Shown here: piece after piece, positions 1 through 64,000 of the stretch
Position numbering within the stretch: the first letter of the stretch is position 1
Layout: every line of letters begins with the position of its first letter
Source of the DNA: an uncultured Methanoregulaceae archaeon
GTDB taxonomy: Archaea; Halobacteriota; Methanomicrobia; Methanomicrobiales; Methanospirillaceae
Assembly (NCBI GenBank): GCA_963701095.1
Contig: OY969564.1
Coordinates: 1,280,001 to 1,344,000, forward strand
Length of the DNA stretch: 64,000 nucleotides
Direction: 5' to 3'
Made by a program: the position numbers and the translations under genes
Notes under the pieces: generated by a model
Databases searched by the model: none
The model's input: only the letters and a program-made list of their open reading frames with translations
Told to the model about the DNA's origin: nothing

Positions 1-1312
1 CTGATCCCAGCCGGCGGGAATCGCCATATATCATTTCGCGGTGCGGCAGCGGATTTTCTGGGGTCAGTTATTAGCCGGGCAATAAAGGAGGCCCCTGAAT
101 ATTCTTCCATGGTCTTTGTTATTCCTTCCGGTGCGCCTGAATGGTATATAAGATGGCTCGGGGATATTGCGCAAACCGCGGGAATCAGATCATGGAATAC
201 GATTACTGAGCCTGCAGCAGTTGTTGCGGGTTACGAGCTGATTCCTGAACCGGGGCAGGCCTATCTCATTGTCAATTGGGACGAGACAGAACTTACAGTA
301 TCGTTTGCGTTATCTGAAGAACCATCGGATCATCATCCTGCCGGGGGAGTATTTGCAATCAGTACCGCGTGTGATGATACGGGGTGTAAAGCGGTCGATG
401 ACTGGATTGCCCAGGATGTGCTTGCCCGGAGCCCCCTTAAGTATATGGGGGCAAAGGCGCAGAGGATTTACGCAAATATTACCGGAAGGAGTAGGGAGCT
501 TTACAGTCAGCTGGCAAAATCGGATGAGGCTCTGATACACATTGAGGATCCGCTTTCCGGAACAACCCTTTCTGCAAGAATATCCCGTGAAGATATCAAA
601 AGGATCCTGACTGAGCATGAAATCCCCTCAGTCCTTGAACGAACAAGCAGCCGTGCACGGGTCGTCGCCAGCTCCAGGGGGTGTAAAGGGCCTGACACCA
701 TCCTGATGACCGGTCGCGGATGTGCAATACCCATGGTCCGGGAACTCGTGAAACAGCAGTTTCCAGGAATGAAGATCCTTTCAGATCATCCCGTTGATGC
801 CGCTGCCCGCGGGGCTTCAATCTTTTTACCCCGTGCGAACCTCCCTGATCGGGTTAAAAATGATTATGCTCTTCGGGTACTGGGACCCAAAAAGCCGGGA
901 GCACCGGTACCGGTTCCTTGTCCGCAGCGGGGCCCGGTACCCGAGTGCTGGCCAGGTAGCCCGCATCACTATCAGTGCCGCGTACGATGGTCAGACCCGT
1001 CTCGGAATCCCCCTCTACGAGATGAGTGCGTCTCCAGACACAGACATCCCTGATATCGAACTGGTCTCGGACCCCGCCGGGGGAATCCGCCTCGCTGCTC
1101 CGCCGGAAAATACTGGAGGCGGAGGCAGAATCCACCCGGTAAACGAGCGGACTCCGACACTGCTGGTCGCTGACCCGCCGGCACTTAAAGGCGAACCGCG
1201 ATTTGAACTAACGTTCATGCTTGACCGGGAAAAACTACTGCGCGTTACAGCGCGCGATCTTGTAACCGGTACGCTTTTGAAAAAAGATGTACCGGTATAT
1301 AAACTGACATGA
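1..1312 (+). CDS. Hsp70/DnaK-family (actin-like ATPase) protein, 5'-partial; frameshift at ~875
   Basis: Frame is open from base 1. Hsp70-like motifs ITEPAAVVAGY, ILMTGRGCAIPMV and DAAARGA. Removing one G at cttcgggtac (871-880) joins ORF 109..1053 to ORF 794..1312 (LRYWDPKSREHRYRFLV...PRFELTFMLD...VTARDL). Confidence 0.75.
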
Positions 1313-1329
1313 CAACAGGAGGATAATAA

Positions 1330-1533
1330 ATGGAAATGCAGGAAATGGAGATTACGATCGATACAGAAGGCAGAATACAGGTTACCGTGACGGGCGCACA
1401 CAATACTGAATGCCTTGAGCTAACCAAAAAGCTCGAGGAGGCCACAGGTGTTGTTGAGGAACGGATCTATTTACCGGCATATTATGAGCACCAAGTAAGC
1501 GAAGACCAGAATGCCCGTATCCGGCGCTCTTAA
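1330..1533 (+). CDS. DUF2997-family small protein
   Basis: Pattern EITIDTEGRIQVTVTG...CLELTKKLEEATG.V.ER...AYY; strong SD ggagga upstream. Confidence 0.75.
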   Translation: MEMQEMEITIDTEGRIQVTVTGAHNTECLELTKKLEEATGVVEERIYLPAYYEHQVSEDQNARIRRS

Positions 1534-1539
1534 AAAGAA

Positions 1540-2397
1540 TTACCGGGCGAGATCCCGTACAGCCCGGATATTACCCCGGTCATCGCGCCGGTCGTCAACG
1601 GGAGTTTCGCAGATAAGTGGCAGGCGATTAAACACCGGGTTATGGAGGATGCACCGGAAACCATCTTCACCAATGAACCCCATGCCTATATGTTCATGCC
1701 GGTCAAGGCCACTCCCGAGATCACCTTTTGTGTCGTTGGCATGGATTACTTTGAGCCTGCCGATACCCACGGTTTCATCAAGCTGCGCAAGAGTGGCGGC
1801 AAGACCGGTCTCAGTACGCAGCTCATATCCTGCGGCAAACGCATGGCAGGTATCAAAGCAGATCCCTATCCGGTTGGATCGTTCGATCCCGCTGATAATA
1901 CCCTGAATTTGCTCGAAACTGCTTCCTACACTATTCTTCTCTCCAGCGGTATTTTCCAGCAGCAGTATAACGTTTGTATCGGACGCATCAAGCGCCATAT
2001 TCACCGCTTTTATTACCCGTCCCCTGCCTCCCGCTATTCCATCCCCGAGATGGTGGCCAAGATGCGTGACAAGATAGGGAATTTCAAGCCTTCCGCACCG
2101 GTCAAGCTCTGCCTGAAGCGTTTGTACTGATTTATCCCAAATCTCTGTTTTAGGGGAGGCAAGATTGGGGAGGTAGGGCATATGATCGACCGGTATAATC
2201 CCGGTCGTTGCAATTTTCTTCCGGAAAAGGGTGCAGTCATCATCGGTCAGGGGCTTGAACCCCCATCCCCGGGGATTACGCGAGAACATCTGAAAAACGT
2301 CGCATCCCGCATCTTTTGCACGGTCGACGGTAAGATCGAGTGAACCGGCTATAGAAACATGGACGCCTACTTTTACCTGTGCCACAGTTTTCCACAC
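1540..2397 (-). CDS. nfo: Endonuclease IV (AP endonuclease family 2)
   Basis: VGVHVSIAG, HMPYLPNLAS, LENTAG, CFDTCHAFAAG, HANDTK and DRHEHIG motifs. True start may be a few codons downstream. Confidence 0.93.
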   Translation of the reverse strand: MWKTVAQVKVGVHVSIAGSLDLTVDRAKDAGCDVFQMFSRNPRGWGFKPLTDDDCTLFRKKIATTGIIPVDHMPYLPNLASPKTEIWDKSVQTLQAELDRCGRLEIPYLVTHLGHHLGDGIAGGRGRVIKAVNMALDASDTNVILLLENTAGEKNSVGSSFEQIQGIISGIERSNRIGICFDTCHAFAAGYELRTETGLAATLAQLDETVGIGRLKVIHANDTKGDLGSGLDRHEHIGMGFIGEDGFRCILHNPVFNRLPLICETPVDDRRDDRGNIRAVRDLAR

Positions 2398-2491
2398 TCC
2401 TGCATTTGAATTACCTGCATCAGATCACCATTTCAGCACATTGGTACATGGAGATTGTGATCGATCCCACCGCACCTTACAAAAAGAAGGG

Positions 2492-3114
2492 TTATTCACT
2501 GCGCCGGTGAGCAAAGATAACAACAATACCCAGACCATGGACACTGATTGCTATAAACGGCATGCCAGATTGTTGAGTCGTTGTGGCAATCAAGGCTGAT
2601 ACGGTTATCGGTTCGGAAGAGGATACAACCGAGGCCAATGTACCGCTCATACCAACCGGAGGAACAATAAAACGAGATAATCAGAGATTGGCTGAACGCC
2701 GGTCATAAGGGAGTATGCCGGACACGAAACCGATGACGCATGACCATCTACAAATGTAACATTAACGTTTGAGGCATCGCTACGACCATTAAAAAAGAGC
2801 GACTTCCCCAGGAGAGGTGTTTCTGCAACTACCCTCGTACCGCTGGTAGTCGTCACGTCTGATGAATCTGCCGTGCATATTGTCCCGGTACACACGGAAC
2901 AATTCGGAACCGTAGCCCCGTTTACTGAATAGTCACCGACAAGTGATGTTGGGGGGCTGCCAATATCTCCGATCTCGTCTATGGCATAATTTGCACTGGG
3001 CTTGGATCCGTACAGTTTTTCGAGCGCGATCCATTTCCCACCGGCTTGCCCAAAACTCACATGATGTTTCCGGAATTGTAAGAACGGGGATTTATTATAC
3101 GTTGGTGGGGGCAC
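2492..3114 (-). pseudogene. Degenerate cell-surface protein remnant with PGF-CTERM-like tail
   Basis: ORF 2647..3114 is Thr/Ser/Val-rich. A shifted frame continues IVPPVG...ATTTQQSGMPFIAISVHGLGIVVIFAHRRSE* (stop 2492-2494), i.e. a Thr-rich linker, hydrophobic helix and basic tail. Confidence 0.4.
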
Positions 3115-3151
3115 CTGTAATTTGATGTTAAAGGACGGCTAATGTCAGGAT

Positions 3152-3895
3152 ATGCAGGTTACCTTTCTTGGGACAAATGGCTGGTATGATTCACCAACGG
3201 GAAACACAGTCTCAGCGCTGATCTCAGCCCGGGATTACGATATTATTCTTGACGCGGGAAATGGTATTTCAAAAGCAGACCGGTATATTTCTCAGGATAA
3301 ACCGGTCTTCCTGTTTATCAGCCATTTCCATCTTGATCATACGGAAGGACTTCACACGTTGGTAAAATTCCGGTTCAGAAAAGGATTGACGATCTGTGGT
3401 CAGCCAGGCACATCGACGGATCTTGCGGGGCTCGTCCGTGAACCCTATACTGTGCCCCTTGACAAGGTCCCCTTTAGGGTTACCGTGACCGAACTTACCG
3501 ATGGTACTCACGAGATTCCGTTTAAAGTTACCAGCCTGCCGCTTTCCCATCCCGTTCCTTGCAGGGGCTTCAGGTTCGAGATTGACGGAAAGGTCGTTAC
3601 TTATTGCACAGATACGGGCATATGCGATAATGCAATTACCCTCGCGCGCGGCGCAGATCTTCTCATTACCGAGTGCGGCTTAAAGCCCGGTCAGAAAAGT
3701 CCAGATTGGCCGCATCTCAACCCTGAAGAGGCTATCCATATTGCAAAGGTGGCTAAAGCTAAACGCCTCGCACTGATGCACTTTGGGGCAGAGGTGTACA
3801 AATCACTCGATGAAAGGCGGAATTTGAAAAAGCAGTTTGAAAAAGAGTGCCCGGACCTTGTTGTATCTGAGGACAATATGACTATCGACGTTTAA
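3152..3895 (+). CDS. MBL-fold metallo-hydrolase (RNase Z/BN-like)
   Basis: FLGTNGW, ILDAGNG, SHFHLDH, YCTDTG, HLNPEEA and LMHF motifs. Confidence 0.88.
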   Translation: MQVTFLGTNGWYDSPTGNTVSALISARDYDIILDAGNGISKADRYISQDKPVFLFISHFHLDHTEGLHTLVKFRFRKGLTICGQPGTSTDLAGLVREPYTVPLDKVPFRVTVTELTDGTHEIPFKVTSLPLSHPVPCRGFRFEIDGKVVTYCTDTGICDNAITLARGADLLITECGLKPGQKSPDWPHLNPEEAIHIAKVAKAKRLALMHFGAEVYKSLDERRNLKKQFEKECPDLVVSEDNMTIDV

Positions 3896-3968
3896 GCTTG
3901 TTTTGGTACAGGATTTATCGATTCCGTTTCCTCTATAAACTGAAAAACCGATCATTCAGGTATACTCA

Positions 3969-5414
3969 ATGGATCTCCAATCACTTATCCCAAAGGACGC
4001 CCAGGCCTTCAAAACAAAGACCATCGATAAGCTCATGGAGTGCACTAATGGCGAACATTCGCTCAGAAAAGTACTTTCACCGCTTGATCTGACCCTCATG
4101 GGCATCGGTGCTATCATTGGCACGGGAATCTTCGTAATCACGGGCGTGGTAGCGGCAAACTATTCTGGTCCTGCGCTTGTTGTCTCTTTTGTTATCGCCG
4201 GAATCGTTTGCGCATTTGCAGCCCTTGCGTATGCGGAGTTTGCTTCAATGGTACCGGTCTCCGGGAGTGCTTACACCTACAGCTATGCCTCACTTGGCGA
4301 GATCTGGGCATGGATCATCGGGTGGGACCTGATTCTCGAATATGGTGTTTCCATTGCAGCAGTTGCTGTGGGGTGGTCAGGATATGCTACAAGCCTTATT
4401 GCAGGTGCTGGGATAACACTACCTGCTGCGTTCATAAACCCGCCCGGAACAAACGGGGGACTTGTCAATCTTCCGGCGATGGCAATCATCCTTCTGGTCA
4501 GCGTTATCCTCATAATTGGTGTACGGGAAAGCGCCCGGGTCAACATGGTAATTGTTGCAATAAAACTTGCCGTAATCTTTCTCTTCCTGTACCTTGCCTT
4601 CGGTCACATCCGGCCCGCCAACTGGGTACCCTTCATGCCATTTGGTTGGAACGGGGTAATCACCGGTGCGGCAATCGTCTTTTTTGCCTATATTGGTTTT
4701 GACGCGGTTTCAACTGCGGCAGAAGAGGTGAAAAACCCAAAACGGGATATACCCATAGGCATTCTCTCCTCACTTGCAATTGCGACGATCCTTTATATCG
4801 CAGTCTCCGCAGTTCTTACCGGGATCGTTCCTTATACGCTTTTTGCCGATACAAGCGCACCGGTTGCTTTTGCGCTTGAACAGATCGGGATATCCTGGGG
4901 ATCAGCGCTTATCTCCGTCGGAGCCATCTGCGGGATTACGTCCGTTATCCTTGTGCTCCTGTACGGCCAGACGCGTATATTCTTTGCAATGTCACGCGAC
5001 GGTTTGCTCCCCGGACTATTCAGGCAGATCCATCCCGTGTACCGAACCCCGGTCAAAGTGACCATCCTTGTAGGCATGGTCACTGCTTTCCTCGCCGGAT
5101 TTCTCCCGCTCACTACTATTGCAGAGCTTGTCAATATCGGAACCCTTGCCGCATTTATTATTGTCTCGCTTGGTGTGATCGTTCTCCGCCATACACAACC
5201 GACGTTGCCCCGGCCGTTCAGGTGTCCTTTTGTCCCCTATGTCCCGATCCTTTGCATCCTTTCCTGCGGGCTGCTGATCCTTGCACTCCCCCTGGTTACC
5301 CACCTGCGATTCGTACTCTGGCTTGCAGTCGGCCTTGTAATCTATATCCTATACAGCAGGCATAACAGCAGGATTAACGATGATACAAGTGCTCTCGATT
5401 GCTGGAAGGAGTGA
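3969..5414 (+). CDS. APC-family (CAT-like) amino acid permease
   Basis: GIGAIIGTGIF, YAEFASMVPVSGSAYTY and FFAYIGFDAVSTAAEE motifs; about 12 TM helices. Confidence 0.95.
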   Translation: MDLQSLIPKDAQAFKTKTIDKLMECTNGEHSLRKVLSPLDLTLMGIGAIIGTGIFVITGVVAANYSGPALVVSFVIAGIVCAFAALAYAEFASMVPVSGSAYTYSYASLGEIWAWIIGWDLILEYGVSIAAVAVGWSGYATSLIAGAGITLPAAFINPPGTNGGLVNLPAMAIILLVSVILIIGVRESARVNMVIVAIKLAVIFLFLYLAFGHIRPANWVPFMPFGWNGVITGAAIVFFAYIGFDAVSTAAEEVKNPKRDIPIGILSSLAIATILYIAVSAVLTGIVPYTLFADTSAPVAFALEQIGISWGSALISVGAICGITSVILVLLYGQTRIFFAMSRDGLLPGLFRQIHPVYRTPVKVTILVGMVTAFLAGFLPLTTIAELVNIGTLAAFIIVSLGVIVLRHTQPTLPRPFRCPFVPYVPILCILSCGLLILALPLVTHLRFVLWLAVGLVIYILYSRHNSRINDDTSALDCWKE

Positions 5415-5457
5415 ACGGAAAGAAACGTATCCGATGTCTGTGAAAAGAGAGAAAAGA

Positions 5458-6030
5458 TTACTTTTTGAGTTTTTTCATTACCCATGCCATATTTTCGCCA
5501 AGCACTTTCATGGTGTTGAGCCCTTCATCGTCGTGTTCCACATCTCCGGGCGCAAGCCCGATACCGACATTCCAGTAACACGAGCCGGGAACGACCATCT
5601 GACTGATGAAGAAGAAATGGTTGATTGTATCGAACGTGTGGATTGCACCCCCACGGCGAACAGCCACAACCGCAGCTCCAACTTTGCGCCGGAACATGCT
5701 ATCATTTGCCATGGCAACAAAGCCCGATCGGTCGATCAGCGCTTTCATTTCAGTGGTCACATCTGAGAAATATGTTGGTGATGCGAGAATGATCCCGTCG
5801 GCTTCGTCCATTTTACCTATGCATTCGTTTGCAAAATCGTCAATCACACATCTGCGATCCTTATTCTCCATGCATTTCATGCAGGCAGTACATCCATGCA
5901 CTTTCTTTCCTGCGAGCTGAACCAGTTCAGTTTTGATACCTTCTTTCTCGAGTTCTTCGAATAGTGTCCGCACGAGGATTGCAGTGTTTCCATCTTTGCG
6001 GGCACTCCCGTTAAATGCGACAACCTTCAT
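5458..6030 (-). CDS. Iron-sulfur flavoprotein (Isf)/NADPH-dependent FMN reductase family
   Basis: GSARKDGNT, CTACMKC...C cluster motif, ASPTYF, MKALIDR. Confidence 0.9.
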   Translation of the reverse strand: MKVVAFNGSARKDGNTAILVRTLFEELEKEGIKTELVQLAGKKVHGCTACMKCMENKDRRCVIDDFANECIGKMDEADGIILASPTYFSDVTTEMKALIDRSGFVAMANDSMFRRKVGAAVVAVRRGGAIHTFDTINHFFFISQMVVPGSCYWNVGIGLAPGDVEHDDEGLNTMKVLGENMAWVMKKLKK

Positions 6031-6198
6031 GATACTCTCCCTAATAATTCCCGGTAGAATCGCTCCACAGATAATACATTCAGTTTCTTGAAAGGGATCT
6101 TATAAGAGAACGTGGTGAAATAATCCGGACCTACATATTGCAAAAACTATGTACTAGGGTATCATCTTATGAACCCGCGCGCCAAATAGTCGTGCGAT

Positions 6199-7798
6199 AT
6201 GAATACTAAGAGTACAGTTTTCCGATCTTTCCCTTTCAAAAGAGATCGCGAAAGCCATCGAACAAATGGGCTTTGAAGAGCCCACCCCCATCCAGGCACG
6301 TGCAATACCCCTCATCCAAAGCGGCCGGGATGTGACAGCACAGGCACAGACCGGCACCGGAAAAACCTCGGCTTTTGGTATCCCGGTCATTGAAAACATA
6401 GACCAGACCCAAAGGGTTGTTCAGACTATCGTGCTCTGTCCAACGCGTGAACTCGCCATTCAGATCGCCGAAGAATTCTCCCATCTTCTTGCATATCTCC
6501 CGAAAATTTCAATTCTCCCGGTATATGGCGGCCAACCAATTGAACGCCAGCTAAAGCTCTTGCACATGGCGTCCATATTGTTATCGGAACCCCTGGACGC
6601 GTGATGGACCATCTCCGGCGCCGGACACTCTCCCTTGACCATGTCTCGATTGTTGTTCTTGATGAAGCCGACCAGATGCTCGATATGGGATTTCGCGAAG
6701 ATATCGAGCATATTTTAAAAAGTGTCCCGCAGAAACGGCAGACACTGCTCTTCTCCGCGACGATGCCCCAGCCTATTATAGAGATTTCAAAACGGTTCCA
6801 GAACAAGCCCGAGTTTGTCCGAATAGAGTACCAGGAACTAACAGTTCCTGCTACAGAACAATCCTATATCGAAGTCAAGGACCGGGACAAACTTGATTCC
6901 CTTTGCCGGGTAATCGATGTCGTCGACCCACAACTTGCCATAATCTTCTGTAACACCAAGAGGCGAGCAGAGGATCTTGCCAGTCATATCAGGGCACGGG
7001 GTTACCGCGCCGAGGAACTTCACGGAGATATGAAACAGACCCAGCGGGACCGGGTCATGAACAGTTTCCGGAAAGGCACTCTCGATATCCTGATAGCGAC
7101 CGATGTCGCCGCGCGGGGAATAGATGTTGAAGATGTCGATATCGTAATTAATTACGATGTTCCTCAAGATGTCGAATACTATGTTCACCGCATCGGCCGC
7201 ACGGGGCGAGCCGGGAAAAGTGGCCGGGCAATCACCTTTGTAACACCCCGGGATTTAACCAAACTCCGCGAGATCCAGAAATACATAAAAGTTCAGATCC
7301 CACGAAAGAATCTTCCGACTGCAGACGATGTCGTTGAATCAAAAACCAAGACAATTATCGAAGAGATCCGTGAGACTGTCCAAAAGGGTGGTATTGACCA
7401 GTATAAACGGATGATCGAAAAGGAGAGCGAAGGAGATCTCTCAACGCTTGAGATCGCTGCCGCTCTCATGAAATTGCGTATGGAGCAGGGAGCGGAAACC
7501 CGCAAAGAACGCAACGCCCCGGCCGATTTCGGAGATACCGGCGCAGAGGCCGGCATGGTACGGTTCTTCTTAGGTCTTGGACGGAACCACAATGTCAGCT
7601 CCCAAGGACATTGTCGGCGCAATAGCTGGTGAAACCGGTATCCCTGGCAAATCAATAGGGGCGATAAGGATACTCGATACCTATTCCTTTGTTGAAGTAC
7701 CCCGCGATTGTGCAGAAGAGGTCTATACTATCATGAAGGATCGCACGATCCGCGGCCAACCAACCGGGATAGAACCGGCCCAAGGCCGTAATGAGTGA
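6199..7798 (+). CDS. DEAD-box RNA helicase with C-terminal DbpA/CsdA-type RNA-binding domain; three apparent frameshifts (~6210, ~6555, ~7597)
   Basis: Q motif GFEEPTPIQ, AQTGTGKT, PTRELA, DEAD, SAT and HRIGRTGRAG are spread over ORFs 6266..6604, 6601..7632 and 7577..7798. Confidence 0.9.
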
Positions 7799-7930
7799 AG
7801 TAACCTTTTTTAGAGCGTAATAAATTTTCTTTTTTATATTTGCAGGAATGTGCAGAACCCAGGAAATATTTATATATAACGAAAATCTGCTACGCACAAT
7901 CCTATATATCACGCAGTTGAACTTTCCAGT

Positions 7931-8431
7931 ATGAATATGAAGGTTCTTTTTGTCGGTCTTGTGTGTCTCGTCCTTGTGCTTGTTGCAGCTGGTTGTACAC
8001 AACCTGCCGCGCAGCAGGCAACGCCGGTTCCCACACAAGTCGCAACTCCCGTAGAACAAGTTAGTACCCTAACTGCAGCTCCAACCACGTTTATACCCGC
8101 TACCCCCGGCCCAACGGAGACATTACCGAGCAACTGGGGTGTGACTGTTCAGGTTCAGAGCAACGGACAGGCGATAAACCCCCAGGTGATTTTCACTTTT
8201 GAGGGGGGCATGGGCCAGAATTTAATTCCTGAAATTGACGTCCAGCTCACCAGGTCTGATGGGACCGTGGAAACAGGCAAAATGACGCAACCCCTAGCTA
8301 TAGGGACGACTACCGTTAGTCTCCCGGGAACAACAGGCAATAATGACCGGGCTCAAGTATGGGCTTTAACCCCTCAGGGAGATAAAGTTTTGATCTACGA
8401 CCAGTATGTGCCATTCAGGGCTTATGCATAA
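7931..8431 (+). CDS. Secreted/lipoprotein-like hypothetical protein
   Basis: Hydrophobic N-terminus ending AAGC, Thr/Pro-rich linker, beta-rich domain. Confidence 0.75.
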   Translation: MNMKVLFVGLVCLVLVLVAAGCTQPAAQQATPVPTQVATPVEQVSTLTAAPTTFIPATPGPTETLPSNWGVTVQVQSNGQAINPQVIFTFEGGMGQNLIPEIDVQLTRSDGTVETGKMTQPLAIGTTTVSLPGTTGNNDRAQVWALTPQGDKVLIYDQYVPFRAYA

Positions 8432-8482
8432 TCTTTCCCTTTTTCATCCTGTTTTCGGGTAATTCACATCAGAATATACTAG

Positions 8483-8937
8483 TCAATAATCATCAAGATG
8501 CAACGTCTGCCACGTTATCGTTCCTTCTTCCACAGCTTTTTTATCACCCGCTGGGTTCGGGAAAGGGTAGCACTCCCATGCTTCACGTCCATAAATACAA
8601 TCCTGATAGTTGACCCTTTCTCATCGGCGACTGATGAAAGGCCATCAAATATTATGTAATCGACCGGGGAGCCGATGAACCGGGCATCCGCCGGGAGGTA
8701 CCCAAACGATGGCAAAAGTGGTGCCATCTGTTCACCAATTTTTCCTTTCAGGGTCGAGCGGGACCGGTTCACCGAATCTTTCCGGATCTCAGCAGCATAT
8801 TCTATTTTCCATCGCTCAAGATCAGCCCGATACCGTTGTTCAATTGCAGAAATTTGCGCTTTTACAAAGCACCAACCAAGAAAAAAACCGGCGATCAGGG
8901 CAATTACAATGTAGACGAGGGTATCTTCAAATGCCAT
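8483..8937 (-). CDS. Holliday-junction-resolvase-like endonuclease (Endonuc_Holl family) with N-terminal TM helix; frameshift at ~8537
   Basis: SRSTLKGKIGEQMAP, DARFIGSPVDYIIFDGL, IVFMDVK. One extra A in the A-run restores KKAVEEGTITWQTLHLDDY*. Confidence 0.85.
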
Positions 8938-9198
8938 AAAAGTGGTACGACACCAGCTTTTAATGCAGATGGGCAGGGAGTGTGAAAATAACTGCTTACG
9001 ATCAGGATGTACCTTTCTGCCGACGAAATACTTTTGACGTTCAAGCGATCGCATTTTTGAAGAATGGAGAAAGGAGTTTCATTTAAAAAGATGCAACTAT
9101 TCTCCAAGGGGAATATTTTCTCCATTATTATGGATACATACAACCAGTGTGAACCACAATTCTTTTTTCCCGTATGGTAGACTTAGGATTGTATAGCT

Positions 9199-9663
9199 AT
9201 GCAGAAAATTCCAACCCGAAAATACCAGGTAGTCGAGGAAGCAGAGATCGATCTCGTCCTCAAGTCCAGGGACAGCCGCGAATTTTATGAGCAATATCTC
9301 AAAGTATTTCCTGATACCAAAAAAGGGCTCGATAGCATTAGTAAAATATGGAAACGCCGTAGCGAATTTGCAAAGAAGCGGCCACTTATCCTCCCCCAGG
9401 CAGAAGGCGGTTCACCAAACGCTCACGAGATACAGGCACTTATCACCGAACAGACAAAAATCATGACGGATATAGCCGCTCTCACTAAAGAAAACCTTGA
9501 AATCAGCAGACAGATTCTCCAGGCGCTCGCCCATCAGAACCGGATTATGTCCGGACATAATGAAGATACTGCAAAGGAACCGGTGCATCAGGCTCACACT
9601 TCAAAACCAGCGGCGCAGAAAAAAGCTCCGGAAAAACAGACACCTATTCTGGTGGGTTCATAA
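9199..9663 (+). CDS. Hypothetical protein with coiled-coil segment
   Basis: 154-aa ORF occupying an otherwise empty region; protein-like composition; no family recognised. Confidence 0.7.
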   Translation: MQKIPTRKYQVVEEAEIDLVLKSRDSREFYEQYLKVFPDTKKGLDSISKIWKRRSEFAKKRPLILPQAEGGSPNAHEIQALITEQTKIMTDIAALTKENLEISRQILQALAHQNRIMSGHNEDTAKEPVHQAHTSKPAAQKKAPEKQTPILVGS

Positions 9664-9878
9664 TCGAAAACATCTCTTTATATTTTTTTCATTCCCGCGC
9701 ATATCTTTTTTTAAAAGTTATTTCAAAAGAATACTGATAAATTCTCCTTCTTCTGGCCAATTTCCTTACTAAAACAGATTGTTTAACAAATCCATTTACA
9801 GATTACTTTAATCATATAATAAAGAGGGGCCAGAATCACCCTATTCATATATATAGATCCAGACAAAAATTTTTGTAT

Positions 9879-10163
9879 ATGCCACGTGGACGCCCTAAAG
9901 GTTCAAGGAATCTGAGCGCATATGAACGCGGAAAAGTAAAAAGAATACGTGAAATTCTTTTGCAGAAAGGAATTAGCGATTTTGACCGTCTGCGCGATCA
10001 GCAGATTCTCAATAATATTTATGTTAATACTGATGGCGAAATATTTGTTAAATTTGGTTTAGGCAAAATTATTACCGAAGAAAAGGTTCCCCTGAACCGG
10101 ACTGGCGAGAAGATTCTCGCAAAACTCGAGAAAAACATTGCATTATTGCGCACTGTTATCTGA
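9879..10163 (+). CDS. Small basic protein with N-terminal AT-hook-like motif
   Basis: Starts MPRGRPKGS; Lys/Arg-rich; TATA-like tatatata at ~9848-9855. Confidence 0.6.
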   Translation: MPRGRPKGSRNLSAYERGKVKRIREILLQKGISDFDRLRDQQILNNIYVNTDGEIFVKFGLGKIITEEKVPLNRTGEKILAKLEKNIALLRTVI

Positions 10164-10419
10164 AAAAAAACCTGATTTAATTTTATCTGGAAAAAACATC
10201 CAGAATATAGGCAATATTTTCTTTTTGTAAAAGATCTTTTCTTACTGCTTTTGCCTATCCTTTGACCATTTGCCATATCCCGATGTTATCAAATTTTACT
10301 AGTGAAATTGTAACCGTTTTTACTTTCGAACCTGTATTTCCTGTAAAACATATTCGCGAAAATCCAGGTAGTTCCATAAAAACAATATCCCGTGACGTCA
10401 CACCCATTCTTACATATCG

Positions 10420-11148
10420 GTGATTATTGTTTCACTCATTCCTATACCGTACCGCATAACAGACTCTTACGGAGGAAAAGAACGCCTTATTTGAGTATCC
10501 CGTTCATCGTCTCGCAGATGTGATCCGGGAGGTCGGGTTCCGGTGCACAGGCTGCGCAAAATGCTGTTCCCGGGTATTCAACGGTCACGTTTTTCTTCTT
10601 GATCAGGAAGTGGCTGTTGTTCGGGCAATTGATCCTAATGCGATCGAGCCGCTCCGGATCCTGAGTTCTGTGACCAAAATGGCACATTTTATGTATCAGG
10701 TTATTCACTTAAGGTGCAGGATGATGAAAGCGGATCGTGCTGGTTTCTCAATAAAGGCAAATGCAGCATATACGACCGCAGGTTTTCTATATGTCGGATC
10801 TATCCGTACATGCTTCACCGGGAGCCTGACGAAAGGGGAAACATTGACTGGCGCCAGATCTCCGGGTTGGACAAACACGGCGAATATAATACTGCAATCA
10901 CAGAGGAGGAAAGCCTCACCATTGCCCGCGTAACCCTCGAATATGAACATGCGTTCCTCGATCATCAGATCGCTTTTTTAGATTGTGTCCAGGATTGGTT
11001 TGCTCGGCACCAGCTCCGGCACGTGCAGAAAATCTATGACACAAGGTTGCGACAGCTCAGGAAGGGTGTACCGATCACGGTCATGGTCTACACTGACGGA
11101 AATTTCGAAAAATGCCAGATTTGCACTGATACAATATCCCGCAAATAA
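10420..11148 (+). CDS. YkgJ-family CxxCxxCC cysteine-cluster protein; frameshifts at ~10463 and ~10650
   Basis: GFRCTGCAKCC in ORF 10520..10933 and CWFL...CSIYDRRFSICRIYP in ORF 10714..11148. Start position inferred. Confidence 0.8.
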
Positions 11149-11275
11149 TAAACGGATATCGTTGACATTCCGAATAGTGAGTTTTTCATCCGGAAAAGGG
11201 AGGATCCTTCAGAGAGGCAATCAATGTTTCAATCCAGTCCGATGAACAAGAATCCGATAAATCTAAAAAAGGTAA

Positions 11276-12127
11276 TCAGATGTTACCTGGAATAAACTGC
11301 TGATTATTTGAAGGGGCAAACGCGCCCTCAATTACACCAGGCGGAAGGATACCGGGTGCCGATCCGGTTTTTGCGTACATGTAAAGTGCCACAGTGAAAA
11401 TGCCCTGCATCGCTGAAGCCAGTATAGCAAGGACGGCGATGAGAACGATAAAGAGCGCAAGGGCGATGTAAAAGAGTGTTGTGTCACCGATAAAGAGGGT
11501 ACCGATTACAAGAATCAAGCCGACGAATCCGACAACCGCAAAGATCAAGGAGATAGAGAGCGTTCCAACAACACTTTCCCCCCAGGTCTTTTTAAAAAGT
11601 TCAAGTGATTCCTTCATTGCATCAAACACACCTTTGTCCTCAAAGGCAAGCACGGGAACGACAAAAAGGGTAATAAGGCTCCAAACTCCGCCAATGATCG
11701 AGGCAGCAATCTGTCCAAGGAATCCGGACCGGTCTTCTATCATACGCAGGATTAGGCCTACGGTGGCAGCTACAACGGCCCAAACGAGAATGGCAGGAAG
11801 ATGGCGGCTTGCAGCGGAGAGACCTTCGCGTATGGTCATGGACTTTCCATTTAGCTTTGCATAAACGCAGCTTATCAAACCTACGTTAAAGAAAATGACT
11901 ACAAAATAGCTGACCAGATAGAAAAGGAATACAAAAATAATTCCACCCAAAGTACTCGTGTTAAATGAAAAGATACTGGTTGAGAGGAAAACTGCAAAAA
12001 ATGATGCAATCACCAGAAGCGTTACAATACCAGAAATTATGGGGAATGCAAGGAGTCGTTTATCCTCCATGAGGATCTTCCAGCTCGCCTTCACCAATTC
12101 GAAACTTCGAATTATCCGATCTATCAT
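11276..12127 (-). CDS. Conserved integral membrane protein (DUF6159-like)
   Basis: About 6 TM helices; FVVPVLAFE and SLELFKKTWGE motifs. Confidence 0.75.
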   Translation of the reverse strand: MIDRIIRSFELVKASWKILMEDKRLLAFPIISGIVTLLVIASFFAVFLSTSIFSFNTSTLGGIIFVFLFYLVSYFVVIFFNVGLISCVYAKLNGKSMTIREGLSAASRHLPAILVWAVVAATVGLILRMIEDRSGFLGQIAASIIGGVWSLITLFVVPVLAFEDKGVFDAMKESLELFKKTWGESVVGTLSISLIFAVVGFVGLILVIGTLFIGDTTLFYIALALFIVLIAVLAILASAMQGIFTVALYMYAKTGSAPGILPPGVIEGAFAPSNNQQFIPGNI

Positions 12128-12228
12128 AATTCTCTATTCGCAGTCCTGCGGGATGAATGTTATTTCCTGCCAACCCGTTTTGTTTCACTTTAATGAAAAA
12201 AATGAAAAGAAGATCTATCTTGGCACAT

Positions 12229-13193
12229 CTATCGCGCACCCATGAACCGGGAATAATTCTGGATACCGGGTTTTTGTAATAACGATAGAATGCTTGGGAT
12301 CTTACCGCCCGAATGCCTCCCGTGCAAAGGTTCCCGCACGGGATACCGCATCGCGAGCCTCAGGTATCTGTTTGCCAAATATCTGCCATGAATGGAACAT
12401 ACCTTCCCAGATCTCGTACCTGATAGGTATTCCCGCCCAACTCGCTTTCTTTGCAAACGCGGAAATATCATCGAATATGAGCTCGCCAGAACGGCTTGTA
12501 TATAGAGGCGGGGGAGTCTCGACAGGCTGGCATGAATCGGGGAAGCCCGCATATCAACGGGATCTGTCCCGGCAAGGTAATGGGTCCTTATTGTAGCAAG
12601 ACGAGCCGGAGTAAGCCAGTCTTTATTCTGATTTTCAATGACTGAGCCCCCCCAAAAGCAAGATCAACCATAGGTGACATGCAGATAGCTGCGGGAGGCA
12701 TCAGCAGGCGATTATCGCGCAACGAAAGAAGAAGCTCGAGTACAAGATTTCCCCCAGCGGATATACCGATTGGAATAATCTTGTGGGGAGGAACACTATG
12801 ACTGGTAAGGTATCGGTACGCGGCCATTACATCTTCCAGCTGTGCCGGGAAAGGATGCTCTGGCGCAAGCCGGTAATCAACAGAAAAAACCCGGGCCTGG
12901 GCAGATTTTGCGAGTTCCGCACAGAATCCCAGATGGTCTGCCGTTGATCCTACAGAGAAAAAACCGCCGTGAAAGAAGAGGAGGGTTCGATCCTGTATTG
13001 CTCCCGGAACCGAACACCATACCCCCCGCAGATCATCCCGGATCGCCACCTGTTCGGTTGTGGGGCGTTCTTCAGACTGGAATTCTGTGAAAAATTCCGA
13101 GAATTCCTGTCGGGCCACACCGACCGGTTCCCTGGGGTCGGGGACGTACGATTTGAGGGTGTCCAGGAACTCCTGAGGTGTTTCACGAATCAT
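12229..13193 (-). CDS. Alpha/beta hydrolase (HSL/acetyl-esterase type); frameshift in G7 run at ~12650
   Basis: HGGFF oxyanion motif, DYRLAPEHPFP, GISAGG nucleophile, GMFHSWQ catalytic His in the downstream frame. Confidence 0.88.
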
Positions 13194-14364
13194 ATTGTGT
13201 GGTTATGGTGCGTTTGGGAAATAAAGTCTGGTACTTGCATTTGCTCACTGACAGAGCCGGACTCAGGTACAAATCTCCTGTACGATCCTTTTGGGACAAA
13301 CATCTCGAAGCGTGCGCCTTTTCCCGCCATTCCGGTTTCATGAATCGTAATACCGGTAATAGAAAGAATCTCACGAGCCAGAAGATCTGCAAATGTTTTC
13401 CCCACTAGTTCAGCCGGACTGTAGCCGATGATGTCCTGAACCTGGGCACTTGCGCTGATGAAATAACCATCAGACGAACTTTCCCAAATCCAGGCATCGA
13501 TTTCCTCTGAAATCATCTGGTACCGCTGGTCAATCATCCGAATTGCATCGTCACTCTTTTGATTTCTTCAAACTGGTATCGCAGACCGTCCTCTGTCACC
13601 ATAAGCTGGTCGATTGCTTTTTTTAGTTCCCCTTCAGAGCGCCGCCGTTCGCTGATATCCCGGACGAATGCAAATATCATTGATCCCTGTTCGCTATAGT
13701 TGAGCACCAGTTCAACAGGGAGATGTAAACCATCTTATTTTACAAGAACTTCTTCAACGGTAGCGTATTTGTATGAGCAGTTTATTCCAGCCATCAGAAA
13801 GAGAGTAATAGGAAAGGCCCGGCCTGACGTCCGAAACAGAGGGCCCGGAAAACTCGTCTGGGGTATACCCTAACATAGTGCAGACAGCCTCGTTGTAATA
13901 TGTGATCCCCCCGTTTACTTTCATCCAGAGGATACCTTCAGATGCATGATCGACGGAAAACTTCATCAGATGCAGTTCAGTTTCTGCCTTTCTCCGCCGC
14001 ACAATCTGTCTTACCCTATGGGAAAGCTCCTTGAACTGTGACCGGGGATCTCCCCCTTTCTGGATATAGGAATCGGCACCGCTGTTGATCGCTTCGATAA
14101 CAACCTCCGCCCGACCCCTGCCAATAAACAGAAGAAAGGGCAGGTCAGGAGCCGCTGGCGTACTTTACGGAGGAATGTTATACCATCAATTTCCAGCATC
14201 TGATAATCAGAAATAATGGCATCGAACTGCCCGGTGTCTAGTCGACCGAGTGCTTCTTTCACCGATGATTCGGTAACGACAGATATGTCTCCTTCCTGCT
14301 CAAGAAAAACCCGGCACAGATCCAGCAATGCAGAGTCATCATCGACATAGAGCAGGGAAATCAT
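13190..14364 (-). pseudogene. Disrupted REC-PAS sensor histidine kinase
   Basis: REC domain (LLYVDDD, IISDYQM), PAS fragments, in-frame TAA at ~13737, frameshifts, and a PAS fragment fused directly to the HATPase tail AREILSITGITIHETG..GKGARFE. Confidence 0.8.
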
Positions 14365-14519
14365 TAATGATTGTTCTCACCTGATACCATTTAATTCTTT
14401 ATCATCCTGCCCCAGATTTTTATTTTTTTTCATGATTTTTTGATAGATGCCTTATGGAAGATGTAAAAAACTATTTATAAGGATACTTTTTTTGAAAGAT
14501 CGGGAGATCACCTGTTCTT

Positions 14520-15322
14520 TCACTTATTGTCCGATAATTTATCCCAGAACCGGGCTAGAATTCGCCAGATCTTTTCGCGTAACTCAAGGACCTGATCTTC
14601 GCTTGCAACAGGTCGGTGACCATGGATACCATCAGTCTCATAGAGCTTCCGGTTTACTTCTATCTGGATCCACGGTATCCCTTTACGCCAGTAATGGGCG
14701 TTTGAAATGAAGCCTCCGGAGAAGGGAACATTGATTGCAACTTCATCTTTTCCTTTAAATTCGTCCCTGAATATCTCTGCAAGGCCCACGACCCAATCCG
14801 CGGGGCAGGTGATAAGGCTCCCGGGTTTTGCCTGACCCGTTTCATCACCATAGTTCCCCAGACAGATGAGCGGCCTGCATTTACCTGCATCACTTTGTTC
14901 TGCGGATCCATACGGGAGCATGGAGTGGCAATCAAACGCTATCTGTATTGGATGTTTGTCGATAATCTCATCGATTCTCTGGTGATAAGGAAAATACCAT
15001 TTCACCATAAGCTGGTGTATAAGATTCAAATCGGGAAGCTGTCCAGGCCGGTAAACCTGCCGCCCGTCCACAGTCCTGACCTTGATGATCCCATCCGGGT
15101 CCCGGGGGGAAGCGGTAACGGCGGACGATTTAGATCGATAACCATTCGGGAAATGGGCGTATCAATTGAAGATTCCACCCACTGGCCGAAGTCAAAAAGT
15201 ATCCTCGTGGCAGGATCGCAATACCAGGATACCTCCTCAGGTAAAAGAGCAAGCCGGCTAGATACTTCCTCCGGTATCTCATTTCCACCATGGGGGATCG
15301 ATATAAGAAAAGGATATTTCAT
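14520..15322 (-). CDS. N-formylglutamate amidohydrolase family; frameshift at ~15105
   Basis: ISIPHGG, SRMVIDLNR, YFPYHQ, FDCHSM, NVPFSGG, WIQIEVNR. Confidence 0.88.
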
Positions 15323-15910
15323 AGGAGTGCTCCCGTTCAAGAGAACCTGAGCCGGGCTTTTTTGTTAATCTTTTGGATAGGGCATCGTGCAGGAAATATT
15401 TCCTTCGTGGTTTTATTGCAAAATACATCGGTTTTCTTTTTTGAAGATTTGGTTCCGGAAAGGCTCATTTCGCTCAGCTCAAATGTAGTATAGTGACCGT
15501 AAGATATATTTACAAAAGCAATTAGATTTCATTTTATTATTATAATTTGAGGCAAATTACCATAAAAAGGATATTTCAACAGGCTCTAATTCACAGTTTA
15601 ATTAATAAAAAAACGTAATATTTACTTATTTTCCAGTGGAAATAAAGGGGTATAAAAGGATGATCAATTTGCCGGATTAGCATAATATTCATTATACAAA
15701 TATATATGAGCAAAGTGAGCCCGAAAAAGAGAGGAAACGTCTCAGCTGCGATCGACTACAAAGAAAGTTGTATTTCTTCAGCAGATCATCAAAAGAGGAG
15801 TACGTCATGGAATTTGCAAAGGATGTTTCTCAAATTGGAAATTGCATAAATCAATTTATTGATGTAGGTGATAAAAGGCGAGGTAAATTATTGAAAAAGA
15901 GATGGGAAAT

Positions 15911-16754
15911 ATGCCGTATATTTCTGTCGGAAAAGAGAATTCGGGAGAGATCGATCTCTACTACGAAGATCATGGTGAGGGAACACCGGTAGTCTTGATC
16001 CATGGATGGCCGCTTTCCGGAGATGCGTGGGAGAAACAGGTGCCAGCCCTGCTTGGCGCGGGATATCGGGTTATTACATATGACCGGCGAGGGTTTGGTC
16101 GCTCCAGTAAGCCTGTAAAAGGTTATGATTTTGATACGTTTGCCCAAGACCTTGACAAATTGATGACTGCACTTAATCTCAACGATGTTACTCTGGTCGG
16201 ATTTTCTATGGGAGGCGGTGAAGTTGCGAGGTATCTTGGTACTATAGGCTCCCGGCGTGTAAGTAAAGCAGTATTTATCTCAGCAATCCCACCTTACCTG
16301 ATAAAAACAAAGGATAACCCGGCAGGCATCGATGGAAGTGTCTTTGAAGGGATTAAAAAGGGAATTGTAGCTGACCGCCCATCATTCCTGACTCAGTTTT
16401 TCCACAATTTCTACAACGCTGATATCCTCAAGGGGAAACTCATTTCGGAAGAGGTAATGAAGCTCAGCTGGAATACAGACTGTCGTCGCTTCACCCATTG
16501 GTACATTAGATTGCGTTACGGCATGGCTGACGGATTTTCGGAAGGATCTTTCAAAGATCACGATCCCTGTTCTCGTTGTCCACGGCAATGCAGATCGTAT
16601 ATGCCCCCTGGAATCTACGGGAAAACGTACGCATGAAGCAATGCCGGGGAGCCAGCTTGTAGTTATAGAAGGAGGGCCGCACGGATTAAACTGGACGCAT
16701 GCCGAACATCTTAACAAGACACTGTTAGTCTTCCTCACGAAACATTCAGGATAA
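15911..16754 (+). CDS. Non-haem haloperoxidase/perhydrolase-type alpha/beta hydrolase; frameshift at ~16479
   Basis: YYEDHG, IHGWPLS, YDRRGFG, GFSMGG; shifted frame has VHGNADR and GGPHGLNWTH. Confidence 0.88.
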
Positions 16755-17098
16755 CCGGGTTCTGGTAATTCTCCGCTGGGATTAAAGCAATAGGAGAGAC
16801 TCAGTGCGGAATTATTGTTGTTACCAATAAGACTAAAACAATTTTTTGACTAAATCTTCACTTTGGGAGAAGGTCAATTTAGTTTTAGCAACCTGATTAG
16901 CAGAATGTTTATACTACAAAATGTAACTTATCTTTTACAAAATGTGATGGGTAACTCATTGCTTACAATGGGGTTCCGTTCATTTTCGATCCCCATCCGT
17001 ACGCTTTATTGGTACGAGCCATCACATTCAGGATTGATTATTATGGCCTGTATTATCATGGAGCAGTTAATAAAATGTAACTGCAGGAAGCGAGTTCC

Positions 17099-18676
17099 GT
17101 GAAATTCATCCGTGTAGCCCTTATTGGATTTATGCTGCTGTGTTTTTTCGGGTGTATTGCAATCCCGGTCGCAGCGGATAACAATACAACCACTACGGCC
17201 ACTACTATTCCAACTACTACAACCACTACTGTTGCTCCAACCACTACGGCAACTACTATTCCAACTACTACAACCACTACTGTTGCTCCAACCACTACGG
17301 CCACTACTATTCCAACTACTACAACCACTACTGTTGCTCCAACCACTACGGCCACTACTATTCCAACTACTACAACCACTACTGTTGCTCCAACCACTAC
17401 GGCTACCACTATTCCAACTACTACCGCAACACCACTGGTTGCCTTATTCACAGCATCACCCACTTCGGGTACTGCACCTCTCACGGTACAATTTAGAGAT
17501 ACATCTACCGGATCTCCCACTACCTGGGACTGGAACTTCGGTGATGGAGATTCGAGTAACAATGAAAACCCATCGTACGTGTATACAACTGCTGGAACCT
17601 ACTATGTCCAACTCACGATCGGAGATGGAGGGGTTCTTCCTGGCAGCACCAGCACTCAAACTACCCCTATAACGGTGACAGGTGGAACAAATTCACTTCC
17701 GGTTGTGACGAGCATATCGCCGACATATGGGCCGATTTCTACGGGCACTACAATAACCATCACCGGGACAGGTTTTACCGGCGCAACTGGAGTTACAGTT
17801 GGGGGTACTGCAGCAATCGACGTTGTGGTTGTTAGTAGCACTGAAATTACTGCAACTACCCCGGCAAGTTCGACCGCGGGACCAGTTGATGTTATTGTTT
17901 CAACCCCGGAAGGCACATCCACAGCAGTCGCCGGTGACAAATACAACTTTGCAGCGGCAGCAACGTCAATCCCGGTACCGATATTTTACGCGACACCAAC
18001 TTCAGGGACTGCACCACTTGAAGTTACCTTCACTGATGAATCCACGGGAAACCCGGCGTCCTGGAGCTGGACCTTCGGGGACGGTAATACGAGCACTCTG
18101 CAAAATCCAACCAACACCTATGCTACCGACGGAACGTATACGGTCTCATTGACTGAAGTAAACTCTCTTGGCACAAATGAAACCACAATGACGGGATACA
18201 TCGTGGTCGGAGCCGCAACACCGGTTGCTGCATTTTCTGCGTCGCCCTTATCGGGCCTCGCACCCCTCACCGTTCAGTTTGTGGACCAATCTACCAATTC
18301 ACCTACGCAATGGGAATGGTCATTCGGGGATGGGAGTACGGGATCCACTGAAAACCCGTCTCATATCTATACGAACCCGGGGACCTATACAGCAACCCTC
18401 GTATCCATGAACTCATTGGGCAGTAGTACAAATGGCCCTACCCAGACCATTACAGTTAACGCAGGAGGAGCGGCAACGACAATTCCCACGTTCACAACAG
18501 CACCTACCTTCGCGGTTGGCGCCGAATCCACAACATCCTCGGTGAGTTCCTGGCTTGCACAGCAACAAGCTATTGCAACAGTAGTGCCTACCCATAAGTC
18601 CCCGGGATATGACGCGTTTGTTGCGCTTATCGGGTGCGGGATTATTGCAGGTATCGCCCTTCACAGGAAAAAGTAA
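17099..18676 (+). CDS. Cell-surface protein: signal peptide, Thr-rich repeats, PKD x3 + IPT/TIG domain, PGF-CTERM-like anchor
   Basis: Three WxFGDG PKD motifs, ISPTYGP...ITITGTGF IPT motif, C-terminus KSPGYDAFVALIG...HRKK. Confidence 0.9.
   Translation: MKFIRVALIGFMLLCFFGCIAIPVAADNNTTTTATTIPTTTTTTVAPTTTATTIPTTTTTTVAPTTTATTIPTTTTTTVAPTTTATTIPTTTTTTVAPTTTATTIPTTTATPLVALFTASPTSGTAPLTVQFRDTSTGSPTTWDWNFGDGDSSNNENPSYVYTTAGTYYVQLTIGDGGVLPGSTSTQTTPITVTGGTNSLPVVTSISPTYGPISTGTTITITGTGFTGATGVTVGGTAAIDVVVVSSTEITATTPASSTAGPVDVIVSTPEGTSTAVAGDKYNFAAAATSIPVPIFYATPTSGTAPLEVTFTDESTGNPASWSWTFGDGNTSTLQNPTNTYATDGTYTVSLTEVNSLGTNETTMTGYIVVGAATPVAAFSASPLSGLAPLTVQFVDQSTNSPTQWEWSFGDGSTGSTENPSHIYTNPGTYTATLVSMNSLGSSTNGPTQTITVNAGGAATTIPTFTTAPTFAVGAESTTSSVSSWLAQQQAIATVVPTHKSPGYDAFVALIGCGIIAGIALHRKK
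17190..17423 (+). repeat. 51-bp coding tandem repeat, ~4.6 copies (TTATTIPTTTTTTVAPT)
   Basis: Unit ccactacggccactactattccaactactacaaccactactgttgctccaa starts at 17190, 17241, 17292, 17343 and 17394 (partial). Confidence 0.95.
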
Positions 18677-18839
18677 TAAGTCCATTTTTTTAACAATGTC
18701 CCCAGATTCATACAAACTGACATGCATTTCTGAATGTCATCGATGGTGTTTTTCCCCGAAAACTACCCTTGCTTGTCATCCTCAACAAAGATATACAGTT
18801 GATCGTTGATATGATACTTATACAAACAGGAGAACCCAG

Positions 18840-19515
18840 ATGAGTGACGACAGACTTTTATGACCAGCAGCCGTTGGGAACCGTTACCTTCGCAGAAAAT
18901 CCAGAACCCCGGTGTCCCTGCCTCCTGTTGCTGGATACATCCGGTTCCATGGCGGGAAAGGCGATAGCGGAGCTCAATGCCGGGTTGCGATCCTTTTACG
19001 AGGAACTTCAGAGTGATTCCCTTGCCGTAAAACGAGTGGAAGTAGCACTCGTTTCCTTCGGCCCGGTCCGGGTCATTTCAGAATTCAATACCGCGGATTT
19101 CTTTCTCGATCCCACGCTTGAAGCAGAAGGGGACACACCTCTTGGTGAAGCAATTCTTAAAGGAATTGATCTGATTAGGAAACGCAAAGAGGAATACCGG
19201 GCAAACGGGATCTCTTTTTACCGGCCCTGGATCTTTTTGATAACCGACGGGTCTCCAACGGACGAGTGGCAGCGCGCTGCAGCTGCCGTTCGAGAAGGTG
19301 AAAGTTCAAAATCGTTTGCTTTTTTCGCGGTCGGTGTCCAGAACGCTGATATGTCAGTTCTCAGGCAGATAACGGTCCGGCAGCCACTTAAGCTCCAGGG
19401 CCTCAAATTCCGGGAATTCTTCCAGTGGCTCTCAAATTCCATGAAATCGGCCTCCCGGAGCAATCCGGGAGACAGGTTACTGCTTTCTCCACCGTCAGGG
19501 TGGAGCGAGATATGA
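18840..19515 (+). CDS. vWA-domain protein (TerY/YegL type)
   Basis: [23 protein letters not shown] motif, [23 protein letters not shown] track start is GTG 18844; ATG 18840 comes in frame if agact (18852) is really agct. Confidence 0.92.
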
Positions 19516-20282
19516 CCTGGAAACATCTCTCCCTTTCAGTTACGGGAAAATCGCATAGTGATCGGAACGAACCGGGTCAGGATTACTGCCGGGCTGGATC
19601 TATCCGGATCTCGGACCGGGATTTTTTTATCGGTATAACCGCGGATGGTGCGGGCAGTACAACCAATGGGGGTATCGGTGCAGAAATTGCCTGTGAATCG
19701 ATGTACTCCCAAATCCTTTCTTCTATCCATGAAGGAAAGGCTATTTCATCCGTCACTAACGACGACATCACTGAGTGGATCTTCACGGCCCGCGAGATCG
19801 TCGTTGCCCATGCAAAACAAAATGGCCAGCGGGTAAAAGACTATGCCTGCACGCTTATCGGCGTTGTGATGGCCATCGACAATTCACTCTTTTTCCAGAT
19901 CGGAGATGGTTGCATCGTGTTTGGAGACAAAACAGGATACTCCACGGTTTTTTGGCCGGAACAGGGAGAATATGCAAACATGACTTATTTTGTAACCGAC
20001 GATGATTTTCGGGAGCACATCAGGATAGATCATAAGGAAACCCCGCCGGATGAGGTTGCGCTTTTCACCGATGGTCTCCAGAATCTTGTACTCTCATTTT
20101 CTTCACGGACTGTACATGAAGGGTTTTTCCGGCCATTATTTGCTGCACTGAGAAGCGAACCGGGAAATGAATGTCAGAGTCTGTCCGCTCACCTAGCTGC
20201 ACTGCTTCTGCGGGATGATGTAAATGCCCGAAGCGACGATGACAAAACCCTGATTCTTGCCGTTAACATTCCCACGAGCTGA
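19512..20282 (+). CDS. PP2C-like protein phosphatase (YegK type)
   Basis: SVTGKSH, QD, ADGAGS, QIGDG, FTDGL, DDDKTL. ATGA overlap with the vWA stop. Confidence 0.9.
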
Positions 20283-20287
20283 AAAAA

Positions 20288-22267
20288 ATGAGCCCGTCAC
20301 CCAACCTCTACGACAGCAGAGGCAACCACGTCAGCCTTGGAAAAAAGGTGGGCAGTGGAGGGGAGGGGGATGTCTTTGAAATTGCACCTCACCGGAAAGA
20401 TGTTCTGGCGAAAATCTATCACAAGCCACTTGCCGGTGAACGGCAGGAAAAACTCAGCCTGATGGTCAGCGGCTGTAATGACGAACTAAAGGAATTTGCT
20501 GCGTGGCCTCTGGATCTTCTTCATGAGAGTAAAGGCGGCCCTGTTTGCGGTTTTGTAATGCCGAGGATCACTGATTGCGAACCGATCCACCGGGTCTATG
20601 GCCCCTCGCACAGGAAAGAATCCTTTCCCAATGCAGACTGGAAGTTCCTGGTGAGAACGGCAAAAAACCTCGCTGCTGCCTTTTACATCATCCACAAGTA
20701 CGGTTATGTAGTTGGTGATGTCAATGAGGGTAATATTCTGGTCACAAAAAAAGCATGCGTTCGTCTTATAGATTGTGACTCGTTCCAGGTCAAGGCCCAT
20801 GACAAGACCTATTTCTGCGAAGTGGGGGTTGCCCAGTTTACTCCTCCTGAGCTTCAAAAATCAAAAGATTTTAAGATGCTTCGCACCCAGAATCATGACA
20901 ATTTCGGGCTTGCTATCCTTATATTCCTGCTACTCTTTATGGGCAGGCACCCGTTCTCCGGGGTCTATAAGGGAAAAGACGATATGCCTATAGAACGGGC
21001 AATTGCTGAACACCGGTTTGCATTTGGCAGGAACGCTTCACAGAAAGCAATTGCACCCCCGCCAAACGCAGTCGGCCTGTCCGTTGTTCCCAGTGATGTT
21101 TCCGGTCTTTTTGAGCAGTCTTTTGCCGATCCAAAAATCCAGGACCACGAAAGACCGACGGCAAATGACTGGTGGAACGTGCTTGATTCACTTGAAAAAC
21201 GGCTTAAAAAATGCTCAAATGAATCTATGCACACCTATTATACCGGTCTCACTGCCTGTCCGTGGTGCAACCTGGAAAACAGTTCCGGGGTACTATTATT
21301 CCTGAGTTCGGATGCAATCTCGCGGATCGATTTAACCGCAGAGTGGCAGAAGGTTCTTGCGATTAAACCGCCGGGACCTGTTCCTGAAATCAGCCCGCAG
21401 AAGTTCCATTGTATGCCATCACCATTATCCCCTGAAATCTCTCGCGCTGTCAGAATGGGAAAAATACGGCAGACCGCACAAGTTGTGCTTCTGATCACCA
21501 GTGCCTTTGCCATTCTGGTACCAGCAGGTTTAGGGAATATTGGCCCGATTGATTCCATAGGAATTATCCTTGCGGGTTTGGCAGGACTTCTCCAGATTTT
21601 ACCCGGTAAAGACAAGGTTGAAAAGAAACGCCGGAAAAAAGTATTCGAAGATGCTCGGTATAGCTGGCATCTCTGGGAAAAGAAATGGAAGACTGAAGCT
21701 GGTGATACAGAATTTCTCGCCAGGTTAAAAGCGCTTACGGCTGCCAAAGAAAAATACGAGACGATAGCACGTGAATACAAGAATGCCGTCGCTGCGCTTC
21801 AGCACACATCACGAGACCGCCAGCTAAAAAAATTCCTGAAAAACTGTTTAATTGACTCCAGTTCTTTACCCTGGCTCAGCGAAAACCAGAAAGCTGCGCT
21901 CCGGTCAAGGGGAATAGAATCTGCGGCAGATGTAGTCTACCAAAAGATTACTAACCTACCGGGTTTTGACGCCGCACTCACAAACAATCTGATAAAATGG
22001 AGCAAGCAACAGGAAGACAAGTTCGTATTTGACGAAAACTCACGCGTCTCTGTGTCTGATATCCAAGGCTTGATCCATACGTTTCAACCAAAAATCCGGC
22101 CGGTTGAACACGAAATCTTGTCAGGTGTCGAAAAACTATACTCAACCCAGCAGAAAATTCTCGTAAATCGCACGAAGTTTCAGCCAGTCATAGAAAAAAG
22201 TGCAAAAGATCTCGCCCAAGCCTACGCAAATTTCTCTGTTTTTACCCTGACCGGGAAATTATTTTGA
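20288..22267 (+). CDS. Membrane Ser/Thr kinase with C-terminal HhH-like region (YegI type)
   Basis: GSGGEG, AKIYH, GDVNEGNIL, IDCDSFQ, FTPPELQ, C..H....CPWC, two TM helices, GIESAADV...LPGF. Confidence 0.9.
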   Translation: MSPSPNLYDSRGNHVSLGKKVGSGGEGDVFEIAPHRKDVLAKIYHKPLAGERQEKLSLMVSGCNDELKEFAAWPLDLLHESKGGPVCGFVMPRITDCEPIHRVYGPSHRKESFPNADWKFLVRTAKNLAAAFYIIHKYGYVVGDVNEGNILVTKKACVRLIDCDSFQVKAHDKTYFCEVGVAQFTPPELQKSKDFKMLRTQNHDNFGLAILIFLLLFMGRHPFSGVYKGKDDMPIERAIAEHRFAFGRNASQKAIAPPPNAVGLSVVPSDVSGLFEQSFADPKIQDHERPTANDWWNVLDSLEKRLKKCSNESMHTYYTGLTACPWCNLENSSGVLLFLSSDAISRIDLTAEWQKVLAIKPPGPVPEISPQKFHCMPSPLSPEISRAVRMGKIRQTAQVVLLITSAFAILVPAGLGNIGPIDSIGIILAGLAGLLQILPGKDKVEKKRRKKVFEDARYSWHLWEKKWKTEAGDTEFLARLKALTAAKEKYETIAREYKNAVAALQHTSRDRQLKKFLKNCLIDSSSLPWLSENQKAALRSRGIESAADVVYQKITNLPGFDAALTNNLIKWSKQQEDKFVFDENSRVSVSDIQGLIHTFQPKIRPVEHEILSGVEKLYSTQQKILVNRTKFQPVIEKSAKDLAQAYANFSVFTLTGKLF

Positions 22268-22365
22268 GTTTTTCCTGCCCGGATGAATGAAAAACACTCG
22301 TCGCAACCAGCGTTCAATTTTTTCCTGAGATAGAGATAAATTTCGGGGACACCATAAGATCAATA

Positions 22366-22695
22366 ATGAAATATACATCACGGCATGTGAAAAAATTCCT
22401 TGAAGAAGGGAAAATCGATCCAGAACTCTGGAAGATCCATTTCCCCCACGTTCTCCCTTCCCATGTTCCTGAATGTAGCGAATGCGAAGATAAAAAGAAT
22501 GATCTCTGTCAGGGCGGAAAAAACCCGGTAGACTGTTTCCTGGGCATTTATGCAGAAAGTGAAGCGGCAAAAATTTCCGATAACGACCGGAAAGCCCGAA
22601 AGGACAAATCCAAGAAATTTTTCCCGGACGCGAAAGGAAAGAAGTCGAAGGTGCCCGCAGGAGCGAATATCAGCTTTGACCAGTCAAAAATGTGA
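22366..22695 (+). CDS. Hypothetical protein with CxxC-x6-C-x8-C motif and basic tail
   Basis: 109-aa ORF containing CSECEDKKNDLCQGGKNPVDC. Confidence 0.65.
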   Translation: MKYTSRHVKKFLEEGKIDPELWKIHFPHVLPSHVPECSECEDKKNDLCQGGKNPVDCFLGIYAESEAAKISDNDRKARKDKSKKFFPDAKGKKSKVPAGANISFDQSKM

Positions 22696-22856
22696 AGACG
22701 CTCCCTGAATTGTTCCGGGAATGCTCAGTATTATTTACGGTTGGCTAATTTCGTTCTTCGAGGAAAATCCCCTTTTTCTCCCTTTTGCCCCCCAAAAAAA
22801 TGCATGGGGTATACCATACACATATTCTTTGTGTTTTGTATTGTCTTCGGATGACC

Positions 22857-23636
22857 TTACTCGTTGAATTTTTTATAAAGCCGGTGTGCCACAAACTGGA
22901 AGATCAAAATAAAGATCAAAAGTGCCACAATATCCCACACTGGAGAAAAGAGCGAGGTTCCGGTATATGCATAGGATATCATATCGTTCCCATACGTCAA
23001 TGGCGAAAAGAGTGCGATGATCTGGCCAATCTGCGGAATTTGTGAAATTGGGATAAAGACACCGGAAATAAAGATGAGAGGCAGGCGGACCGTATTGAGC
23101 ATCGACATTACTTCTCCAACGTTTTCGGTCGGATAAGCCGCAAAGAGGGTACCAAGGGTGGCAAAGCAGAATGCAGTCAGGGCCATGGCGATAATAAGTG
23201 CCAGAACATGTTCTATCGATGTACTAAACATCACAATCCCGATAACAAGGGGGAGACAAGCTATACCCATGCTGTAAAGGAAACCGCTGACGCTCTCACC
23301 GAAAACCAGTGAATGAAGAGAAATTGGTGCTGAGAGAAGCCGGTCAAATGTCTTTACCCGCCTTTCAATGGGGATGGAGACCGGCTCTATCGAGGAAGCA
23401 GAGAAAAGGAGTGTAATAGCAATGAGGCCCGGGATGAGGGAACCCGGCGGTGCATTCTTACCGATAGCAAACGCGAGAAACATGAAAACGGGAAAGAGGA
23501 TACCGGAGACAATGATATTTGGCTTGATGTAGTAGGTTACCATGTCCTTACGCGAGATCGCCCACGCGGCAGAGATCTCGTGGCTGATCCGTACAAACCA
23601 CGCATTTGTTCTTTCTTTCTCTTCAGTCGATAGCAT
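22857..23636 (-). CDS. ABC-2 type transporter permease
   Basis: 6 TM helices; IERRVKTFDRLLSAP and PLIFISGVFIP. Confidence 0.9.
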   Translation of the reverse strand: MLSTEEKERTNAWFVRISHEISAAWAISRKDMVTYYIKPNIIVSGILFPVFMFLAFAIGKNAPPGSLIPGLIAITLLFSASSIEPVSIPIERRVKTFDRLLSAPISLHSLVFGESVSGFLYSMGIACLPLVIGIVMFSTSIEHVLALIIAMALTAFCFATLGTLFAAYPTENVGEVMSMLNTVRLPLIFISGVFIPISQIPQIGQIIALFSPLTYGNDMISYAYTGTSLFSPVWDIVALLIFILIFQFVAHRLYKKFNE

Positions 23637-24579
23637 GGATCACGCCCCCCGTTCTCTGCAGGCCGGTCAGTTTGATGAAGACATCTTCGAGGCTCGGACC
23701 AAGCGTCGAGATACTGATCACCCGGAGATTCCGTGCCTTTGCATATTCCATCACGGATTCAATTACGGTTGCAGGATCTTCCGTATAAAGCCGGAACTTG
23801 TCTCCTTCCTTTACAGCATCGTTGACCATGGAAAGATTACGAACCTCGTCAAGCTGATGCAAAGATATATGATCAAAAGAAACCACAATCGACTGAACAC
23901 TCTGGATCGTTTTCTTAAGGCGCTCCGGGGCATCAATTGCGGCTATTGTACCCTTATTGATGATTGCTACCCGGTCGCAAATCATGTTCGCCTCCTCTAT
24001 ATTGTGCGTAGTCAGAAAAACGGTGACCCCTTCATGGATAAGACCTGTTATCACTTCCCGGATAATGAGATTGCTCTGGACGTCAAGACCTGATGTCGGT
24101 TCATCGAGAAAAAGAACCTGCGGGTTGTTCACGAGACCCATGGCGATGGTCAGCCGCCGTTTCATACCTTTGGAAAATCCATGTGCCTTGTCGTGACGCC
24201 GTTCATAGAGATCAAACGTGGTGAGGAGTTCTTTTGCTTTTTCCTCGCGTATATCCCGTCGCACATGGTAGAGTTCAGCAGAAAAGATCATGTTCTGCCA
24301 TGCGGTCAGGTCATCATAAACGTTGGAGGTTTCTGAGACAATCCCCATGGACTGGCGTGCTGCAATGGTATCTTTCTGTATATCATGACCAAAGATAGAT
24401 GCTGTTCCTGAGGTGGGGTTCGAGATTCCTGTAAGGATTCGAATCGTGGTTGTTTTTCCCGCACCGTTCGGGCCAAGGAAACCAAATGTTTCTCCCCTGT
24501 CAACCGAGAAGGTTACATCATTGAGCGCCGTTAGGGCGCCAAACTTCTTGGTCAGGTGCGAAACATCTATCGCATGCAT
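23623..24579 (-). CDS. ABC transporter ATP-binding protein (DrrA-like)
   Basis: GPNGAGKTT, FSKGMK, LFLDEPTSGLD, TTH, C-terminal PSLEDVF. Confidence 0.93.
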   Translation of the reverse strand: MHAIDVSHLTKKFGALTALNDVTFSVDRGETFGFLGPNGAGKTTTIRILTGISNPTSGTASIFGHDIQKDTIAARQSMGIVSETSNVYDDLTAWQNMIFSAELYHVRRDIREEKAKELLTTFDLYERRHDKAHGFSKGMKRRLTIAMGLVNNPQVLFLDEPTSGLDVQSNLIIREVITGLIHEGVTVFLTTHNIEEANMICDRVAIINKGTIAAIDAPERLKKTIQSVQSIVVSFDHISLHQLDEVRNLSMVNDAVKEGDKFRLYTEDPATVIESVMEYAKARNLRVISISTLGPSLEDVFIKLTGLQRTGGVIHAID

Positions 24580-25187
24580 ATTATCCCAGATATGCATGCG
24601 AAACCCTTAAAGATCATCTATAATGGTTGCAAAAAACGGAATTCTTTCTTTCATTCTCAGGTTTCATAAGAATCCGTTCAGGATCATTTGGGCATTTTAT
24701 TTGAGCTGTGTGTCTCTTCCTTCTTTGCAATTTTTCCAGGTCGCGGTCGATCCTCATGAATCCCGTGATCGATATTCAAATCCTTATTCTCCGGCCCGTG
24801 TGGGGATGATGACGGGGGGGAAGTTCCGCTTTTTTTTGGGCATGGTGAGGAGGATGAATCGCAGGAACTGCAACAGGATGGTGCTCATGGTCTTCCGCAT
24901 GGCGGTTTTTGTCCTGGCCTTTTGGGTAGTTTTTCCTGGATGCGGCGTCGGTCGCCCGTGTTGGTGACATATTCAAGGATACAGAACTGCGGATAGATAA
25001 AACCATGCCAGTCAAGGAGCATAAACCGTAGATAATACTGGTGTTCTCTTCCTTTTACAAACCAAAATCCTTCTTATTCTTACCCAGCATAAAAGTCACC
25101 AGAACAAGTAATAACCGAGAACCGGATCTCGTGCAACCATGCGGTTCTTTGTGGCGCTTATTCTCACACAGGCTTATCCTACATACC

Positions 25188-25691
25188 ATGGAACCCGAAC
25201 AGGAACAACAAAAAATCGGCTCTGCAACTCATCCAGCTGATAATATCCAGAAATTCTTTATCCGGCCATTTTTCCTTACGCTTACCATAGGACTTCCTTT
25301 TTGCATCTTCAAAGGGCTCTTTGGTATCGCCGCCATCCGTGCCGGGACGCCATCCAATCATATTTTGGCAGGTTTTGGGTGGTTAGTGGTTATATGGGCG
25401 GTAACTGATTTTGTCATGAACACCGTGAGGGCTGGAGGGGACCTTATGCATATTCCTACTCCGTTGGAATACTGCACGCTTGCTGAGCTCGGACGTCTAC
25501 TACATCGCCCGATGGTTTTTCTTGCGGCGGATACCCTTCTTTCATTTTCCATCATCTGCGTTATGCTGTGGTCCGGGTGGATCATGCAATTAAAACAGGA
25601 AGAATCGTACTTGTGGTATGCGGCAACGACGCTTAATCTGATCAGCATCTCTCTTGTGTCACTCTATAACGAAGCAAAGAGAGCAACCTGA
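25188..25691 (+). CDS. Hypothetical membrane protein
   Basis: About 4 hydrophobic segments; ATG at 25188. Confidence 0.7.
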   Translation: MEPEQEQQKIGSATHPADNIQKFFIRPFFLTLTIGLPFCIFKGLFGIAAIRAGTPSNHILAGFGWLVVIWAVTDFVMNTVRAGGDLMHIPTPLEYCTLAELGRLLHRPMVFLAADTLLSFSIICVMLWSGWIMQLKQEESYLWYAATTLNLISISLVSLYNEAKRAT

Positions 25692-25743
25692 ATTCTTCTG
25701 TACCAAAAGATCTTAAAAGAGATCTTACCTGCGATTTGATTTT

Positions 25744-26574
25744 TCAAAATCCAATTTCGGGCATCTTGTCACCCGTAGTGACCGGACCATGAAGCAGGTA
25801 ATTAACGACCCGGTTCACGACTTCTTGACACTGGGGCAGGCGGATATGACAATACATTATGGGATCTTTTTCAAGCATCGCAGGATCCGCTGGGACAATA
25901 TCCAGAATAGCACCAGGCAGGACTGAATCGCTGTGAGGAACAATACCGTCCCCGGCATATGTCATGCCCCAGCTGCCATCAGGCCGCAATTCCCAGGTCT
26001 TTCCCTCAAAACAGGGAAAAAAAGAGGGAGATTGCGTGATATTTTCTGCGCAGACAAGCCGGTACTGAATATCAGACCGGATTCCGGCTTTACGAAGAGT
26101 GGCCATCGTCACACTATCTGGGCGACATGCCTGGACGATGACATCAGCGGCAGGATCAAAATTCCGGGGAACAAACGTTCCGCATAATCTCCCGGTAATG
26201 ACAGGGCCGAAAACCGGATCGCAGAAAAGTTCGGCAAGGGCCGAGCCGTTATTTGGCGGGCCAATTGCAATTAGTTGGCGTACTTGTTCATGCCGGGCGT
26301 GGCCATCGTTTACTTCAAGAAGGTAACGGGCGATGCAGGAACCTATGGAATGGCATACGATATCGACGCTGCCGGTATATTCATACTCTTTTCTTTTTGC
26401 AGCAATAAACTCCCCAAGGTTTTTGGCAATCTCTTCCATTGCAGACCCATCGAGTACCGTATAATCAAAAATCCAATAGGAAATCCTCGAATCGTCGAGC
26501 CGTTCCGTAAGCCGTTTCCATATTCCGGGATGACTCTTCCAACCATGGACAAGTATCACGGGTATCATGGGCAT
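25744..26574 (-). CDS. Alpha/beta hydrolase (lipase/PGAP1-like)
   Basis: VILVHGW, IVCHSIG, GPPNNGS, GDGIVP, C-terminal His. Confidence 0.85.
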   Translation of the reverse strand: MPMIPVILVHGWKSHPGIWKRLTERLDDSRISYWIFDYTVLDGSAMEEIAKNLGEFIAAKRKEYEYTGSVDIVCHSIGSCIARYLLEVNDGHARHEQVRQLIAIGPPNNGSALAELFCDPVFGPVITGRLCGTFVPRNFDPAADVIVQACRPDSVTMATLRKAGIRSDIQYRLVCAENITQSPSFFPCFEGKTWELRPDGSWGMTYAGDGIVPHSDSVLPGAILDIVPADPAMLEKDPIMYCHIRLPQCQEVVNRVVNYLLHGPVTTGDKMPEIGF

Positions 26575-26629
26575 GAATTCGTAAGGCTTAGTGAAGCATA
26601 GTTCTTGTGAAAAAGAAGCACGAAAAAAG

Positions 26630-27118
26630 TTATAAGGGAGAGTCGTCTCCGAGTGATTCCCGGCTCCTCATCTGGTAAAGCACCATCGGGTCCATTTCCT
26701 TATACTCTGAGGGAGTCGTCCTCATAACGACACGATTAATACCGCTGTTAACGATCATCTTGGAACACAGAAAACACGGCCAGATCTGCGTGAGTTCCCC
26801 CGTAGAAACTTCAAACCCGGCGAGATAGAGGGTACATCCTCGGGCTAGTTTCCCTGCCTGAAGCAACGCGTTCATTTCCGCATGCACACTTCTGCACCGT
26901 TCGTAGTTGGAACCGGAAGGGATATTATGCTCTTTTCTCCAGCAGTGTTTGAGTTCGGTGCAGTCCATCTGTTTACGGGGTGCCCCGGTATACCCCGTGG
27001 ATACGATAGTGTTGTATTCGTCGACAATTATTGCCCCGAAGTTGCGTCGCAGGCAGGTGCCCTGGTTTGCACACCGCTGTGCGAGATCAAGAAAATACTG
27101 GTGCCTGTTGGTTCGCAT
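26630..27118 (-). CDS. dCMP deaminase family protein
   Basis: HAEMNAL and PCFLC zinc motifs; STGYTGAP. Confidence 0.9.
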   Translation of the reverse strand: MRTNRHQYFLDLAQRCANQGTCLRRNFGAIIVDEYNTIVSTGYTGAPRKQMDCTELKHCWRKEHNIPSGSNYERCRSVHAEMNALLQAGKLARGCTLYLAGFEVSTGELTQIWPCFLCSKMIVNSGINRVVMRTTPSEYKEMDPMVLYQMRSRESLGDDSPL

Positions 27119-27173
27119 TCAAGGAAATATGACCTGCCCCGATATTAAAAGAGAGGGGTCATTGACTAAAATC

Positions 27174-27467
27174 TTATATAAATGGCAGAACCTGAACGGC
27201 TGAAAGATAGGCTATGCCGGAAATATGAATGATCAAAAATACCGGTACGAGGTAAAATTTTCTTTTCCTTGTTTTGTGACGGAATAGGTGCATCGCTGCA
27301 TACGCACCAAACGGCCCACATAATGCAGCCGCAATAAGAAGGCGTTCAGAAAGCCGCCACCTATCAGTGCTGGCAGTGTGCTTGTCATACGCGTACATAA
27401 GGAAAACTATGCTATTGACAAGAGTATAGCACACAAAAACGATAAGCACGAAAAAAACGGAGAGCAT
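27174..27467 (-). CDS. DUF1294 membrane protein
   Basis: YAYDK...WRLSERLL...GPFGA..AMHLFRHKTRK. Confidence 0.88.
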   Translation of the reverse strand: MLSVFFVLIVFVCYTLVNSIVFLMYAYDKHTASTDRWRLSERLLIAAALCGPFGAYAAMHLFRHKTRKRKFYLVPVFLIIHISGIAYLSAVQVLPFI

Positions 27468-27581
27468 GTAAATACCTGTTTGAGATGGTAGGATAAAGGA
27501 CTTAAAAAAGTGGAGAGTTTTTCACTTTCTCCCTGCACACCCTATTTCTTTAATACCCACAGGATGGATCTTTCATACAAT

Positions 27582-28785
27582 ATGATCCTCGGTAAGGGGG
27601 CGTATCTCCGGCAAATGACCACTGCAACGTCGCAGATGAAGTCGGTAGAAGTGGGTAAGGAAATGACCGGCAGCTCCCCGCCATCGGTTTTTATCGGCAG
27701 TCTGGAATTACCCGGATGTTTTCGCCGGTCCTATGATAGCGCCGATCCATGGTGACACCGCGATCATGGATCGGCCTGAAGAATGGATTAGCAGCAAACT
27801 GACTCAGGAGGAGATCATAGGGTACCGGATGAACCTTGTCCGGGGTAAACACATGACCAACGCATGTGATGTTAGCAGCCGGTTTGTCGAAAAACTTCAG
27901 GAAATCGTCCTCGCTGACAGTTCTATCGAGAGCGAGGCTGCTTTTGAGAGTGCTCCTTCTGGTTTCACTTTTTCAGAAGAACACACCCCATTTGGCCCGA
28001 GTGGCTCTCTTGAAAATTTTGAAATCGAAGCAGGACGCTGGGATCCGTCACTCGAAAAAGTTTTTTATGATACCGACATGGCGGCCCGAAATGCCGTGCT
28101 TGATTTACACAGTTCGGGTCTTGCATTCTCTACAATCCAGAAGGCATTCTCTGCAGGGACAATGGGAAGAGGTCCCAAACGACGTCTTGTTCCAACACGG
28201 TGGTCGATAACCGCATGCGACACAATGATTGGAGACCAGCTCCTGTGTGAAGTGAAAAAATATCCGGTAATTGATACTATGCGACTTTATGAGTTCGCAA
28301 GCCTTCATAACAGGTACGCGGTTCTTCTGATGCCAACAAGCTGGCAGTATGAATGGACAGAAGCGTTCATTCACGTGCTTGGGAATGAGGAATATGTCTT
28401 TTCAGATCATGAAGGTCATAAAGGAAAGGAAGGGTATTCACCTCTTGGTGGGTGTTACTATTCATGCAAAATGGCTGTCCTTGAAGCGCTTGCCCGGGAA
28501 CACCATCAGGCCGGTGCTATTATCCTTCGTGAGGCATTGCCCGGTTATGTGCCCATGGGGGTATTTAATGTCCGTGAGAACGTCAGAAGTGCAATGCAGG
28601 AATCGTTCACCGAATTCGAAGATCTGAAATCTGTTCTTGGGCATGTTTCTGATACATTTACTCTTCCTGTTCAGCGGTTTATCACCGAGACGACACTTCT
28701 CAGGGAAAGCCTGAAACAGCGCCAATGCACCCTGAGTGATTTTTCGGGTTTTTCGGGAAAACATGGCGGTAAACCCGATGCCTGA
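27582..28785 (+). CDS. Nre-family archaeal DNA repair protein; frameshift at ~27701
   Basis: GSSPPSVFIG(S)WNYP, RRLVPTRWSITACD, GGCYY, PMGVFNVRENVR; C-terminal PIP-like QCTLSDF. Confidence 0.88.
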
Positions 28786-28830
28786 GCAACAGGGAATGTC
28801 CCTTTATATTGCATACATTACGTTACAAAG

Positions 28831-29964
28831 ATGAGAGATCGCGGTATAATGGCTTTCGACGGGGAAAATACCCTTAATTCCCGGATTATACTCCATGCAG
28901 ACATGGACTGTTTCTATGCAGCCGTCGAAATGCATGACTACTCACAGTATGTGGGAAAACCAGTAGTTGTTGGTGCTGATCCTCAGGGTGGTACCGGCCG
29001 GGGCGTTGTTTCTACGTGCTCCTATGAGGCTCGAGAGTACGGTATCCGGTCTGCAATGCCGATATCTCAGGCATACAGACTCTGTCCTGACGCGGTCTTC
29101 CTGCGCCCCCGCATGGATCGTTATGCAGAGATATCTGAAGAGATCATGGACATCCTCAGATCTCCCGGGTTCCGGTTCGAACAGGTAAGCATCGATGAGG
29201 CCTTTTTAGACATGAGCTCAGCGGGCAGTTTTTCCCGTGCACAGAATGTTGCAGAGAACCTAAAAAAGGGGATTAATACCAGGTGCGGGATTACCTGTTC
29301 ACTGGGTCTTGCCCCAACAAAGATTGTTGCAAAAATAGCATCGGATTTCAAAAAACCCAATGGTTTCACCATCATCGAACCAGCTGGCGTTCCTTCATTC
29401 CTGGCACCTCTGCCAGTACGCAGGATCCCGGGGATCGGCAATAAGACAGAAAAAGAATTGCAGATTCTGGGAATACATACGATCGGCGATCTTGCCGCTT
29501 ATGATATTCAGGGTCTTCTCGGGCGTTTTGGACGAAATGCCGTTATACTGCACGAAGTGGCACGTGGTATTGATGGAAGCGAAGTTGTGGAACGTGACGG
29601 CATAAAATCTCTCTCAAAAGAGATGACTTTTGATAAAGATACTGATGAACCCGGTGAAATTATAACCGCATTGGAAGGTATGATCGGAGAATTAGGTATC
29701 TTCCTTGTCAGAGAAAACCTCTTTTTCAAAACAGTGACGATCAGAATTAGATCAGAAGGATTTGTGACAAAAACAAAAGCAAAAACCCTGATTCATTACC
29801 ATAAAGACGTGGAAACGATCCGGGAATGCGCACAAGAACTTCTCCGCGAACTCTTCAGGGGAGCGAAAATCCGTAGGCTTGGCCTGCGGCTTTCCGGATT
29901 GAAAAAACAGGACGCACGACAAAGGAAACTTTTTAGCCCGGATGACTCGGAACCCGGCGATTGA
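28831..29964 (+). CDS. dinB: Y-family DNA polymerase IV
   Basis: HADMDCFYAAVE, SYEAREYGI, SIDEAFLD, KIASDFKKPNG, IPGIG. Confidence 0.95.
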   Translation: MRDRGIMAFDGENTLNSRIILHADMDCFYAAVEMHDYSQYVGKPVVVGADPQGGTGRGVVSTCSYEAREYGIRSAMPISQAYRLCPDAVFLRPRMDRYAEISEEIMDILRSPGFRFEQVSIDEAFLDMSSAGSFSRAQNVAENLKKGINTRCGITCSLGLAPTKIVAKIASDFKKPNGFTIIEPAGVPSFLAPLPVRRIPGIGNKTEKELQILGIHTIGDLAAYDIQGLLGRFGRNAVILHEVARGIDGSEVVERDGIKSLSKEMTFDKDTDEPGEIITALEGMIGELGIFLVRENLFFKTVTIRIRSEGFVTKTKAKTLIHYHKDVETIRECAQELLRELFRGAKIRRLGLRLSGLKKQDARQRKLFSPDDSEPGD

Positions 29965-30071
29965 CATCTCACTTCAAAACACTGGTTTTTATGTACGTGC
30001 AAGGGTGGGAAGTTGTGTGTATGGATATGTTAATTATTTGCAACGCCGTTTATATACATGGAGTTGTTGGC

Positions 30072-30419
30072 ATCACAGAAAATCCGAAAAAGAAAGGAGG
30101 CAGTAACGAAGTTGAGGGGGCTGACGGTTTCAATCCCGATGGTACCCCCTTTGTCCGGGTCAGGCTTCCCAAAAAATGGAATAATGAAATGTTTGGATCC
30201 GCTGACCTTATGATGGGCGCAAACCATATACGGGTGCGATGTTTCGATGGGGTCACCCGTATGGGACGGATTAAAGGCAAGATAAAAAAACGGGTCTGGA
30301 TACGAGAAGGAGATACCCTGATTATAGTCCCATGGAGTTTCCAGGACGATAAGTGTGATATTATCTACCGCTACCTTCCGCCTCAGGTTGACTGGCTGCG
30401 GAAAAACCGGTACCTGTAA
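30072..30419 (+). CDS. eif1a: Translation initiation factor aIF-1A (start uncertain)
   Basis: RVRLP...MMGANHIRVRCFDGVTRMGRIKGKIKKRVWIREGD..PWSFQDDKCDIIYRY. Confidence 0.93.
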   Translation: MTENPKKKGGSNEVEGADGFNPDGTPFVRVRLPKKWNNEMFGSADLMMGANHIRVRCFDGVTRMGRIKGKIKKRVWIREGDTLIIVPWSFQDDKCDIIYRYLPPQVDWLRKNRYL

Positions 30420-30504
30420 TTCTTTCTTTTTGCTGTTTTTTAGTACCCTTGAGCCGATTGATGATTACAATCCGACCTGATGCTGGTTTAAAAAAGTGAT
30501 TCTA

Positions 30505-31572
30505 TTACATTGACCACGCACGTTCCCAAAGCATCACAAAAATCTCAAATGCAATAAGGAGGATCACTACCCATTCAAGGAAATTTGAGTGTTGGATCCT
30601 GACTTCGTCGGAGAGCATCGAATAATTCTCGCGGATCACTTTGATCTTCCTGCTGACACTTTCACTCCATTGACTACTACGGAGGATCTTGAGTGCAGCC
30701 GAATAAACACGGGCGTAATAAATATCTTCAGTCACCTTGATCAGGTTGTCGACTTTTTCGATCGTCTCCGAAATCTCCGCAGACGTCTTCATCTGGTGTT
30801 TCATAATTGAATGATACTGACGACTCCGGCTAAACCAGGAAAGCCGGTCCGCATGTTCAATATCATCATACATCCGGGCCATTTCTCGGGTAAGCTCGCG
30901 ATCATAATACCTTAGTTCGAGCACCTGCACATTAGCGAATTCGATAAGGTCTATAAGATCCGTTGGACTCTCAGGTCCGCATAAAAGGGCAGAATCCCAG
31001 GAAATTACCGCCAAATCCTCATCTGAATAACTAAGTGAATTCTTTATGATGTCTTCGCGTATCTGAGGTGATACACAGGTCCGGTCACCAAGAAGAAGAG
31101 GCACCGGGTCGATTGAGTCGTCCCGTCGGTCAGTAACATAAATGGTATAGTCTTCGTAGAAATCCGGGTCAATGGCAAAATTCTTGATATGGGGTTTGAT
31201 GATTTCGCCAAGCGTGGAAAGATACTGGAGGAAAAAGTCCGAAAGCCCCTCCTGACCGGCAAACAGGAACGCGAGATCCTCGAGCCTGTTGTGATCTGCC
31301 TCCGGGTTTTCATGAATAAAACAGAGGCTGATAACCCCGATATCGTATACCCGTGCGACCGCCGAAAACTCAAACGACCGTCCTTCCCTCTCCACCATGA
31401 TTGGCAGCATACGGATCAAAATCGGAGAAGATTCGATCATGATGGATTTGGGTTTGACCCGGACAAAACTCGTCCTGGCTGTAAAATAATTCCGGGCAAG
31501 GGACTTCTCGAGCCAGTCAATATCGATCTCCCGGCCGATGTCAAAGATGCGGTAAAACCGGAGTGATATCAT
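30505..31572 (-). CDS. Conserved protein with C-terminal TM helix (RMD1/DUF155-like)
   Basis: LELRYYD, DIYYARVY and C-terminal LEWVVILLIAFEI resemble the DUF155 tail. Confidence 0.65.
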   Translation of the reverse strand: MISLRFYRIFDIGREIDIDWLEKSLARNYFTARTSFVRVKPKSIMIESSPILIRMLPIMVEREGRSFEFSAVARVYDIGVISLCFIHENPEADHNRLEDLAFLFAGQEGLSDFFLQYLSTLGEIIKPHIKNFAIDPDFYEDYTIYVTDRRDDSIDPVPLLLGDRTCVSPQIREDIIKNSLSYSDEDLAVISWDSALLCGPESPTDLIDLIEFANVQVLELRYYDRELTREMARMYDDIEHADRLSWFSRSRQYHSIMKHQMKTSAEISETIEKVDNLIKVTEDIYYARVYSAALKILRSSQWSESVSRKIKVIRENYSMLSDEVRIQHSNFLEWVVILLIAFEIFVMLWERAWSM

Positions 31573-31763
31573 GCCTTGCGCCCCTTTGAAAAGATTCGCA
31601 CTATGGCTCTAGTATAGTGCCCGGAACACGATAAACCCTTATATCGTTAGTAACTCAAGAATTGATCTAGAAATTATCTCAATTCTTTATACATATTATT
31701 TCAATATGTTTAATGCGGGGTAATTTATATGCTGGCAGTGCAAACCAACGAAAGAGAGATTCA

Positions 31764-31976
31764 ATGAGTGCTGATTTTCTATCCATCGGAATGGTCACGG
31801 TTGTCGGACTCATGGCAGGTACTGCAATCGGCCTTTTTATCGGGTATCTTGCGAAGATCCAACGATCCCATTGGGCTGATATGACCGGACGCGAAAAAAC
31901 ACTCAATATGGCACTTATCCTAATCTGTTCTGTAATCTGCATTGCCGGACTTGCATGGCGTTTTCTCCTTCAATAA
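31764..31976 (+). CDS. Small two-TM membrane protein
   Basis: Two hydrophobic helices; TATA tttatat at ~31724. Confidence 0.65.
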   Translation: MSADFLSIGMVTVVGLMAGTAIGLFIGYLAKIQRSHWADMTGREKTLNMALILICSVICIAGLAWRFLLQ

Positions 31977-32092
31977 CCAATTATCCTGCTTCGGGTTCTT
32001 GTTTTTCTTCGGGAAAAGTGTGGATATTCCCTTTAATTGCATCCGTGATGTGACAGATTGATGATACAGGACATGCTACAACATAACGGTAC

Positions 32093-32725
32093 ATGAGTGT
32101 CGGACTGTTCATTAACGGTATCATCATTGGTATTGCATTAGCAGCCCCGGTCGGTCCGATAGCATTTTTGTGCATCCAGCGTTCGCTCGCCAATGGTAGT
32201 CTCCATGGTATAAGCTCCGGTCTCGGCGTTGCCACTGCTGACGCTTTTTATGCGACGGTAGCGGCATTTGGCCTTGCACTTATTTCGGATTTCCTGCTTG
32301 CCCGACAGAGATTTTTCCGTTTGTTCGGCGGTCTCGCACTCATTGTAATTGGGATCCGCATCGTCTTTTCTGAGCCACCCCAAAGTGCAATAACTCAAGA
32401 GAAAGAATCATTCATTGCCGATTATTCTACAATGCTTGTTATCGCTCTTGCGAACCCCTTGACCATCCTTTTCTTTACTATAATTATCCCGGGTTTTGGT
32501 GTAGTGATTAGTGGAAATACATGGCTTAATCCGGCAATATTTGTTATTGGTGTTTTTCTGGGAGAACTGGGTTGGTGGATATTCCTCTGCGGAACGCTTG
32601 GTTCAATGAGAGACTACCTTACTCGGGAGCGCCTGCACCTGATCAACCGGATCGCAGGTTTTGTAATTGCTTTATTCGGAGCAGTACTGATCGGTTCCCT
32701 GTTTGTCAATTTTGATATTGAGTAA
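32093..32725 (+). CDS. LysE-family translocator
   Basis: AAPVGPIAFLCIQRSL, GLGVATADA, ALANPLTILFF. Confidence 0.9.
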   Translation: MSVGLFINGIIIGIALAAPVGPIAFLCIQRSLANGSLHGISSGLGVATADAFYATVAAFGLALISDFLLARQRFFRLFGGLALIVIGIRIVFSEPPQSAITQEKESFIADYSTMLVIALANPLTILFFTIIIPGFGVVISGNTWLNPAIFVIGVFLGELGWWIFLCGTLGSMRDYLTRERLHLINRIAGFVIALFGAVLIGSLFVNFDIE

Positions 32726-32819
32726 TGCATCGGAATACCCCCAGCAGTTTGGGGAGGTTTCTTTCATCCCTTATCTCAGTTCACTAAGATATACCAACAA
32801 TGCATTCGCGGTTAGCCAG

Positions 32820-32840
32820 ATAGTTCACTTATTTAACTAT
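32820..32840. promoter_or_regulatory. Inverted repeat ATAGTT-N9-AACTAT, candidate MarR operator
   Basis: atagttcacttatttaactat lies 35 nt upstream of the marR ATG and overlaps an AT-rich TATA-like stretch. Confidence 0.45.
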
Positions 32841-32875
32841 TAAGCTACAAAACTAATTTCAGAAGTTGAACCCCT

Positions 32876-33319
32876 ATGGCTGAAGATATTCGAGATCGTG
32901 CTGCCGATGCACTTCTTGCACTTATTCCTCTCTATTATAAGAACGTGATCCGGCACAGGCCCTCAATTACCGGCATACAGGTGGCACAGCTACATACTCT
33001 TGGCATACTCATGAAGCACAAAGAGATGCAGATGTCTGAAATCGGAAGCTGCCTTTATATCTCCCGCCCTTACATGACCCGTCTTGCCGATCTTATGATA
33101 AATGACGGTCTTGTGGAACGCCTTCCCGATCCTGCCGATCGCCGGGTGATCAACCTCGCAATTACCGAGAAAGGAAAAAAATATCTCCGGCAGTCAATTA
33201 ACTGGTACAGGAAGGACCTCAAAGAGAATCTTGCTGGTCTAAACGACAACGATATCGGCAAGCTATGTATAGCATTGGAAGATGCATACCAGATTCTTGC
33301 AAAACTACAGTCGGGGTGA
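32876..33319 (+). CDS. MarR-family transcriptional regulator
   Basis: GLVERLPDPADRRVINLAITEKG wing motif. Confidence 0.92.
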   Translation: MAEDIRDRAADALLALIPLYYKNVIRHRPSITGIQVAQLHTLGILMKHKEMQMSEIGSCLYISRPYMTRLADLMINDGLVERLPDPADRRVINLAITEKGKKYLRQSINWYRKDLKENLAGLNDNDIGKLCIALEDAYQILAKLQSG

Positions 33320-33324
33320 CAAGG

Positions 33325-34452
33325 ATGCGTCTGTTTGGTCACGATCTACTGCTCGGGCAGGATAAACAGCATAGTGATACGGTCAATGTGATACCTGCAG
33401 GGAACGCATCAGATTCTTTACAGGCAGTTCATGGATGGGACAGTAGCAATGGGACAGCAATCATAAAGATCGAACATCTCTCCAAGGTCTTTGCGAGTAA
33501 AACAAAGACGGTGACTGCCGTAAACGATGTCTCTTTTGAAGTGAACCATGGGGAAATTTTCGGACTTCTTGGCGCAAACGGCGCCGGGAAAAGTACGCTT
33601 ATCAGAATTCTCACAACTCTTCTTTCCCCGACATCGGGACAGGCATTTGTCAATAATTACGACATTACCAAAGACCCGGAAAAGATTCGGGAAATTATCG
33701 GGGTTTGCTCACAGAACTACACGAGCGATTCCGAATTGACCGCCTACGACAACCTTGAATTCTACGGAAAACTCGAAAATGTTCCGGACAGCATCCTTCC
33801 GGACCGGATCTGGGAACTTCTGAAAATGGCCGGGCTCTCCGACCGGGCATACATGCCGGTAGGTACATTCTCAGGTGGTATGAAACGAAAGCTTGAGATC
33901 GTCCGGGCATTTATCCACCGCCCGCTTATCCTTTTCTTGGATGAACCAACCATCGGTCTCGATCCAGAAGCCCGCAGGGAGGTATGGCAGCAGATCATGA
34001 TGCTCAATAAGGAGAATACGACGATCATTCTCACCACGCATTATATGGATGAGGCGGAAAAACTCTGCGGCCGGATCGCATTTGTGGAACGCGGCAGATT
34101 GATCGCTCTTGACACTTTGGAAAACCTCAGGAAACTAATCCCGGCAGGTGACCTTATTGAAATCGGCGTGGACCACATGGATCCCCAGGCAGAAGAGGCA
34201 ATACGTAATGTTAAACTTGTCAATGCTGTCTCGGTTATCGAGCATACGGTTATGATTTCGGCAACAAATGGAAGTAAGGTAATTCCCTCTATTCTTGCAG
34301 TTTTCGAAAAATTCCAGATTCCCATCATATCTATCTCAATCCGGTCTCCCTCCCTTGAGGACATTTTTATCTACCTCACAGGTAAAGGACTGGAAAGCGG
34401 CAACGGGGAGGAAGAAAATGCATCCGTCCCCGGCGGGAGGCGGCCGCATTGA
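33325..34452 (+). CDS. ABC transporter ATP-binding protein (DrrA-like)
   Basis: GANGAGKST, FSGGMKR, LDEPTIGLD, TTHYMDEAE. Confidence 0.93.
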   Translation: MRLFGHDLLLGQDKQHSDTVNVIPAGNASDSLQAVHGWDSSNGTAIIKIEHLSKVFASKTKTVTAVNDVSFEVNHGEIFGLLGANGAGKSTLIRILTTLLSPTSGQAFVNNYDITKDPEKIREIIGVCSQNYTSDSELTAYDNLEFYGKLENVPDSILPDRIWELLKMAGLSDRAYMPVGTFSGGMKRKLEIVRAFIHRPLILFLDEPTIGLDPEARREVWQQIMMLNKENTTIILTTHYMDEAEKLCGRIAFVERGRLIALDTLENLRKLIPAGDLIEIGVDHMDPQAEEAIRNVKLVNAVSVIEHTVMISATNGSKVIPSILAVFEKFQIPIISISIRSPSLEDIFIYLTGKGLESGNGEEENASVPGGRRPH

Positions 34453-35546
34453 TGCGGGGGCCCATCGCCATTTTCAAAAGGGATTTCAAAAAGTTCCTGA
34501 GCAACCCGTTCATCATTATGATGACGCTGATTATGCCTATCATATATCTAGTGGTCTTTGGGAATGTGATAGGAGGAACCATCAGTCATATCCCGGTTGG
34601 TGTCGTCCAAGAAGTTCCGCCTTACACGGAAACACCGCTTTTCACAAATGCTGCCTACCAGCTTAACCATATCAGCCAAGGTAGCCAAAATGATGCAGAA
34701 AAAGAATTGGATGTGACAATTTATGCCGATGAAGCTCAGGCCAAACAGGATTTGGAAAACGGAAAGATCGGAGCGGTTATTGTTTTCCCGTCATCTGTAT
34801 CAAACGATAATGCGGTCCGCCTCTATGTTGACAGTTCAGATTCCGTAATTCCTCCTCTTGTCGAAGGCGCAGTAAACCAGGTCCTTCTGGGTCTTGGGGC
34901 AGACAACCCGATCATTGTCGATAAGATCTATGGGGATATAACGTATCTCCAGTTCTTTGGCGTCGGAGTGATCATGATGGCCATCTTTACCTCAACTATG
35001 TTCGGTGGGGGGATTGCACTTATCAAAGATCGTGAAAACGGCATCCATGAAGGCTATCTGGTGACACCAGTAAAACGATCAAGCATCGTAATGGGTATCA
35101 TTTCCAGCGGGACCGTCAGAGCTTTTATAGCAGGATTTACCATATTCTGGATCGATCTGCTAATCACCGGCATCACCCTCCAGAGTTTTCAGGATTTTTT
35201 GCTTGTCCTGCTGGTTATCTTGATAGCTTGCATGGGGGTGACAAGCCTTGTCGTCTCTTTTGCATCACGGTTCTCATCACAGCAGGAGTATTCTTCAGTC
35301 ATCGCGTTTTTCAATCTCATGCTGTTCATGACTTCGGGTGCTTTTTATCCGGTAATAGGCATGCCAAGCTGGTTACGCTGGATCACAGTAATTAATCCGG
35401 AGTATTATGGGATAGATGCGTTGAGGAGCATAATCCTCAGGAACCAGGGACTTAACGTTATTGGGATCGATCTTATAGCGCTTTTGATCTTCTCGTCGGT
35501 AATGATTGTCCTGGGGATTGTCACTTTCAGGAGGACACTTGAATAA
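34449..35546 (+). CDS. ABC-2 type transporter permease
   Basis: DRENGIHEGYLVTP, SGAFYP, INPEYYGIDALR; overlaps the ATPase stop. Confidence 0.9.
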   Translation: MMRGPIAIFKRDFKKFLSNPFIIMMTLIMPIIYLVVFGNVIGGTISHIPVGVVQEVPPYTETPLFTNAAYQLNHISQGSQNDAEKELDVTIYADEAQAKQDLENGKIGAVIVFPSSVSNDNAVRLYVDSSDSVIPPLVEGAVNQVLLGLGADNPIIVDKIYGDITYLQFFGVGVIMMAIFTSTMFGGGIALIKDRENGIHEGYLVTPVKRSSIVMGIISSGTVRAFIAGFTIFWIDLLITGITLQSFQDFLLVLLVILIACMGVTSLVVSFASRFSSQQEYSSVIAFFNLMLFMTSGAFYPVIGMPSWLRWITVINPEYYGIDALRSIILRNQGLNVIGIDLIALLIFSSVMIVLGIVTFRRTLE

Positions 35547-35559
35547 CGGTGGTGCAAGT

Positions 35560-35703
35560 ATGGGAAACAAATGTTATCTGAACACCGACAGTAAAAAAAT
35601 ATCGAGCTCGCGGGGGAACCCCAAGCAAAATTATGATCTGAACGACCCGATTAACGAGATTATGAAGATAATTGACAGGCATTTGGGAGAGGGATATATA
35701 TGA
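35560..35703 (+). CDS. Possible 47-aa small protein within efflux operon
   Basis: SD-like ggtg upstream; stop overlaps the next ATG (ATGA); no family recognised. Confidence 0.35.
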   Translation: MGNKCYLNTDSKKISSSRGNPKQNYDLNDPINEIMKIIDRHLGEGYI

Positions 35704-37127
35704 TATGGATTTCAACCTGTACTAAACTTTACAGAACTTTTTCGAGGAACTGCATGAATAAAATGAGTCGATCTTTACCCCTTGAAAAAAAAGAGGCTGC
35801 CGGGGCAGTACAAAGTATTATTGGACACCGAGCAAATCTGCCGCGATTTCTGTGCCTCATTTCAATCATCCTTGTAGTATGTGCCATATCTCCGGTAATG
35901 GCCGGGACACAAATCATGACCGGGAGCCCCGAACTGAATGCACACATTGTAGGTACCAATGAATTTTCACCGGGCGACGATGTTAACCTTCAGATCACCA
36001 TTGAAAACACGGGACTTAATCAGTTTGAAATTGTTGAGACCGGCCTCATCACCCCCACCGATCTTTCGAACACCGCAAAACAGGTGACCGCGACGTTGGA
36101 TGCGGGAGATGCGCCCCTTGTGGTCAAAGCCGATCCCCAGATAGTGGGCGATCTCCTGGCGAGTGACAGTGCCATTGCCACATTCCATATTACCGTTAAC
36201 CAGTATGCTCCCGGAGGGACATATCAGATTCCCATCATACTGAATTATTCCTACCTATACCAGGCAAACCAAGAAGGTAGTGAAACCCTGAATTACCAGT
36301 ATAAGAATGTCAATGAAACGCTTTCCATACCTATTACCATAAAACCCGAAGTTGAAGTCGCTGTGTCAAATGTGGAGACGGAAGGCCTGAACGCAGGGAA
36401 CGAGGGTTATATCTATTTAACCGTAAAGAATATCGGGTCTGACAACGGTCAGAATGCTGTTATCCGGATCCAGCAGAACGGACAGAGCCCGATAGTTCCT
36501 ACGGATGGGAGTTTCTATGTGGGGGATTACCCGGTAGGATCGGCAGTCAACTGTACCTTCCGGGCCCAGATATCAAGCAATGCCCAACAGAGTATCTACC
36601 CGCTTGATGTGCTCGTCTATTATAAGAATTTCGAAGGGGATTATGTGGATTCACCGATTGAGACCGTCGGGGTCCAAGTCGGTCAAAAAGTGGACTTTGC
36701 AATAACGCCGGTTTCGGCTTCAGTTACGCCAGGTGCTAACGCCGTCATCACGTTCCAATTCCAGAATACCGGAGGGACAACCGCCTACAATGCTGAGGCA
36801 CGGATAAGCGCTATTGATCCCTTCACTAGTAACGACGATACAGCATTCCTGGGTACCATGGCACCCGGCGATGTTCGCACGGCTTCTTTCAACGTCGCAG
36901 TTGACCCGTCTGCAACCGTTAAAGAGTACGGGCTGGATTCAGAAGTGATTTACCGGGATGCTCTCGATAACCAGTTCACCTCCGACCCGCTCAAGGCTAA
37001 TGTCGAGGTGGTGCCAGCGAAATCTGTCGTGTCCCTGATTGGCCTCCCGTACCTGGTCGCCATTCTCATTGTGGTACTTGCTATTGCAGGTTACGTTGTC
37101 TATGTAAAACGGTTCAAACCCCGGTAA
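35700..37127 (+). CDS. COG1361 S-layer-domain membrane-anchored protein
   Basis: Signal-like helix, repeated Ig-like NxG motifs, DPFTSNDDTAFLG, KEYGLDSEV.YRD, C-terminal TM helix. Start uncertain. Confidence 0.85.
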   Translation: MIWISTCTKLYRTFSRNCMNKMSRSLPLEKKEAAGAVQSIIGHRANLPRFLCLISIILVVCAISPVMAGTQIMTGSPELNAHIVGTNEFSPGDDVNLQITIENTGLNQFEIVETGLITPTDLSNTAKQVTATLDAGDAPLVVKADPQIVGDLLASDSAIATFHITVNQYAPGGTYQIPIILNYSYLYQANQEGSETLNYQYKNVNETLSIPITIKPEVEVAVSNVETEGLNAGNEGYIYLTVKNIGSDNGQNAVIRIQQNGQSPIVPTDGSFYVGDYPVGSAVNCTFRAQISSNAQQSIYPLDVLVYYKNFEGDYVDSPIETVGVQVGQKVDFAITPVSASVTPGANAVITFQFQNTGGTTAYNAEARISAIDPFTSNDDTAFLGTMAPGDVRTASFNVAVDPSATVKEYGLDSEVIYRDALDNQFTSDPLKANVEVVPAKSVVSLIGLPYLVAILIVVLAIAGYVVYVKRFKPR

Positions 37128-37237
37128 ACCTTTTGACCCGGTTTTTCTACCGGCGCTGATGTGGCCAACCCAAAATAACACATACGATGAATATCCTATT
37201 CCGGACGACCGGTTAAATTCCAGACCTAAGGAACATT

Positions 37238-39541
37238 ATGATCGATCAGATCTTCAGCGCGATTGCACATCTTGTCAATCGCCGGCCTGAGCTTGTTGTC
37301 GCACTTATTGGCGTAATTTTTATCATCGCCCTTTTCGGCGTGACCATGATCACCATGCAGACCGGAAATGATACTTATATGAACAAGAATTCGCCGGAAG
37401 GTGTAGTAAACAAAGAATATACCAATACATTTAACCAGGATTCCCTGATCCTCATCATTGAAACGAGTGATCCGCTCAACCCCGCCGTACTTTCCTATAT
37501 GGACCGGCTTGAAAGTGATATCCGCCAGCAGCAACACATAACAAGTGCGTCAAGCGTTGTGGATATCCTCAAACAAGAGAACAACGGTGTGCTCCCCCAG
37601 ACCAAGGGAGAGATCAGTACTCTTGTAAACCAAATACCTCCCGCCGTCCAAACCACAGCCGTACCGTCAAATGTGCTTACCCTGATGGAAGTACAACTGG
37701 ACACTGGTCTTTCCGACAATACAGAAACATCTGTCCTTAATACTGTGCAACAGGCGGTTGACCAGTCAAATCCACCAGCCGGAGTGACCGTCTCCCTCTC
37801 CGGGACTCCCGCATTTGATGCACAAATGAAAGCCGCGATGGGATCCCAGATGGGGGTTCTGATCGGCGCTGCCATGATCCTCATGGTGCTTGTCATGGGC
37901 GTTCTTTTCTCCTATGTCAGCTATCGATTCCTTCCCGTAATCTTTGTGGGGCTTGGTCTCACGACCGCACTTGGGCTGATGGGTCTTGCTGGAATCCAGC
38001 TCAACATGGCGGTACTTGGTGCATTCCCAGTCATGATCGGTCTTGGGATCGATTACGCGATCCAGTTCCATGCCCGCCTGGATGAGGAATCACGGAAAGG
38101 ATCGCTCGATGATGCAGTCTATATGACCATTACCCGCACCGGCCCTGCGGTTATGTATGCAATGCTTGCTACTTCTCTGGGATTTGCGGCAATGTTTATT
38201 TCCACTGTGCCAATGATCCAGTCGTTCGGGCTTGTGGCAATCATCGGTATCATGAGCTGCTACTGCATTTCACTTGTAGGTATACCAGCAGTTGCTCAGG
38301 TTATCCATTATAAACCAAAACAAAAGACTCCTACTGTCTGCTATGCGGTCGGCGAGGAGGCCTGCGATACACTCCCGGTGCAGAAGAAGAATTCATGGTC
38401 CTACGGCCAGTTCCTCACAGATACTTCGGTGAAGATAGCCAAGAACCCAGTTCCGATCCTCCTCCTCGCTGCACTCATTGCCGTAATAGGCTTCCAAATT
38501 GACCCGATCATTCCCATCGAAGCTAATCAGAACAACTTTGTTCCCAGCAACATGCCAGCGAAGATTGAAATCGACAAAGTCACACGGGTTCTTGGATCAA
38601 CCACAACCGCAGATTTCTACGTTCAGGGAGGGAGGGTCACTGACCTCGATTCCATACAATGGATCGAAACATTCCAGGATTACGAGCTGTCCCATCATTC
38701 ACAAATCACCTCGGCAACAAGTATTGTCACCTTCATTATGGCCTACAACGGCGGGGTAATGCCCCAGACCCAAAGTCAGCTGGACGCCGCCCTTGATAAA
38801 ATACCCTCCGGTGTAAAAGACCGGTACCTCAGCGGTTCGATGAGAGGGGTCATTGAGTTCGGAATGGCTAACCTCCAGATTCCCCAGGAAGAGGATCTCA
38901 AGAAAGTGATGGTGAACGATATTGCTTTCCTAAACCCGCCTATAGGTATATCGATACAGCCGGCCGGAAGTTTTGATATAATGACTGCTCTCATCGGGGG
39001 AATGTCATCCTCCAAGGATGAAATGACCTATCTGGGATTTGCCCTGATCTTTATCTTCCTCGCCCTGGTCTACCGGCATATCCATGCGATCTCACCGCTG
39101 ATCCCTATTGTGCTTATAGTCGGCTGGAACTCCGTAATGATGTATATTCTCGGCATCTCCTATTCCCCACTGACAGCGACACTCGGTTCCATGACTATCG
39201 GAGTCGCAGCTGAATACACTATTCTCGTAATGGAACGTTACAGCGAGGAGGAAGATCGACTGCATGATCATATTGCTGCAATCCAGGAAAGCGTCAAGAG
39301 AATAGGTACTGCTATCACCGTATCCGGTCTTGCAACATTCTTTGGGTTCTCGGCACTATGCCTTTCCAATTTCCCCATAATCAGCAACTTCGGTATTAGT
39401 ACCCTGATCGCAGTAGGATTCTCCCTTTGCGGTGCGATCTTCATCATGCCGGCAGTACTTTCTCTCATGGGACGGTTTACTGAATGGCTCGACGAAAGAA
39501 AGCAAAAGAACCACAAAGAGGATAGTATACCTTCACCGTAA
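37238..39541 (+). CDS. RND/MMPL (HAE3-type) transporter
   Basis: Two repeats with GLGIDYAIQF and GVAAEYTILVMERY; about 12 TM helices. Confidence 0.92.
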   Translation: MIDQIFSAIAHLVNRRPELVVALIGVIFIIALFGVTMITMQTGNDTYMNKNSPEGVVNKEYTNTFNQDSLILIIETSDPLNPAVLSYMDRLESDIRQQQHITSASSVVDILKQENNGVLPQTKGEISTLVNQIPPAVQTTAVPSNVLTLMEVQLDTGLSDNTETSVLNTVQQAVDQSNPPAGVTVSLSGTPAFDAQMKAAMGSQMGVLIGAAMILMVLVMGVLFSYVSYRFLPVIFVGLGLTTALGLMGLAGIQLNMAVLGAFPVMIGLGIDYAIQFHARLDEESRKGSLDDAVYMTITRTGPAVMYAMLATSLGFAAMFISTVPMIQSFGLVAIIGIMSCYCISLVGIPAVAQVIHYKPKQKTPTVCYAVGEEACDTLPVQKKNSWSYGQFLTDTSVKIAKNPVPILLLAALIAVIGFQIDPIIPIEANQNNFVPSNMPAKIEIDKVTRVLGSTTTADFYVQGGRVTDLDSIQWIETFQDYELSHHSQITSATSIVTFIMAYNGGVMPQTQSQLDAALDKIPSGVKDRYLSGSMRGVIEFGMANLQIPQEEDLKKVMVNDIAFLNPPIGISIQPAGSFDIMTALIGGMSSSKDEMTYLGFALIFIFLALVYRHIHAISPLIPIVLIVGWNSVMMYILGISYSPLTATLGSMTIGVAAEYTILVMERYSEEEDRLHDHIAAIQESVKRIGTAITVSGLATFFGFSALCLSNFPIISNFGISTLIAVGFSLCGAIFIMPAVLSLMGRFTEWLDERKQKNHKEDSIPSP

Positions 39542-39691
39542 AATCTGAAAAGACAATAAAAAAGTCCTTAATTTTCTTTGTGAAAATTCAACGAAAATAT
39601 ACATTTTTCATTCTCCATATCGTGAACCGGATTTCTTTTGGATAACATGATATTTATTGAGCAATAACCTCTACAGCAAGTGCATCCTCGC

Positions 39692-41613
39692 ATGAATTCC
39701 CTAATTCGTACGGTCGCTCTCATCCAGATGAAAGTAGGACCAGATCCGGAAAATAACCTCAAGAAGGCACTTGAGCACGTTGAAAATGCAGGCCGGAACG
39801 GGGCACAGTTCATTTGTCTTCCCGAGCTGTTCCGTACCCGGTACTTTCCCCAGCAGATAGGTGTGCATGCAGAACAGCTAGCCGAGACTATTCCCGGTGA
39901 ATCTACGGAGGCTTTTGCCCGGCTCGCCCGTGATTATTCCGCAGTTATAATCGTCCCGGTCTTCGAACGATCGCTAACGGGGCGATTCTATAATGCAGCA
40001 GTCGTAATTGATGCTGATGGAAATCTTCACCCTCCCTATTACAAGGTACACATCCCACAGGATCCGAAATTTTTCGAAAAAGGATATTTCTATCCCGGAG
40101 ATCACTACGTCATTTATGATACTCAATATGGACGAATAGGCGTTCTTATCTGCTACGATCAATGGTTCCCCGAAGCAGCAAGGTGTGTTGCACTTAACGG
40201 TGCGGAGATCATCTTTTACCCGACTGCAATCGGCAATCCCTGCACCGATCCACCTTCAGAAGGGGACTGGCAGGAAGCCTGGGAACTAATCCAGCGCAGC
40301 CACGCCATCGCAAACAGCGTGCACATAGCTGCTGTTAATCGTGTAGGTCAGGAAGGTAATATCCGGTTTTTCGGAGGATCGTTTGTTTGTGACGCTTTTG
40401 GGAAACTGCTCGGAAAGGCAGGAGATACCGAGGAAACAGTCATGGCAAGAATCGATCTTGGTATAAACGCCACGATCCGGGAGTCGTGGGGATTTTTCAG
40501 GAACCGCCGCCCTGACACGTATGACGCCATAACCGCACGTTTTCCTGATCACGATGCCACAGCGTCGATTCCCCGAAAAGGGGATACTCCAAGAAAACTG
40601 GGCTTTTTCATGCCAGCCGAATGGGAACAGCACGATGCAGTCTGGTTATCGTGGCCGCGAAATAAGAACACCTTTCCCAATCTTACGGCCGTAGAGGATA
40701 TATATATCAGGTTTATTGCAGCAATTGTCCATTCCGAACGCGTCGAAATGTTCGTCCCCACTGCAGCTATAAACAGAGACGTAAAAACACGCCTGAAGAG
40801 CGCCGGGGTAGATCTCTCCGGGTTACTATCCGGACAACATCCTATTCAGACGTATGGATTCGTGATTATGGTCCGACATTTGTGGTTAACCCGGCACTAA
40901 AAAGATTGGCGATGGTTCGTTGGGAGTTTAATGCATGGGGAGAAAAATACGAAGATCAGATCGCAGATGGCTGCATCCCTGGTGAGATGAACAGATCTCT
41001 TGATCTGCCTGTTTTCAGGCCAGGAATTATTCTTGAAGGAGGATCCATTGATACCAACGGGATGGGAACAGTACTAACAACCAGTGCCTGCCTTCTCAAT
41101 CAGAACCGGAACCCGGATCTTACAAAGGATGAGATAGAAGAATATCTTACGGAATATCTGGGTGCAGTAAAAATAATCTGGCTCAACCGAGGTGTTGCCG
41201 GTGATGACACCGACGGACATATCGATGATATCGCACGGTTTGTTTCGCCATCTGTTATTGTCTGCGCATACGAAGAAAACCCAGACGATGAGAATTACGA
41301 GACTCTAAAAGAAAATTATGAGATCCTTGCTAGTGCAACAGATCAGGAAGAAAAACCATTCACGGTTATAAAGCTCCCCATGCCGGCTCCAGTTGTAATA
41401 GGTGATGACCGGTACCCGGCAAGTTATACAAACTTCTTTATCGGTAATACCTTGGTCATAGTTCCGGTCTTTAATGATCCTTCAGACGGAAAAGCGCTTC
41501 GTATAATACAGGATCTTTTTCCGGAAAAGACGGTGATTGGTATAAATGCCCGTGCGATGGTAGAAGGGTTTGGGACGTTCCATTGTGCAACCCAGCAACA
41601 GCCCCTCGTGTAA
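39692..41613 (+). CDS. Fusion of N-carbamoylputrescine amidase-like nitrilase (AguB) and agmatine deiminase (AguA); frameshift at ~40818
   Basis: Nitrilase triad LPELF/YYKVHIP/ICYDQWFPE, then MPAEWE in the same frame; shifted frame DVWIRDYGP, LEGGSI, DDTDGHID, GTFHCATQQQP. Confidence 0.88.
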
Positions 41614-41697
41614 GTCTTTTTTAAAAAGGATCCTTGCAATTTTGAACAGGTAGATTAAGCAGATCGTTTCTTTTGTTTATACAAGGTTAATAAAAAA

Positions 41698-42090
41698 TTA
41701 GTTCCATTTTACCAATACCAGCCCGGCGATACTAATGCCTGCAATGGCGGTAAAAATGGAAACCGGAGATTGTGTCGTTGTACCTGCTGATACCGGAGTA
41801 CCTGGTACAGGTGGTTGTGGACTTGTAATGGATGATGGTGAGGACGGCACCGTTGTCGGGGATTCTGTTGAAGCGGTTATATTCATCGCAGATGTTGCAG
41901 TACTTGTTACTGAAATTCCAGGTGTAACAGAGACTGATGGTGTAGCAATGGAGGTTGCCGTCACTGAAACTTCGGGGATTGTTGAGGAAGTAATGGATAT
42001 GCCCCTCGCACAAACCGGTGCCCAAAAAACAGCAAGAACGAGAAGGAGAACCATTACCAGCGTAAGTTTCAATGATAATCTCTTTGTCAT
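41698..42090 (-). CDS. Small secreted Ser/Thr-rich protein with C-terminal membrane anchor
   Basis: Signal peptide, S/T/P-rich body, TTQSPVSIFTAIAGISIAGLVLVK tail. Confidence 0.7.
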   Translation of the reverse strand: MTKRLSLKLTLVMVLLLVLAVFWAPVCARGISITSSTIPEVSVTATSIATPSVSVTPGISVTSTATSAMNITASTESPTTVPSSPSSITSPQPPVPGTPVSAGTTTQSPVSIFTAIAGISIAGLVLVKWN

Positions 42091-42220
42091 AAAAGACAGT
42101 TAGATTTCCGGAGATATGAGAGTTATGTCTAAAGGCACATTTATGAATGGGTACCTGCCGCTTTTGATGTGCCTTGATCTTTGGCAATCTACAAACGTAT
42201 CCTGCAATAACAGGATTGTA

Positions 42221-42700
42221 TCATGCGGGTTTTTGTTGACGTAAGAACTCAATTACTTCGTTCATATCAGGAACACTATGGACCGGATAAACCTTCACAA
42301 ACCTGACACGCTGACTTTCATCCACAATAATATTCGCCCGCTCCGAGAACCCATTTGCACTTCTGAATATCCCGTATGATTGCGCTACCGCACCATGAGG
42401 CCAGAAATCGCACAACAGGGGGGTTTCGGTGACCTTAAGATCCTGGGCCCATGCCTTTTTGCACGGGACTGAATCGACGCTGATACCGACTGCCGTAGTG
42501 TTAAGTGATGTCAAAGTATCCCTATTTTCTTCGAGAGATTTCATCTGGCCTGCACAAAATGCAGTCCATGCTAACGGGTGAAACGAAAGAAGAACCCGTT
42601 TTCCTGATTGTTCCCTCAGATCAAATGTCTTGTCATTATGATCTTTGAGCGAGAAATTCGGTGCCGGATCTCCGGGCCGGATCATAGGCTGTTGTTCCAT
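42221..42700 (-). CDS. Peroxiredoxin (AhpC/TSA, AhpE-like)
   Basis: PxxxTxxC motif PLAWTAFC, GISVDS, DFWPHG, ERA. Confidence 0.88.
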   Translation of the reverse strand: MEQQPMIRPGDPAPNFSLKDHNDKTFDLREQSGKRVLLSFHPLAWTAFCAGQMKSLEENRDTLTSLNTTAVGISVDSVPCKKAWAQDLKVTETPLLCDFWPHGAVAQSYGIFRSANGFSERANIIVDESQRVRFVKVYPVHSVPDMNEVIEFLRQQKPA

Positions 42701-42779
42701 AAAGTCACCTGCATTCCTCAATATAAGCATCCAATATATGAGGGTTAGCCTTACGGAAATTTCCGGTTAATTTCCGCGT

Positions 42780-43337
42780 TCACCTAATTAATCCGGATCG
42801 AAAATGTCGTGACGGAGAAGAAATCGGATATTTTATCTTCTTTTTCGGGGCGCTTTCCAGCCGGATCTTTTCCAGCTCGGGTTCAAACCATATCCCTACA
42901 CATTGCCTGACCACACCAAGACCCGCATCACTGTCAAGGAATATTGCTCCGATGATAGCCTCTATTGTATCTGCAAGAATTGATTCTTCTCCGGATCGCC
43001 AGAGTTCTTTTTCCCCTCTCCCTAGCCGGATAAACTTTTTTATTTTAAGGCGCCTGCCGATTTTTGCTAGGGTTGTATTATCCTCGAGCTGTTCCTTCGT
43101 CTGAGTTATTGACCCCTTTTCCTGAAGCCCTTTTTCCATTAAAAACAATATGAGACTGGTCTTGAGAACAGCATCCCCAAGAGTACTATACGCTTCCTGT
43201 GTCAGGCAGATTCGGTTTTTCTGGATAAGTTCATTTGCATAGGCAGGATGCGTCAGTGCACGGATCAGATGTTGTGGCTCAAAAAAATGATACCCTATAA
43301 TATGTTCCATTGCCTGAAGATCGTCTTTTTTTTCCAT
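42780..43337 (-). CDS. Ribonuclease III catalytic-domain protein (no dsRBD)
   Basis: RALTHPAY, EAYSTLGDAVLK, LADTIEAIIGAIFLD. Confidence 0.85.
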   Translation of the reverse strand: MEKKDDLQAMEHIIGYHFFEPQHLIRALTHPAYANELIQKNRICLTQEAYSTLGDAVLKTSLILFLMEKGLQEKGSITQTKEQLEDNTTLAKIGRRLKIKKFIRLGRGEKELWRSGEESILADTIEAIIGAIFLDSDAGLGVVRQCVGIWFEPELEKIRLESAPKKKIKYPISSPSRHFRSGLIR

Positions 43338-43401
43338 AATCTTCACTATTCGTAGGTGAAAAAACGAGATAAATACCACTCATCGATCTTTTCGGGATTG
43401 A

Positions 43402-43920
43402 TCACTGCTTAAGATCTCTTCCAGCTGGGGTCCTATGAAGAACGAGAGCTTCAGAATTCATGCAATAGCGTTTTCCCGTAGGAGGCGGACCATCATCAAA
43501 AACATGCCCGAGATGTGCTCCGCACCGTGCGCACAGGACCTCGGTGCGGATCATATTTTGGGATGAATCTTTGCGGGTACGAATATTTAATGACGAGACG
43601 GGATCATTAAAACTTGGCCATCCTGTACCTGAGTCAAACTTGGCCTCTGAGAGAAAAAGGGCAGTCCCACAGCAGGCACAACAGTAAATCCCATGCTCCT
43701 TGCAATCATGGTATTTGCCGGTAAACGGATACTCGGTTTCCTGCTTACGCGCCACTGCAAACTGTCGGGGTGTCAGCTGAGCCTGCCACTCTGCGTCGGA
43801 TTTCTCTATCGGAGCAACATGCTCAACGTCATTGTTTTCCGGATTAAAAATGGTGATGAGTCCATCTTTGCTCGCCGTGCCGGTTGCATTTTTTATCATT
43901 CCAAAGAAAGCCTCCTTCAT
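43402..43920 (-). CDS. msrB: Peptide methionine-R-sulfoxide reductase
   Basis: [38 protein letters not shown]. Confidence 0.95.
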
Positions 43921-43969
43921 CCTCTAATCGGGGCTGGGGATAATAGACCTTACGGTAATGACCATTCGG

Positions 43970-44554
43970 TCACAGACCAAAAAAACTCAGGATGCGGCGT
44001 TTTGGGTCCTTATAAAAAATCCTTGCCCCATCCTTGATATTGCGGACGTCTTCAATGGTGTACAGCAGATCCGGATATTCTCGGGAGATGAGAGAAAGCA
44101 GTTTGGAGAGCTCTTTTCTTGGGACGATCATGAAGATAATACTGACTGAACCGGAAAAACTGCCGGTGCCTTCAATCCGTGTCATGCCATATCCCAGCGC
44201 TGAAAGACGTGTCATAATTGTCTGAGGATCTTCAGCAGTGATGAGTCTGACAATAACAAAACCAATTGAGATGAGATTTTCAATCTCCATACCGAGGACG
44301 GTTCCAATACCGTACCCTGCAAGATAGGAAAAAAGGTTCCAGAATTGAGTCAGGTTAGTAAGCACAAGTCCGGTGGAAATCAGCCAAACACCTGTTTTGA
44401 CAATACCGACATATGCGGCGAGGTTTGCATGTCCTTTGCTTATGTAAATTGTCCTGACAGATTCAAGACTTGCTTCAAAAATCCTTGCGACGAGGATAAG
44501 GAGCGGTATCGACGCTGCCGCCCAAACTATTCCTATGTCCATGCGCTGATTCAC
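43970..44554 (-). CDS. UPF0316/DUF2179-like membrane protein
   Basis: Three TM helices, YLAGYGIGTVLGM.IE, GYGMTRIEG.G. Confidence 0.8.
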   Translation of the reverse strand: MNQRMDIGIVWAAASIPLLILVARIFEASLESVRTIYISKGHANLAAYVGIVKTGVWLISTGLVLTNLTQFWNLFSYLAGYGIGTVLGMEIENLISIGFVIVRLITAEDPQTIMTRLSALGYGMTRIEGTGSFSGSVSIIFMIVPRKELSKLLSLISREYPDLLYTIEDVRNIKDGARIFYKDPKRRILSFFGL

Positions 44555-44686
44555 TCCTAACTACAGTAATCGAACCGGATCAATTGTATATCTTACGGAA
44601 ATTATGCCCAATCGGATCCCTTTTTATGAGAGATCTCCTGATTTCAATCTCCATCACTTTAATCACATTCGCCGCCACATAGCGGG

Positions 44687-45181
44687 TTGAGGTTACCAGT
44701 GACATTCCGGTGCCAGCAATGCGGAAAATGCTGTAGTCATATGGGGGAGCTTATCCGGATCGAGGAGAAAACCGGTCCTATGAAGTTCCGGATCCGGTTT
44801 GTGGTTACGGGAAATGAAATGGATGTAATAGTCGATGAAGATAAACAGGCACTTTTCCGGAATAAAGAACTCAATGCATCGCAGCCTGACGCTTGTCCTC
44901 TTCTTCGGCTAGAAAAGAATAAACAGGCAGTATGCACTATTCACCATACCCGCCCCGATCTCTGCAGGATTTATGCTTGTTTTCGACTTCTTGTCCTCGG
45001 GCCTGATGGCGATCATGGAGGTCGAGTAAAAGACGGAACACGATTTTTTTCCACCATGAATGCAGACCTTCGAAAGATTTGGGAGAACGAGATTGAAGGA
45101 GTGATAATTCCGGACGAGACTGCATGGGAAAATTTTGTCGGCGGAGTTTTTGAACAAGCCGGATACAGGGTTGTAAAATAG
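44687..45181 (+). CDS. YkgJ-family CxxCxxCC protein
   Basis: FRCQQCGKCC, CPLL, CTIHHTRPDLCRIYAC. Confidence 0.85.
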   Translation: MRLPVTFRCQQCGKCCSHMGELIRIEEKTGPMKFRIRFVVTGNEMDVIVDEDKQALFRNKELNASQPDACPLLRLEKNKQAVCTIHHTRPDLCRIYACFRLLVLGPDGDHGGRVKDGTRFFSTMNADLRKIWENEIEGVIIPDETAWENFVGGVFEQAGYRVVK

Positions 45182-45411
45182 ACAGTAATTCAGAGAAAAC
45201 AAGCGCAAATATGGTGACCAGATCTTTTCCTATCAAAATTGTAAGGGAATGCATTTCGATTTTTCAATTTTTCCCTCTCCACTTATAAGTGCCCTGCCCG
45301 CAGGTTCTTCAACAATCCTCCATATGTAAAAAAATCAGTTAAGAGAGGGTGAAACACTTTCACTATTCACGGACGGTATTTATCACGCTTTCTCACGGAC
45401 TATTTTCCTGA

Positions 45412-45774
45412 ATGAGAAGAGAGTTCCATCTTATAATCGGCATCCTTGTATTTTTCGTTTATGCATATCTGCTCCATGGTATTCAGTCTATTACAATAGG
45501 CTATTTTGTCCTCGGATTTTGTGCAGTTATTATCGGATCAATCCTGCCTGATATACTGGAACCAGCGACAAACTCAAAACACCGGGGAATATTCCATAGC
45601 TGGGGGGCTCTGAAATGTATTGTATGCATTTTCGGGATTTCCGCGTTAACCGACTTAGTATTAGCGCTGCCTGAATCAACCAAAGTGATGGTCTTTCCCG
45701 TATCCTGTTGTGCCCTCGGATATTCGTTTCATCTTCTGGCTGATTCCACAACAAGAAGGGGACTCCCGACTTAA
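45412..45774 (+). CDS. Membrane-bound metal-dependent hydrolase (YdjM-like)
   Basis: H, GSILPDILEP, HRGIFHS, HLLAD. Confidence 0.85.
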   Translation: MRREFHLIIGILVFFVYAYLLHGIQSITIGYFVLGFCAVIIGSILPDILEPATNSKHRGIFHSWGALKCIVCIFGISALTDLVLALPESTKVMVFPVSCCALGYSFHLLADSTTRRGLPT

Positions 45775-45793
45775 AAAAGGAAATACGAGACAA

Positions 45794-46762
45794 TTATCCT
45801 TGTTTTCCAAGAATCCCGGTAATCGCTTCGCCGAACTCCATTGTCCCGGCAGAACCCCCGATATCCCTTGTACGGATGCCGGAAGCCAGTACCTTAGTTA
45901 TAGCTGATTCTATCCGTCCGGCTCCTTCATTGTCCCCGAGATACTCAAGAAGCATTGCAGCGCTCCGCAACGCCGCCACAGGATTCGCGATGTTCTTACC
46001 TGCTATATCCGGGGCACTGCCGTGAACCGGCTCAAAAAGGGCGTACCTGTCGCCGATATTGGCACTCGGGACAAGGCCAAGGCCTCCCACAAGATATGAT
46101 GATACATCAGAAAGGATATCGCCAAAGATGTTCGTGGTTACGATTACATCATAAGCCTCTGGGTGCTGAAGAATATCGAGACTCAGTGCATCGATGAACT
46201 TGTCATTGTAAACTATTCCCGCTTTTTTTGCTTCAGCTATGCAGATGTCACGGAAAAAAACGTCGGATTTGAGAACATTTGCCTTGTGCCCTATGGTGAG
46301 TTTTCCTTTTCGTTGGTGTACACACCGTAATGCTGCTCGTGCGATCCGTTCTGTTCCCCTACGGGTCACGACCCGGAGCGTTGTAGCACGATCCTGTTCT
46401 ATCTCTTCGATCCCCGAGTACAAGCCTTCAGTGTTCTCCCTGACAATCATGATGTCAAAACCGTCACCCCGGATGGGCCTCAAGTTTGCAAACAGATCGA
46501 GCGCTTTACGAATCCGTAGAACAACGCTTTGGTAATCTTTCATCGGCGGTGTCGTTATTGCCCCGAACAGTACGGCATCAGCCGTTTTGAGCGCGGAAAT
46601 GTCGTTATCTTTGCAAGGGCACCCTGTTTGTTCCCAACGCCCATAACCTACCTCTACCGGGAAGAAGTCATAATCGGGATGAAGCAGAAAGAGCACTTTT
46701 TGTGCGACCGGAATCACCTCATGACCGATCCCGTCACCTTCGACTATAGCAATCCGGGTCAT
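45794..46762 (-). CDS. aksF: Homoisocitrate/isopropylmalate dehydrogenase family (probable AksF)
   Basis: GDGIGHEV, RENTEGLY, NIFGDILSD, EPVHGSAPDIAG; in operon with aksA/D/E. Confidence 0.78.
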   Translation of the reverse strand: MTRIAIVEGDGIGHEVIPVAQKVLFLLHPDYDFFPVEVGYGRWEQTGCPCKDNDISALKTADAVLFGAITTPPMKDYQSVVLRIRKALDLFANLRPIRGDGFDIMIVRENTEGLYSGIEEIEQDRATTLRVVTRRGTERIARAALRCVHQRKGKLTIGHKANVLKSDVFFRDICIAEAKKAGIVYNDKFIDALSLDILQHPEAYDVIVTTNIFGDILSDVSSYLVGGLGLVPSANIGDRYALFEPVHGSAPDIAGKNIANPVAALRSAAMLLEYLGDNEGAGRIESAITKVLASGIRTRDIGGSAGTMEFGEAITGILGKQG

Positions 46763-47560
46763 CTTTTCCTCCAAAGGGTGACCAGTTCCCGGACAGACCG
46801 GGCAATCTTTGCGGGATCCGCCCCCCAATGGACTATTGCACCGAACTTATCGTTCCATGTACCGATACCTTCACGTTCGGCCCGGCAGCACCGGGCAATA
46901 AACGGCTCTTCTTTTACCTGTTCCAGAGGACAGATATTTTCGAGCTCAAAATCCGTGCCATAGCATTCGGTACAGAATTGCTTTGCCGTAAGACAACCGG
47001 CGACACGTTCACCCCCCTGAAGAGGATCGGCATCCAGTGTCCGTAGATAACCCGCGGCCCTGCAGGGATAAACATCAGCAGGGACTAAAGTGATGTCACG
47101 GATATGATAGTCAAACGCTACCGAGAGTTCTCCGAAAAGTCCGATTGCCTCCATTTCCATAAGGCTCGCCGAAAGGGTCGGACGGGGCGGAATGACATCG
47201 TAGATGTGAATCGTGAGGAATCCTGACAGATCCGGATCAAGTACAAATGTTACGTGCTCATCAATACCTGTAAAAATGGTACACCGGTGCCCGCTTTCAG
47301 ATGCGAGCCGGACCAGCCGGACCCTGTCGTTGAGCTGTACTTTCTCCGGGAACCAACAAACTTCTTCGGGAGTCGCCAGAATCTTGGAGGATATAACTTT
47401 CCTCATAACACTTTTCAGCTGCCGGATCAAGAGTAACTTCAAGTATCTCGTATCCCCGATCCGTCTCATGCAGAAGATAACGGCTCAAGGCATAAACAGC
47501 ATCACCACAAGGCCGTGTCGATGCCAGTCCCACGTATTTACATTGTTCCGGGAAGATCAC
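46759..47560 (-). CDS. Cys-rich hypothetical protein in aks operon; frameshift at ~47413
   Basis: GTG start overlaps the aksE stop ([11 protein letters not shown]...); C-terminal YPCRA, GCLTAKQFCTECY, NICP, RCCR. Confidence 0.75.
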
Positions 47561-48028
47561 CGGCGAGCCCTCCAGTATTTCACAAGGCCACCAGCCATTA
47601 GGATCTCCTGCATCCGGGGTGACAGCGGGCAAATAGTATATCGTTTTCCTCTCGACTCTACCCATCCACCCGAAAGGTCAAATTCAATCGTGCTTCCTTC
47701 TCCACAGGTAAGATCCGATTCGATAAGCGGAAGGCCTATGTTAATTGCATTCCGGAAAAATATCCGGGCAAATGAGGGGGCAATAACGGCAACCACTCCG
47801 GCCTCCCGTAAGGCAAGAGTCTGCCTGTTCCCGGGATGAGCCACACCCGAAATTTTTGCCAGCGACAATCACGGCACCTTTGAGACGAGGGGCAAGCAAA
47901 GGATCGAGATCTTCGAACACGTGAGTCGCCCAGACATCATAATCCTTGGTCCGTAAGTACCGGCCGGCAATTATAACGTCGGTATCGATATCCGCCGGGA
48001 GACATACGGCTATCCCTCTCCCCCGCAT
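47557..48028 (-). CDS. aksE: Homoaconitase small subunit; frameshift at ~47820
   Basis: [14 protein letters not shown] (YLRT loop typical of methanogen homoaconitase), [27 protein letters not shown]. Confidence 0.85.
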
Positions 48029-49239
48029 TATCCTACCTCCGGTGATGTCATTTCGCCTTCGAGAGCGCTTGCCGCTGCCGTTGCAACGGATCCGAGGTAA
48101 ATTTCTCCGCCAATACCCATTCGGTTTTTAAAATTCCTGTTTGCCGTTGATAAACAGACTTCGCCTTCTCCAAGTACCCCCATATGGTAGCCAAGGCAAG
48201 GGCCGCATCCTGGCGTTCCGATGGTGCATCCGGAACCGACGATATCTGCGAGTACGCCTGTCCGGATTGCTTTTTCGAGAATTGAGGCTGAAGCCGGGAC
48301 AACGATGGTCCTCACGGCAACTTTCTTTCCCCGGACCAACCGGGCAAATCTGGCGAGATCAGAATACCGGCCATTTGTACAGGTGCCGACAAAGACCTGG
48401 TCGATTGGCACACCTGCTACCGCATCTACGGGTTTTACCGTGTCCACACGGTGAGGTACAGCGACAAGGGGTACGATATTGCTGAGATCGAAATCGAGTT
48501 CCCTACGGTATATACAGGATTCGGGTTCCTGACACAACACATCATGTCCATGCTCCTTCAGGAAACGGATAGTAACGTCGTCTGAATAGAAAAGCCCCGT
48601 TTTTGCCCCTGCTTCGACAGAAAGGTTTGCAAGAACGAGACGTTCATCCATGGACAGGTAGTGCACGCCTTCTCCCACAAACTCAAGTGCATCATAGGTC
48701 GCACCGTCAGTACCGAGTTTACCTATGTAGGCAAGCGCCAGATCCTTGGCTTCCGCAGCTCCCGTCAACCTGCCGGTCAGATTGATACTGATTGATTCAG
48801 GAACCCGGAACCAGGTTTCACCGGTCAGCCAGATGGAAGCCATATCGGTTGCGCCCACGCCGGTTGCAAACGCTCCGAACGCACCCATCGTAACACTGTG
48901 GGAGTCAGCACCAACAACAATCTCACCTGGCAGTACAATACCTTCACTCATCAGCTGATGGCAGATACCACAGCCAACGTCGGAGAACTGCATAGACGAT
49001 CTCTTCGCAAAATCCCTGAGATCATGCTGGAGTGCCGCCGTTGTACTATTATTGGCAGGGGCTATATGGTCAAACTGAATATAATATCTGGTATCTTTTC
49101 CCAGCCGATCTCCACCCATATTTTTCCATGCCTCTAGTGCAAGGACACCGGTTCCGTCATGGGCATATGCCCTGTCAACTTTCCGGTCTACATATTCCCC
49201 AGCAGATGCACCAAGAATACGTTCGGAAAGGGTACTCAT
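48028..49239 (-). CDS. aksD: Homoaconitase large subunit
   Basis: [47 protein letters not shown]. Confidence 0.85.
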
Positions 49240-50366
49240 ACTGTAGTCTCCCGTTGTACCCGTCGGATCAGTTTCTGGAGAATTTCAGGGGTAATACTGC
49301 ATTTCTGTTCGGAATGTTCCTTGACAAGATCCAGCACCCGGCATATCTGGGCCTCTGATAGTTCCTCGCCAAGTGAAGCAATAATGTGTTCGAGCGCCTT
49401 TCTCCCGGTATGTTTACCAAGAATAAAGTGACGTTCGCCCCCTACAAGGGCTGGGGGGAAGTACTCGTAGGTTGACGGATCTTCAAGAATTGCCGCAATA
49501 TGAATGCCACTTTCATGCGAGAATGCAAGATCTCCGGTTATCGGTTTGTTTTTCGGAAGCATAATGCCCGAATATTTTTCCACTTTTTTGGAAAGTCCTG
49601 ACAGGTGTGAAAGATCATACCGGTCTATCCCACCTTTTGTCCGGAGGATTACCAGCACTTCCTCCAGTGCTGCATTACCAGATCGTTCGCCTATACCGTT
49701 GACTGTCGTGTGGAGCTGGAAAGCACCGGCCTGTGCGGCAGTAACCGTATTTGCGACAGCACATCCCATATCGTTGTGGCAGTGAGCGCAGAATGGACGA
49801 TCAACAGAAGAGACAAGATCTGTCATAATCGTTCGCATCTCATCCGGGATCAGGCATCCTACCGTATCCGCAAAACTGAGCAGGACAGCCCCGTGATCAG
49901 CTGCACGCCGGTAAACTTCCTTGAGAAAAACAATATCGGTCCGGGATGCATCCTCAGCCGCAAACCTAACAGCAACCCCGTGGTCCCTGGCGAAATCGAT
50001 CATGGAAAGGGCATCTTCTAGTACTTTTTCGCGAGGTTTTCGGAACTTAACCCGGATATGGAGATCTGAAGTGGGGATAAAGATGGAAACCATATCAACA
50101 CCGCAGTCTATGGCTGCTGTGATATCCTCTTTCCTTGCCCTTGCAAACCCGCAAATCCGTGCATCAAGCCCGAGATGTGCGATCGTTTTTACGCACTGTT
50201 TCTCGTTTTCAGAAACTGCCGGGAACCCGGCCTCTATCACTTCAACACCGACAGCATCAAGTGTTCGGGCGATATCAATTTTTTCTTCGCAGGAAAACGA
50301 CACACCGGGTGTCTGTTCTCCGTCTCGCAGCGTTACGTCACAGATTTCAATATTCCACGGTTTCAT
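49236..50366 (-). CDS. aksA: Homocitrate synthase-type 2-oxoacid acetyltransferase
   Basis: DVTLRDGEQTPG, HCHNDMG, NGIGERSGNA, HESGIH. About 376 aa and lacks the LeuA/CimA regulatory domain. Confidence 0.82.
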   Translation of the reverse strand: MKPWNIEICDVTLRDGEQTPGVSFSCEEKIDIARTLDAVGVEVIEAGFPAVSENEKQCVKTIAHLGLDARICGFARARKEDITAAIDCGVDMVSIFIPTSDLHIRVKFRKPREKVLEDALSMIDFARDHGVAVRFAAEDASRTDIVFLKEVYRRAADHGAVLLSFADTVGCLIPDEMRTIMTDLVSSVDRPFCAHCHNDMGCAVANTVTAAQAGAFQLHTTVNGIGERSGNAALEEVLVILRTKGGIDRYDLSHLSGLSKKVEKYSGIMLPKNKPITGDLAFSHESGIHIAAILEDPSTYEYFPPALVGGERHFILGKHTGRKALEHIIASLGEELSEAQICRVLDLVKEHSEQKCSITPEILQKLIRRVQRETTV

Positions 50367-51618
50367 GATGAGCTCCTTTTGGGCACTGTGCTTCGACCAC
50401 AACTGTTAACGGACCATCCGGGTAGCGGATAATATCACGGAGGCGACTTTCATCTTCAGCGGGACAGATTTCCGGGTCTGCCCAATCGATGTAGCGGGCA
50501 GGATTACTCACGGGTTGGCCTCCAGTCATCGCGGCGCAGTGATTGCTCATAACAATACACAAGAGGGAGAGCCTTTTTTCATATACATCGATAAGGGCAT
50601 TGAGACCGGAGTGGAGTAGTGCATAGTCACCTATTAGTGCCACATGAGTACTCCGTGCCGCAACCGCAATACTCGAACCCATCCCATAGCTCGCAATCCC
50701 CAGTTCGTACGGTGGGTTCATCACAAAAACCGAGCACCCGGCATCACATATCAGGCGCATTCCTTTTTCCCTGAGGATACCAAGGAGGGGTTTATAAGGA
50801 CACACGGCACAGAAAGTCCGGCCAAATCCCCGTTCTTCCAGTGATTCCGGCCTTTCCTGTTGAGCCGGGGGTGCATGAGTTCGATGATCCTGTACAAAGG
50901 ATCGGCCGTACTCATTCACCTTCGGAAACGATGCAACACGCTCTGGTACCGGATTGACTGTCACGAGTCGGGAAACCCCCGGTGCAGGACCTGCACCGAG
51001 AATTCCTCCCTTCCACTGGTTCAGGGGTGACATTTCCGACCACATAAACATCGTGCGGTAAGTTTCCTCTGCCGCAGTAACTCTACCGTGCATTGTCCAG
51101 GACTTGTCGGCAAGCTTTCCTTTTCCCTGATGCCGGGGAACGGGGGTACCTGAGATCTCAGCGTCTAACAGATAATGTGTAAGCCGGAGCATGGCGACAC
51201 GGGAAAATCGTTCCGATGCCTCAAGGGCTGATTCTACACCGGTAAAACAGGTCTCGTCGTCAGGCTCAATTACGGGAAGCTCTGCCAGTTCCCCGTAATA
51301 CCGGGAATCCTGCGCTGTCTGGGAACCTTTGGCTTCAGGATCGTCACCTACAACGAGAATGATGCCTTTTTCGATACCTTGTACTGATGCCTGGGCAAGG
51401 GGGTCAGCACACGCGTTCACTCCCACATTTTTTATTATAACTGCAACGCGTTGACCGGAGAGGGAATCACCAAGCGCATACTCAAGTGCCGTCTTTTCGT
51501 TGATGACCAACTCGGCACCGGTTAATGTGCCAAGTTCTGTTACCGGAAAACCTGGAACGGTATATTGACGGTCAGTACCTGCACGTATTGCCCGAGCCAG
51601 CGCTTCAGCACCTTTCAT
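50347..51618 (-). CDS. ThDP-dependent enzyme, truncated IorA-like
   Basis: VPGFPVTE, INEKTALE, KNVGVNACADP, FCAVCPY, CDAGCS, GDYALLHSG...N..AMTGGQP; no ferredoxin domain. Confidence 0.85.
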   Translation of the reverse strand: MKGAEALARAIRAGTDRQYTVPGFPVTELGTLTGAELVINEKTALEYALGDSLSGQRVAVIIKNVGVNACADPLAQASVQGIEKGIILVVGDDPEAKGSQTAQDSRYYGELAELPVIEPDDETCFTGVESALEASERFSRVAMLRLTHYLLDAEISGTPVPRHQGKGKLADKSWTMHGRVTAAEETYRTMFMWSEMSPLNQWKGGILGAGPAPGVSRLVTVNPVPERVASFPKVNEYGRSFVQDHRTHAPPAQQERPESLEERGFGRTFCAVCPYKPLLGILREKGMRLICDAGCSVFVMNPPYELGIASYGMGSSIAVAARSTHVALIGDYALLHSGLNALIDVYEKRLSLLCIVMSNHCAAMTGGQPVSNPARYIDWADPEICPAEDESRLRDIIRYPDGPLTVVVEAQCPKGAHHETVEY

Positions 51619-52582
51619 TCGTCCCTCCCGGGCACAAGGTCGCAACCCCCGCAAACCGTGCACATGGTCAGCGCACTTGAAGTGTCAAGTCCGTTACGGG
51701 ATAAAGCCCGGCTGTGTTTTGCAAAGAGTTTTTTGAGTCTTTCAGCCGAAGGCCGTGATTGTCCCGCATACCCTGCAACCGGATTAAGAGGTCGAAGCAC
51801 CGGGATCACGCCATGAGATGTGAGTCTATCGATACAAGCCTCCATTTCTTCGTCGGTTTCACCGAGCCCGACAATTACATTGGAGAAAACCCGGCCTTTC
51901 CCGAAGAGTTCCACGGAACGATCAAGAATCCGCCAGAGGAGTTCATAATCGAGACCCGGGCACACTGCTTCAAAGAGGTCAGGTGTTGCAGCCTCAAGAT
52001 TAAATTTTACTTCCGCTACTCCAAGGGCATGGAGCTTGTCTGGAGTCTGATCTGTCGGGTAGATGGAGACCCCAAGAGGCAGGCCAAAGAACTTCAAATG
52101 ATCGATAACCTCACAAATGTAATTCTCCTCCTCTTCAATACTATCATAAACGCCGCTTGTCAGCGATATGGCACTCACACGGTGCCGGACGGATTCGACG
52201 AGATCCATAATTTCTTCTATAGTCTTGCGTTTTCCCGAGAGCCGCGGAACTGAACAATAGCGGCAGGAGAATATACAACGTTCTGTAACTGTGATAAATG
52301 CCTGATCCGGGCAGTGAAGCCCCGCCGGAGGAGTCTACCGGAGATCTGGCGATCGCCTAAATACAGATCGGCAACTCCATCACCCCGGTGAATAATTTCG
52401 ACTCGGGAGGTTTGGTTAATGGCCAACTTTACCCGGTGGCCGCCCATAGCAAAAAAAACCGAACCCTTTCCGCCGGCACCGGGTCCGGCAGTAGATTTTG
52501 CAATAAATTCATCGGCAGCTTCTCCACTAAGACGGGCAGAACCGGTCTCAAGTAACAAGGCCTTTAGATCTTCCCATTGCAT
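51615..52582 (-). CDS. Radical SAM protein (biotin-synthase-related type); frameshift at ~52328
   Basis: Rejoined frame HCPDQAFITVTERCIFSCRYC (CxxxCxxC), SNVIVGLGET, C-terminal CTVCGGCD. Confidence 0.88.
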
Positions 52583-53460
52583 AATTTGAGTGCCTCCTCA
52601 TAGCGGGTATAAAATGGCAGGGCAGTTACTGCCCCGGTAATTCCTCTACCGTCCATGACTATGTGAAGAGAGGGATCATCAATTTCCCTGACAAGATCCG
52701 GTGTCACTTCCCCCCGTTTGACTTTTCTTGCGTAATCCAGCAGCTCTTGTGATGGGGTAAAACCCGTATAAACCGCCATTCCGGTCTTTTCTGATAGGGT
52801 ATATCTTTGGAGAAACTCGCTAAACTTACTGATGAGAGATTCCGGTTTTGTGGTACCAAATTCAGCAACGAGACTTACACAATTCTTTGTCCGAAATGCT
52901 ACCGGGAAGAGCTGGACAATCGTATGCGACAGGTACGAGGTGTGTTCATCTTCGACTGCACGTGCAAGGTTATGGACAAGCGTCCACGTTGCACCTTCTT
53001 CAGATGTATCGGTGTCGTCCACTCCGATAAGCACCCGCTGACGCCGGGGCAGCCAGAGCGTCGCAGCTGCTACTTTTCCTCCGCCGGCTGGATCACAGTG
53101 TTCCCGCAGTACTCCACGGGCCGCAGCACGGCAGGATGTGGCACCGACCCCACCCCCGCCCATACCAATATAAGTGACCGCTATTTCATCTCCCGAAACG
53201 GATACCCCTGAGATACCTGCAGGGAACCTGGATCCTTCCAGTGCGAGATTCTCATTACCAGGATGTAGCAGGAACCGGGTTGTTCCTCCCACGCACCTGA
53301 CATTCTCAACAAGTGGGCTCTTGGCGTAATGGTGTTGGGTCCACATCGCACCGCCTATACAGTCAAAAAATTCGACTAACTCGACTTTGCTACCGGTATC
53401 ATCTGCCATCGCCACGATCTGGGGATACCTGATGATATAAGGTTCAGAGATGTTCACCAT
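52564..53460 (-). CDS. Methanogenesis marker protein 11-like (TiaS N-terminal-like domain)
   Basis: PYIIRYPQIVA, VEFFDCIGGAMW, GMGGGGVGA, IGVDDTD...GATW, QLFP...TKNCVS, GRGITGA. Confidence 0.8.
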   Translation of the reverse strand: MVNISEPYIIRYPQIVAMADDTGSKVELVEFFDCIGGAMWTQHHYAKSPLVENVRCVGGTTRFLLHPGNENLALEGSRFPAGISGVSVSGDEIAVTYIGMGGGGVGATSCRAAARGVLREHCDPAGGGKVAAATLWLPRRQRVLIGVDDTDTSEEGATWTLVHNLARAVEDEHTSYLSHTIVQLFPVAFRTKNCVSLVAEFGTTKPESLISKFSEFLQRYTLSEKTGMAVYTGFTPSQELLDYARKVKRGEVTPDLVREIDDPSLHIVMDGRGITGAVTALPFYTRYEEALKLCNGKI

Positions 53461-54400
53461 ACAGACCCGCCGCCTCAATCCCCCGGTTCCCCCAGAGCAC
53501 TGCACCTAACGCACCAATCCTTCCCTTTCTACCGTTCCTGTCAAGAAACTCGACACCCAGCCTCCGGGCTTCCCGCTCAGTATCTTCAAGAGCAACAATC
53601 TCGGTTTTGATAGTCTTATGCATCGGGGACTCCTCAACTGTCCCAATTCCTCGGACCACTGCAATTCCGGTATCATTCGAGAACGTATGCTCTTCTATAA
53701 ATGAGCGAACAAATTCGCAAAGCGGCCCAGTGCTCCCAGGACGGGTGGCGAAATTGAGTGCGGAACACACGCAGTTTGTAGTTTTATGAGGGACTGCAGG
53801 GTTAAGCTGGACAAGACGCATACCGAGGAATTCCACACCTTTGATACGACATGCTTCAGCACATTTGAGTGCTGTAACCCATGTCGCACCTTCCTGTTTG
53901 GTATCCGTATCGTCAATGCCGAAACAAACTTTCTCGTACCGGGGGGTTACGATTCTCACGTGATTTATCCGGGCGCCGCCTATTTTCAGATCATCTTCGG
54001 AGGGATATTCCGACCGGAGGACTCCAGGAGCCTGCGGAAGGCATGCAGCAATGCCGACACCGGCACCGGCAATTCCCACCCAGGTTGTCATGACCTCGTC
54101 ATCTTTTACTTCAACTGCTTCCAGTGCCTGTCCCCCAATCGTTTCCGACGCTGCCCCGAAGTTGATCGCATGTCTGCCGAAGCGTGCCCTCATCGTCATC
54201 ATTTTTCCTTCAACATTGCACGCGATCATTGCACCACCTGCACGAGATCGGTTCATGGCATCCCACTCTATTGTTCCCCGGGCATGGCACTGCTCAAGAA
54301 TTTCAGCAAGCCCTGTCTTTTCGTCGACCATTACCAAAAATTTCTTCGAGAAAAGCTGGCCAAACCGTTGCTTGACATCATCCGGAGTAAGTATGATCAT
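53444..54400 (-). CDS. Second marker-11/TiaS-like paralogue
   Basis: GIAGAGVG, FGIDDTD...GATW, VQLNPAVPHKTTNC, GRKGRIGALGA. Confidence 0.75.
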   Translation of the reverse strand: MIILTPDDVKQRFGQLFSKKFLVMVDEKTGLAEILEQCHARGTIEWDAMNRSRAGGAMIACNVEGKMMTMRARFGRHAINFGAASETIGGQALEAVEVKDDEVMTTWVGIAGAGVGIAACLPQAPGVLRSEYPSEDDLKIGGARINHVRIVTPRYEKVCFGIDDTDTKQEGATWVTALKCAEACRIKGVEFLGMRLVQLNPAVPHKTTNCVCSALNFATRPGSTGPLCEFVRSFIEEHTFSNDTGIAVVRGIGTVEESPMHKTIKTEIVALEDTEREARRLGVEFLDRNGRKGRIGALGAVLWGNRGIEAAGLYGEHL

Positions 54401-54401
54401 A

Positions 54402-54452
54402 TTATCGCCGAAATTTTCGTTAACAAATCTATCGGCAATAACACTATTTATA
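54402..54452 (-). promoter_or_regulatory. TATA box (TATAAATA, 54445-54452) plus 40-bp dyad at predicted start site of the aks operon
   Basis: ttatcgccga-N7-gttaac-N7-tcggcaataa, symmetric about 54421.5. Confidence 0.5.
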
Positions 54453-54482
54453 GGATTCTATTTTGCCGAAAAAAGAGAGGAA

Positions 54483-55367
54483 TTAAAGAACGTTGGAAAG
54501 TTCGATCTTGAACGGTCCAAGAGTGCCGCCAAAATTACCAGCCGAGATAAATTTTATGCCGGGAACTTGCACTGCAGCCTTGATACCTGCTCCCATCGCA
54601 GCAGCCACACTTTTCTCATCGATACCATCGATAACAATTTCATAGACTGCTTTGACACCGGCGGGAACCTTGCTGTCCGAAACTTTCTCACGGAGTGTGG
54701 GACAGTATTTCTCATTAGTCGATGCAGTCATGAATTTGTACTTCAGACTACCGACCTTTGACCCGCTTGCCACGATGCCCCCGGGGAAACTTGTAATGAC
54801 ACCTTTTACATCCGCGATGGCATCCGATGCCGCTTGGGCTGCCATGAGCGCTGCCATCTGGTTCTCTCCCATGATAAAGAAGTTACCACCGGCAACACCT
54901 TTTACAATGCCAAATTCTTCTTCGCCGATATATTCGCCGTTCATGATCGGGATCACCCAGCATTTCCTGCCACCAACTTCTTTCTGATACTCGTACCCGT
55001 CACCAAAGAAATGGAGTTTTACCGGGATCTTTTCCTCAGCAGTGGTGATACCGTTGAATACTGCTGTAGTAGGTGCAGTTAGTACGCATTCGGCAAGACG
55101 TTCGACGACCTGCTCTTTGAGTTTCTTCTTGCTTGCACAGATGAGAATCGAAACGCCCGGCCTTCCATCGGGCGTCTCGCTGCCGGAAAGGACGCTCTCA
55201 ATACCTGCTTCGCAAGGGCAGCCAATCGCAGATGTCGCAAAACCGGTGGCTTCCGTTGCCGCCTTAAGTGCCCAGTCTTTTGTTACTGCGGTGATAATAA
55301 CCCGGCAGACCCAGGTAGGGAATGCCTCCGCGTAGGTGTTGTCAATTGTTACGCCATTAATTTCCAT
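54483..55367 (-). CDS. ftr: Formylmethanofuran:H4MPT formyltransferase
   Basis: MEINGVTIDNTYAEAF, TGFATSAIGCPCEAG, TPDGRPG, FPGGIVASGSKVGS, ISAGNFGG. Confidence 0.97.
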   Translation of the reverse strand: MEINGVTIDNTYAEAFPTWVCRVIITAVTKDWALKAATEATGFATSAIGCPCEAGIESVLSGSETPDGRPGVSILICASKKKLKEQVVERLAECVLTAPTTAVFNGITTAEEKIPVKLHFFGDGYEYQKEVGGRKCWVIPIMNGEYIGEEEFGIVKGVAGGNFFIMGENQMAALMAAQAASDAIADVKGVITSFPGGIVASGSKVGSLKYKFMTASTNEKYCPTLREKVSDSKVPAGVKAVYEIVIDGIDEKSVAAAMGAGIKAAVQVPGIKFISAGNFGGTLGPFKIELSNVL

Positions 55368-55639
55368 ACTATCATTACCTCAGGTATTTACCAAAAGTAC
55401 CTTGATTCTTAGTGGATAAATTTTCTCATTTGTTCGTGATGTATCTAAGAGCGCACCGGAATTGCACTAAAAAGTATACCACTCGTACTTAACTTGAACT
55501 GTGTGCTTATAAATAAAAATTAAAAAAAATTAATAAAACTACCGGGTTGGAGCGATATATTTCAGAACATTTATCTAGCTACTTTTACCACTCTTTTGAT
55601 AATCGATTTTGAAATCGATCATAGCTGGTGCGTGAACCA

Positions 55640-55909
55640 ATGGCATTTGAAGTGCAGATCAATTCCGGTAAACGCACCGGCTGTAACAATGGTGTTGTTG
55701 CATGTCCTGTGGACGCGCTGGAACTTTACACGGTGGTTCCGGAGCCAATTGTAAATATCTGCACAAACCGGGATGAAGTAGCGATAATCCCGGGCCTCAA
55801 AAATGTGCTCCTAACCGCCGGGTGCGGTGAATGCGTCCAGACGTGTCCGCATGATATTATCAGGCTGACAGGGCCCTGGGAAACCAGAGCAAAGGCAAAG
55901 GTGCAATAG
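55640..55909 (+). CDS. FmdG/FwdG-like ferredoxin, degenerate (several Cys ligands lost)
   Basis: xTGCNNxVVACPVDALEL and xAGCGECVQTCP; located just before fmdF. Confidence 0.65.
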   Translation: MAFEVQINSGKRTGCNNGVVACPVDALELYTVVPEPIVNICTNRDEVAIIPGLKNVLLTAGCGECVQTCPHDIIRLTGPWETRAKAKVQ

Positions 55910-55932
55910 AGGAACAGCGTGAGGGTTATTTC

Positions 55933-57106
55933 ATGGCATTGTTTCCAAAGTTTTCCAAAAAGAGGGATGGTGTCAACGTTGTGATGGAGCAGCGTCTCCT
56001 CCAGAACGTGAACAACCTGATTTTGAATTCAGAGACCTGCACGGGATGCGGTATCTGCGTCGAGTCGTGTCCTGAGGATGCTATTGTCCTCGGACTTGTC
56101 GGTGCAGCCCGCCGGGGTGCCATTAATTATGCGACGCCGGTCGATATAGACGAGACTAAGTGCTCGGTACTGCGGTGTTTGTGTCATAATGTGCCCATTC
56201 AATGCATTGACTCTGAAAGTTGACAATCAGGAGCGGCTTCCCATAGTTGAAAAAGAGGGATTCCCGCAGTATGACATGAAGGCAGAGATTGATGAAGAAA
56301 AATGCGTAAGGTGCACGATTTGTGAAGAGGTCTGCCCGCGTGACGCAATCGATCGTAATGTTCCTGCATACGAAGGGACCTATAAGGGACCGGTTGCCGG
56401 AGCAAAGGATCGCCAGACGGCACTTACAGCAAAGACCACCTTTACGGTAGATAAGGAGAAATGCACTCTGTGCGGTATCTGTGGTGCACTCTGTCCTGCC
56501 ATAAGGGTCAAGCATAAGGAATTTACTGCTGCGAGTGGAAAAGTCGAGGGCGATGTGATCTGGGATGAGACCAAGTGTGACGCATGCAAAGTGTGTGTAG
56601 AAGCCTGCCCTGAAGAATGCATCACCGTTGAACGCGAGGTCATCTCGGATAAGGTAAGTGGCAAAGTCACCATTATACAAGATAACTGCTGCACATGCAC
56701 GTGGTGCTCGCGCAATTGCCCAACTGAGGCAATTACGGTCGAGAAAATCTTTGAAGGCGATATAGAGTTCCATGCGGAAAAATGTCCCGGTGGTTGCTCG
56801 ACCTGCGCAGAAATATGTCCAGCAAATGCGATCTATCTTCCAAGTGAGAAACCAGCAGCAGAGATGGGGCACAATATTGAACCCACCATCGCAGTTAACA
56901 AGGATTATTGCATTCTGTGCGGTGCCTGTGTTGATGCTTGCCCCGGTGAAGACATTATCGTGCTTCAACGTACTGGTATCCGGATGAAAGGCACGGAAAC
57001 TGATCTCTTCAAGAAGATCAAGGAGAAGCTCTTTACGAAGAGAACCTCGAAGGTGAAGGAAGGTATTGCCGGTCAGGTCGGACTAAAAATGATGGAGAAG
57101 GCGTGA
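55933..57106 (+). CDS. fmdF: Polyferredoxin subunit F of formylmethanofuran dehydrogenase; frameshift at ~56166
   Basis: About 8 CxxCxxCxxxCP motifs across ORFs 55933..56223 and 56189..57106; adjacent to hdrCBA-mvhD. Confidence 0.88.
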
Positions 57107-57118
57107 GGGAGGACGAGT

Positions 57119-57700
57119 ATGGCAAAAACAAAAGGTTACCCGGAAGCGCTGGAGAAAAAACTCCACGATCAGCGGTATTACCGTGAAGACTCGAATCCTG
57201 ACTTTATTAAGAAAGTCGAAGGGAGTTCACGAACCATCGCCCATATGTGCTATCAGTGCGGCACCTGCACCGGCTCGTGTCCTTCTGCACCTAGAAGTAC
57301 CTACCGTATCCGCAAATTCATGCGGAGAGCTGTTCTTGGGCTTGAGAATGAAGCGCTCACCGATCCAGATCTCTGGCTCTGCACCACGTGTTACAGCTGC
57401 ACCGACCGTTGCCCCCGTGACATTGCACCCACTGATGTTATAATGTCCATGAGGAACATGGCATTCACCCGCGATATTATACCGGTGAACTTCCTCAAGA
57501 CCGTGCAGGCAATCTATAGTTCCGGCCACGGTGTGCCCAATAATGACGTTAACCGTGCAGCCCGGGAAAAACTCGGACTCACTCGCGACCCGCCGACCAC
57601 TCATATGTACCCTGAATACATGCCGGCCATCAGGAAGATCATCGACCACTACAACCTCAAGGCAAATGCCGACCGGATTGTCAAGGAACGGGAGGGATAA
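57119..57700 (+). CDS. hdrC: Heterodisulfide reductase subunit C
   Basis: CYQCGTCTGSCP and WLCTTCYSCTDRCPR. Confidence 0.95.
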   Translation: MAKTKGYPEALEKKLHDQRYYREDSNPDFIKKVEGSSRTIAHMCYQCGTCTGSCPSAPRSTYRIRKFMRRAVLGLENEALTDPDLWLCTTCYSCTDRCPRDIAPTDVIMSMRNMAFTRDIIPVNFLKTVQAIYSSGHGVPNNDVNRAAREKLGLTRDPPTTHMYPEYMPAIRKIIDHYNLKANADRIVKEREG

Positions 57701-57706
57701 GAGAGC

Positions 57707-58630
57707 ATGTCAGAATCCAAAGCTAACCATACGTTCGCGTTATACCTTGGCTGTATTGCACCGAACCGGTACCCGGGTGTAGAATCCGCGTCCATCAAAG
57801 GATTCAAGAAACTGGGTATCGATCTGGTCCCCCTCAAGGGAGCAAGCTGCTGCCCGGCCCCCGGTGCGTTCGGTTCCATCGATCTGAATGTTTTTTACGC
57901 TATGGCGGCACGCAACCTTGTACTCGCCGAACAAATGAAGACTGATATTGCCCTGGTCTGCAACGGCTGCTACAAGTCAATCTGGGAAGTTAACCACAAA
58001 CTCAAACACAACAAGGATCTCCGCGATAATGTCAACGAAGTACTCAAAGAAGTTGACATGGAGTTCAAGGGAACTATCAACGTCTATCACGTTGCCGAGC
58101 TTCTCTATAACGACAAATTTGCAGGAGTCGCTAAAATCAAGGACACTGTGGTAAATCCATTGACCGGTGCACGTATTGCCGTCCACTACGGCTGCCACCT
58201 TACCAAACCCCACAAGGACCGGGAGTTTGAAAAGGAGGTCATGTTAAACACCGAGTGTCCGACTTGGATGGAAGAGCTCGTCGCAGCCATTGGTGCAACA
58301 CCGGTTGAGTACCGCAACAAGATGCAGTGCTGCGGCGCCGGTGGTGGCGTCCGCGGTTACGATATCGTCCACTCGCTGGATATTACCAACGAGAAGCTGA
58401 TCAACCTTAAAGAAGCAAAGGTGGATGCATTAACCGATATCTGCCCATTCTGCCAGCTCCAGTTCGACCGCGGCCAGATCGAGATCAAGGAGAAATTCGG
58501 TGTAGAGTACAATTTACCAGTACTGCATTTTGCAGAGCTCCTCGGTCTTGCACAGGGAATGAGCCCACAGGAACTCGGGCTTGACCTGCACGGAATCAGC
58601 TGCGAACCATTCCTGCAGAAGGTGCTGTGA
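57707..58630 (+). CDS. hdrB: Heterodisulfide reductase subunit B
   Basis: CCG domains: LGCIAPNRYPG, SCCPAPG, CNGC, HYGCH, CCGAGGG, CPFCQLQFD. Confidence 0.97.
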   Translation: MSESKANHTFALYLGCIAPNRYPGVESASIKGFKKLGIDLVPLKGASCCPAPGAFGSIDLNVFYAMAARNLVLAEQMKTDIALVCNGCYKSIWEVNHKLKHNKDLRDNVNEVLKEVDMEFKGTINVYHVAELLYNDKFAGVAKIKDTVVNPLTGARIAVHYGCHLTKPHKDREFEKEVMLNTECPTWMEELVAAIGATPVEYRNKMQCCGAGGGVRGYDIVHSLDITNEKLINLKEAKVDALTDICPFCQLQFDRGQIEIKEKFGVEYNLPVLHFAELLGLAQGMSPQELGLDLHGISCEPFLQKVL

Positions 58631-58640
58631 GGTGGTAAAG

Positions 58641-60806
58641 ATGGTCGAAAAGAAGAAAACAACTACCAAAAAGACCGAGACCAAGAAACAGGATACCAAA
58701 AAGCAGGAAACTAAAAAGGAGGCTCCCGTGAAACAGGTAGTTAAGAACCAGGATCCCGCACCGGTCGCAAAATCTGTCTCAGCACCAGGTTCAACAACGA
58801 AACAGGAAGCACGTATCGGTGTCTTCATCTGTCACTGTGGAACCAATATCGCCGGGTCAATGGATATCCCGGCCGTGGAGGAATATGCAAAGACCCTCCC
58901 GAACGTAGCCTATGTTGACAATTACAAGTACATGTGCTCGATGCCAGGGCAGGCTGTGATCAGTAAGGCAGTCAAGGAGAACCACCTTACCGGTGTCGTA
59001 GTTTCTGCATGCTCGCCCCGTCTTCACGAGCCGACCTTCAGGACTGCGACAAAGGAAGCCGGCCTGAACCCGTTCCGGTTCGAAATGGCAAACATCCGTG
59101 AGCAGAACTCGTGGGTGCACATGCACGACCGTGAAGGTTCAACCGAAAAGGCCAAGGATGCGATCAGGATAGCAGTAGCAAAGGCAGCACTTCTTCAGGA
59201 TCTCTTCCCGAAGACCGTGCCCGTTGAGAAAGCGGCGATGGTCGTCGGCGCAGGTGTCGCAGGTATGCAAGCAGCCCTTGACCTTGCAGCAGCAGGTATC
59301 AAGACCTACCTCATTGAATCCGATATGAGCATCGGTGGGCGCATGTCCCAGCTCGACAAAACTTTCCCGACACTAGACTGTTCGCAATGTATCCTTACTC
59401 CGAAGATGGTGGATGTCGGCAGAAGCGATATGATCGAACTCATGACCTGGTCCGAAGTCCATGAAGTCGAAGGGTATATCGGTAACTTCGATGTTACCAT
59501 CCGCAAGAAAGCACGTGGTGTGTTGACACCCAAGGAAGCGGAAGCTCGTGGTATTATCGGCGGCGGCTGTAACGGTTGTGGTGACTGTGAGACAGTCTGC
59601 CCGGTTATCAAGCCCAACGAGTTCGAAGTCGGCATGAAGCCGAGGAAGGCTATCTACATCAATCACCCACAGGTAGTCCCCCTTCTGTATACGATTGACT
59701 TTAATTCCTGCATCAAATGCGGACTGTGTGTGACCGCTTGTGGTCCCGAGAAGAAGGCAATCGACCTCGAATCAAAGGACGAATTTATCAAGGTCAAGGT
59801 AGGAACAGCAATCCTTGCCACGGGTTACGATATCTTCCCCATCGAGAAAAAAGAGGAATGGGGATACAAGCGGTTCGAGAACGTCATCACGAGCCTCGAA
59901 TTCGAACGGCTCATCTGTGCATCCGGCCCAACCGGCGGTCAGCTCATCCGCCCGAGCGATGGTAAGACCCCCAAACGCGTGGCCTTCGTACTCTGTGCAG
60001 GATCGCGTGACAACACCGGTATCGGAAAACCCTATTGTTCCCGGTTCTGTTGCATGTACTCATTAAAGCACGCGCACCAGATCGCCGAGAAGATCCCCGG
60101 ATGCATTCCCTATATCTTCTATATGGATATCCGTTCGTTCGGCAAAGCCTACGAGGAATTCTACTACCGCATACAAGACGAAGGGACAAAGTTCATCCGC
60201 GGACGCGTGGCAAACATCCTCGAAGACTCCAAGACCAAGAACCTCCACGTCTATGCCGATGATACCCTTCTTGACCGCCCGGTCGATATGGAAGTAGATC
60301 TTGTCGTACTCGCCGCCGCAATCGAGCCAAAAACAGATACAAACAGGACCAGGAAACTCTTCGGTGTCTCCTGCTCAATGGATGGATGGCTCCTTGAGGC
60401 ACACCCGAAGCTCAACCCGTGCGGAACCACCACAGCCGGTGTCTTCCTTGCTGGTGTTTGCCAGGGTCCCAAAGATATCCCTGACACGGTAGCATCTGCG
60501 GAAGGTGCAGCATCCGCGGCAAGTATCCCGATTCACAAGGGAGAAGTGGAACTCGAACCGTACTTTGCAACCTGTATTGAGGAGAAATGTGCCGGCTGCG
60601 GTATGTGCGTGAACCTCTGCCCCTATAGCGCTCTTGCGCTCGTGGAAAAAGACGGAAGAACTGTCATGCAGGTTACCGAGGCCAAATGTAAAGGCTGCGG
60701 GACCTGCGGAGGATTCTGTCCTGGTGGCGCAATCTGGATGAACCATTTTGCAACACCGCAGATCGTTGCGCAGATCGATGCGTTCCTGCTCGGAGGTGAG
60801 CAGTAA
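58641..60806 (+). CDS. hdrA: Heterodisulfide reductase subunit A with Lys/Thr-rich N-terminal extension
   Basis: RIGVFICHCGTNIAG, CSPRLHE, GAGVAG, LDKTFPTLDCSQC, CSRFCCMYS, QGPKDIPD. Confidence 0.97.
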   Translation: MVEKKKTTTKKTETKKQDTKKQETKKEAPVKQVVKNQDPAPVAKSVSAPGSTTKQEARIGVFICHCGTNIAGSMDIPAVEEYAKTLPNVAYVDNYKYMCSMPGQAVISKAVKENHLTGVVVSACSPRLHEPTFRTATKEAGLNPFRFEMANIREQNSWVHMHDREGSTEKAKDAIRIAVAKAALLQDLFPKTVPVEKAAMVVGAGVAGMQAALDLAAAGIKTYLIESDMSIGGRMSQLDKTFPTLDCSQCILTPKMVDVGRSDMIELMTWSEVHEVEGYIGNFDVTIRKKARGVLTPKEAEARGIIGGGCNGCGDCETVCPVIKPNEFEVGMKPRKAIYINHPQVVPLLYTIDFNSCIKCGLCVTACGPEKKAIDLESKDEFIKVKVGTAILATGYDIFPIEKKEEWGYKRFENVITSLEFERLICASGPTGGQLIRPSDGKTPKRVAFVLCAGSRDNTGIGKPYCSRFCCMYSLKHAHQIAEKIPGCIPYIFYMDIRSFGKAYEEFYYRIQDEGTKFIRGRVANILEDSKTKNLHVYADDTLLDRPVDMEVDLVVLAAAIEPKTDTNRTRKLFGVSCSMDGWLLEAHPKLNPCGTTTAGVFLAGVCQGPKDIPDTVASAEGAASAASIPIHKGEVELEPYFATCIEEKCAGCGMCVNLCPYSALALVEKDGRTVMQVTEAKCKGCGTCGGFCPGGAIWMNHFATPQIVAQIDAFLLGGEQ

Positions 60807-61261
60807 ATGTCAGCACCTGGCGACTTTAAAATCCCAGAAAGAGGCCCCGGATACTGGCAACCCAAGATCCTCGGTATGGTCTGCAACTGGTGTTCCTACG
60901 CAGGAGCGGATCTCGCTGGTGGCGGACGTATCCAGTACCCCCGGATATAAGAATTATCCGTGTCATGTGCACCGGTCGTTTCGACTCCCTCTTTGTTCTC
61001 AAGGCATTTGCCGATGGGGCGGACGGCGTACTCATCTCCGGATGTCACTTTGGAGATTGCCATTATCTTGAAGGCAACTTCAAGTCGGCAAAGAGAATGT
61101 TCATGGTAAAAAGGCTTATGAAGAGCATCGGCCTTGACGACCGACGGTTCCGGATGACGTTTGTCTCTGCATCAGAAGGTGCAAAATGGGCAAAAGTCGT
61201 TACCGACGTTGTAAATACCGTCACGGAGCTCGGGCCAAGCCCGCTTACGGAAAACAAATAA
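60807..61261 (+). CDS. mvhD: MvhD [2Fe-2S] subunit; frameshift in C-run at ~60940
   Basis: [36 protein letters not shown]. Confidence 0.93.
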
Positions 61262-61490
61262 ACAGACAAACCTTTGCAAACTCTGTCAAAAACCAATATT
61301 TTTTATAAGAAGCGCATCGAAAAACGAGTGTTTTTTCTATTTTTCATATCAAAAATTGTTACGTTATTAAAAAAACGTCACACTGCGTAAAATAAAGAAA
61401 GCGCAGATATATGTTATATTTGAACATTCCTTCATTTTTATGTAATATTTTTTAAGTAGTATAAAATGATTTTACGAGATAAAATCGGAA

Positions 61491-61502
61491 CCCTTATAAG
61501 GG
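61491..61502 (+). promoter_or_regulatory. Probable mcr promoter TATA element within palindrome CCCTTATAAGGG
   Basis: Palindromic TTATAA core ~150 nt upstream of mcrB, preceded by an AT-rich region. Confidence 0.4.
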
Positions 61503-61643
61503 GAAATTGGGAATTAATCAATGTCCCGATTAAGGGGACGTGCAATAGTGACTTTCATTCATTACCAGTGACTTCTGTTAGTGACTACCAGTGTTCAGAA
61601 ATCGTACGGTATAGCATTTATAACCAGATTTGGAGGAAATTAC

Positions 61644-62957
61644 ATGGCAAAATATAAAGATGCAATCGACCTCTATGACGATGAGGGGAAGCTCTTAAAG
61701 AGCAACGTCACCATCGACAAGATCAGCCCGCTGGTCAACAAAGGCGCAGCTGGTATCATTGACCTCACCAAGAGGACTGTGGCAGTTAACCTCGCCGGTA
61801 TCGAGGAAGCACTCAAGACCGGTAAGATGGGCGGCAAGTCCAACCAGATTCTTGGTCGCAGCATGAACTGCAGCGTTGTCAAGGACTGCGATGCGATCTC
61901 GGCCAAGATCAAGGACATGGTCCAGGTCACCGATGGCGACAACACCAAGATCACCAAGATCGGCGGCGGCAAGATGCTCCTTGTCGAGGTTCCGAGCGCT
62001 CGCCTGGACGCAGCAGCAACTTATGATGCAGCATCCACATCTGTGGCAGCGGCAACCACCTATGCACTGATCGACCAGTACAAGGTCGGCATGTTCGATG
62101 GCTCTTACGTCAAAAGTGCTGTCTGGGGTACCTACCCGCAGACAATGGACATGCAGGGCGGCAACGTCGTTTCCATCCTGTCCATTCCGCAGAACAACGA
62201 AGGTCTCGGCTATGCGCTGCGCAACATCCCGGCAAACCATGCGGTCATGATGACCCACCGGAATGCAATGCAGGGTGCGGCACTCTGTGCCACCTTTGAG
62301 CAGGCCGGAGAGTTCGAAATGGGTGCAGCAATCGGCCCGTTCGAACGCGCCCAGCTCCTTCTTTACGCATACCAGGGCTTAAATGCAAACAACATTGTCT
62401 ACAGCCTCGTTAAGGAGAACGGCAAGACCGGTACCATCGGTACTGTCGTACAGAGCCTCGTCGAGCGTGCCATTGAGGACAAGGTCATCAAGGCAGGCAA
62501 GAAAGGCAAGAGCGGCTATATCTTCTACGAGACCAAGGACCCGATGATGTGGAACGCCTATGCATCAGCAGGCACCCTTGCAGCAACCATGGTTAACTGT
62601 GGTGCTGGACGGTTTGCCCAGGCAGTATCTGCAACCCTGCTTTACTTCAACGATCTGCTCGAGCACGAGACCGGCCTGCCCGGCTCTGACTTCGGCCGCG
62701 CGATGGGTGTTGCAGTCGGGTTCTCGTTCTTCAGCCACTCAATCTATGGTGGCGGCGGCCCCGGCGGATTCAACGGTAACCACGTCGTTACCCGTCACGC
62801 AGCCGGTGTCGGTATGCCCTGTATCGTAGCAGCATGCGCACTGGATGCAGGCACCCAGATGTTCGGACCTGAGGCAACCTCAAAGGTCTACCAGGACACC
62901 TTCGGGCAGCTTGACGCATTCAAGAAGCCAATCCAGGCGATCGCAAAGGGTGTATAA
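61644..62957 (+). CDS. mcrB: Methyl-coenzyme M reductase beta subunit
   Basis: IDLYDD.GKLL, KRTVAVNLAGIE, YQGLNANN, SFFSHSIYGGGGPG, NGNHVVTRH; SD ggagg. Confidence 0.98.
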   Translation: MAKYKDAIDLYDDEGKLLKSNVTIDKISPLVNKGAAGIIDLTKRTVAVNLAGIEEALKTGKMGGKSNQILGRSMNCSVVKDCDAISAKIKDMVQVTDGDNTKITKIGGGKMLLVEVPSARLDAAATYDAASTSVAAATTYALIDQYKVGMFDGSYVKSAVWGTYPQTMDMQGGNVVSILSIPQNNEGLGYALRNIPANHAVMMTHRNAMQGAALCATFEQAGEFEMGAAIGPFERAQLLLYAYQGLNANNIVYSLVKENGKTGTIGTVVQSLVERAIEDKVIKAGKKGKSGYIFYETKDPMMWNAYASAGTLAATMVNCGAGRFAQAVSATLLYFNDLLEHETGLPGSDFGRAMGVAVGFSFFSHSIYGGGGPGGFNGNHVVTRHAAGVGMPCIVAACALDAGTQMFGPEATSKVYQDTFGQLDAFKKPIQAIAKGV

Positions 62958-62973
62958 ACCCTCCAGGATACGA

Positions 62974-63444
62974 ATGACTGAAGCCACGTTCCCCCAGTGC
63001 AGGATAGTCACAGAGCGACTGCTTAATCCAGAGACTACCGAACTAATACTGAACAAAATTGTCGAGATCCCAGGTATCCGGCGAATGGTTCTCAACGGAC
63101 CACGTCTGCCGGTTACAATTACTTACGGGCCCGCAAAAGGACTTGCCAACCCCCATATAATGAGGAAGGCGATTCATGTCGGTGACCAGGAAGTGGATCT
63201 GCAGGTTCATGTGGGTACGGTACTCCTCGAGATTGAAAACCGCGACGTTATTCCCGCACTGAAGGCCGCATGCGAACAGGTCTTTACCAATTTTACTTTC
63301 CGTATTCAAGAAGGGAAATTCATGAAGACCGAACCGTCACTTGTTGATTACTGCAAGTACGGACCGGATGCGGACAAATCTATCCTTGGCCTTGCCGATC
63401 CAAGCAGCAAGTCCAGGCCCACTATCATTCAGGGAATTAAATAA
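62974..63444 (+). CDS. mcrD: Mcr operon protein D
   Basis: RLLNPETTE, GPRLP...YGPAKG, PSLVDYCKYG; position after mcrB. Confidence 0.95.
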   Translation: MTEATFPQCRIVTERLLNPETTELILNKIVEIPGIRRMVLNGPRLPVTITYGPAKGLANPHIMRKAIHVGDQEVDLQVHVGTVLLEIENRDVIPALKAACEQVFTNFTFRIQEGKFMKTEPSLVDYCKYGPDADKSILGLADPSSKSRPTIIQGIK

Positions 63445-64000
63445 TGCCGATAGGACGAGTAACCCAGGTAGTTGACTGCCGCGAGGCGATGGGCATGGGT
63501 AAAGGAGGAGGGATAGCCCAAAGAGGCACCATCTCCGAATGCCGGTACCCGGATGTGATTGTGGTCGGAATGTCCCCCGGACGCCGCCATGTCACAAAAC
63601 CGGTGTGCGACATCACCTCAGGGTTAAGACAACAGGGCGTCGAATATAGCATCAGTACGCTTGTGCTGAATGCCGGAAGCGGCGTCCCCCCGGACGCCCC
63701 CAATATTGCCGGCGGCGTCATTGGCGCTTACTTTGGGCTTACCGATAAGGAAATCGCGCAGATTGAGAAACACAAAGTCGCTATACTTCACCATGGGAAC
63801 GTCCGATCCCATGTTGTGCACAAGGTTCGATTTATCCTTGAAAATTGTGACGTGAAAGCGGTTGTCGTATCCCAATCCCCGATTGATTACGAAGATCTCG
63901 CTAAAGAGGGTGTGAAGACTGCCTTCGTGATGCCCCCTGCCGACCGGATCCGGACGAAAGGCACGGTAATGGCGATCGTAAGCGGTGTCACCCGTGGTCA
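63444..64000 (+). CDS. mcrC: Mcr operon protein C, 3'-partial
   Basis: MPIGRVTQVVDCREAMGMGKGGGIAQRGTISE...MSPGRRHVTKPVCDIT; TAATG overlap with mcrD. Confidence 0.95.
   Translation, partial: MPIGRVTQVVDCREAMGMGKGGGIAQRGTISECRYPDVIVVGMSPGRRHVTKPVCDITSGLRQQGVEYSISTLVLNAGSGVPPDAPNIAGGVIGAYFGLTDKEIAQIEKHKVAILHHGNVRSHVVHKVRFILENCDVKAVVVSQSPIDYEDLAKEGVKTAFVMPPADRIRTKGTVMAIVSGVTRG

Follow-up and report, generated by a model that had tools for sequence, protein, structure and literature searches.

The window, that is, the whole 64,000-nucleotide stretch of Methanoregula DNA that was analysed, carries nine genes on the minus strand between positions 45794 and 54400, each overlapping the next (Table 1). 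Open reading frames and profile matches give the order TiaS-like paralogue A, methanogenesis marker 11, radical SAM protein, ThDP enzyme, aksA, aksD, aksE, a Cys-rich protein (DUF7714) and aksF, i.e. four chain-elongation genes and five uncharacterised genes. The eight junctions overlap, in gene order, by 17, 19, 4 (ATGA), 20, 4 (ATGA), 1 (TAATG), 4 (GTGA) and 4 (ATGA) nt. Upstream of the operon, 82 nt away and in the same orientation, is ftr, which may belong to the same transcript; it also precedes the cluster in three loci from the same taxonomic order (L028-L030). The divergent neighbours on the plus strand, which use coenzyme B (CoB), match TIGR03290 (215 bits), TIGR03288 (457 bits), HdrA2 (806 bits), TIGR03257 (626 bits) and TIGR03260 (168 bits). 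An earlier note on this DNA had given the same gene order, the same ATGA, GTGA, TAATG or 17-20 nt overlaps and the same position beside ftr and the hdr and mcr genes, all of which were found again here.

Table 1. Positions of the operon genes and their neighbours in the window.
Feature	Position	Strand	Evidence
ftr, formylmethanofuran:H4MPT formyltransferase	54483..55367	-	NCBIfam PRK02114 446 bits (cut-off 297)
TiaS-like paralogue A, 318 aa	53444..54400	-	TIGR03280 190.6 bits (cut-off 255.8); Pfam TiaS_TCKD 55 bits (cut-off 27)
Methanogenesis marker protein 11, 298 aa from ATG at 53460	52564..53460	-	TIGR03280 331 bits (cut-off 255.8)
Radical SAM protein, 321 aa when intact	51615..52582	-	motif in translation; intact L007 orthologue Radical_SAM 49 bits
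IorA-like ThDP protein, 423 aa	50347..51618	-	TIGR03336 144 bits (cut-off 650.9); TPP_enzyme_C 30.9 bits (cut-off 21.9)
aksA-like, homocitrate-synthase family, 376 aa	49236..50366	-	HMGL-like 280 bits; HCS_D2 80 bits
aksD/hacA-like large dehydratase subunit, 403 aa	48028..49239	-	hacA_fam TIGR01343 459 bits (cut-off 385.7); HacA_Meth 411 bits (cut-off 550)
aksE/hacB-like small dehydratase subunit, broken	47557..48028	-	halves match HacB2_Meth positions 12-75 and 71-156
DUF7714/XcbA-like Cys-rich protein, 266 aa when intact, GTG start in GTGA overlap	46759..47560	-	PF24830 243.5 bits (cut-off 25)
aksF-like homoisocitrate dehydrogenase, 322 aa from ATG at 46762	45794..46762	-	Iso_dh 303 bits; AksF2_Meth 328 bits (cut-off 540)
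FwdF-like polyferredoxin, hdrC, hdrB, hdrA, mvhD, mcrB, mcrD, in order (divergent)	55933..63444	+	profile matches

In the window, three of the nine reading frames are interrupted, which the earlier note had overlooked. The radical SAM gene is split into ORFs of 121 and 197 aa, aksE into ORFs of 95 and 103 aa, and the first ~60 codons of the DUF7714 gene are in a different frame; none of the spans (968, 472 and 802 nt for the radical SAM, aksE and Cys-rich genes) is a multiple of 3. Such breaks in the window sequence would be expected of real pseudogenes in an operon that is decaying in its host. This is hardly credible, since contigs from four short-read runs (all of one study, one run possibly from the source sample) show exactly three indels relative to the window, and no other in 8.6 kb: one base fewer at 47416 (an extra base in DUF7714), one fewer at 47820 (an extra base in aksE) and a G inserted behind 52323 (missing from the radical SAM gene). 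These single-base corrections restore all three reading frames. Moreover, all nine genes are intact in close relatives (aksE in L006 and L007), unrelated genes elsewhere in the window and genome are likewise split, and the host genome, a single 2.6-Mb contig, has a completeness score of only 86%. The three frame breaks are thus errors of the single-contig assembly.

In Methanocaldococcus jannaschii, 2-oxoglutarate is converted to 2-oxosuberate by AksA, AksD/AksE (HacAB) and AksF. This enzyme system is cited in PMC11176372 and PMC11619418. The aks genes of the operon are an extra paralogue set in a genome with three LeuA-type and two LeuC-type genes: aksA is the third LeuA-family paralogue, and a second large dehydratase subunit, besides aksD, is encoded elsewhere. 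The aksA, aksF and HacA/HacB equivalogue models score under their curated cut-offs. Judged solely from homology and the number of paralogues, AksA, AksD/E and AksF would lengthen 2-oxoglutarate to 2-oxosuberate here as well.

The ThDP protein has Pyr and PP domains with a GDY...N motif, and C269, C272, C294 and C411 are invariant in alignment A3 of ThDP proteins, an arrangement that appears typical of an Fe-S site. It contains no ferredoxin domain, and neither a CoA-binding subunit or domain nor an IorB partner was seen in any annotated locus. In five family groups its gene adjoins marker 11 or aksA, being located directly after marker 11 in f7 (5/5 loci) and f24 (2/2), near it in f14 (2/3), and beside aksA in f10 (2/2) and f14 (3/3). 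The protein is a candidate 2-oxosuberate decarboxylase. However, because it keeps the four Cys of the IorA/2-oxoacid:ferredoxin oxidoreductase type, it is no obvious plain decarboxylase, and simple non-oxidative decarboxylation is not assured.

The radical SAM protein displays a CX3CX2C motif (CIFSCRYC, in the downstream frame) and an invariant C-terminal CxxCxxC. Its intact orthologue in L007 scores 63.5 bits against LipS2 (cut-off 270); matches to LipA (28 bits, cut-off 203) and BioB (21 bits, cut-off 225) are lower still. The protein is only remotely like these enzymes, under every cut-off. One automatic cluster name labels it "biotin synthase-related".

The Cys-rich protein belongs to Pfam DUF7714 (PF24830) and has five invariant Cys. 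It also matches the XcbA family NF052538 (59.4 bits, E 3e-16, cut-off 150) over model positions 67-290 of 293, and by sequence it is a distant homologue of XcbA. According to the excerpted text of PMC9457059, XcbA of Xanthobacter autotrophicus Py2 is a [2Fe-2S] protein that reduces sulfoethanethioaldehyde to coenzyme M (CoM), the last step of bacterial CoM synthesis. This distant homology gives the protein a more specific likely role, thioaldehyde reduction, and by analogy DUF7714 is a candidate 7-thioxoheptanoate reductase. In every lineage examined the DUF7714 gene adjoins aksE/aksF, and two different arrangements occur (fetched loci: f7 6/6, f24 2/2, f10 2/2, f14 3/3, own order 3/3).

Marker 11 consists of an N-terminal domain without clear structural match and a TiaS-type kinase domain with a DDTD motif. 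An AlphaFold model of the L007 orthologue (pLDDT 89.6) was matched by Foldseek to TiaS 3AMT (E 5e-7, 163 columns, rmsd 3.1). Paralogue A is a relative of marker 11 that scores under the family cut-off and has a DDTD...GATW motif in its translation, making it a candidate ATP-dependent kinase or ligase. In three distant genomes without thrB, the gene of a third paralogue overlaps that of homoserine dehydrogenase, which suggests that the family phosphorylates hydroxy-amino acids. All three f14 loci have cobD (threonine-phosphate decarboxylase) and further cobamide genes immediately upstream of marker 11, and in four groups marker 11 abuts a radical SAM gene (own order, f14 2/3, f8 3/3, f16 1/2).

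The earlier note had read the additional genes as a ThDP decarboxylase, a sulfur insertase, two ATP-dependent ligase/kinase folds and a Cys-rich protein of unspecified role in CoB chemistry. The two folds are borne out by the predicted TiaS-type kinase domains of marker 11 and paralogue A. A ThDP enzyme is indeed present, of the IorA type with four invariant Cys rather than a plain decarboxylase; a radical SAM protein with a second cluster site fits sulfur insertion, but its likeness to LipS2, LipA and BioB is remote. For the Cys-rich protein the aks linkage holds, and its role is revised to XcbA-like thioaldehyde reduction.

The operon is collinear in all 12 same-genus genomes (in G011 and G012 the match is spread over several short contigs), and its genes are clustered in all 8 same-order genomes. 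Linkage of the five extra genes to aksADEF recurs in several families within the phylum, in varied arrangements; the earlier note had proposed to check such neighbourhood conservation. Profiling against mcrA, also proposed there, does not support a universal pathway. Marker 11 is not over cut-off in 23 of 115 mcrA-positive genomes (f12 5/5, f15 16/16, f20 2/2), which must still have CoB, whereas it is over cut-off in five mcrA-negative genomes that are 94-99% complete (G065, G075, G083, G090, G077). In the two loci fetched from these five (L016 of G065, L017 of G083), it is accompanied by a radical SAM gene and a thioredoxin-reductase-like gene. DUF7714 was not found in f8, f12, f15, f16 or f20, nor in the M. 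jannaschii control, the sole class I methanogen in a sample drawn outside Methanomassiliicoccales and Thermoproteota. Paralogue A and the operon-type ThDP enzyme are lineage-restricted; DUF7714, the family of the radical SAM protein and linkage to aks track families that carry mcrA. Among the five extra genes only marker 11 is widespread.

Two ATP-dependent steps of CoB synthesis are known from cell extracts: threonine is attached through an amide bond, and its hydroxyl is phosphorylated. TiaS reportedly phosphorylates a carbonyl oxygen with ATP, so that an amine can attack, and is said to phosphorylate a threonine too. Our literature search found no paper that assigns the five extra genes, and in the excerpted text of PMC12068725 the late CoB steps were still termed unknown in May 2025, in line with the statement of the earlier note that these genes are not firmly assigned.

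The predicted chemistries of the five extra genes fit the missing steps, and together they would convert 2-oxosuberate to 7-mercaptoheptanoyl-threonine phosphate. The IorA-like ThDP/[4Fe-4S] protein would remove C1 of 2-oxosuberate, giving the C7 aldehyde level (7-oxoheptanoate). Sulfur would then be added at the aldehyde carbon, with the radical SAM protein and its extra three-Cys cluster site as candidate donor; marker 11 may assist and could activate the oxygen by phosphorylation, as in TiaS. The XcbA-like iron-sulfur protein DUF7714 would reduce the thioaldehyde to 7-mercaptoheptanoate, in parallel to XcbA in CoM synthesis of Xanthobacter. Finally, marker 11 and paralogue A would carry out amide formation with threonine and phosphorylation of its hydroxyl; marker 11 might act in the second or the fourth step, and the fourth might be divided between the two proteins either way. 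We infer these assignments of single steps for an enzyme set that is not universal. The proposal of the earlier note that the extra genes supply the late steps is thus favoured by aks linkage and chemistry, and is narrowed to a lineage-specific solution; in other archaea some steps must be catalysed by different enzymes. Against the roles proposed here stands published genetics, which according to the excerpted text of PMC12068725 implicates the COG1900 proteins MMP16 and L-ASST in forming the CoB thiol, its authors suggesting that MMP16/L-ASST may serve CoB as well. COG1900 enzymes may be the route in lineages without DUF7714.

It is fairly unlikely that only the IorA-like protein and DUF7714 act in the 2-oxosuberate/CoB branch, while marker 11, paralogue A and the radical SAM protein modify or mature methyl-coenzyme M reductase (MCR) or its partners and are present through clustering of methanogenesis genes. 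Marker 11 adjoins the thioglycine genes ycaO-tfuA in both f10 loci and one f8 locus (L018) and lies 850 nt upstream of mcrB in the f16 locus L025, which fits an MCR role too. Paralogue A abuts marker 4/MtxX in f14 (3/3) and, in f8, marker 8 and an A2-like ABC ATPase; the operon itself adjoins hdr and mcr. Against this, marker 11 and its radical SAM partner occur in the near-complete mcrA-negative genomes and marker 11 is absent from the 23 mcrA-positive ones, a ThDP 2-oxoacid enzyme directly after marker 11 (f7, f24) has no place in protein modification, and translationally coupled overlaps extend through to aksA.

Synthesis of another product from 2-oxosuberate or a shorter 2-oxoacid is improbable, be it pimelate/pimeloyl-CoA for biotin or a thiol cofactor also used by non-methanogenic relatives. 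In the biotin version the decarboxylation would be oxidative and the radical SAM enzyme BioB-like. The oxidoreductase type of the ThDP protein with its Fe-S site kept, the automatic cluster name and weak bioB match of the radical SAM protein, and the gene trio of the mcrA-negative genomes are consistent with such a product. On the other hand, bioF/A/D were not seen in any annotated locus, bioB, lipA and LipS2 scores are far under cut-offs and the ThDP protein is not accompanied by a CoA-binding subunit or domain; DUF7714 is homologous to a thiol-forming reductase and, with the radical SAM family and the aks linkage, tracks mcrA-bearing families. The operon most likely makes CoB in this Methanoregula lineage, a reading we hold with somewhat better than even confidence. 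Its five extra genes are testable candidates for the last steps to a cofactor required in biological methane formation.

When compared with known systems, the ThDP protein has in common with the ThDP subunits of IorA and 2-oxoacid:ferredoxin oxidoreductases the Pyr and PP domains, the GDY...N motif and four Cys spaced as for a cluster near ThDP. In contrast to IorA it has no ferredoxin domain and scores 142-327 bits (cut-off 651), and the Methanomicrobiales form is short by ~100 residues in the middle domain. The sulfur-inserting enzymes LipS2, LipA and BioB likewise combine a radical SAM core with a second three-Cys cluster site; in the operon protein, however, this C-terminal CxxCxxC lies elsewhere, and a ~90-residue N-terminal domain is unique. 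Marker 11 and its paralogue share the kinase-domain fold (TCKD and part of FLD) and N-terminal DDTD with TiaS, the tRNA-Ile2 agmatidine synthetase (PDB 3AMT, 3AMU, 3AU7, 4RVZ), and with the P. furiosus protein 3U02. The OB-fold and zinc-ribbon RNA-binding part of TiaS is replaced by an N-terminal domain of ~135 residues that includes a Gly-rich loop, and the TiaS equivalogue score is 37-49 bits (cut-off 600).

DUF7714 and XcbA are both Cys-rich and, as proposed, catalyse the same type of reaction, thioaldehyde to thiol. DUF7714 is archaeal, at 59 bits far under the family cut-off of 150, and sits among aks rather than CoM genes; it would act on a C7 carboxylate instead of a sulfonate, and the likeness is one of sequence. 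MMP16 (ComF) and L-aspartate-semialdehyde sulfurtransferase have in the excerpted account the same proposed task, aldehyde to thiol in a methanogen cofactor, but are of unrelated families that are not encoded in the operon. The Aks enzymes of M. jannaschii represent the same four families and are likewise an extra set beside the leucine genes, whereas the proteins described here score under the Methanococcus-type equivalogue cut-offs and are encoded in one overlapping operon with five further genes.

The nine genes of the operon lie on the minus strand in the order paralogue A (TiaS-like), marker 11, radical SAM, IorA-like ThDP gene, aksA, aksD, aksE, the Cys-rich DUF7714 gene and aksF. This order and the overlapping junctions were accurately described in the earlier note (the eight overlaps are 17, 19, 4, 20, 4, 1, 4 and 4 nt, with start codons picked to agree with relatives). 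Upstream, 82 nt away and also on the minus strand, is ftr; polyferredoxin, hdrC, hdrB, hdrA, mvhD, mcrB and mcrD are on the opposite strand, and mcrA is just outside the window. What had been overlooked is that three of the nine genes are broken. The radical SAM gene (968 nt) is split, its CX3CX2C motif falling in the downstream ORF's frame, aksE (472 nt) is split as well, and the first ~60 codons of the DUF7714 gene (802 nt) are in a different frame.

Contigs of four short-read runs, all from one study and one of them possibly from the source sample, show exactly three indels relative to the window, which restore the three reading frames and thereby rule out a pseudogene reading. All nine genes are open in the relatives L006 and L007. 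Four further genes in the window are split, each into adjacent ORFs matching consecutive parts of one family model, probably through more single-base assembly errors; a LeuC paralogue elsewhere in the genome is split too, and completeness of this single 2.63-Mb contig is scored at only 86%. On these grounds we attribute the three frame breaks to assembly errors and conclude that the organism itself has an intact operon. At two positions the contigs of all four runs have C where the window has T, because of substitution errors or because the strains differ. Two ORFs account for the HdrA2 model, one for positions 1-640 and the other for 674-774; the latter is MvhD-like and begins 84 nt downstream, and the two may be distinct genes or reflect another frame break.

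Coordinates of the operon, its frame breaks and related loci
Feature	Position	Strand	Remark
Nine-gene operon	window 45794-54400	minus	
Paralogue A	window 53444-54400	minus	
Marker 11	window 52564-53460	minus	
Indels against short-read contigs	window 47416, 47820, 52323		
T>C changes	window 48376, 52626		
CshA-like helicase	window 6266-7632		split
Esterase	window 12229-13193		split
Amidase/agmatine deiminase pair	window 39680-41613		split
FwdF-like polyferredoxin	window 55933-57106		split
HdrA2/MvhD-like ORF pair	window 58581-61261		
Paralogue C	G000:C1:238153-239259 (L115:6954-8060)	minus	own genome
Paralogue C	L117:6964-8079; L118:6665-7780		other two distant genomes
cob genes and marker 11	L021:6144-9602; L022:774-4232; L023:14905-18400		f14
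Paralogue A and marker 4/MtxX	L111:6133-7942; L112:6939-8733; L113:6120-7917		f14
A-like gene near ftr	L114:5860-10341		mcrA-positive f8 genome
Marker 12	L013:12182-13171; L015:12214-13230		f7
Marker 11 and variant radical SAM gene	L016:8626-11593; L017:8687-11814		complete mcrA-negative genomes

Collinearity extends over all 8.6 kb in 12/12 same-genus genomes (the match being split over several short contigs in G011 and G012), and the operon genes are clustered in 8/8 same-order genomes. Families of the phylum are referred to by number. Methanomicrobiales comprise f1-f6; our guess is that f7, f10, f14 and f24 are Methanosarcinaceae-like, Methanothrix-like, Methanoperedens-like and Methanocella-like, and that f15, f12, f20 and f8 are ANME-1-like, Methanoliparia-like, Syntropharchaeia-like and Archaeoglobi-like. 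DUF7714 adjoins aksE/aksF in every fetched locus of families outside Methanomicrobiales, in the order aksE-DUF7714-aksF in f24 (2/2) and f7 (5/6, the sixth having aksE-DUF7714 only) and aksE-aksF-DUF7714 in f10 (2/2) and f14 (3/3). Marker 11 is followed directly by the IorA-like gene in f7 (5/5) and f24 (2/2), the IorA-like gene adjoins aksA in f10 (2/2) and f14 (3/3), and a radical SAM gene abuts marker 11 in Methanomicrobiales, f14 (2/3), f8 (3/3) and f16 (1/2). All five extra genes are thus chained to aks by adjacencies that are conserved in varying gene orders, and the neighbourhood comparison proposed earlier came out in favour of a linkage well beyond chance placement. In 2/3 annotated f7 loci marker 12, encoded on the opposite strand, comes just past the IorA-like gene; in the genome under study it is ~70 kb from the operon.

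Marker 11 scores 331 bits with TIGR03280 (cut-off 255.8) over model positions 2-292 of 292. Paralogue A, at 190.6 bits, is under this cut-off and belongs to a separate paralogue group (180-214 bits) found in Methanomicrobiales, in f14 and in a single f8 genome. In 3/3 f14 loci this paralogue is unlinked from marker 11 and abuts marker 4/MtxX (phosphate-acyltransferase-like), and in an mcrA-positive f8 genome an A-like gene lies between ftr and marker 8 with an A2-like ABC ATPase.

Each profile search covered one fixed set of 201 genomes from the phylum, 115 of which have matches to mcrA. Marker 11 is over its cut-off in 102, comprising 91/115 mcrA-positive and 11/86 mcrA-negative genomes. The 24 mcrA-positive genomes without it belong to f15 (16), f12 (5), f20 (2) and f10 (one, in which a contig end truncates the gene), and five of the 11 mcrA-negative carriers are 94-99% complete (G065, G075, G083 and G090 in f8, G077 in f17). 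To our knowledge, the stated idea of this family is that it is found if and only if a genome has MCR (methyl-coenzyme M reductase), a rule from which these counts depart. In two complete mcrA-negative genomes marker 11 (338-364 bits) abuts a variant radical SAM gene, and a thioredoxin-reductase-like flavoprotein gene adjoins the pair.

DUF7714 was matched in 93 genomes (all of f1-f7, f14 and f24 and 23/24 of f10; none in f8, f12, f15, f16 or f20). At E <= 1e-25 the radical SAM protein was matched in 98, the same families plus 7/23 of f15 and 1/5 of f12, and at E <= 1e-30 the Methanoregula-type ThDP protein in 33, which belong to Methanomicrobiales and f24 alone; its diverged forms in f7, f10 and f14 came up only by tblastn on loci. 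The f15 radical SAM homologues were discounted as orthologues, since they adjoin an amidohydrolase gene rather than aks or marker 11; in L130-L132 such a homologue, ~40% identical, adjoins an Amidohydro_2 gene in 3/3 loci. The contig scan yielded at least 80 loci, all from Methanomicrobiales, with M. jannaschii and M. acetivorans as the sole controls for Class I methanogens, Methanomassiliicoccales and Thermoproteota; DUF7714 was matched in M. acetivorans and none was found in M. jannaschii. Marker 11 was matched in M. acetivorans too, and this species should also carry the IorA-like gene and the radical SAM homologue. With so patchy a profile the gene set is not universal. The earlier note had held that absence of homologues from many methanogens able to make coenzyme B (CoB) would refute its proposal, and that standard refutes a universal role of DUF7714, of paralogue A and of this type of ThDP protein. 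For marker 11 such a role is weakened.

CoB donates electrons to MCR, so that practically all biological methane formation depends on it, as does anaerobic methane/alkane oxidation. The enzymes that build its carbon chain became known more than twenty years ago; we know of none identified for the decarboxylation, thiol formation, threonine coupling and phosphorylation that follow. Labelling and extract work by R. H. White is reported to lead from 2-oxosuberate, by decarboxylation, to 7-oxoheptanoate and on to 7-mercaptoheptanoate, to which threonine is joined with ATP before phosphorylation, again with ATP. Our search of the open literature found no assignment of the present genes, and a 2025 paper still calls the CoB pathway unknown (PMC12068725). 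The aks set consists of extra paralogues beyond the leucine/isoleucine genes (the genome has three LeuA-type and two LeuC-type loci). Its members score below the curated cut-offs for HacA_Meth (411/550 bits), HacB2_Meth (73+78 in two halves/230), AksF2_Meth (328/540) and LEU1_arch (AksA, 440/484.75), and above that of the broader hacA_fam model (459 bits against 385.7). These aks-like genes are putatively assigned to chain elongation to 2-oxosuberate.

Decarboxylation of 2-oxosuberate would be carried out by the IorA-like protein, which scores 30.9 bits with PF02775 (gathering score 21.9) and in which G329, D330 and N358 of the ThDP/Mg motif GD...N are invariant, as are C269, C272, C294 and C411. 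It is not a member of IorA itself: its TIGR03336 score is 142-144 bits (217-327 bits in other families; cut-off 650.9), it has no ferredoxin domain, and no IorB-like or CoA-binding partner adjoins its gene in annotated loci. A sequence search of the PDB gave no match at E <= 0.01. Sulfur would be supplied or installed by the radical SAM protein, perhaps in concert with marker 11. PF04055 (gathering score 29.5) matches the intact orthologue at 49.2 bits and the C-terminal piece in the window at 29.8 bits; the core motif CX3CX2C, which reads CIFSCRYC in the window, is invariant in the alignment, with a wider Cys spacing in the f8 and f16 proteins (just 22-24% identical), and a C-terminal CxxCxxC is invariant. 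A predicted complex of this protein with marker 11, run with no controls alongside, scored 0.00, which speaks neither for nor against an interaction.

The resulting thioaldehyde would be reduced by DUF7714. The broken window copy scores 243.5 bits and an intact orthologue 291 bits with PF24830 (gathering score 25), five Cys are invariant, and with the XcbA family NF052538 (cut-off 150) the window copy scores 59.4 bits (E 3e-16) and that of L007 43.5 bits, supporting homology to XcbA rather than membership. XcbA is a [2Fe-2S] protein that, according to PMC9457059, makes coenzyme M in Xanthobacter by reducing sulfoethanethioaldehyde. The DUF7714 model is confident (pLDDT 91.3); Foldseek gave no PDB match at E <= 0.001, and a wide VIA search returned just generic alpha/beta matches (Z <= 7.7, residues 113-266). 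COG1900 proteins may serve lineages without DUF7714, as PMC12068725 suggests.

The two ATP steps would fall to marker 11 and paralogue A. A third marker-11-like paralogue of 369-372 aa, paralogue C, has a gene that overlaps or directly adjoins that of homoserine dehydrogenase in the genome under study and in one f9 and one f20 genome. It is present in all Methanomicrobiales sampled, 4/4 of f9, 2/2 of f20 and 15/15 of f14, and no canonical thrB was found in Methanomicrobiales, f9 or f20, making it a candidate non-orthologous homoserine kinase. Strict complementarity with thrB fails, since f14 has both and f7, f8, f10, f12, f15 and f24 have neither. The adjacency to homoserine dehydrogenase and the absence of thrB suggest that the family may phosphorylate a hydroxy-amino acid, which is the type of reaction that the threonine phosphate of CoB requires. 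In 3/3 f14 loci cobD, cbiB, cobS and cobY are found directly upstream of marker 11. CobD is threonine-phosphate decarboxylase, and its gene ties marker 11 to threonine-phosphate chemistry a second time, though in this one family only.

Alternatively, marker 11 and its partners might act on MCR. In some lineages ycaO-tfuA and mcr genes do neighbour marker 11, but such a role leaves the ThDP link and the mcrA-negative carriers unexplained. A name search for marker 11 in the supplements of PMC11176372, on a Methanocellales archaeon that has lost mcr and aks, found only TiaS proper, and other labels are possible. The extra genes might also lead to biotin or some other product, for which the case is weak; the radical SAM protein scores well below the curated cut-offs for BioB (21.1/225 bits), LipA (28.2/203) and LipS2 (63.5/270) and has only a remote likeness to any of them. 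A protein atlas gave just its own kind of cluster for it and was uninformative.

Returning to CoB, the earlier note had read all five extra genes as late steps after 2-oxosuberate. A joint reading, which we offer tentatively and consider rather unlikely to hold as a whole, is that the marker-11 family would consist of TiaS-kinase-domain small-molecule kinases/ligases with hydroxy-amino acids as substrates. Marker 11, joined by paralogue A in genomes that have it, would make the threonine amide and phosphate of CoB, and the homoserine-dehydrogenase-linked paralogue would provide the homoserine kinase that Methanomicrobiales and other thrB-less archaea otherwise lack. The thiols of archaeal CoB and bacterial coenzyme M would both arise via homologous XcbA-type thioaldehyde reductases. 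Adding a decarboxylase derived from IorA and, as sulfur donor, a radical SAM protein that bears a cluster would, if all this is true, complete the enzyme list for CoB. More generally, production of active MCR in heterologous hosts would call for the extra genes, which would also offer new targets for methane inhibitors. The operon with its conserved neighbourhoods provides a short, concrete list of candidates with orthologues in genetically tractable Methanosarcina, so that the late steps can be tested directly, and the links of DUF7714 to XcbA and of the marker-11 family to homoserine dehydrogenase give uncharacterised families a testable chemistry.

The known system closest to hand for the marker-11 family is TiaS. 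The TCKD domain of TiaS, PF22641 (gathering score 27), matches paralogue A at 55 bits and marker 11 at 48 bits, and the TiaS equivalogue model (cut-off 600 bits) gave scores of 36.7 and 49.3 bits. A model of marker 11 from L007 (pLDDT 89.6) has a Foldseek probability of 1.0 to 3AMT, 4RVZ and 3U02 and aligns with TiaS structures over 163 columns, and a profile search placed its IGVDDTD motif at the beginning of 3U02, a TiaS fragment from P. furiosus. The N-terminal ~135 residues, which include an invariant Gly-rich loop, gave no clear match by structure search; weak rows at probability 0.3-0.6, for instance to aspartate-kinase regulatory domains, might serve as a lead only. In TiaS proper, OB-fold and Zn-ribbon RNA-binding domains are expected, whereas here the TCKD/FLD part alone is matched.

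Follow-up and report, generated by a model that had tools for sequence, protein, structure and literature searches.

A short IorA-derived ThDP protein encoded beside aksA is a candidate 2-oxosuberate decarboxylase for coenzyme B synthesis

The gene at 50347..51618 (minus strand) of the window, by which we mean the whole 64,000-nucleotide stretch of DNA that was analyzed, is a candidate for the ThDP-dependent enzyme that decarboxylates 2-oxosuberate on the way to coenzyme B, a known activity to which no gene has been assigned; our own confidence in this assignment is evenly divided. Its product, the TPP protein, is an OFOR-lineage ThDP enzyme derived from IorA in which the ferredoxin domain is gone and little of domain II remains, and all four Aks genes lie within the same operon. 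To our knowledge, coenzyme B is needed in every methane-forming and methane- or alkane-oxidizing MCR reaction, and the only genes of its pathway that have been assigned so far are those for 2-oxoacid elongation (aksA, D, E, F).

In the pathway we propose, 2-oxosuberate, the end product of Aks chain elongation, would be bound by the TPP protein and decarboxylated on ThDP, and 7-oxoheptanoate would be released. The aldehyde would then be turned into 7-mercaptoheptanoate by the radical-SAM protein of the operon and/or by the XcbA-like DUF7714 protein acting as thioaldehyde reductase, after which the TiaS-like Mmp11 proteins would attach 7-mercaptoheptanoate to threonine and then phosphorylate the conjugate. 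Section 14.5 of a review (PMC3087415) gives 2-oxosuberate as well as suberate semialdehyde among the pathway intermediates and names genes only for the Aks chain-elongation enzymes. Within the freely accessible full-text literature, we found no paper that assigns the TPP family, Mmp11 or DUF7714 to coenzyme B.

The Gene and Its Operon

The frame is intact and runs from an ATG at 51618 to a TGA at 50347-50349, encoding 423 aa; an earlier note on this DNA had described an IorA-like ThDP enzyme of about this length at the same place, and this holds, on the minus strand. An alternative GTG start at 51663 would give 438 aa, but the ATG is favored because the length is 423 aa in all of the best 120 database relatives (identity 66-100%). 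Identity to the orthologue in L004 is 87% across residues 1-423, and the AF2 model of this short-form protein has a pLDDT of 95.1. The stop was also said to overlap aksA, and it does so by 20 nt (aksA ATG at 50366, with AAAGGAG 7 nt upstream of it); at the 5' end, where the note was silent, the gene overlaps the radical-SAM stop (ATGA). These start/stop overlaps on both flanks indicate translational coupling, and the description of the gene as "stand-alone" is inexact, as it is an internal member of a ten-gene operon.

All members lie on the minus strand. The conserved row opens with ftr (54483..55367), recognized by family matches as encoding formylmethanofuran-H4MPT formyltransferase and present in 68 of 80 loci, and continues with two genes for methanogenesis marker protein 11, a TiaS-like kinase-domain protein: the paralogue mmp11 copy b (53444..54400; TIGR03280 190.6 bits, below the cut-off) and mmp11 copy a (52564..53505; 331 bits against a cut-off of 255.8), both matching Pfam TiaS_TCKD. 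The radical-SAM gene (51615..52582), of the MSMEG_0568/variant_rSAM type and distantly LipS2/LipA/BioB-like, immediately precedes the TPP gene. Downstream, again by family matches, come an aksA-type gene of the homocitrate synthase family (49236..50366), hacA/aksD for the large subunit of homoaconitase (48028..49239), hacB/aksE for the small subunit (47560..48028; HacB2_Meth and LEUD_arch NCBIfam matches), the DUF7714 gene (46759..47560; PF24830 and NF052538) and an aksF-type homoisocitrate dehydrogenase gene (45794..46828). Three of these genes are frameshifted in this assembly: radical-SAM near 52316-52322 and hacB near 47810-47829, to which the intact L004 orthologues of 322 and 156 aa, respectively, align in two frames, and DUF7714 near 47372-47442, likewise from a two-frame alignment. 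The DUF7714 protein matches XcbA remotely but over nearly the full length (E 3e-14 to 3e-16). In bacterial coenzyme M synthesis XcbA serves as the thioaldehyde reductase, forming the thiol coenzyme M by reduction of a thioaldehyde (PMC9457059).

Domain Architecture and Conserved Residues

The top family match of the TPP protein is NCBIfam IOR_alpha (TIGR03336), at 143.9 bits against an equivalog cut-off of 650.9; the match falls in two stretches, the better of which pairs residues 2-147 with profile positions 6-162 of 595. Pfam TPP_enzyme_C is matched above its cut-off (31 bits vs. 21.9) and TPP_enzyme_N below it (16.6 vs. 26.8), and the same Pfam scan gave no match to TPP_enzyme_M. The IorA-type PYR and GD...N ThDP motifs that had been pointed out are borne out, with G330-D331-Y332...N359 and the cofactor-activating E41 invariant, and H336 is conserved as well.

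The PYR domain (OFOR domain I) occupies residues 1-147 (51178..51618) and is followed by a reduced domain II-like region (residues 148-250; 50869..51177), both covered by alignments in which the OFOR alpha chains 6n2n_A, 5b47_A, 9bt4_A and 5c4i_A match the model over residues 1-249 (Z 21-23). The length of the domain II-like region varies within the family: it is up to ~50 residues shorter in other short forms and full-size in the ~500-aa relatives. Besides E41, the PYR domain carries G23-F-P25-V-T27, which is YPITP-like, and R106, both kept in at least 90% of 82 sequences, with R106 substituted in two of the 11 short-form sequences of alignment A1 (P0128, P0130). In solved OFORs the Thr of YPITP and an Arg bind the 2-oxoacid carboxylate, according to the available text of PMC5020499, and T27 and R106 may be the corresponding carboxylate-binding residues of the TPP protein, R106 being matched by position only.

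The PP (diphosphate-binding) domain, OFOR domain VI, spans residues 265-423 (50350..50826) and contains C270-x2-C273, C295, G330-D-Y...N359 and C412. The segment C270-A-V-C273 (50800..50811) is, from its conservation and from the OFOR beta profile alignment, the counterpart of the CXGC motif, which in StOFOR ligates the proximal [4Fe-4S] cluster through Cys12b and Cys15b (PMC5020499, in the part available). The profile-search alignments of 5b48_B and 5b46_B begin at chain residue 12, and in the same 82-sequence search the CxxC, GC and C-PKG cysteines of OOR beta (5c4i_C, E 5.3e-8) share columns with those of the TPP protein. All four proximal-cluster cysteines (C270, C273, C295 and C412) are invariant in the short forms and kept in at least 97% of the mid (~500-aa) forms. 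Because of this invariance, which the earlier note overlooked, the TPP protein is probably an Fe-S enzyme rather than a plain decarboxylase scaffold. The note was right about the lack of a C-terminal ferredoxin domain: the chain ends 11 residues past the last cluster cysteine (C412), with no Fer4 match and no CxxCxxCxxxCP motif.

Comparison with Known ThDP Enzymes

With IorA (TIGR03336) the TPP protein has in common PYR domain I, PP domain VI, the ThDP motif, the four proximal-cluster cysteines, G-[YF]-P-x-T and the Arg of QDxR; it differs in lacking the C-terminal 2x[4Fe-4S] ferredoxin domain of IorA and in its shrunken domain II, and, whereas iorA adjoins iorB, the TPP gene belongs to a different conserved operon. 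A precedent for such a reduced enzyme is StOFOR1/2 of Sulfolobus tokodaii (PDB 5b46-5b48), described in PMC5020499 as a functional OFOR that has only one [4Fe-4S] cluster and lacks a ferredoxin domain. Chains a and b of StOFOR match the model over residues 1-249 (Z 22.4) and 265-417 (5b48_B, Z 13.7), but StOFOR consists of two subunits, with a CoA-related domain III fused to the a-subunit and a full domain II, whereas the TPP protein is a single chain without domain III. StOFOR makes acyl-CoA from pyruvate or 2-oxoglutarate.

The top whole-chain structural matches are decarboxylase-type ThDP enzymes (pyruvate/indolepyruvate decarboxylase, AHAS, 2-hydroxyacyl-CoA lyase and HKA synthase), led by 8x3x_A (Z 27.0 over 333 residues) and including 6lpi, 8vzj and 5npu (Z 25-26; Foldseek E ~1e-15), which have the same single-chain order of PYR, middle and PP domains. 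These enzymes are only 11-16% identical to the TPP protein and lack the cluster cysteines, and the link to them at sequence level is the generic TPP_enzyme_C match alone. The Foldseek global alignments to decarboxylase-family chains had an rmsd of ~16 Å and were excluded from residue mapping. Chains of the decarboxylase families and of OFORs come out on a par in fold searches, which therefore do not discriminate between the two chemistries. Given the likeness of the modeled fold, the TPP protein may work like a decarboxylase-type ThDP enzyme. OFOR chains in the PDB were reached only by the 82-sequence profile; single-sequence phmmer against PDB sequences returned nothing relevant for the whole protein or for its C-terminal domain.

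An OFOR site can release an aldehyde non-oxidatively, as the pyruvate:ferredoxin oxidoreductase of Pyrococcus is also a pyruvate decarboxylase, although that enzyme is complete, depends on CoA and has four subunits, with decarboxylation as a side activity. An analogous step exists in the sister pathway, where ComDE, as described in PMC9457059, carries out the ThDP-dependent non-oxidative decarboxylation of sulfopyruvate to an aldehyde that becomes the thiol coenzyme. ComDE belongs to another ThDP family without an Fe-S site; the NCBIfam scan gave no match of the TPP protein to TIGR03845 or TIGR03846, and the TPP gene is not among the genome-wide ComE matches.

Separation from True IorA

The same genome encodes a true IorA (602 aa, with a C-terminal Fer4 at residues 548-597) and an adjoining IorB, ~66 kb from the TPP gene. 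The TPP gene itself has no iorB neighbor, as had been stated, its flanks being the radical-SAM gene (upstream) and aksA (downstream). More broadly, PF01558/IorB was not found beside any TPP locus examined, including 20 flanking ORFs in 12 mid-form loci, and the CoA-binding domain III is absent from the TPP chain and from the neighborhoods examined. A phylogeny against true IorA, which the note had put forward as a check, showed no clustering with bona fide IorA: by a quick method with a midpoint root only, the short forms (42 rows) make up a clade of their own on a stem of 1.13 (SH-aLRT 100), the 25 IorA rows fall in a different group, and the ~500-aa forms stand apart from IorA with support 84/85. 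A bacterial cluster of 386-aa look-alikes also exists, in which the commonest phylum is Ignavibacteriota. Public records label the TPP protein "indolepyruvate ferredoxin oxidoreductase alpha subunit," an automatic label that is probably wrong for the whole family.

Conserved Neighborhood and Joint Loss

Across Methanomicrobiales the row is ftr-mmp11-rSAM-TPP-aksA-hacA-hacB-DUF7714-aksF. The TPP gene sits between rSAM and aksA in 79 of 80 loci, the last one being truncated where its contig stops; aksA comes next on the same strand in 79/80 and rSAM precedes in 79/80, and hacA, DUF7714 and aksF are present in 78, 74 and 73 loci, respectively. The ~500-aa relatives of six other methanogen families (f7, f10, f14, f24, f30, f34) lie near mmp11 in 14 and near aksA in 10 of 18 loci, and at least one of the mmp11/aks genes is beside them in all 18. 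Among 14 control genomes, mmp11 occurs only in the two methanogens.

The pattern of loss points the same way. Two genomes of genus g19, G189 (99% complete) and G294 (97%), lack the TPP family, the cluster-type aksA and hacA together, and retain a contiguous mmp11b-mmp11a-rSAM-DUF7714, while their sisters G224, G289 and G369 retain everything; this joint loss probably happened only once. G189 keeps one aksA-like match (58% identity), which we take as the counterpart of a second copy that is also in G224. In 401 genomes, searched up to phylum level, DUF7714 and the TPP family are distributed almost identically among the taxonomic families. The TPP family does not extend to every archaeon with mmp11: in f8, f16 and f31, genomes have mmp11-rSAM and neither the TPP family nor DUF7714, and either a different enzyme must act at the step there or the step itself differs. 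Taken together, the coupling to aksA, the wider loci, the co-loss and the separate clade strongly support the link to Aks and coenzyme B that the earlier note had drawn.

Alternative Functions

A plain non-oxidative decarboxylase needs no cluster cysteines, so that oxidative or electron-transfer chemistry is possible, and their invariance weakens the claim of non-oxidative chemistry for the TPP protein. It is conceivable, if unlikely, that the protein oxidizes 2-oxosuberate in OFOR fashion within the coenzyme B pathway. The retained [4Fe-4S] cluster would carry electrons from hydroxyalkyl-ThDP to a separate ferredoxin or to an Fe-S neighbor (the radical-SAM or the XcbA-like protein), and acyl-ThDP would be caught not by IorB-bound CoA but by some other thiol or sulfur nucleophile, forming a pimeloyl thioester or thiocarboxylate to be reduced later. 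Such a scheme would make use of all four cysteines and of the two predicted Fe-S neighbors within the operon, and StOFOR, with its one cluster and no ferredoxin domain, offers a precedent (PMC5020499, as far as available). It would also cost four more reducing equivalents than the aldehyde route and is at odds with the lack of a CoA-binding domain III or IorB beside any locus examined. Labeled 7-oxoheptanoate, moreover, reportedly enters 7-mercaptoheptanoate, which counts against an oxidation. The pathway as reviewed, in the section available, likewise has suberate semialdehyde as an intermediate (PMC3087415).

Quite unlikely, in our judgment, is that the TPP protein is no simple decarboxylase but the ThDP/[4Fe-4S] core of a module that forms C-S bonds and has not been described before. 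An OFOR-type radical or carbanion derived from 2-oxosuberate would be coupled via the cluster to the radical-SAM protein, which is LipS2/BioB-like, and to the [2Fe-2S] reductase resembling XcbA, and 7-mercaptoheptanoate would arise with no aldehyde being set free. If this were true, the operon and Mmp11 would together account for every late step that class II methanogens still lack in the route to coenzyme B.

We think it very unlikely that the protein is a sulfopyruvate decarboxylase analogue serving coenzyme M, or both thiol coenzymes, and supplying the XcbA-like reductase with sulfoacetaldehyde. XcbA itself belongs to coenzyme M synthesis (PMC9457059); the genome of the window is without ComDE (best ComE match 35.8 bits vs. 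a cut-off of 221.5), as are, so far as found, 18 of 61 genomes of the order, and mmp11-rSAM is closely followed by cysteate synthase and ComDE in three g54 loci. The TPP family and ComDE nevertheless occur together in 43 of the 61 genomes, two of them of the same genus; G189 and G294 retain ComDE (E 1e-67) despite having lost the TPP gene and aks genes; and the physical coupling of the TPP gene is with aksA rather than with cysteate synthase. Second ComDE-like copies in G147, G189 and G294 were considered as in-cluster replacements and rejected, as no aks or mmp11 gene lies within ~10 kb of them.

A role in biotin synthesis, with pimelate or pimeloyl-CoA made from 2-oxosuberate, strikes us as highly improbable. 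The substrate would be the same Aks product, 2-oxosuberate is said to have been proposed as the pimelate source in methanogens, and the OFOR-type cluster cysteines are retained; but the genome has no bioB above cut-off (best 32.8 vs. 225 bits) and no bioF match, the TPP family associates with mmp11, which is restricted to methanogen-type genomes, and no CoA-binding partner was found. That the protein is an ordinary IorA paralogue which borrows IorB in trans to oxidize aromatic 2-oxoacids, its place beside aksA being meaningless, agrees with the best family match, the name in public records and the iorB of the genome, but is scarcely credible for a protein so far below the IOR_alpha cut-off, in a separate clade (support 100) without the ferredoxin domain, in a neighborhood kept across one order and six further families, and lost jointly with aks genes.

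Implications

The TPP family, conserved across many methanogens, thus offers a concrete candidate for the decarboxylation step on the way to coenzyme B, and the XcbA-like DUF7714 protein, the MSMEG_0568-type radical-SAM protein and Mmp11 are candidates for the subsequent steps. If the assignment is true, an oxidoreductase scaffold would have been cut down for biosynthetic decarboxylation, and the proteins involved would be new methanogen-specific targets for methane mitigation.

Identity of the TPP gene

The TPP gene lies at 50347..51618, as the earlier note had placed it, with the minus strand as its true strand; the frame runs from an ATG at 51618 to a TGA at 50347-50349 and encodes 423 aa (an alternative GTG start upstream of the ATG would give 438 aa). 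All 120 of the 120 best matches among 5.8 billion clustered proteins (66-100% identity) share this length of 423 aa; their source names, where given, are Methanoregula “thiamine pyrophosphate-dependent enzyme” or “indolepyruvate ferredoxin oxidoreductase alpha subunit.” At its 5′ end the gene shares an ATGA with the end of the radical-SAM (rSAM) gene before it, and its stop lies 20 nt within aksA (ATG at 50366, with AAAGGAG ahead of it), which confirms the overlap given in the earlier note. The note had also described a shortened, IorA-like product with no ferredoxin domain and no iorB beside the gene, and each part held: the top NCBIfam model was IOR_alpha (143.9 bits; cut-off 650.9), and Pfam gave TPP_enzyme_C at 31 bits, with TPP_enzyme_N below threshold.

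The TPP gene is intact despite frameshifts in three neighbors on the same strand: rSAM (52316-52322), hacB/aksE (47810-47829) and DUF7714 (47372-47442), as judged against the intact orthologues of L004, a locus with an 87%-identical TPP gene. Because three genes are split and the genome, a single 2.63-Mb contig, has an estimated completeness of only 86%, these are most likely indel errors of the assembly rather than pseudogenes. An FwdF-like polyferredoxin gene (55933-57106, plus strand) is likewise broken into two frames that overlap; their products of 96 and 305 aa match profile positions 3-66 and 66-335, respectively, and the break looks like the fourth frameshift in some 10 kb.

The same genome carries a true IorA of 602 aa with Fer4 domains, its gene overlapped at the 3′ end by a 194-aa PF01558 (IorB) gene; some 66 kb separate this pair from the TPP gene. 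In a quick IQ-TREE phylogeny of 100 rows (midpoint root), the 42 short forms are split off by a branch with SH-aLRT support of 100 and a stem of 1.13, so that the TPP clade stands apart from the true IorA group. Relatives of about 500 aa (mid forms, 33 rows, support 84) are separate from the IorA group (25 rows, support 85); since the tree is unrooted, it allows, and does not prove, that short and mid forms are sisters.

Domain anatomy and predicted fold

When the TPP protein was aligned with ten cluster representatives (370-425 aa, 39-54% identical), the invariant residues included E41, H336, the ThDP motif G330-D-Y...N359 and four cysteines (C270, C273, C295 and C412). Between residues 150 and 265 the length varied by about 50 residues. 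With mid forms and true IorAs added (82 sequences), T27, Q103, D104 and R106 as well as these invariant residues were at least 90% conserved, and the four cysteines were present in 95-100% of each of the three groups.

AF2 modeled the protein with high confidence (pLDDT 95.1, pTM 0.94). In an exhaustive structural comparison, single-chain decarboxylase-type ThDP enzymes ranked first: 8x3x_A (Z 27.0 over 333 residues), followed by AHAS, 2-hydroxyacyl-CoA lyase and PDC (Z 25-26). Next came alpha chains of 2-oxoacid:ferredoxin oxidoreductases (OFOR) over residues 1-249 (6n2n_A, 5b47_A, 9bt4_A, 5c4i_A; Z 21-23), and an OFOR beta chain, 5b48_B, matched residues 265-417 (Z 13.7). A profile search against PDB sequences aligned the CxxC, GC and C-terminal Cys columns of the family with cysteines of oxalate oxidoreductase beta (5c4i_C, E 5.3e-8); on Sulfolobus OFOR beta chains the alignment begins at chain residue 12. 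According to passages of one OFOR study (PMC5020499), Cys12b and Cys15b form a conserved CXGC motif and ligate the proximal cluster, the substrate carboxylate is bound by the Thr of YPITP and a conserved Arg, and StOFOR functions with one cluster and without a ferredoxin domain. These structural and profile matches, together with the conserved cysteines, therefore identify the TPP protein as a single chain that joins OFOR domains I and VI, with a reduced domain II between them, and has neither the ferredoxin domain (V) nor the CoA domain (III). Its cofactors are very probably ThDP and a single [4Fe-4S] cluster, the Fe-S site being predicted from alignment only. Short IorA-like proteins also exist outside methanogens, since the TPP model is similar (TM 0.76-0.83) to the 386-aa ThDP proteins of a bacterial ESM Atlas cluster, which has 143 members and Ignavibacteriota as its commonest phylum.

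Operon conservation and neighboring genes

Scanning a single genome for each species gave 382 TPP relatives, and the best 80 of these loci were examined (titles: Methanoregula, Methanoregulaceae, Methanolinea, Methanoculleus or Methanomicrobiales). On the same strand, aksA follows the TPP gene in 79 of the 80; rSAM precedes it in 79, the remaining locus beginning at a contig end. The others found were hacA (78), mmp11a (77), DUF7714 (74), aksF (73) and ftr (68), and contig ends account for most of the missing neighbors. The gene row of L004 is ftr, mmp11b, mmp11a, rSAM (322 aa), TPP, aksA, hacA, hacB, DUF7714 (266 aa) and aksF, so that all four Aks enzyme genes share one operon. Divergent from it, upstream of ftr, are hdrC and hdrB (CoB-CoM heterodisulfide reductase subunits; 57119-58630, plus strand). 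The whole neighborhood is methanogenesis-related.

In a 401-genome phylum sample, strong TPP matches (>488 bits) occurred in 65 of 67 genomes of the window's order (families f1-f6); short forms are also carried by Methanofollis and Methanorbis. Weaker matches in frames of about 500 aa were found in families f7 (52/52), f10 (24/24), f14 (15/15) and f24 (12/12), as well as f30 and f34, tallies that are upper bounds since the threshold (E ≤1e-25) also takes in true IorA. All 18 mid-form loci inspected (f7 seven, f14 five, f10 two, f24 two, f30 one, f34 one; names include Methanotrichaceae, Methermicoccaceae and Methanosalsum) contain mmp11 (14), aksA (10) or both, and seven additionally contain hacA, aksF and DUF7714. 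The 20 other flanking ORFs of 12 of these loci were otherwise mutually unrelated and included no IorB-like ORF.

DUF7714 (46759-47560, minus strand; L004:14058-14858) is a remote, near full-length match to the NCBIfam XcbA family (52-59 bits, under the cut-off of 150); PMC9457059 describes XcbA as a [2Fe-2S] protein of bacterial coenzyme M synthesis, where it forms coenzyme M by reducing sulfoethanethioaldehyde. In Methanomicrobiales, as in seven loci from other families, DUF7714 adjoins aksF. Its distribution (178 of 401 genomes) is nearly that of the TPP family: f1-f6 67/67, f7 52/52, f10 23/24, f14 15/15, f24 12/12 and f30 1/1, with none found in f8; f28 has it in 3/3, yet gave no TPP-family match at E ≤1e-25. 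Methanosarcina acetivorans was the only positive among 14 control genomes, and Methanocaldococcus jannaschii gave no match.

Mmp11 is more widespread than DUF7714 (199/401 genomes above cut-off, including f8 21/64 and f16 3/4). A third Mmp11-like paralogue (136 bits) lies outside the window at positions 238195-239022 of the genome's contig, besides the two tandem copies within it. Ten mmp11 loci were taken from f8, f16 and f31, in genomes with no TPP-family match above the true-IorA level: in nine, a MSMEG_0568-type rSAM adjoins mmp11, as in the window (51615-54400, minus strand); in three, all from genus g54, mmp11-rSAM lies directly upstream of the coenzyme M genes for cysteate synthase and ComDE; and DUF7714 is missing from five genomes of this set. 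There seem to be two modules: a widespread mmp11 plus rSAM, and a TPP enzyme plus DUF7714 module tied to the aks genes and seemingly limited to Methanomicrobiales- and Methanosarcina-type lineages.

Natural loss of the TPP gene

Two genomes of genus g19, G189 (99% complete) and G294 (97%), match the TPP protein only at the IorA level, and in both mmp11b-mmp11a-rSAM-DUF7714 are contiguous with neither gap nor N (loci L150 on G189:C55 and L151 on G294:C23). Cluster-type hacA is absent from both (only a LeuC-like match of 40-41%, versus 62-64% in the sister genomes G224, G289 and G369). Cluster aksA is also absent: the best remaining match in G294 is 38%, and G189 keeps a 58% copy that we take as the counterpart of a second copy also present in G224. 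Because these genomes lack cluster aksA and hacA yet keep mmp11-rSAM-DUF7714, the TPP gene went missing along with the module that makes 2-oxosuberate, not with the other one, probably in a single event; this pattern is expected if the TPP enzyme consumes the Aks product.

Proposed function

In the coenzyme B pathway as reviewed (PMC3087415, section 14.5), 2-oxoglutarate is converted via 2-oxosuberate into suberate semialdehyde, and the review names genes for the elongation enzymes alone. The TPP enzyme is of the ThDP type, its 2-oxoacid site is intact, and its gene is both coupled to aksA and lost along with it; non-oxidative decarboxylation of 2-oxosuberate fits these features best, and we give this candidate role about an even chance. 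The resulting aldehyde would, we infer, be thiolated and reduced by the XcbA-like DUF7714 protein and/or the rSAM protein, and the TiaS-like Mmp11 proteins would join the product to threonine and phosphorylate it; DUF7714 is thus a candidate for the thiol-forming step. Full-text searches of openly accessible articles found no paper assigning the TPP family, Mmp11 or DUF7714 to coenzyme B.

The invariant cluster cysteines speak against “just a decarboxylase”: the predicted Fe-S cluster may be structural, or else the chemistry may be oxidative, and oxidative action on 2-oxosuberate, which the four invariant cysteines favor, we consider unlikely. A coenzyme M role is a minor alternative: no ComDE was found in the window's genome (best match 35.8 bits against a cut-off of 221.5) or in 18 of the 61 genomes searched from its order, but the TPP family coexists with ComDE elsewhere, and both G189 and G294 retain ComDE and have lost the TPP gene. 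ComDE is present in two genomes of the window's genus. Also minor are a biotin role, with no bioB above cut-off and no bioF found in the window's genome, and a plain IorA role.

With 2-oxosuberate decarboxylation as the preferred reading, the TPP family would be an offshoot of the OFOR enzymes whose probable new function closes a recognized gap in the pathway. Since G189 and G294 lack the TPP gene, cluster aksA and hacA while keeping mmp11b-mmp11a-rSAM-DUF7714, the deletion suggests that these species import a coenzyme B precursor from a step beyond 2-oxosuberate.

Follow-up and report, generated by a model that had tools for sequence, protein, structure and literature searches.

Methanogenesis marker protein 11 and a diverged paralogue: TiaS-like proteins tentatively placed in coenzyme B synthesis

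TiaS phosphorylates a carbonyl oxygen for attack by an amine, and it is also autophosphorylated at Thr18. Where PMC11938285 treats its kinase domain, that domain is described as acting on RNA as well as on protein. A second body of knowledge that bears on the locus described here concerns AksA, HacAB (AksD/E) and AksF, which elongate 2-oxoacids for coenzyme B. To our knowledge, coenzyme B is required for every biological reaction of methyl-coenzyme M reductase (MCR), methane-forming or methane-oxidising. Its amide bond is reportedly the subject of biochemical work by Solow and White. According to a 2023 paper (PMC10384328), it is not known which enzymes are responsible for the four late intermediates of coenzyme B, and a literature search found no assignment for the last steps, namely decarboxylation, thiol formation, threonine ligation and phosphorylation. 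The same holds for methanogenesis marker protein 11 (mmp11), for which the search found no paper assigning a function. This family corresponds to NCBIfam TIGR03280, was formerly DUF1743 and is called "methanogenesis imperfect marker protein 11" by JGI; the "mmp11" of PMC12584684 refers to M. maripaludis locus tags and not to this protein.

The window analysed is a stretch of 64,000 nucleotides from an uncultured Methanoregulaceae archaeon (contig OY969564.1, positions 1,280,001 to 1,344,000). Between positions 52564 and 54400, the initial annotation had proposed two TiaS-like paralogues of about 300 residues that share a set of motifs, and both ORFs are indeed present there, intact and on the minus strand. 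The first, parA (53444–54400, minus strand), encodes a diverged mmp11 paralogue of 318 residues with a family-specific N-terminal domain and a TCKD-type core. The second (52564–53460, minus strand) encodes mmp11 proper, with 298 residues. Its reading frame is open up to 53505, but the start most likely lies at 53460 because 298-residue homologues then give 100% coverage; with that start, the two genes would overlap by 17 nt. Contigs from four public DNA runs of one study contain no insertions or deletions inside either gene. The two proteins share 36% identity across 166 residues (BLASTP, E 1e-21), and the motifs G(I/V)DDTD...GATW, QL.P...KT.NC and GR.G.(I/T)GA are conserved in the clades of both. 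In alignments of 28 (A1) and 15 (A2) sequences, little or no variation is seen in DDTD, G.T, Q/L, KT.NC, S..T and G..G.IGA. Both clades invariably have DDTD and, seven residues on, a Thr; in alignments to 4rvz, 3amt and the genome's own TiaS, these fall on the TiaS DDTD and the Thr that follows it, at the Thr18 position. Arg111 is invariant in mmp11 and is not conserved in parA, so the two proteins are not interchangeable.

Profile searches separate the pair. The TIGR03280 profile, which the initial annotation had suggested as a check, identifies mmp11 as a true member of the marker family (331 bits against a curated cut-off of 255.8), whereas parA stays below the cut-off at 190.6 bits and is placed by the family tree in a clade of its own (support 99). 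Both pass Pfam TiaS_TCKD (PF22641; parA 55.0 bits, mmp11 48.2 bits, cut-off 27), and mmp11 matches PF08489 with 25.9 bits. The tree holds four clades, one of which is a third paralogue fused to a wHTH domain and encoded directly downstream of homoserine dehydrogenase, both in the window's own genome and in nine of nine fetched Methanomicrobiales loci. Since homoserine dehydrogenase belongs to the threonine pathway, this position hints weakly that the ligand may be a hydroxy amino acid. The third paralogue was also considered as a replacement for homoserine kinase and set aside: ThrB was found in none of 60 Methanomicrobiales genomes, but its absence is not specific because the 47 genomes of family f7, which have no third paralogue, equally show no ThrB.

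Predicted structures bear out the TiaS-type, DDTD-bearing domain that had been claimed for both proteins. The models have pLDDT 91.5 and pTM 0.90 for mmp11 and 92.1 and 0.89 for parA, and both match the TiaS-tRNA-ATP structure 3amt_A, mmp11 over 151 aligned residues (model range 140–296, Z 19.9, rmsd 2.1 Å) and parA over 154 (range 155–314, Z 20.2, rmsd 2.1 Å). Searches with the whole models are dominated by this C-terminal half, and residues 1–139 return only the protein's own family in a language-model look-up (scores 0.79 and 0.75). Both proteins end directly past the TCKD/FLD-like part, and Pfam gives no match to an OB fold or zinc ribbon in either, in agreement with the earlier observation that a tRNA-binding tail is missing. 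The genome's real TiaS, a protein of 423 residues encoded elsewhere on the contig, does carry these modules: it contains TCKD, FLD, Zn_ribbon_TiaS (PF23783, 55.3 bits) and a weak OB fold (PF01336).

The pair belongs to an operon of nine overlapping or closely spaced genes, all on the minus strand, that runs from parA through an AksF-like gene and lies about 11 kb from mcrA. Directly after mmp11 is a radical SAM enzyme (51615–52582; MSMEG_0568/variant-rSAM/LipS2-like) with a CxxxCxxC motif and a C-terminal CxxCxxC. It appears as two ORFs only because of an assembly error: contigs of all four runs have an extra G behind 52323, and its relatives are single ORFs of 321–327 residues (five Methanomicrobiales loci and one f14 locus) or 346–351 residues (f16 and f30). 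There follow a shortened IorA-like ThDP enzyme (50347–51663; TIGR03336 at 144 bits, far under the cut-off, with a TPP_enzyme_C match), which is a candidate 2-oxosuberate decarboxylase, and an AksA-like enzyme of the homocitrate/isopropylmalate synthase family (49236–50402; TIGR02090 at 440 bits and NF002085 at 464 bits, both under the subfamily cut-offs). The HacA/AksD-like large subunit (48028–49239) exceeds the cut-off of TIGR01343 hacA_fam (459 bits) and falls below that of HacA_Meth (411 bits against 550). The HacB/AksE-like small subunit (47557–48028) matches HacB2_Meth with 72.8 bits on its N-terminal piece and continues in another frame; it, too, is split only by an assembly error, as contigs of all four runs have one base fewer at 47820. 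A DUF7714 protein (46759–47469; PF24830, 243.5 bits) and the AksF-like enzyme of the (homo)isocitrate/isopropylmalate dehydrogenase family (45794–46828; TIGR02088 at 375 bits and AksF2_Meth at 328 bits, both under their cut-offs) complete the series. Upstream of parA, at a distance of 82 nt, lies Ftr, the formylmethanofuran:H4MPT formyltransferase (54483–55367, minus strand; TIGR03119 at 411 bits, over the cut-off). The full cluster recurs in all five Methanomicrobiales loci compared, with Ftr upstream and DUF7714 in the same position each time.

Wider comparison of neighbourhoods sustains the link between mmp11 and coenzyme B that had been proposed from this genome, as precursor genes lie nearby in several independent arrangements. 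A profile scan of genome contigs, built on an 8-sequence alignment, found at least 80 named loci, and the best-matching 80 were used; each of these is of the Methanosarcinales or the Methanomicrobiales type, and more distant lineages are represented only by metagenome contigs. Orthologues of the IorA-like ThDP enzyme directly follow mmp11 in 42 of these 80 named loci, and in one Methanocellaceae record the order is aksA-mmp11-ThDP enzyme, from which hacA-hacB-aksF-DUF7714 runs divergently. In the metagenomes, 42 of 80 loci have an Aks homologue no more than 6 kb from mmp11; this holds for 31 of the 39 loci that extend 3 kb or more to each side and, after clustering at 65% identity, for 5 of 14 clusters. 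One metagenome order is hacA-hacB-aksF-ribH-mmp11, in which HacA exceeds the cut-off of 550 (591.6 and 571.3 bits). Another is AksA-like, Mmp4, HacA-like, HacB-like, an acetolactate-synthase-type ThDP enzyme and mmp11. Thus, two unrelated types of ThDP enzyme, the IorA-like and the acetolactate-synthase-type, occur as neighbours of mmp11.

The distribution of mmp11 follows that of MCR imperfectly. In a sample of 301 genomes, 170 have a TIGR03280 match and 172 have McrA, largely in the same families. In family f15, which is ANME-1-like, McrA was found in 22 of 23 genomes and mmp11 in one, and in f12 both genomes have McrA and neither has mmp11. In f8, mmp11 occurs in 19 of 58 genomes and McrA in six; 13 genomes have a TIGR03280 match and no McrA, 11 of them over the cut-off. 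mmp11 therefore fails as a marker found in methanogens and only there, which fits JGI's word "imperfect". Five f15 genomes that lack mmp11 have one LeuC/HacA-type large subunit, as against two or three in five comparison genomes, so these genomes may lack the whole coenzyme B pathway. No such co-variation was seen in f8, in which five genomes without mmp11 and three with it alike have two LeuC/HacA-type subunits. parA was found in two lineages only. It was not found in G025 and G087, closely related Methanomicrobiales genomes in which mmp11 and the rest of the cluster are retained; it is dispensable for the operon. In f14, parA lies about 0.8–1.8 Mb from mmp11 and adjoins Mmp4/MtxX (three of three loci), and each of the 47 f7 genomes has a single family copy.

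The favoured reading, held at a probability of roughly 0.4, is that both genes encode enzymes that act on small molecules, not on tRNA, and that descend from the kinase core of TiaS; mmp11 would carry out one of the late, ATP-dependent steps towards coenzyme B, and parA would be a lineage-restricted duplicate. Which step either protein catalyses, be it amide formation, phosphorylation or another, cannot be told from sequence alone. The conserved member, mmp11, would most likely act at a late step by using ATP, and in the preferred scheme phosphoryl transfer activates the carboxyl of 7-mercaptoheptanoate. L-Threonine would then attack the activated carboxyl through its amino group to give the amide, and mmp11 may also phosphorylate the threonine hydroxyl. 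In this organism, the probable partner of parA is mmp11, and the two chains would form a head-to-tail, pseudo-symmetric dimer. The initial annotation had suggested predicting the pair as a complex, and the resulting heterodimer model outperformed its controls, with a score of 0.71 (runs 0.72, 0.71 and 0.69) against 0.00 for the best of three controls, contact agreement of at least 76% and partner pLDDT of at least 83; in calibration, 116 of 157 solved complexes reached the mark for this score, as did 2 of 215 mismatched pairs. In the model, the N-terminal domain of each chain covers the conserved motifs of the other, and the two unlike composite sites that are predicted could divide the two ATP-dependent steps. 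Since the chains are paralogues, this signal may be only an echo of an ancestral homodimer interface. Homology, fold, motif conservation, the structure of the operon and the recurring neighbourhoods are thus observed, whereas the use of ATP, the substrates, the sequence of steps, the dimer and any sharing of tasks are inferred.

A more specific form of this proposal, close to the ligase/kinase pair of the initial annotation, is that the heterodimer is the missing coenzyme B synthetase: one site would form the 7-mercaptoheptanoyl-threonine amide via a phosphorylated carboxyl, the other would phosphorylate the threonine hydroxyl, and a homodimer would do both in organisms with mmp11 only. The aks neighbours of mmp11, the retained motifs and the dimer model are in its favour. 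The part that does not stand is the pair as a general solution, since all 47 f7 genomes have a single copy; the two Methanomicrobiales genomes without parA and the distant parA of f14 point in the same direction. The idea is thus a weak one and quite unlikely to be correct as formulated.

Other roles have to be weighed against the late coenzyme B step. The pair could serve synthesis of coenzyme B or of another thiol cofactor by working with the radical SAM enzyme at a sulfur step rather than as a threonine ligase/kinase, for example by making an acyl-phosphate or activated carbonyl for that enzyme or for the PTA-fold protein Mmp4/MtxX. The neighbours give this some substance: mmp11 adjoins or overlaps an MSMEG_0568-type radical SAM enzyme in Methanomicrobiales, f14, f16, f30 and f8, and such an enzyme is adjacent in 11 of the 80 metagenome loci (4 of 14 clusters). 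Its second Cys triad resembles that of sulfur-inserting enzymes, and Mmp4 recurs in the orders rSAM-mmp11-Mmp4 (L145 and L147) and AksA-Mmp4-HacA (L149 and L158) as well as beside parA in the f14 loci. However, in all 47 f7 genomes mmp11 adjoins the ThDP enzyme and has no radical SAM neighbour, and the proposed chemistry is conjecture. Co-occurrence with the radical SAM enzyme was dropped as a test because its profile also matches a widespread second subfamily at about 350–370 bits, so the signal is not clean. A sulfur step is considered doubtful, with some claim to attention. It is unlikely that the family has a wider function, in which its enzymes would use ATP for a different amide or phosphoryl transfer, on a metabolite that resembles an amino acid, and the aks linkage would be one lineage-specific use. 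The 13 f8 genomes without McrA would fit such a role, as would the four family clades with their wHTH-fused member after homoserine dehydrogenase. In the two f8 loci examined, mmp11 has a radical SAM enzyme and a thioredoxin reductase as partners; the one locus scanned with NCBIfam for these, L041, gave 390.5 bits against a cut-off of 343.45. Against this, linkage of mmp11 to Aks homologues, the ThDP enzyme or both recurs in at least five gene orders, which makes a shared pathway hard to avoid.

Maturation or post-translational modification of MCR is a very unlikely role. It would agree with membership in a methanogen marker family, with the position of the operon near mcrA and with the gene order in 11 of the 80 named loci used, all of one lineage, where mmp11 comes after the thioglycine genes ycaO-tfuA and the gene of a HycI-like protease; ycaO-tfuA/HycI-like genes are also near mmp11 in L154 and L156. 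Yet mmp11 is present without McrA in 13 f8 genomes, 22 of 23 f15 genomes that have McrA yielded no mmp11, and the partners of McrC are given as Mmp3, Mmp7, Mmp17 and A2, not Mmp11, in the pertinent section of PMC9584954. That the pair modifies tRNA or other RNA as TiaS does is hardly credible. The TCKD fold and the conserved DDTD/Thr speak for it, and NCBI names parA orthologues "tRNA(Ile2) 2-agmatinylcytidine synthetase", but parA reaches only 36.7 bits against a cut-off of 600 with the TiaS equivalog NF040849, mmp11 is not listed by that profile at E ≤ 0.001, the tRNA-holding modules are found in the genome's own full TiaS instead, and the pair sits within a biosynthetic operon. Judged by these profile and domain comparisons, the NCBI name appears to be wrong for parA orthologues.

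If mmp11 does perform one or two late steps, the coenzyme B pathway could be reconstituted, mmp11 would be a possible target for inhibitors of methanogenesis, and the TiaS kinase fold, a rare one, would have its first member that works on small molecules.

Among known systems, the pair most resembles TiaS (PDB 3amt, 3amu, 3au7, 4rvz and 5xob), with which it shares the TCKD-type core and part of the following domain, including DDTD and the Thr seven residues past it, as well as the C-terminal G..G.IGA. In contrast to TiaS, parA and mmp11 have an extra N-terminal domain of about 140–155 residues, KT.NC in place of KTRGN and QL in place of RL; of the two, mmp11 alone matches the FLD, and weakly (25.9 bits), and the OB fold and zinc ribbon that hold tRNA in TiaS are missing. 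The TCKD-only protein of P. furiosus (PDB 3u02; profile E-values 7e-15 and 4.4e-23, Z 15.1 and 15.7) is likewise of a stand-alone TCKD type with no tRNA-binding modules, but it has about 250 residues and lacks the N-terminal domain of mmp11. The Aks enzymes share the operon with the pair and recur as neighbours of mmp11, whereas their folds are unrelated and they lead to 2-oxosuberate rather than acting at the late steps. These comparisons support the description of parA and mmp11 as TCKD-type proteins that resemble ATP-using enzymes and are free of tRNA-binding modules.

Methanogenesis marker protein 11 (mmp11; window 52564-53460, reverse strand, 298 aa) is encoded directly downstream of a diverged paralogue, here named parA (53444-54400, reverse strand, 318 aa). 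The mmp11 open reading frame opens at 53505, with the likely start Met at 53460; homologues of 298 aa cover the protein fully from this Met, which gives a 17-nt overlap between parA and mmp11. Their products share 36% identity across 166 residues (E 1e-21), and both pass the Pfam model of the TiaS TCKD domain (55.0 bits for parA and 48.2 bits for mmp11), which upholds the initial annotation of 52564..54400 as a tandem of TiaS-like paralogues. In the HMM search for marker 11, the downstream gene alone is a true member, scoring 331 bits on TIGR03280 against a cut-off of 255.8, while parA falls under it at 190.6 bits. The TiaS FLD model matches mmp11 weakly. NCBI records label parA orthologues 'tRNA(Ile2) 2-agmatinylcytidine synthetase'; on the TiaS equivalog model, whose cut-off is 600, parA reaches just 36.7 bits. 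The organism belongs to the genus Methanoregula, judging from the source names of close homologues.

parA and then mmp11 open a series of genes that overlap or lie close together. The series also encodes a radical SAM enzyme after mmp11 (MSMEG_0568/variant-rSAM/LipS2-like), a shortened IorA-like ThDP enzyme (a candidate 2-oxosuberate decarboxylase), AksA-like, HacA-like, and HacB-like proteins, and an AksF-like dehydrogenase. Between the HacB-like and AksF-like genes lies a gene for a DUF7714 protein (46759-47469, reverse strand), found at the same position in all five Methanomicrobiales loci and in one Methanocellaceae record (L121). Within the window, the radical SAM and HacB-like genes appear frameshifted. 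However, contigs from four of four public DNA runs, all of one study, have one additional G after 52323 and one base fewer at 47820, exactly the two frameshift positions, and leave parA and mmp11 free of indels. The operon is thus intact and its breaks are errors in the assembly consensus; such errors may also account for the 86% completeness estimate. The mcrA gene (G000:C1:1344887-1346539, forward strand) begins about 0.9 kb past the window end, roughly 11 kb from mmp11, and the two genes lie 12-17 kb apart on one contig in several relatives (e.g., G020, G233, G313, and G087). Divergent from the operon, the stretch 55628-60806 (forward strand) holds several polyferredoxin-like ORFs and others that by eye resemble HdrC, HdrB, and HdrA. 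Heterodisulfide reductase (Hdr) is the enzyme that recycles coenzyme B.

The neighborhood of mmp11 was compared by tblastn in 19 loci of 20 kb from genomes of the same phylum. The cluster is complete in five of five Methanomicrobiales loci, save that G025 and G087, the latter from the same family as the window, are without parA, in agreement with a direct search. mmp11 adjoins the ThDP enzyme in families f7 (4/4 loci), f23 (2/2), and f29 (1/1), and the radical SAM enzyme in f14, f16, and f30. The f8 and f10 loci gave no matches by tblastn; Pfam and NCBIfam scans found a distantly related radical SAM enzyme (hhalign probability 99.9, E 9e-34) with a divergent thioredoxin reductase in f8, and ycaO-tfuA-hycI-like genes upstream of mmp11 in f10. 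Among 80 loci from named records, 42 have the ThDP enzyme gene after mmp11, including Methanolobus, Methanococcoides, Methanomethylovorans, Methanohalophilus, Methanosarcina, and ANME-3-type MAGs, and ycaO/tfuA precede mmp11 in 11; several ANME-2 records of this set have no partner gene beside it. A Methanocellaceae MAG has the order aksA-mmp11-ThDP enzyme, divergent from hacA-hacB-aksF-DUF7714. In one lineage (L042:7144-10454, L058:9939-13325, and 11 of the named loci L060-L139), mmp11 closes a run of ycaO, tfuA, and a gene for a hycI-like protease. The ycaO and tfuA genes are those of McrA thioglycine.

More distant relatives were sampled in 80 metagenome loci, which form 14 clusters at 65% identity. 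A homologue of the Aks proteins of 2-oxoacid chain elongation lies within 6 kb of mmp11 in 42 of these loci (5 of 14 clusters), or in 31 of the 39 loci flanked by 3 kb or more in both directions. The radical SAM enzyme adjoins mmp11 in 11/80 (four clusters); other adjacent genes are those of Mmp4/MtxX (four loci), thioredoxin reductase (four), and ycaO/tfuA (two). Two loci, L161 and L212, have the gene order hacA-hacB-aksF-ribH-mmp11, and their HacA is a true HacA_Meth (591.6 and 571.3 bits; cut-off 550). By NCBIfam, L158 encodes AksA-like, Mmp4, HacA-like, and HacB-like proteins, an acetolactate-synthase-type ThDP enzyme, mmp11, and an FAD oxidoreductase. This ThDP enzyme (6463-7983, forward strand) has all three TPP domains and stands directly before mmp11; in this distant lineage it occupies the position of the IorA-like ThDP enzyme of other loci, and looks like a non-orthologous replacement of a decarboxylase. 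The most convincing sign that these genes belong to a common pathway is that two unrelated ThDP families occur at one place beside mmp11 and the Aks genes. Such a pathway would require the decarboxylation of a 2-oxoacid, as does coenzyme B synthesis in the outline of one source section (PMC3087415, section 14.5).

Among 301 sampled genomes from the phylum, 170 gave a TIGR03280 match (160 of these exceeding the cut-off) and 172 a McrA match, and the two distributions agree in most families, with f15, f12, and f8 as exceptions. McrA occurs with divergent scores in 22/23 genomes of f15, which we guess to be ANME-1-like, and mmp11 in 1/23; the counts in f12 are 2/2 and 0/2. Only one LeuC/HacA-type large subunit occurs in each of five f15 genomes, compared with two or three per genome in a comparison set of five; these f15 genomes may be without the whole Aks route, in which case the absence of mmp11 would be a co-loss. 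No such contrast in subunit number is seen in f8, where mmp11 occurs in 19/58 genomes and McrA in 6/58. All six McrA carriers also have mmp11, leaving 13 f8 genomes with mmp11 but no McrA, 11 of which exceed the TIGR03280 cut-off. In f8 genomes without McrA (L041:8623-11596, L056:8384-11517, L148, L153, L155, and L166), mmp11 overlaps the gene of a radical SAM enzyme of the MSMEG_0568 type and faces that of a thioredoxin reductase, recognized in L041 by a TIGR01292 score of 390.5 bits and in the other loci by Pfam or blastp. Orthologues of the ThDP enzyme (at least 440 bits on a profile made here) are present in f1-f7, f10, f14, f23, f29, and f32, whereas f8, f12, and f15 give IorA-level matches only, at about 290 bits. 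Sources of mmp11 homologues include Methanofastidiosum and Ca. Methanosuratincola.

Matches at the level of parA lie beside mmp11 in at least about 25 of 41 searched genomes of the order. Clear parA orthologues (52-54% identity) also occur in f14, about 0.8-1.8 Mb away from mmp11; a codirectional gene for the PTA-fold marker protein Mmp4/MtxX comes next in three of three loci (L140:5530-7342, L141:6371-8298, and L142:6639-8436). In metagenome loci (L145, L147, L149, and L158), the Mmp4/MtxX gene is flanked by AksA-like and HacA-like genes or comes after the radical SAM gene and mmp11, and its product may act in the same pathway. Each f7 genome has a single TIGR03280 match (47/47). Hence parA is a duplicate found in two lineages, which the operon can do without and which is not constantly linked to mmp11. 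This weakens the proposal that the pair shares the ligase and kinase steps. The predicted parA-mmp11 complex scored 0.71 (runs of 0.72, 0.71, and 0.69) against 0.00 for the best of three controls, with contact agreement of at least 76% and partner pLDDT of at least 83; the mark used is reached by 116/157 solved complexes and 2/215 mismatched pairs, a calibration that is rough here as our own alignments were used. The predicted interface is head-to-tail, with helix 34-44 of the mmp11 N-domain on parA 193-199, 208-211, and 307-313, and parA 40-53 on mmp11 178-186, 193-195, and 287-293, and it takes in the conserved mmp11 W159 and N193-C194 with their parA equivalents. The prediction supports binding of parA to mmp11, but may simply reflect dimerization within the family, as the chains are paralogues.

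By analogy with TiaS, mmp11 may be an ATP-dependent enzyme of late coenzyme B synthesis, most likely of the amide-forming step, with parA as a lineage-specific partner; we place this reading at a probability of about 0.4. TiaS activates a carbonyl oxygen, which is followed by attack of an amine. mmp11 would likewise activate a carbonyl oxygen for amine attack, forming an amide, and could possibly phosphorylate the threonine hydroxyl as well. In cell extracts, White and co-workers reportedly observed ATP-dependent joining of 7-mercaptoheptanoate and threonine, the product being phosphorylated afterwards. The genome encodes a third mmp11-like paralogue, which carries a TrmB-like wHTH domain at its N-terminus. 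Its gene comes immediately after that of homoserine dehydrogenase (NF004912, 433 bits) in this genome (L003:1456-2565 and L003:2549-3535, both reverse strand) and in 9/9 other Methanomicrobiales loci (L224-L232), though in 0/2 f14 loci; this adjacency is a weak hint, independent of the other evidence, of a hydroxy-amino-acid ligand. Classical homoserine kinase ThrB was found in 0/60 sampled Methanomicrobiales genomes and 0/47 f7 genomes.

mmp11 might instead cooperate with Mmp4 and the radical SAM enzyme in a sulfur or acyl-transfer step, an unlikely but plausible alternative. That its function is wider than coenzyme B, as carriers without McrA suggest, appears slightly less likely, and a part in MCR maturation, suggested by the ycaO-tfuA neighborhood, is quite improbable. 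RNA modification is hardly credible: the genome's real TiaS, encoded elsewhere (423 aa), combines TCKD and FLD with a zinc ribbon and weakly matches the OB fold, whereas parA and mmp11 are without the last two, the tRNA-binding modules, as the initial annotation had noted. A search of the openly accessible literature found no paper assigning a function to marker protein 11 and none linking TiaS-like proteins to coenzyme B. A 2023 article describes the enzymes for four late coenzyme B intermediates as unknown (PMC10384328).

A tree of 56 sequences, comprising 53 full-length representatives at 50% identity, chosen without the shorter fragments among the 150 listed matches, and the three paralogues of this genome, resolves four clades: mmp11 proper (27 rows), parA (11 rows; 99*), the wHTH-fused proteins (8 rows; 100*), and a fourth (9 rows). 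The N-terminal 140-155 residues of mmp11 and parA are family-specific. They differ in Arg111, which is invariant in mmp11 after a glycine-rich loop and absent from parA; in its place parA has an invariant or near-invariant N..R.RAGG stretch. AlphaFold models (pLDDT 91.5 and pTM 0.90 for mmp11; 92.1 and 0.89 for parA) match the TiaS-tRNA-ATP structure 3amt_A in their C-terminal halves, with Z 19.9 and rmsd 2.1 Å over 151 residues for mmp11, and Z 20.2 and 2.1 Å over 154 residues for parA. The second-best structure is the TCKD-only protein 3u02 (Z 15.1 and 15.7), and Foldseek gives E 1.3e-7 for the structural match. DDTD with the following Gly and Thr, QL, KT.NC, S..T, and G..G.IGA show no or almost no variation in the mmp11 and parA clades, so the DDTD-type, QL, T.NC, and G..G.IGA motifs first read from the two genes are kept in both. 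The DDTD of TiaS and the Thr seven residues on align with those of mmp11 and parA, this Thr being TiaS Thr18, the autophosphorylated residue.
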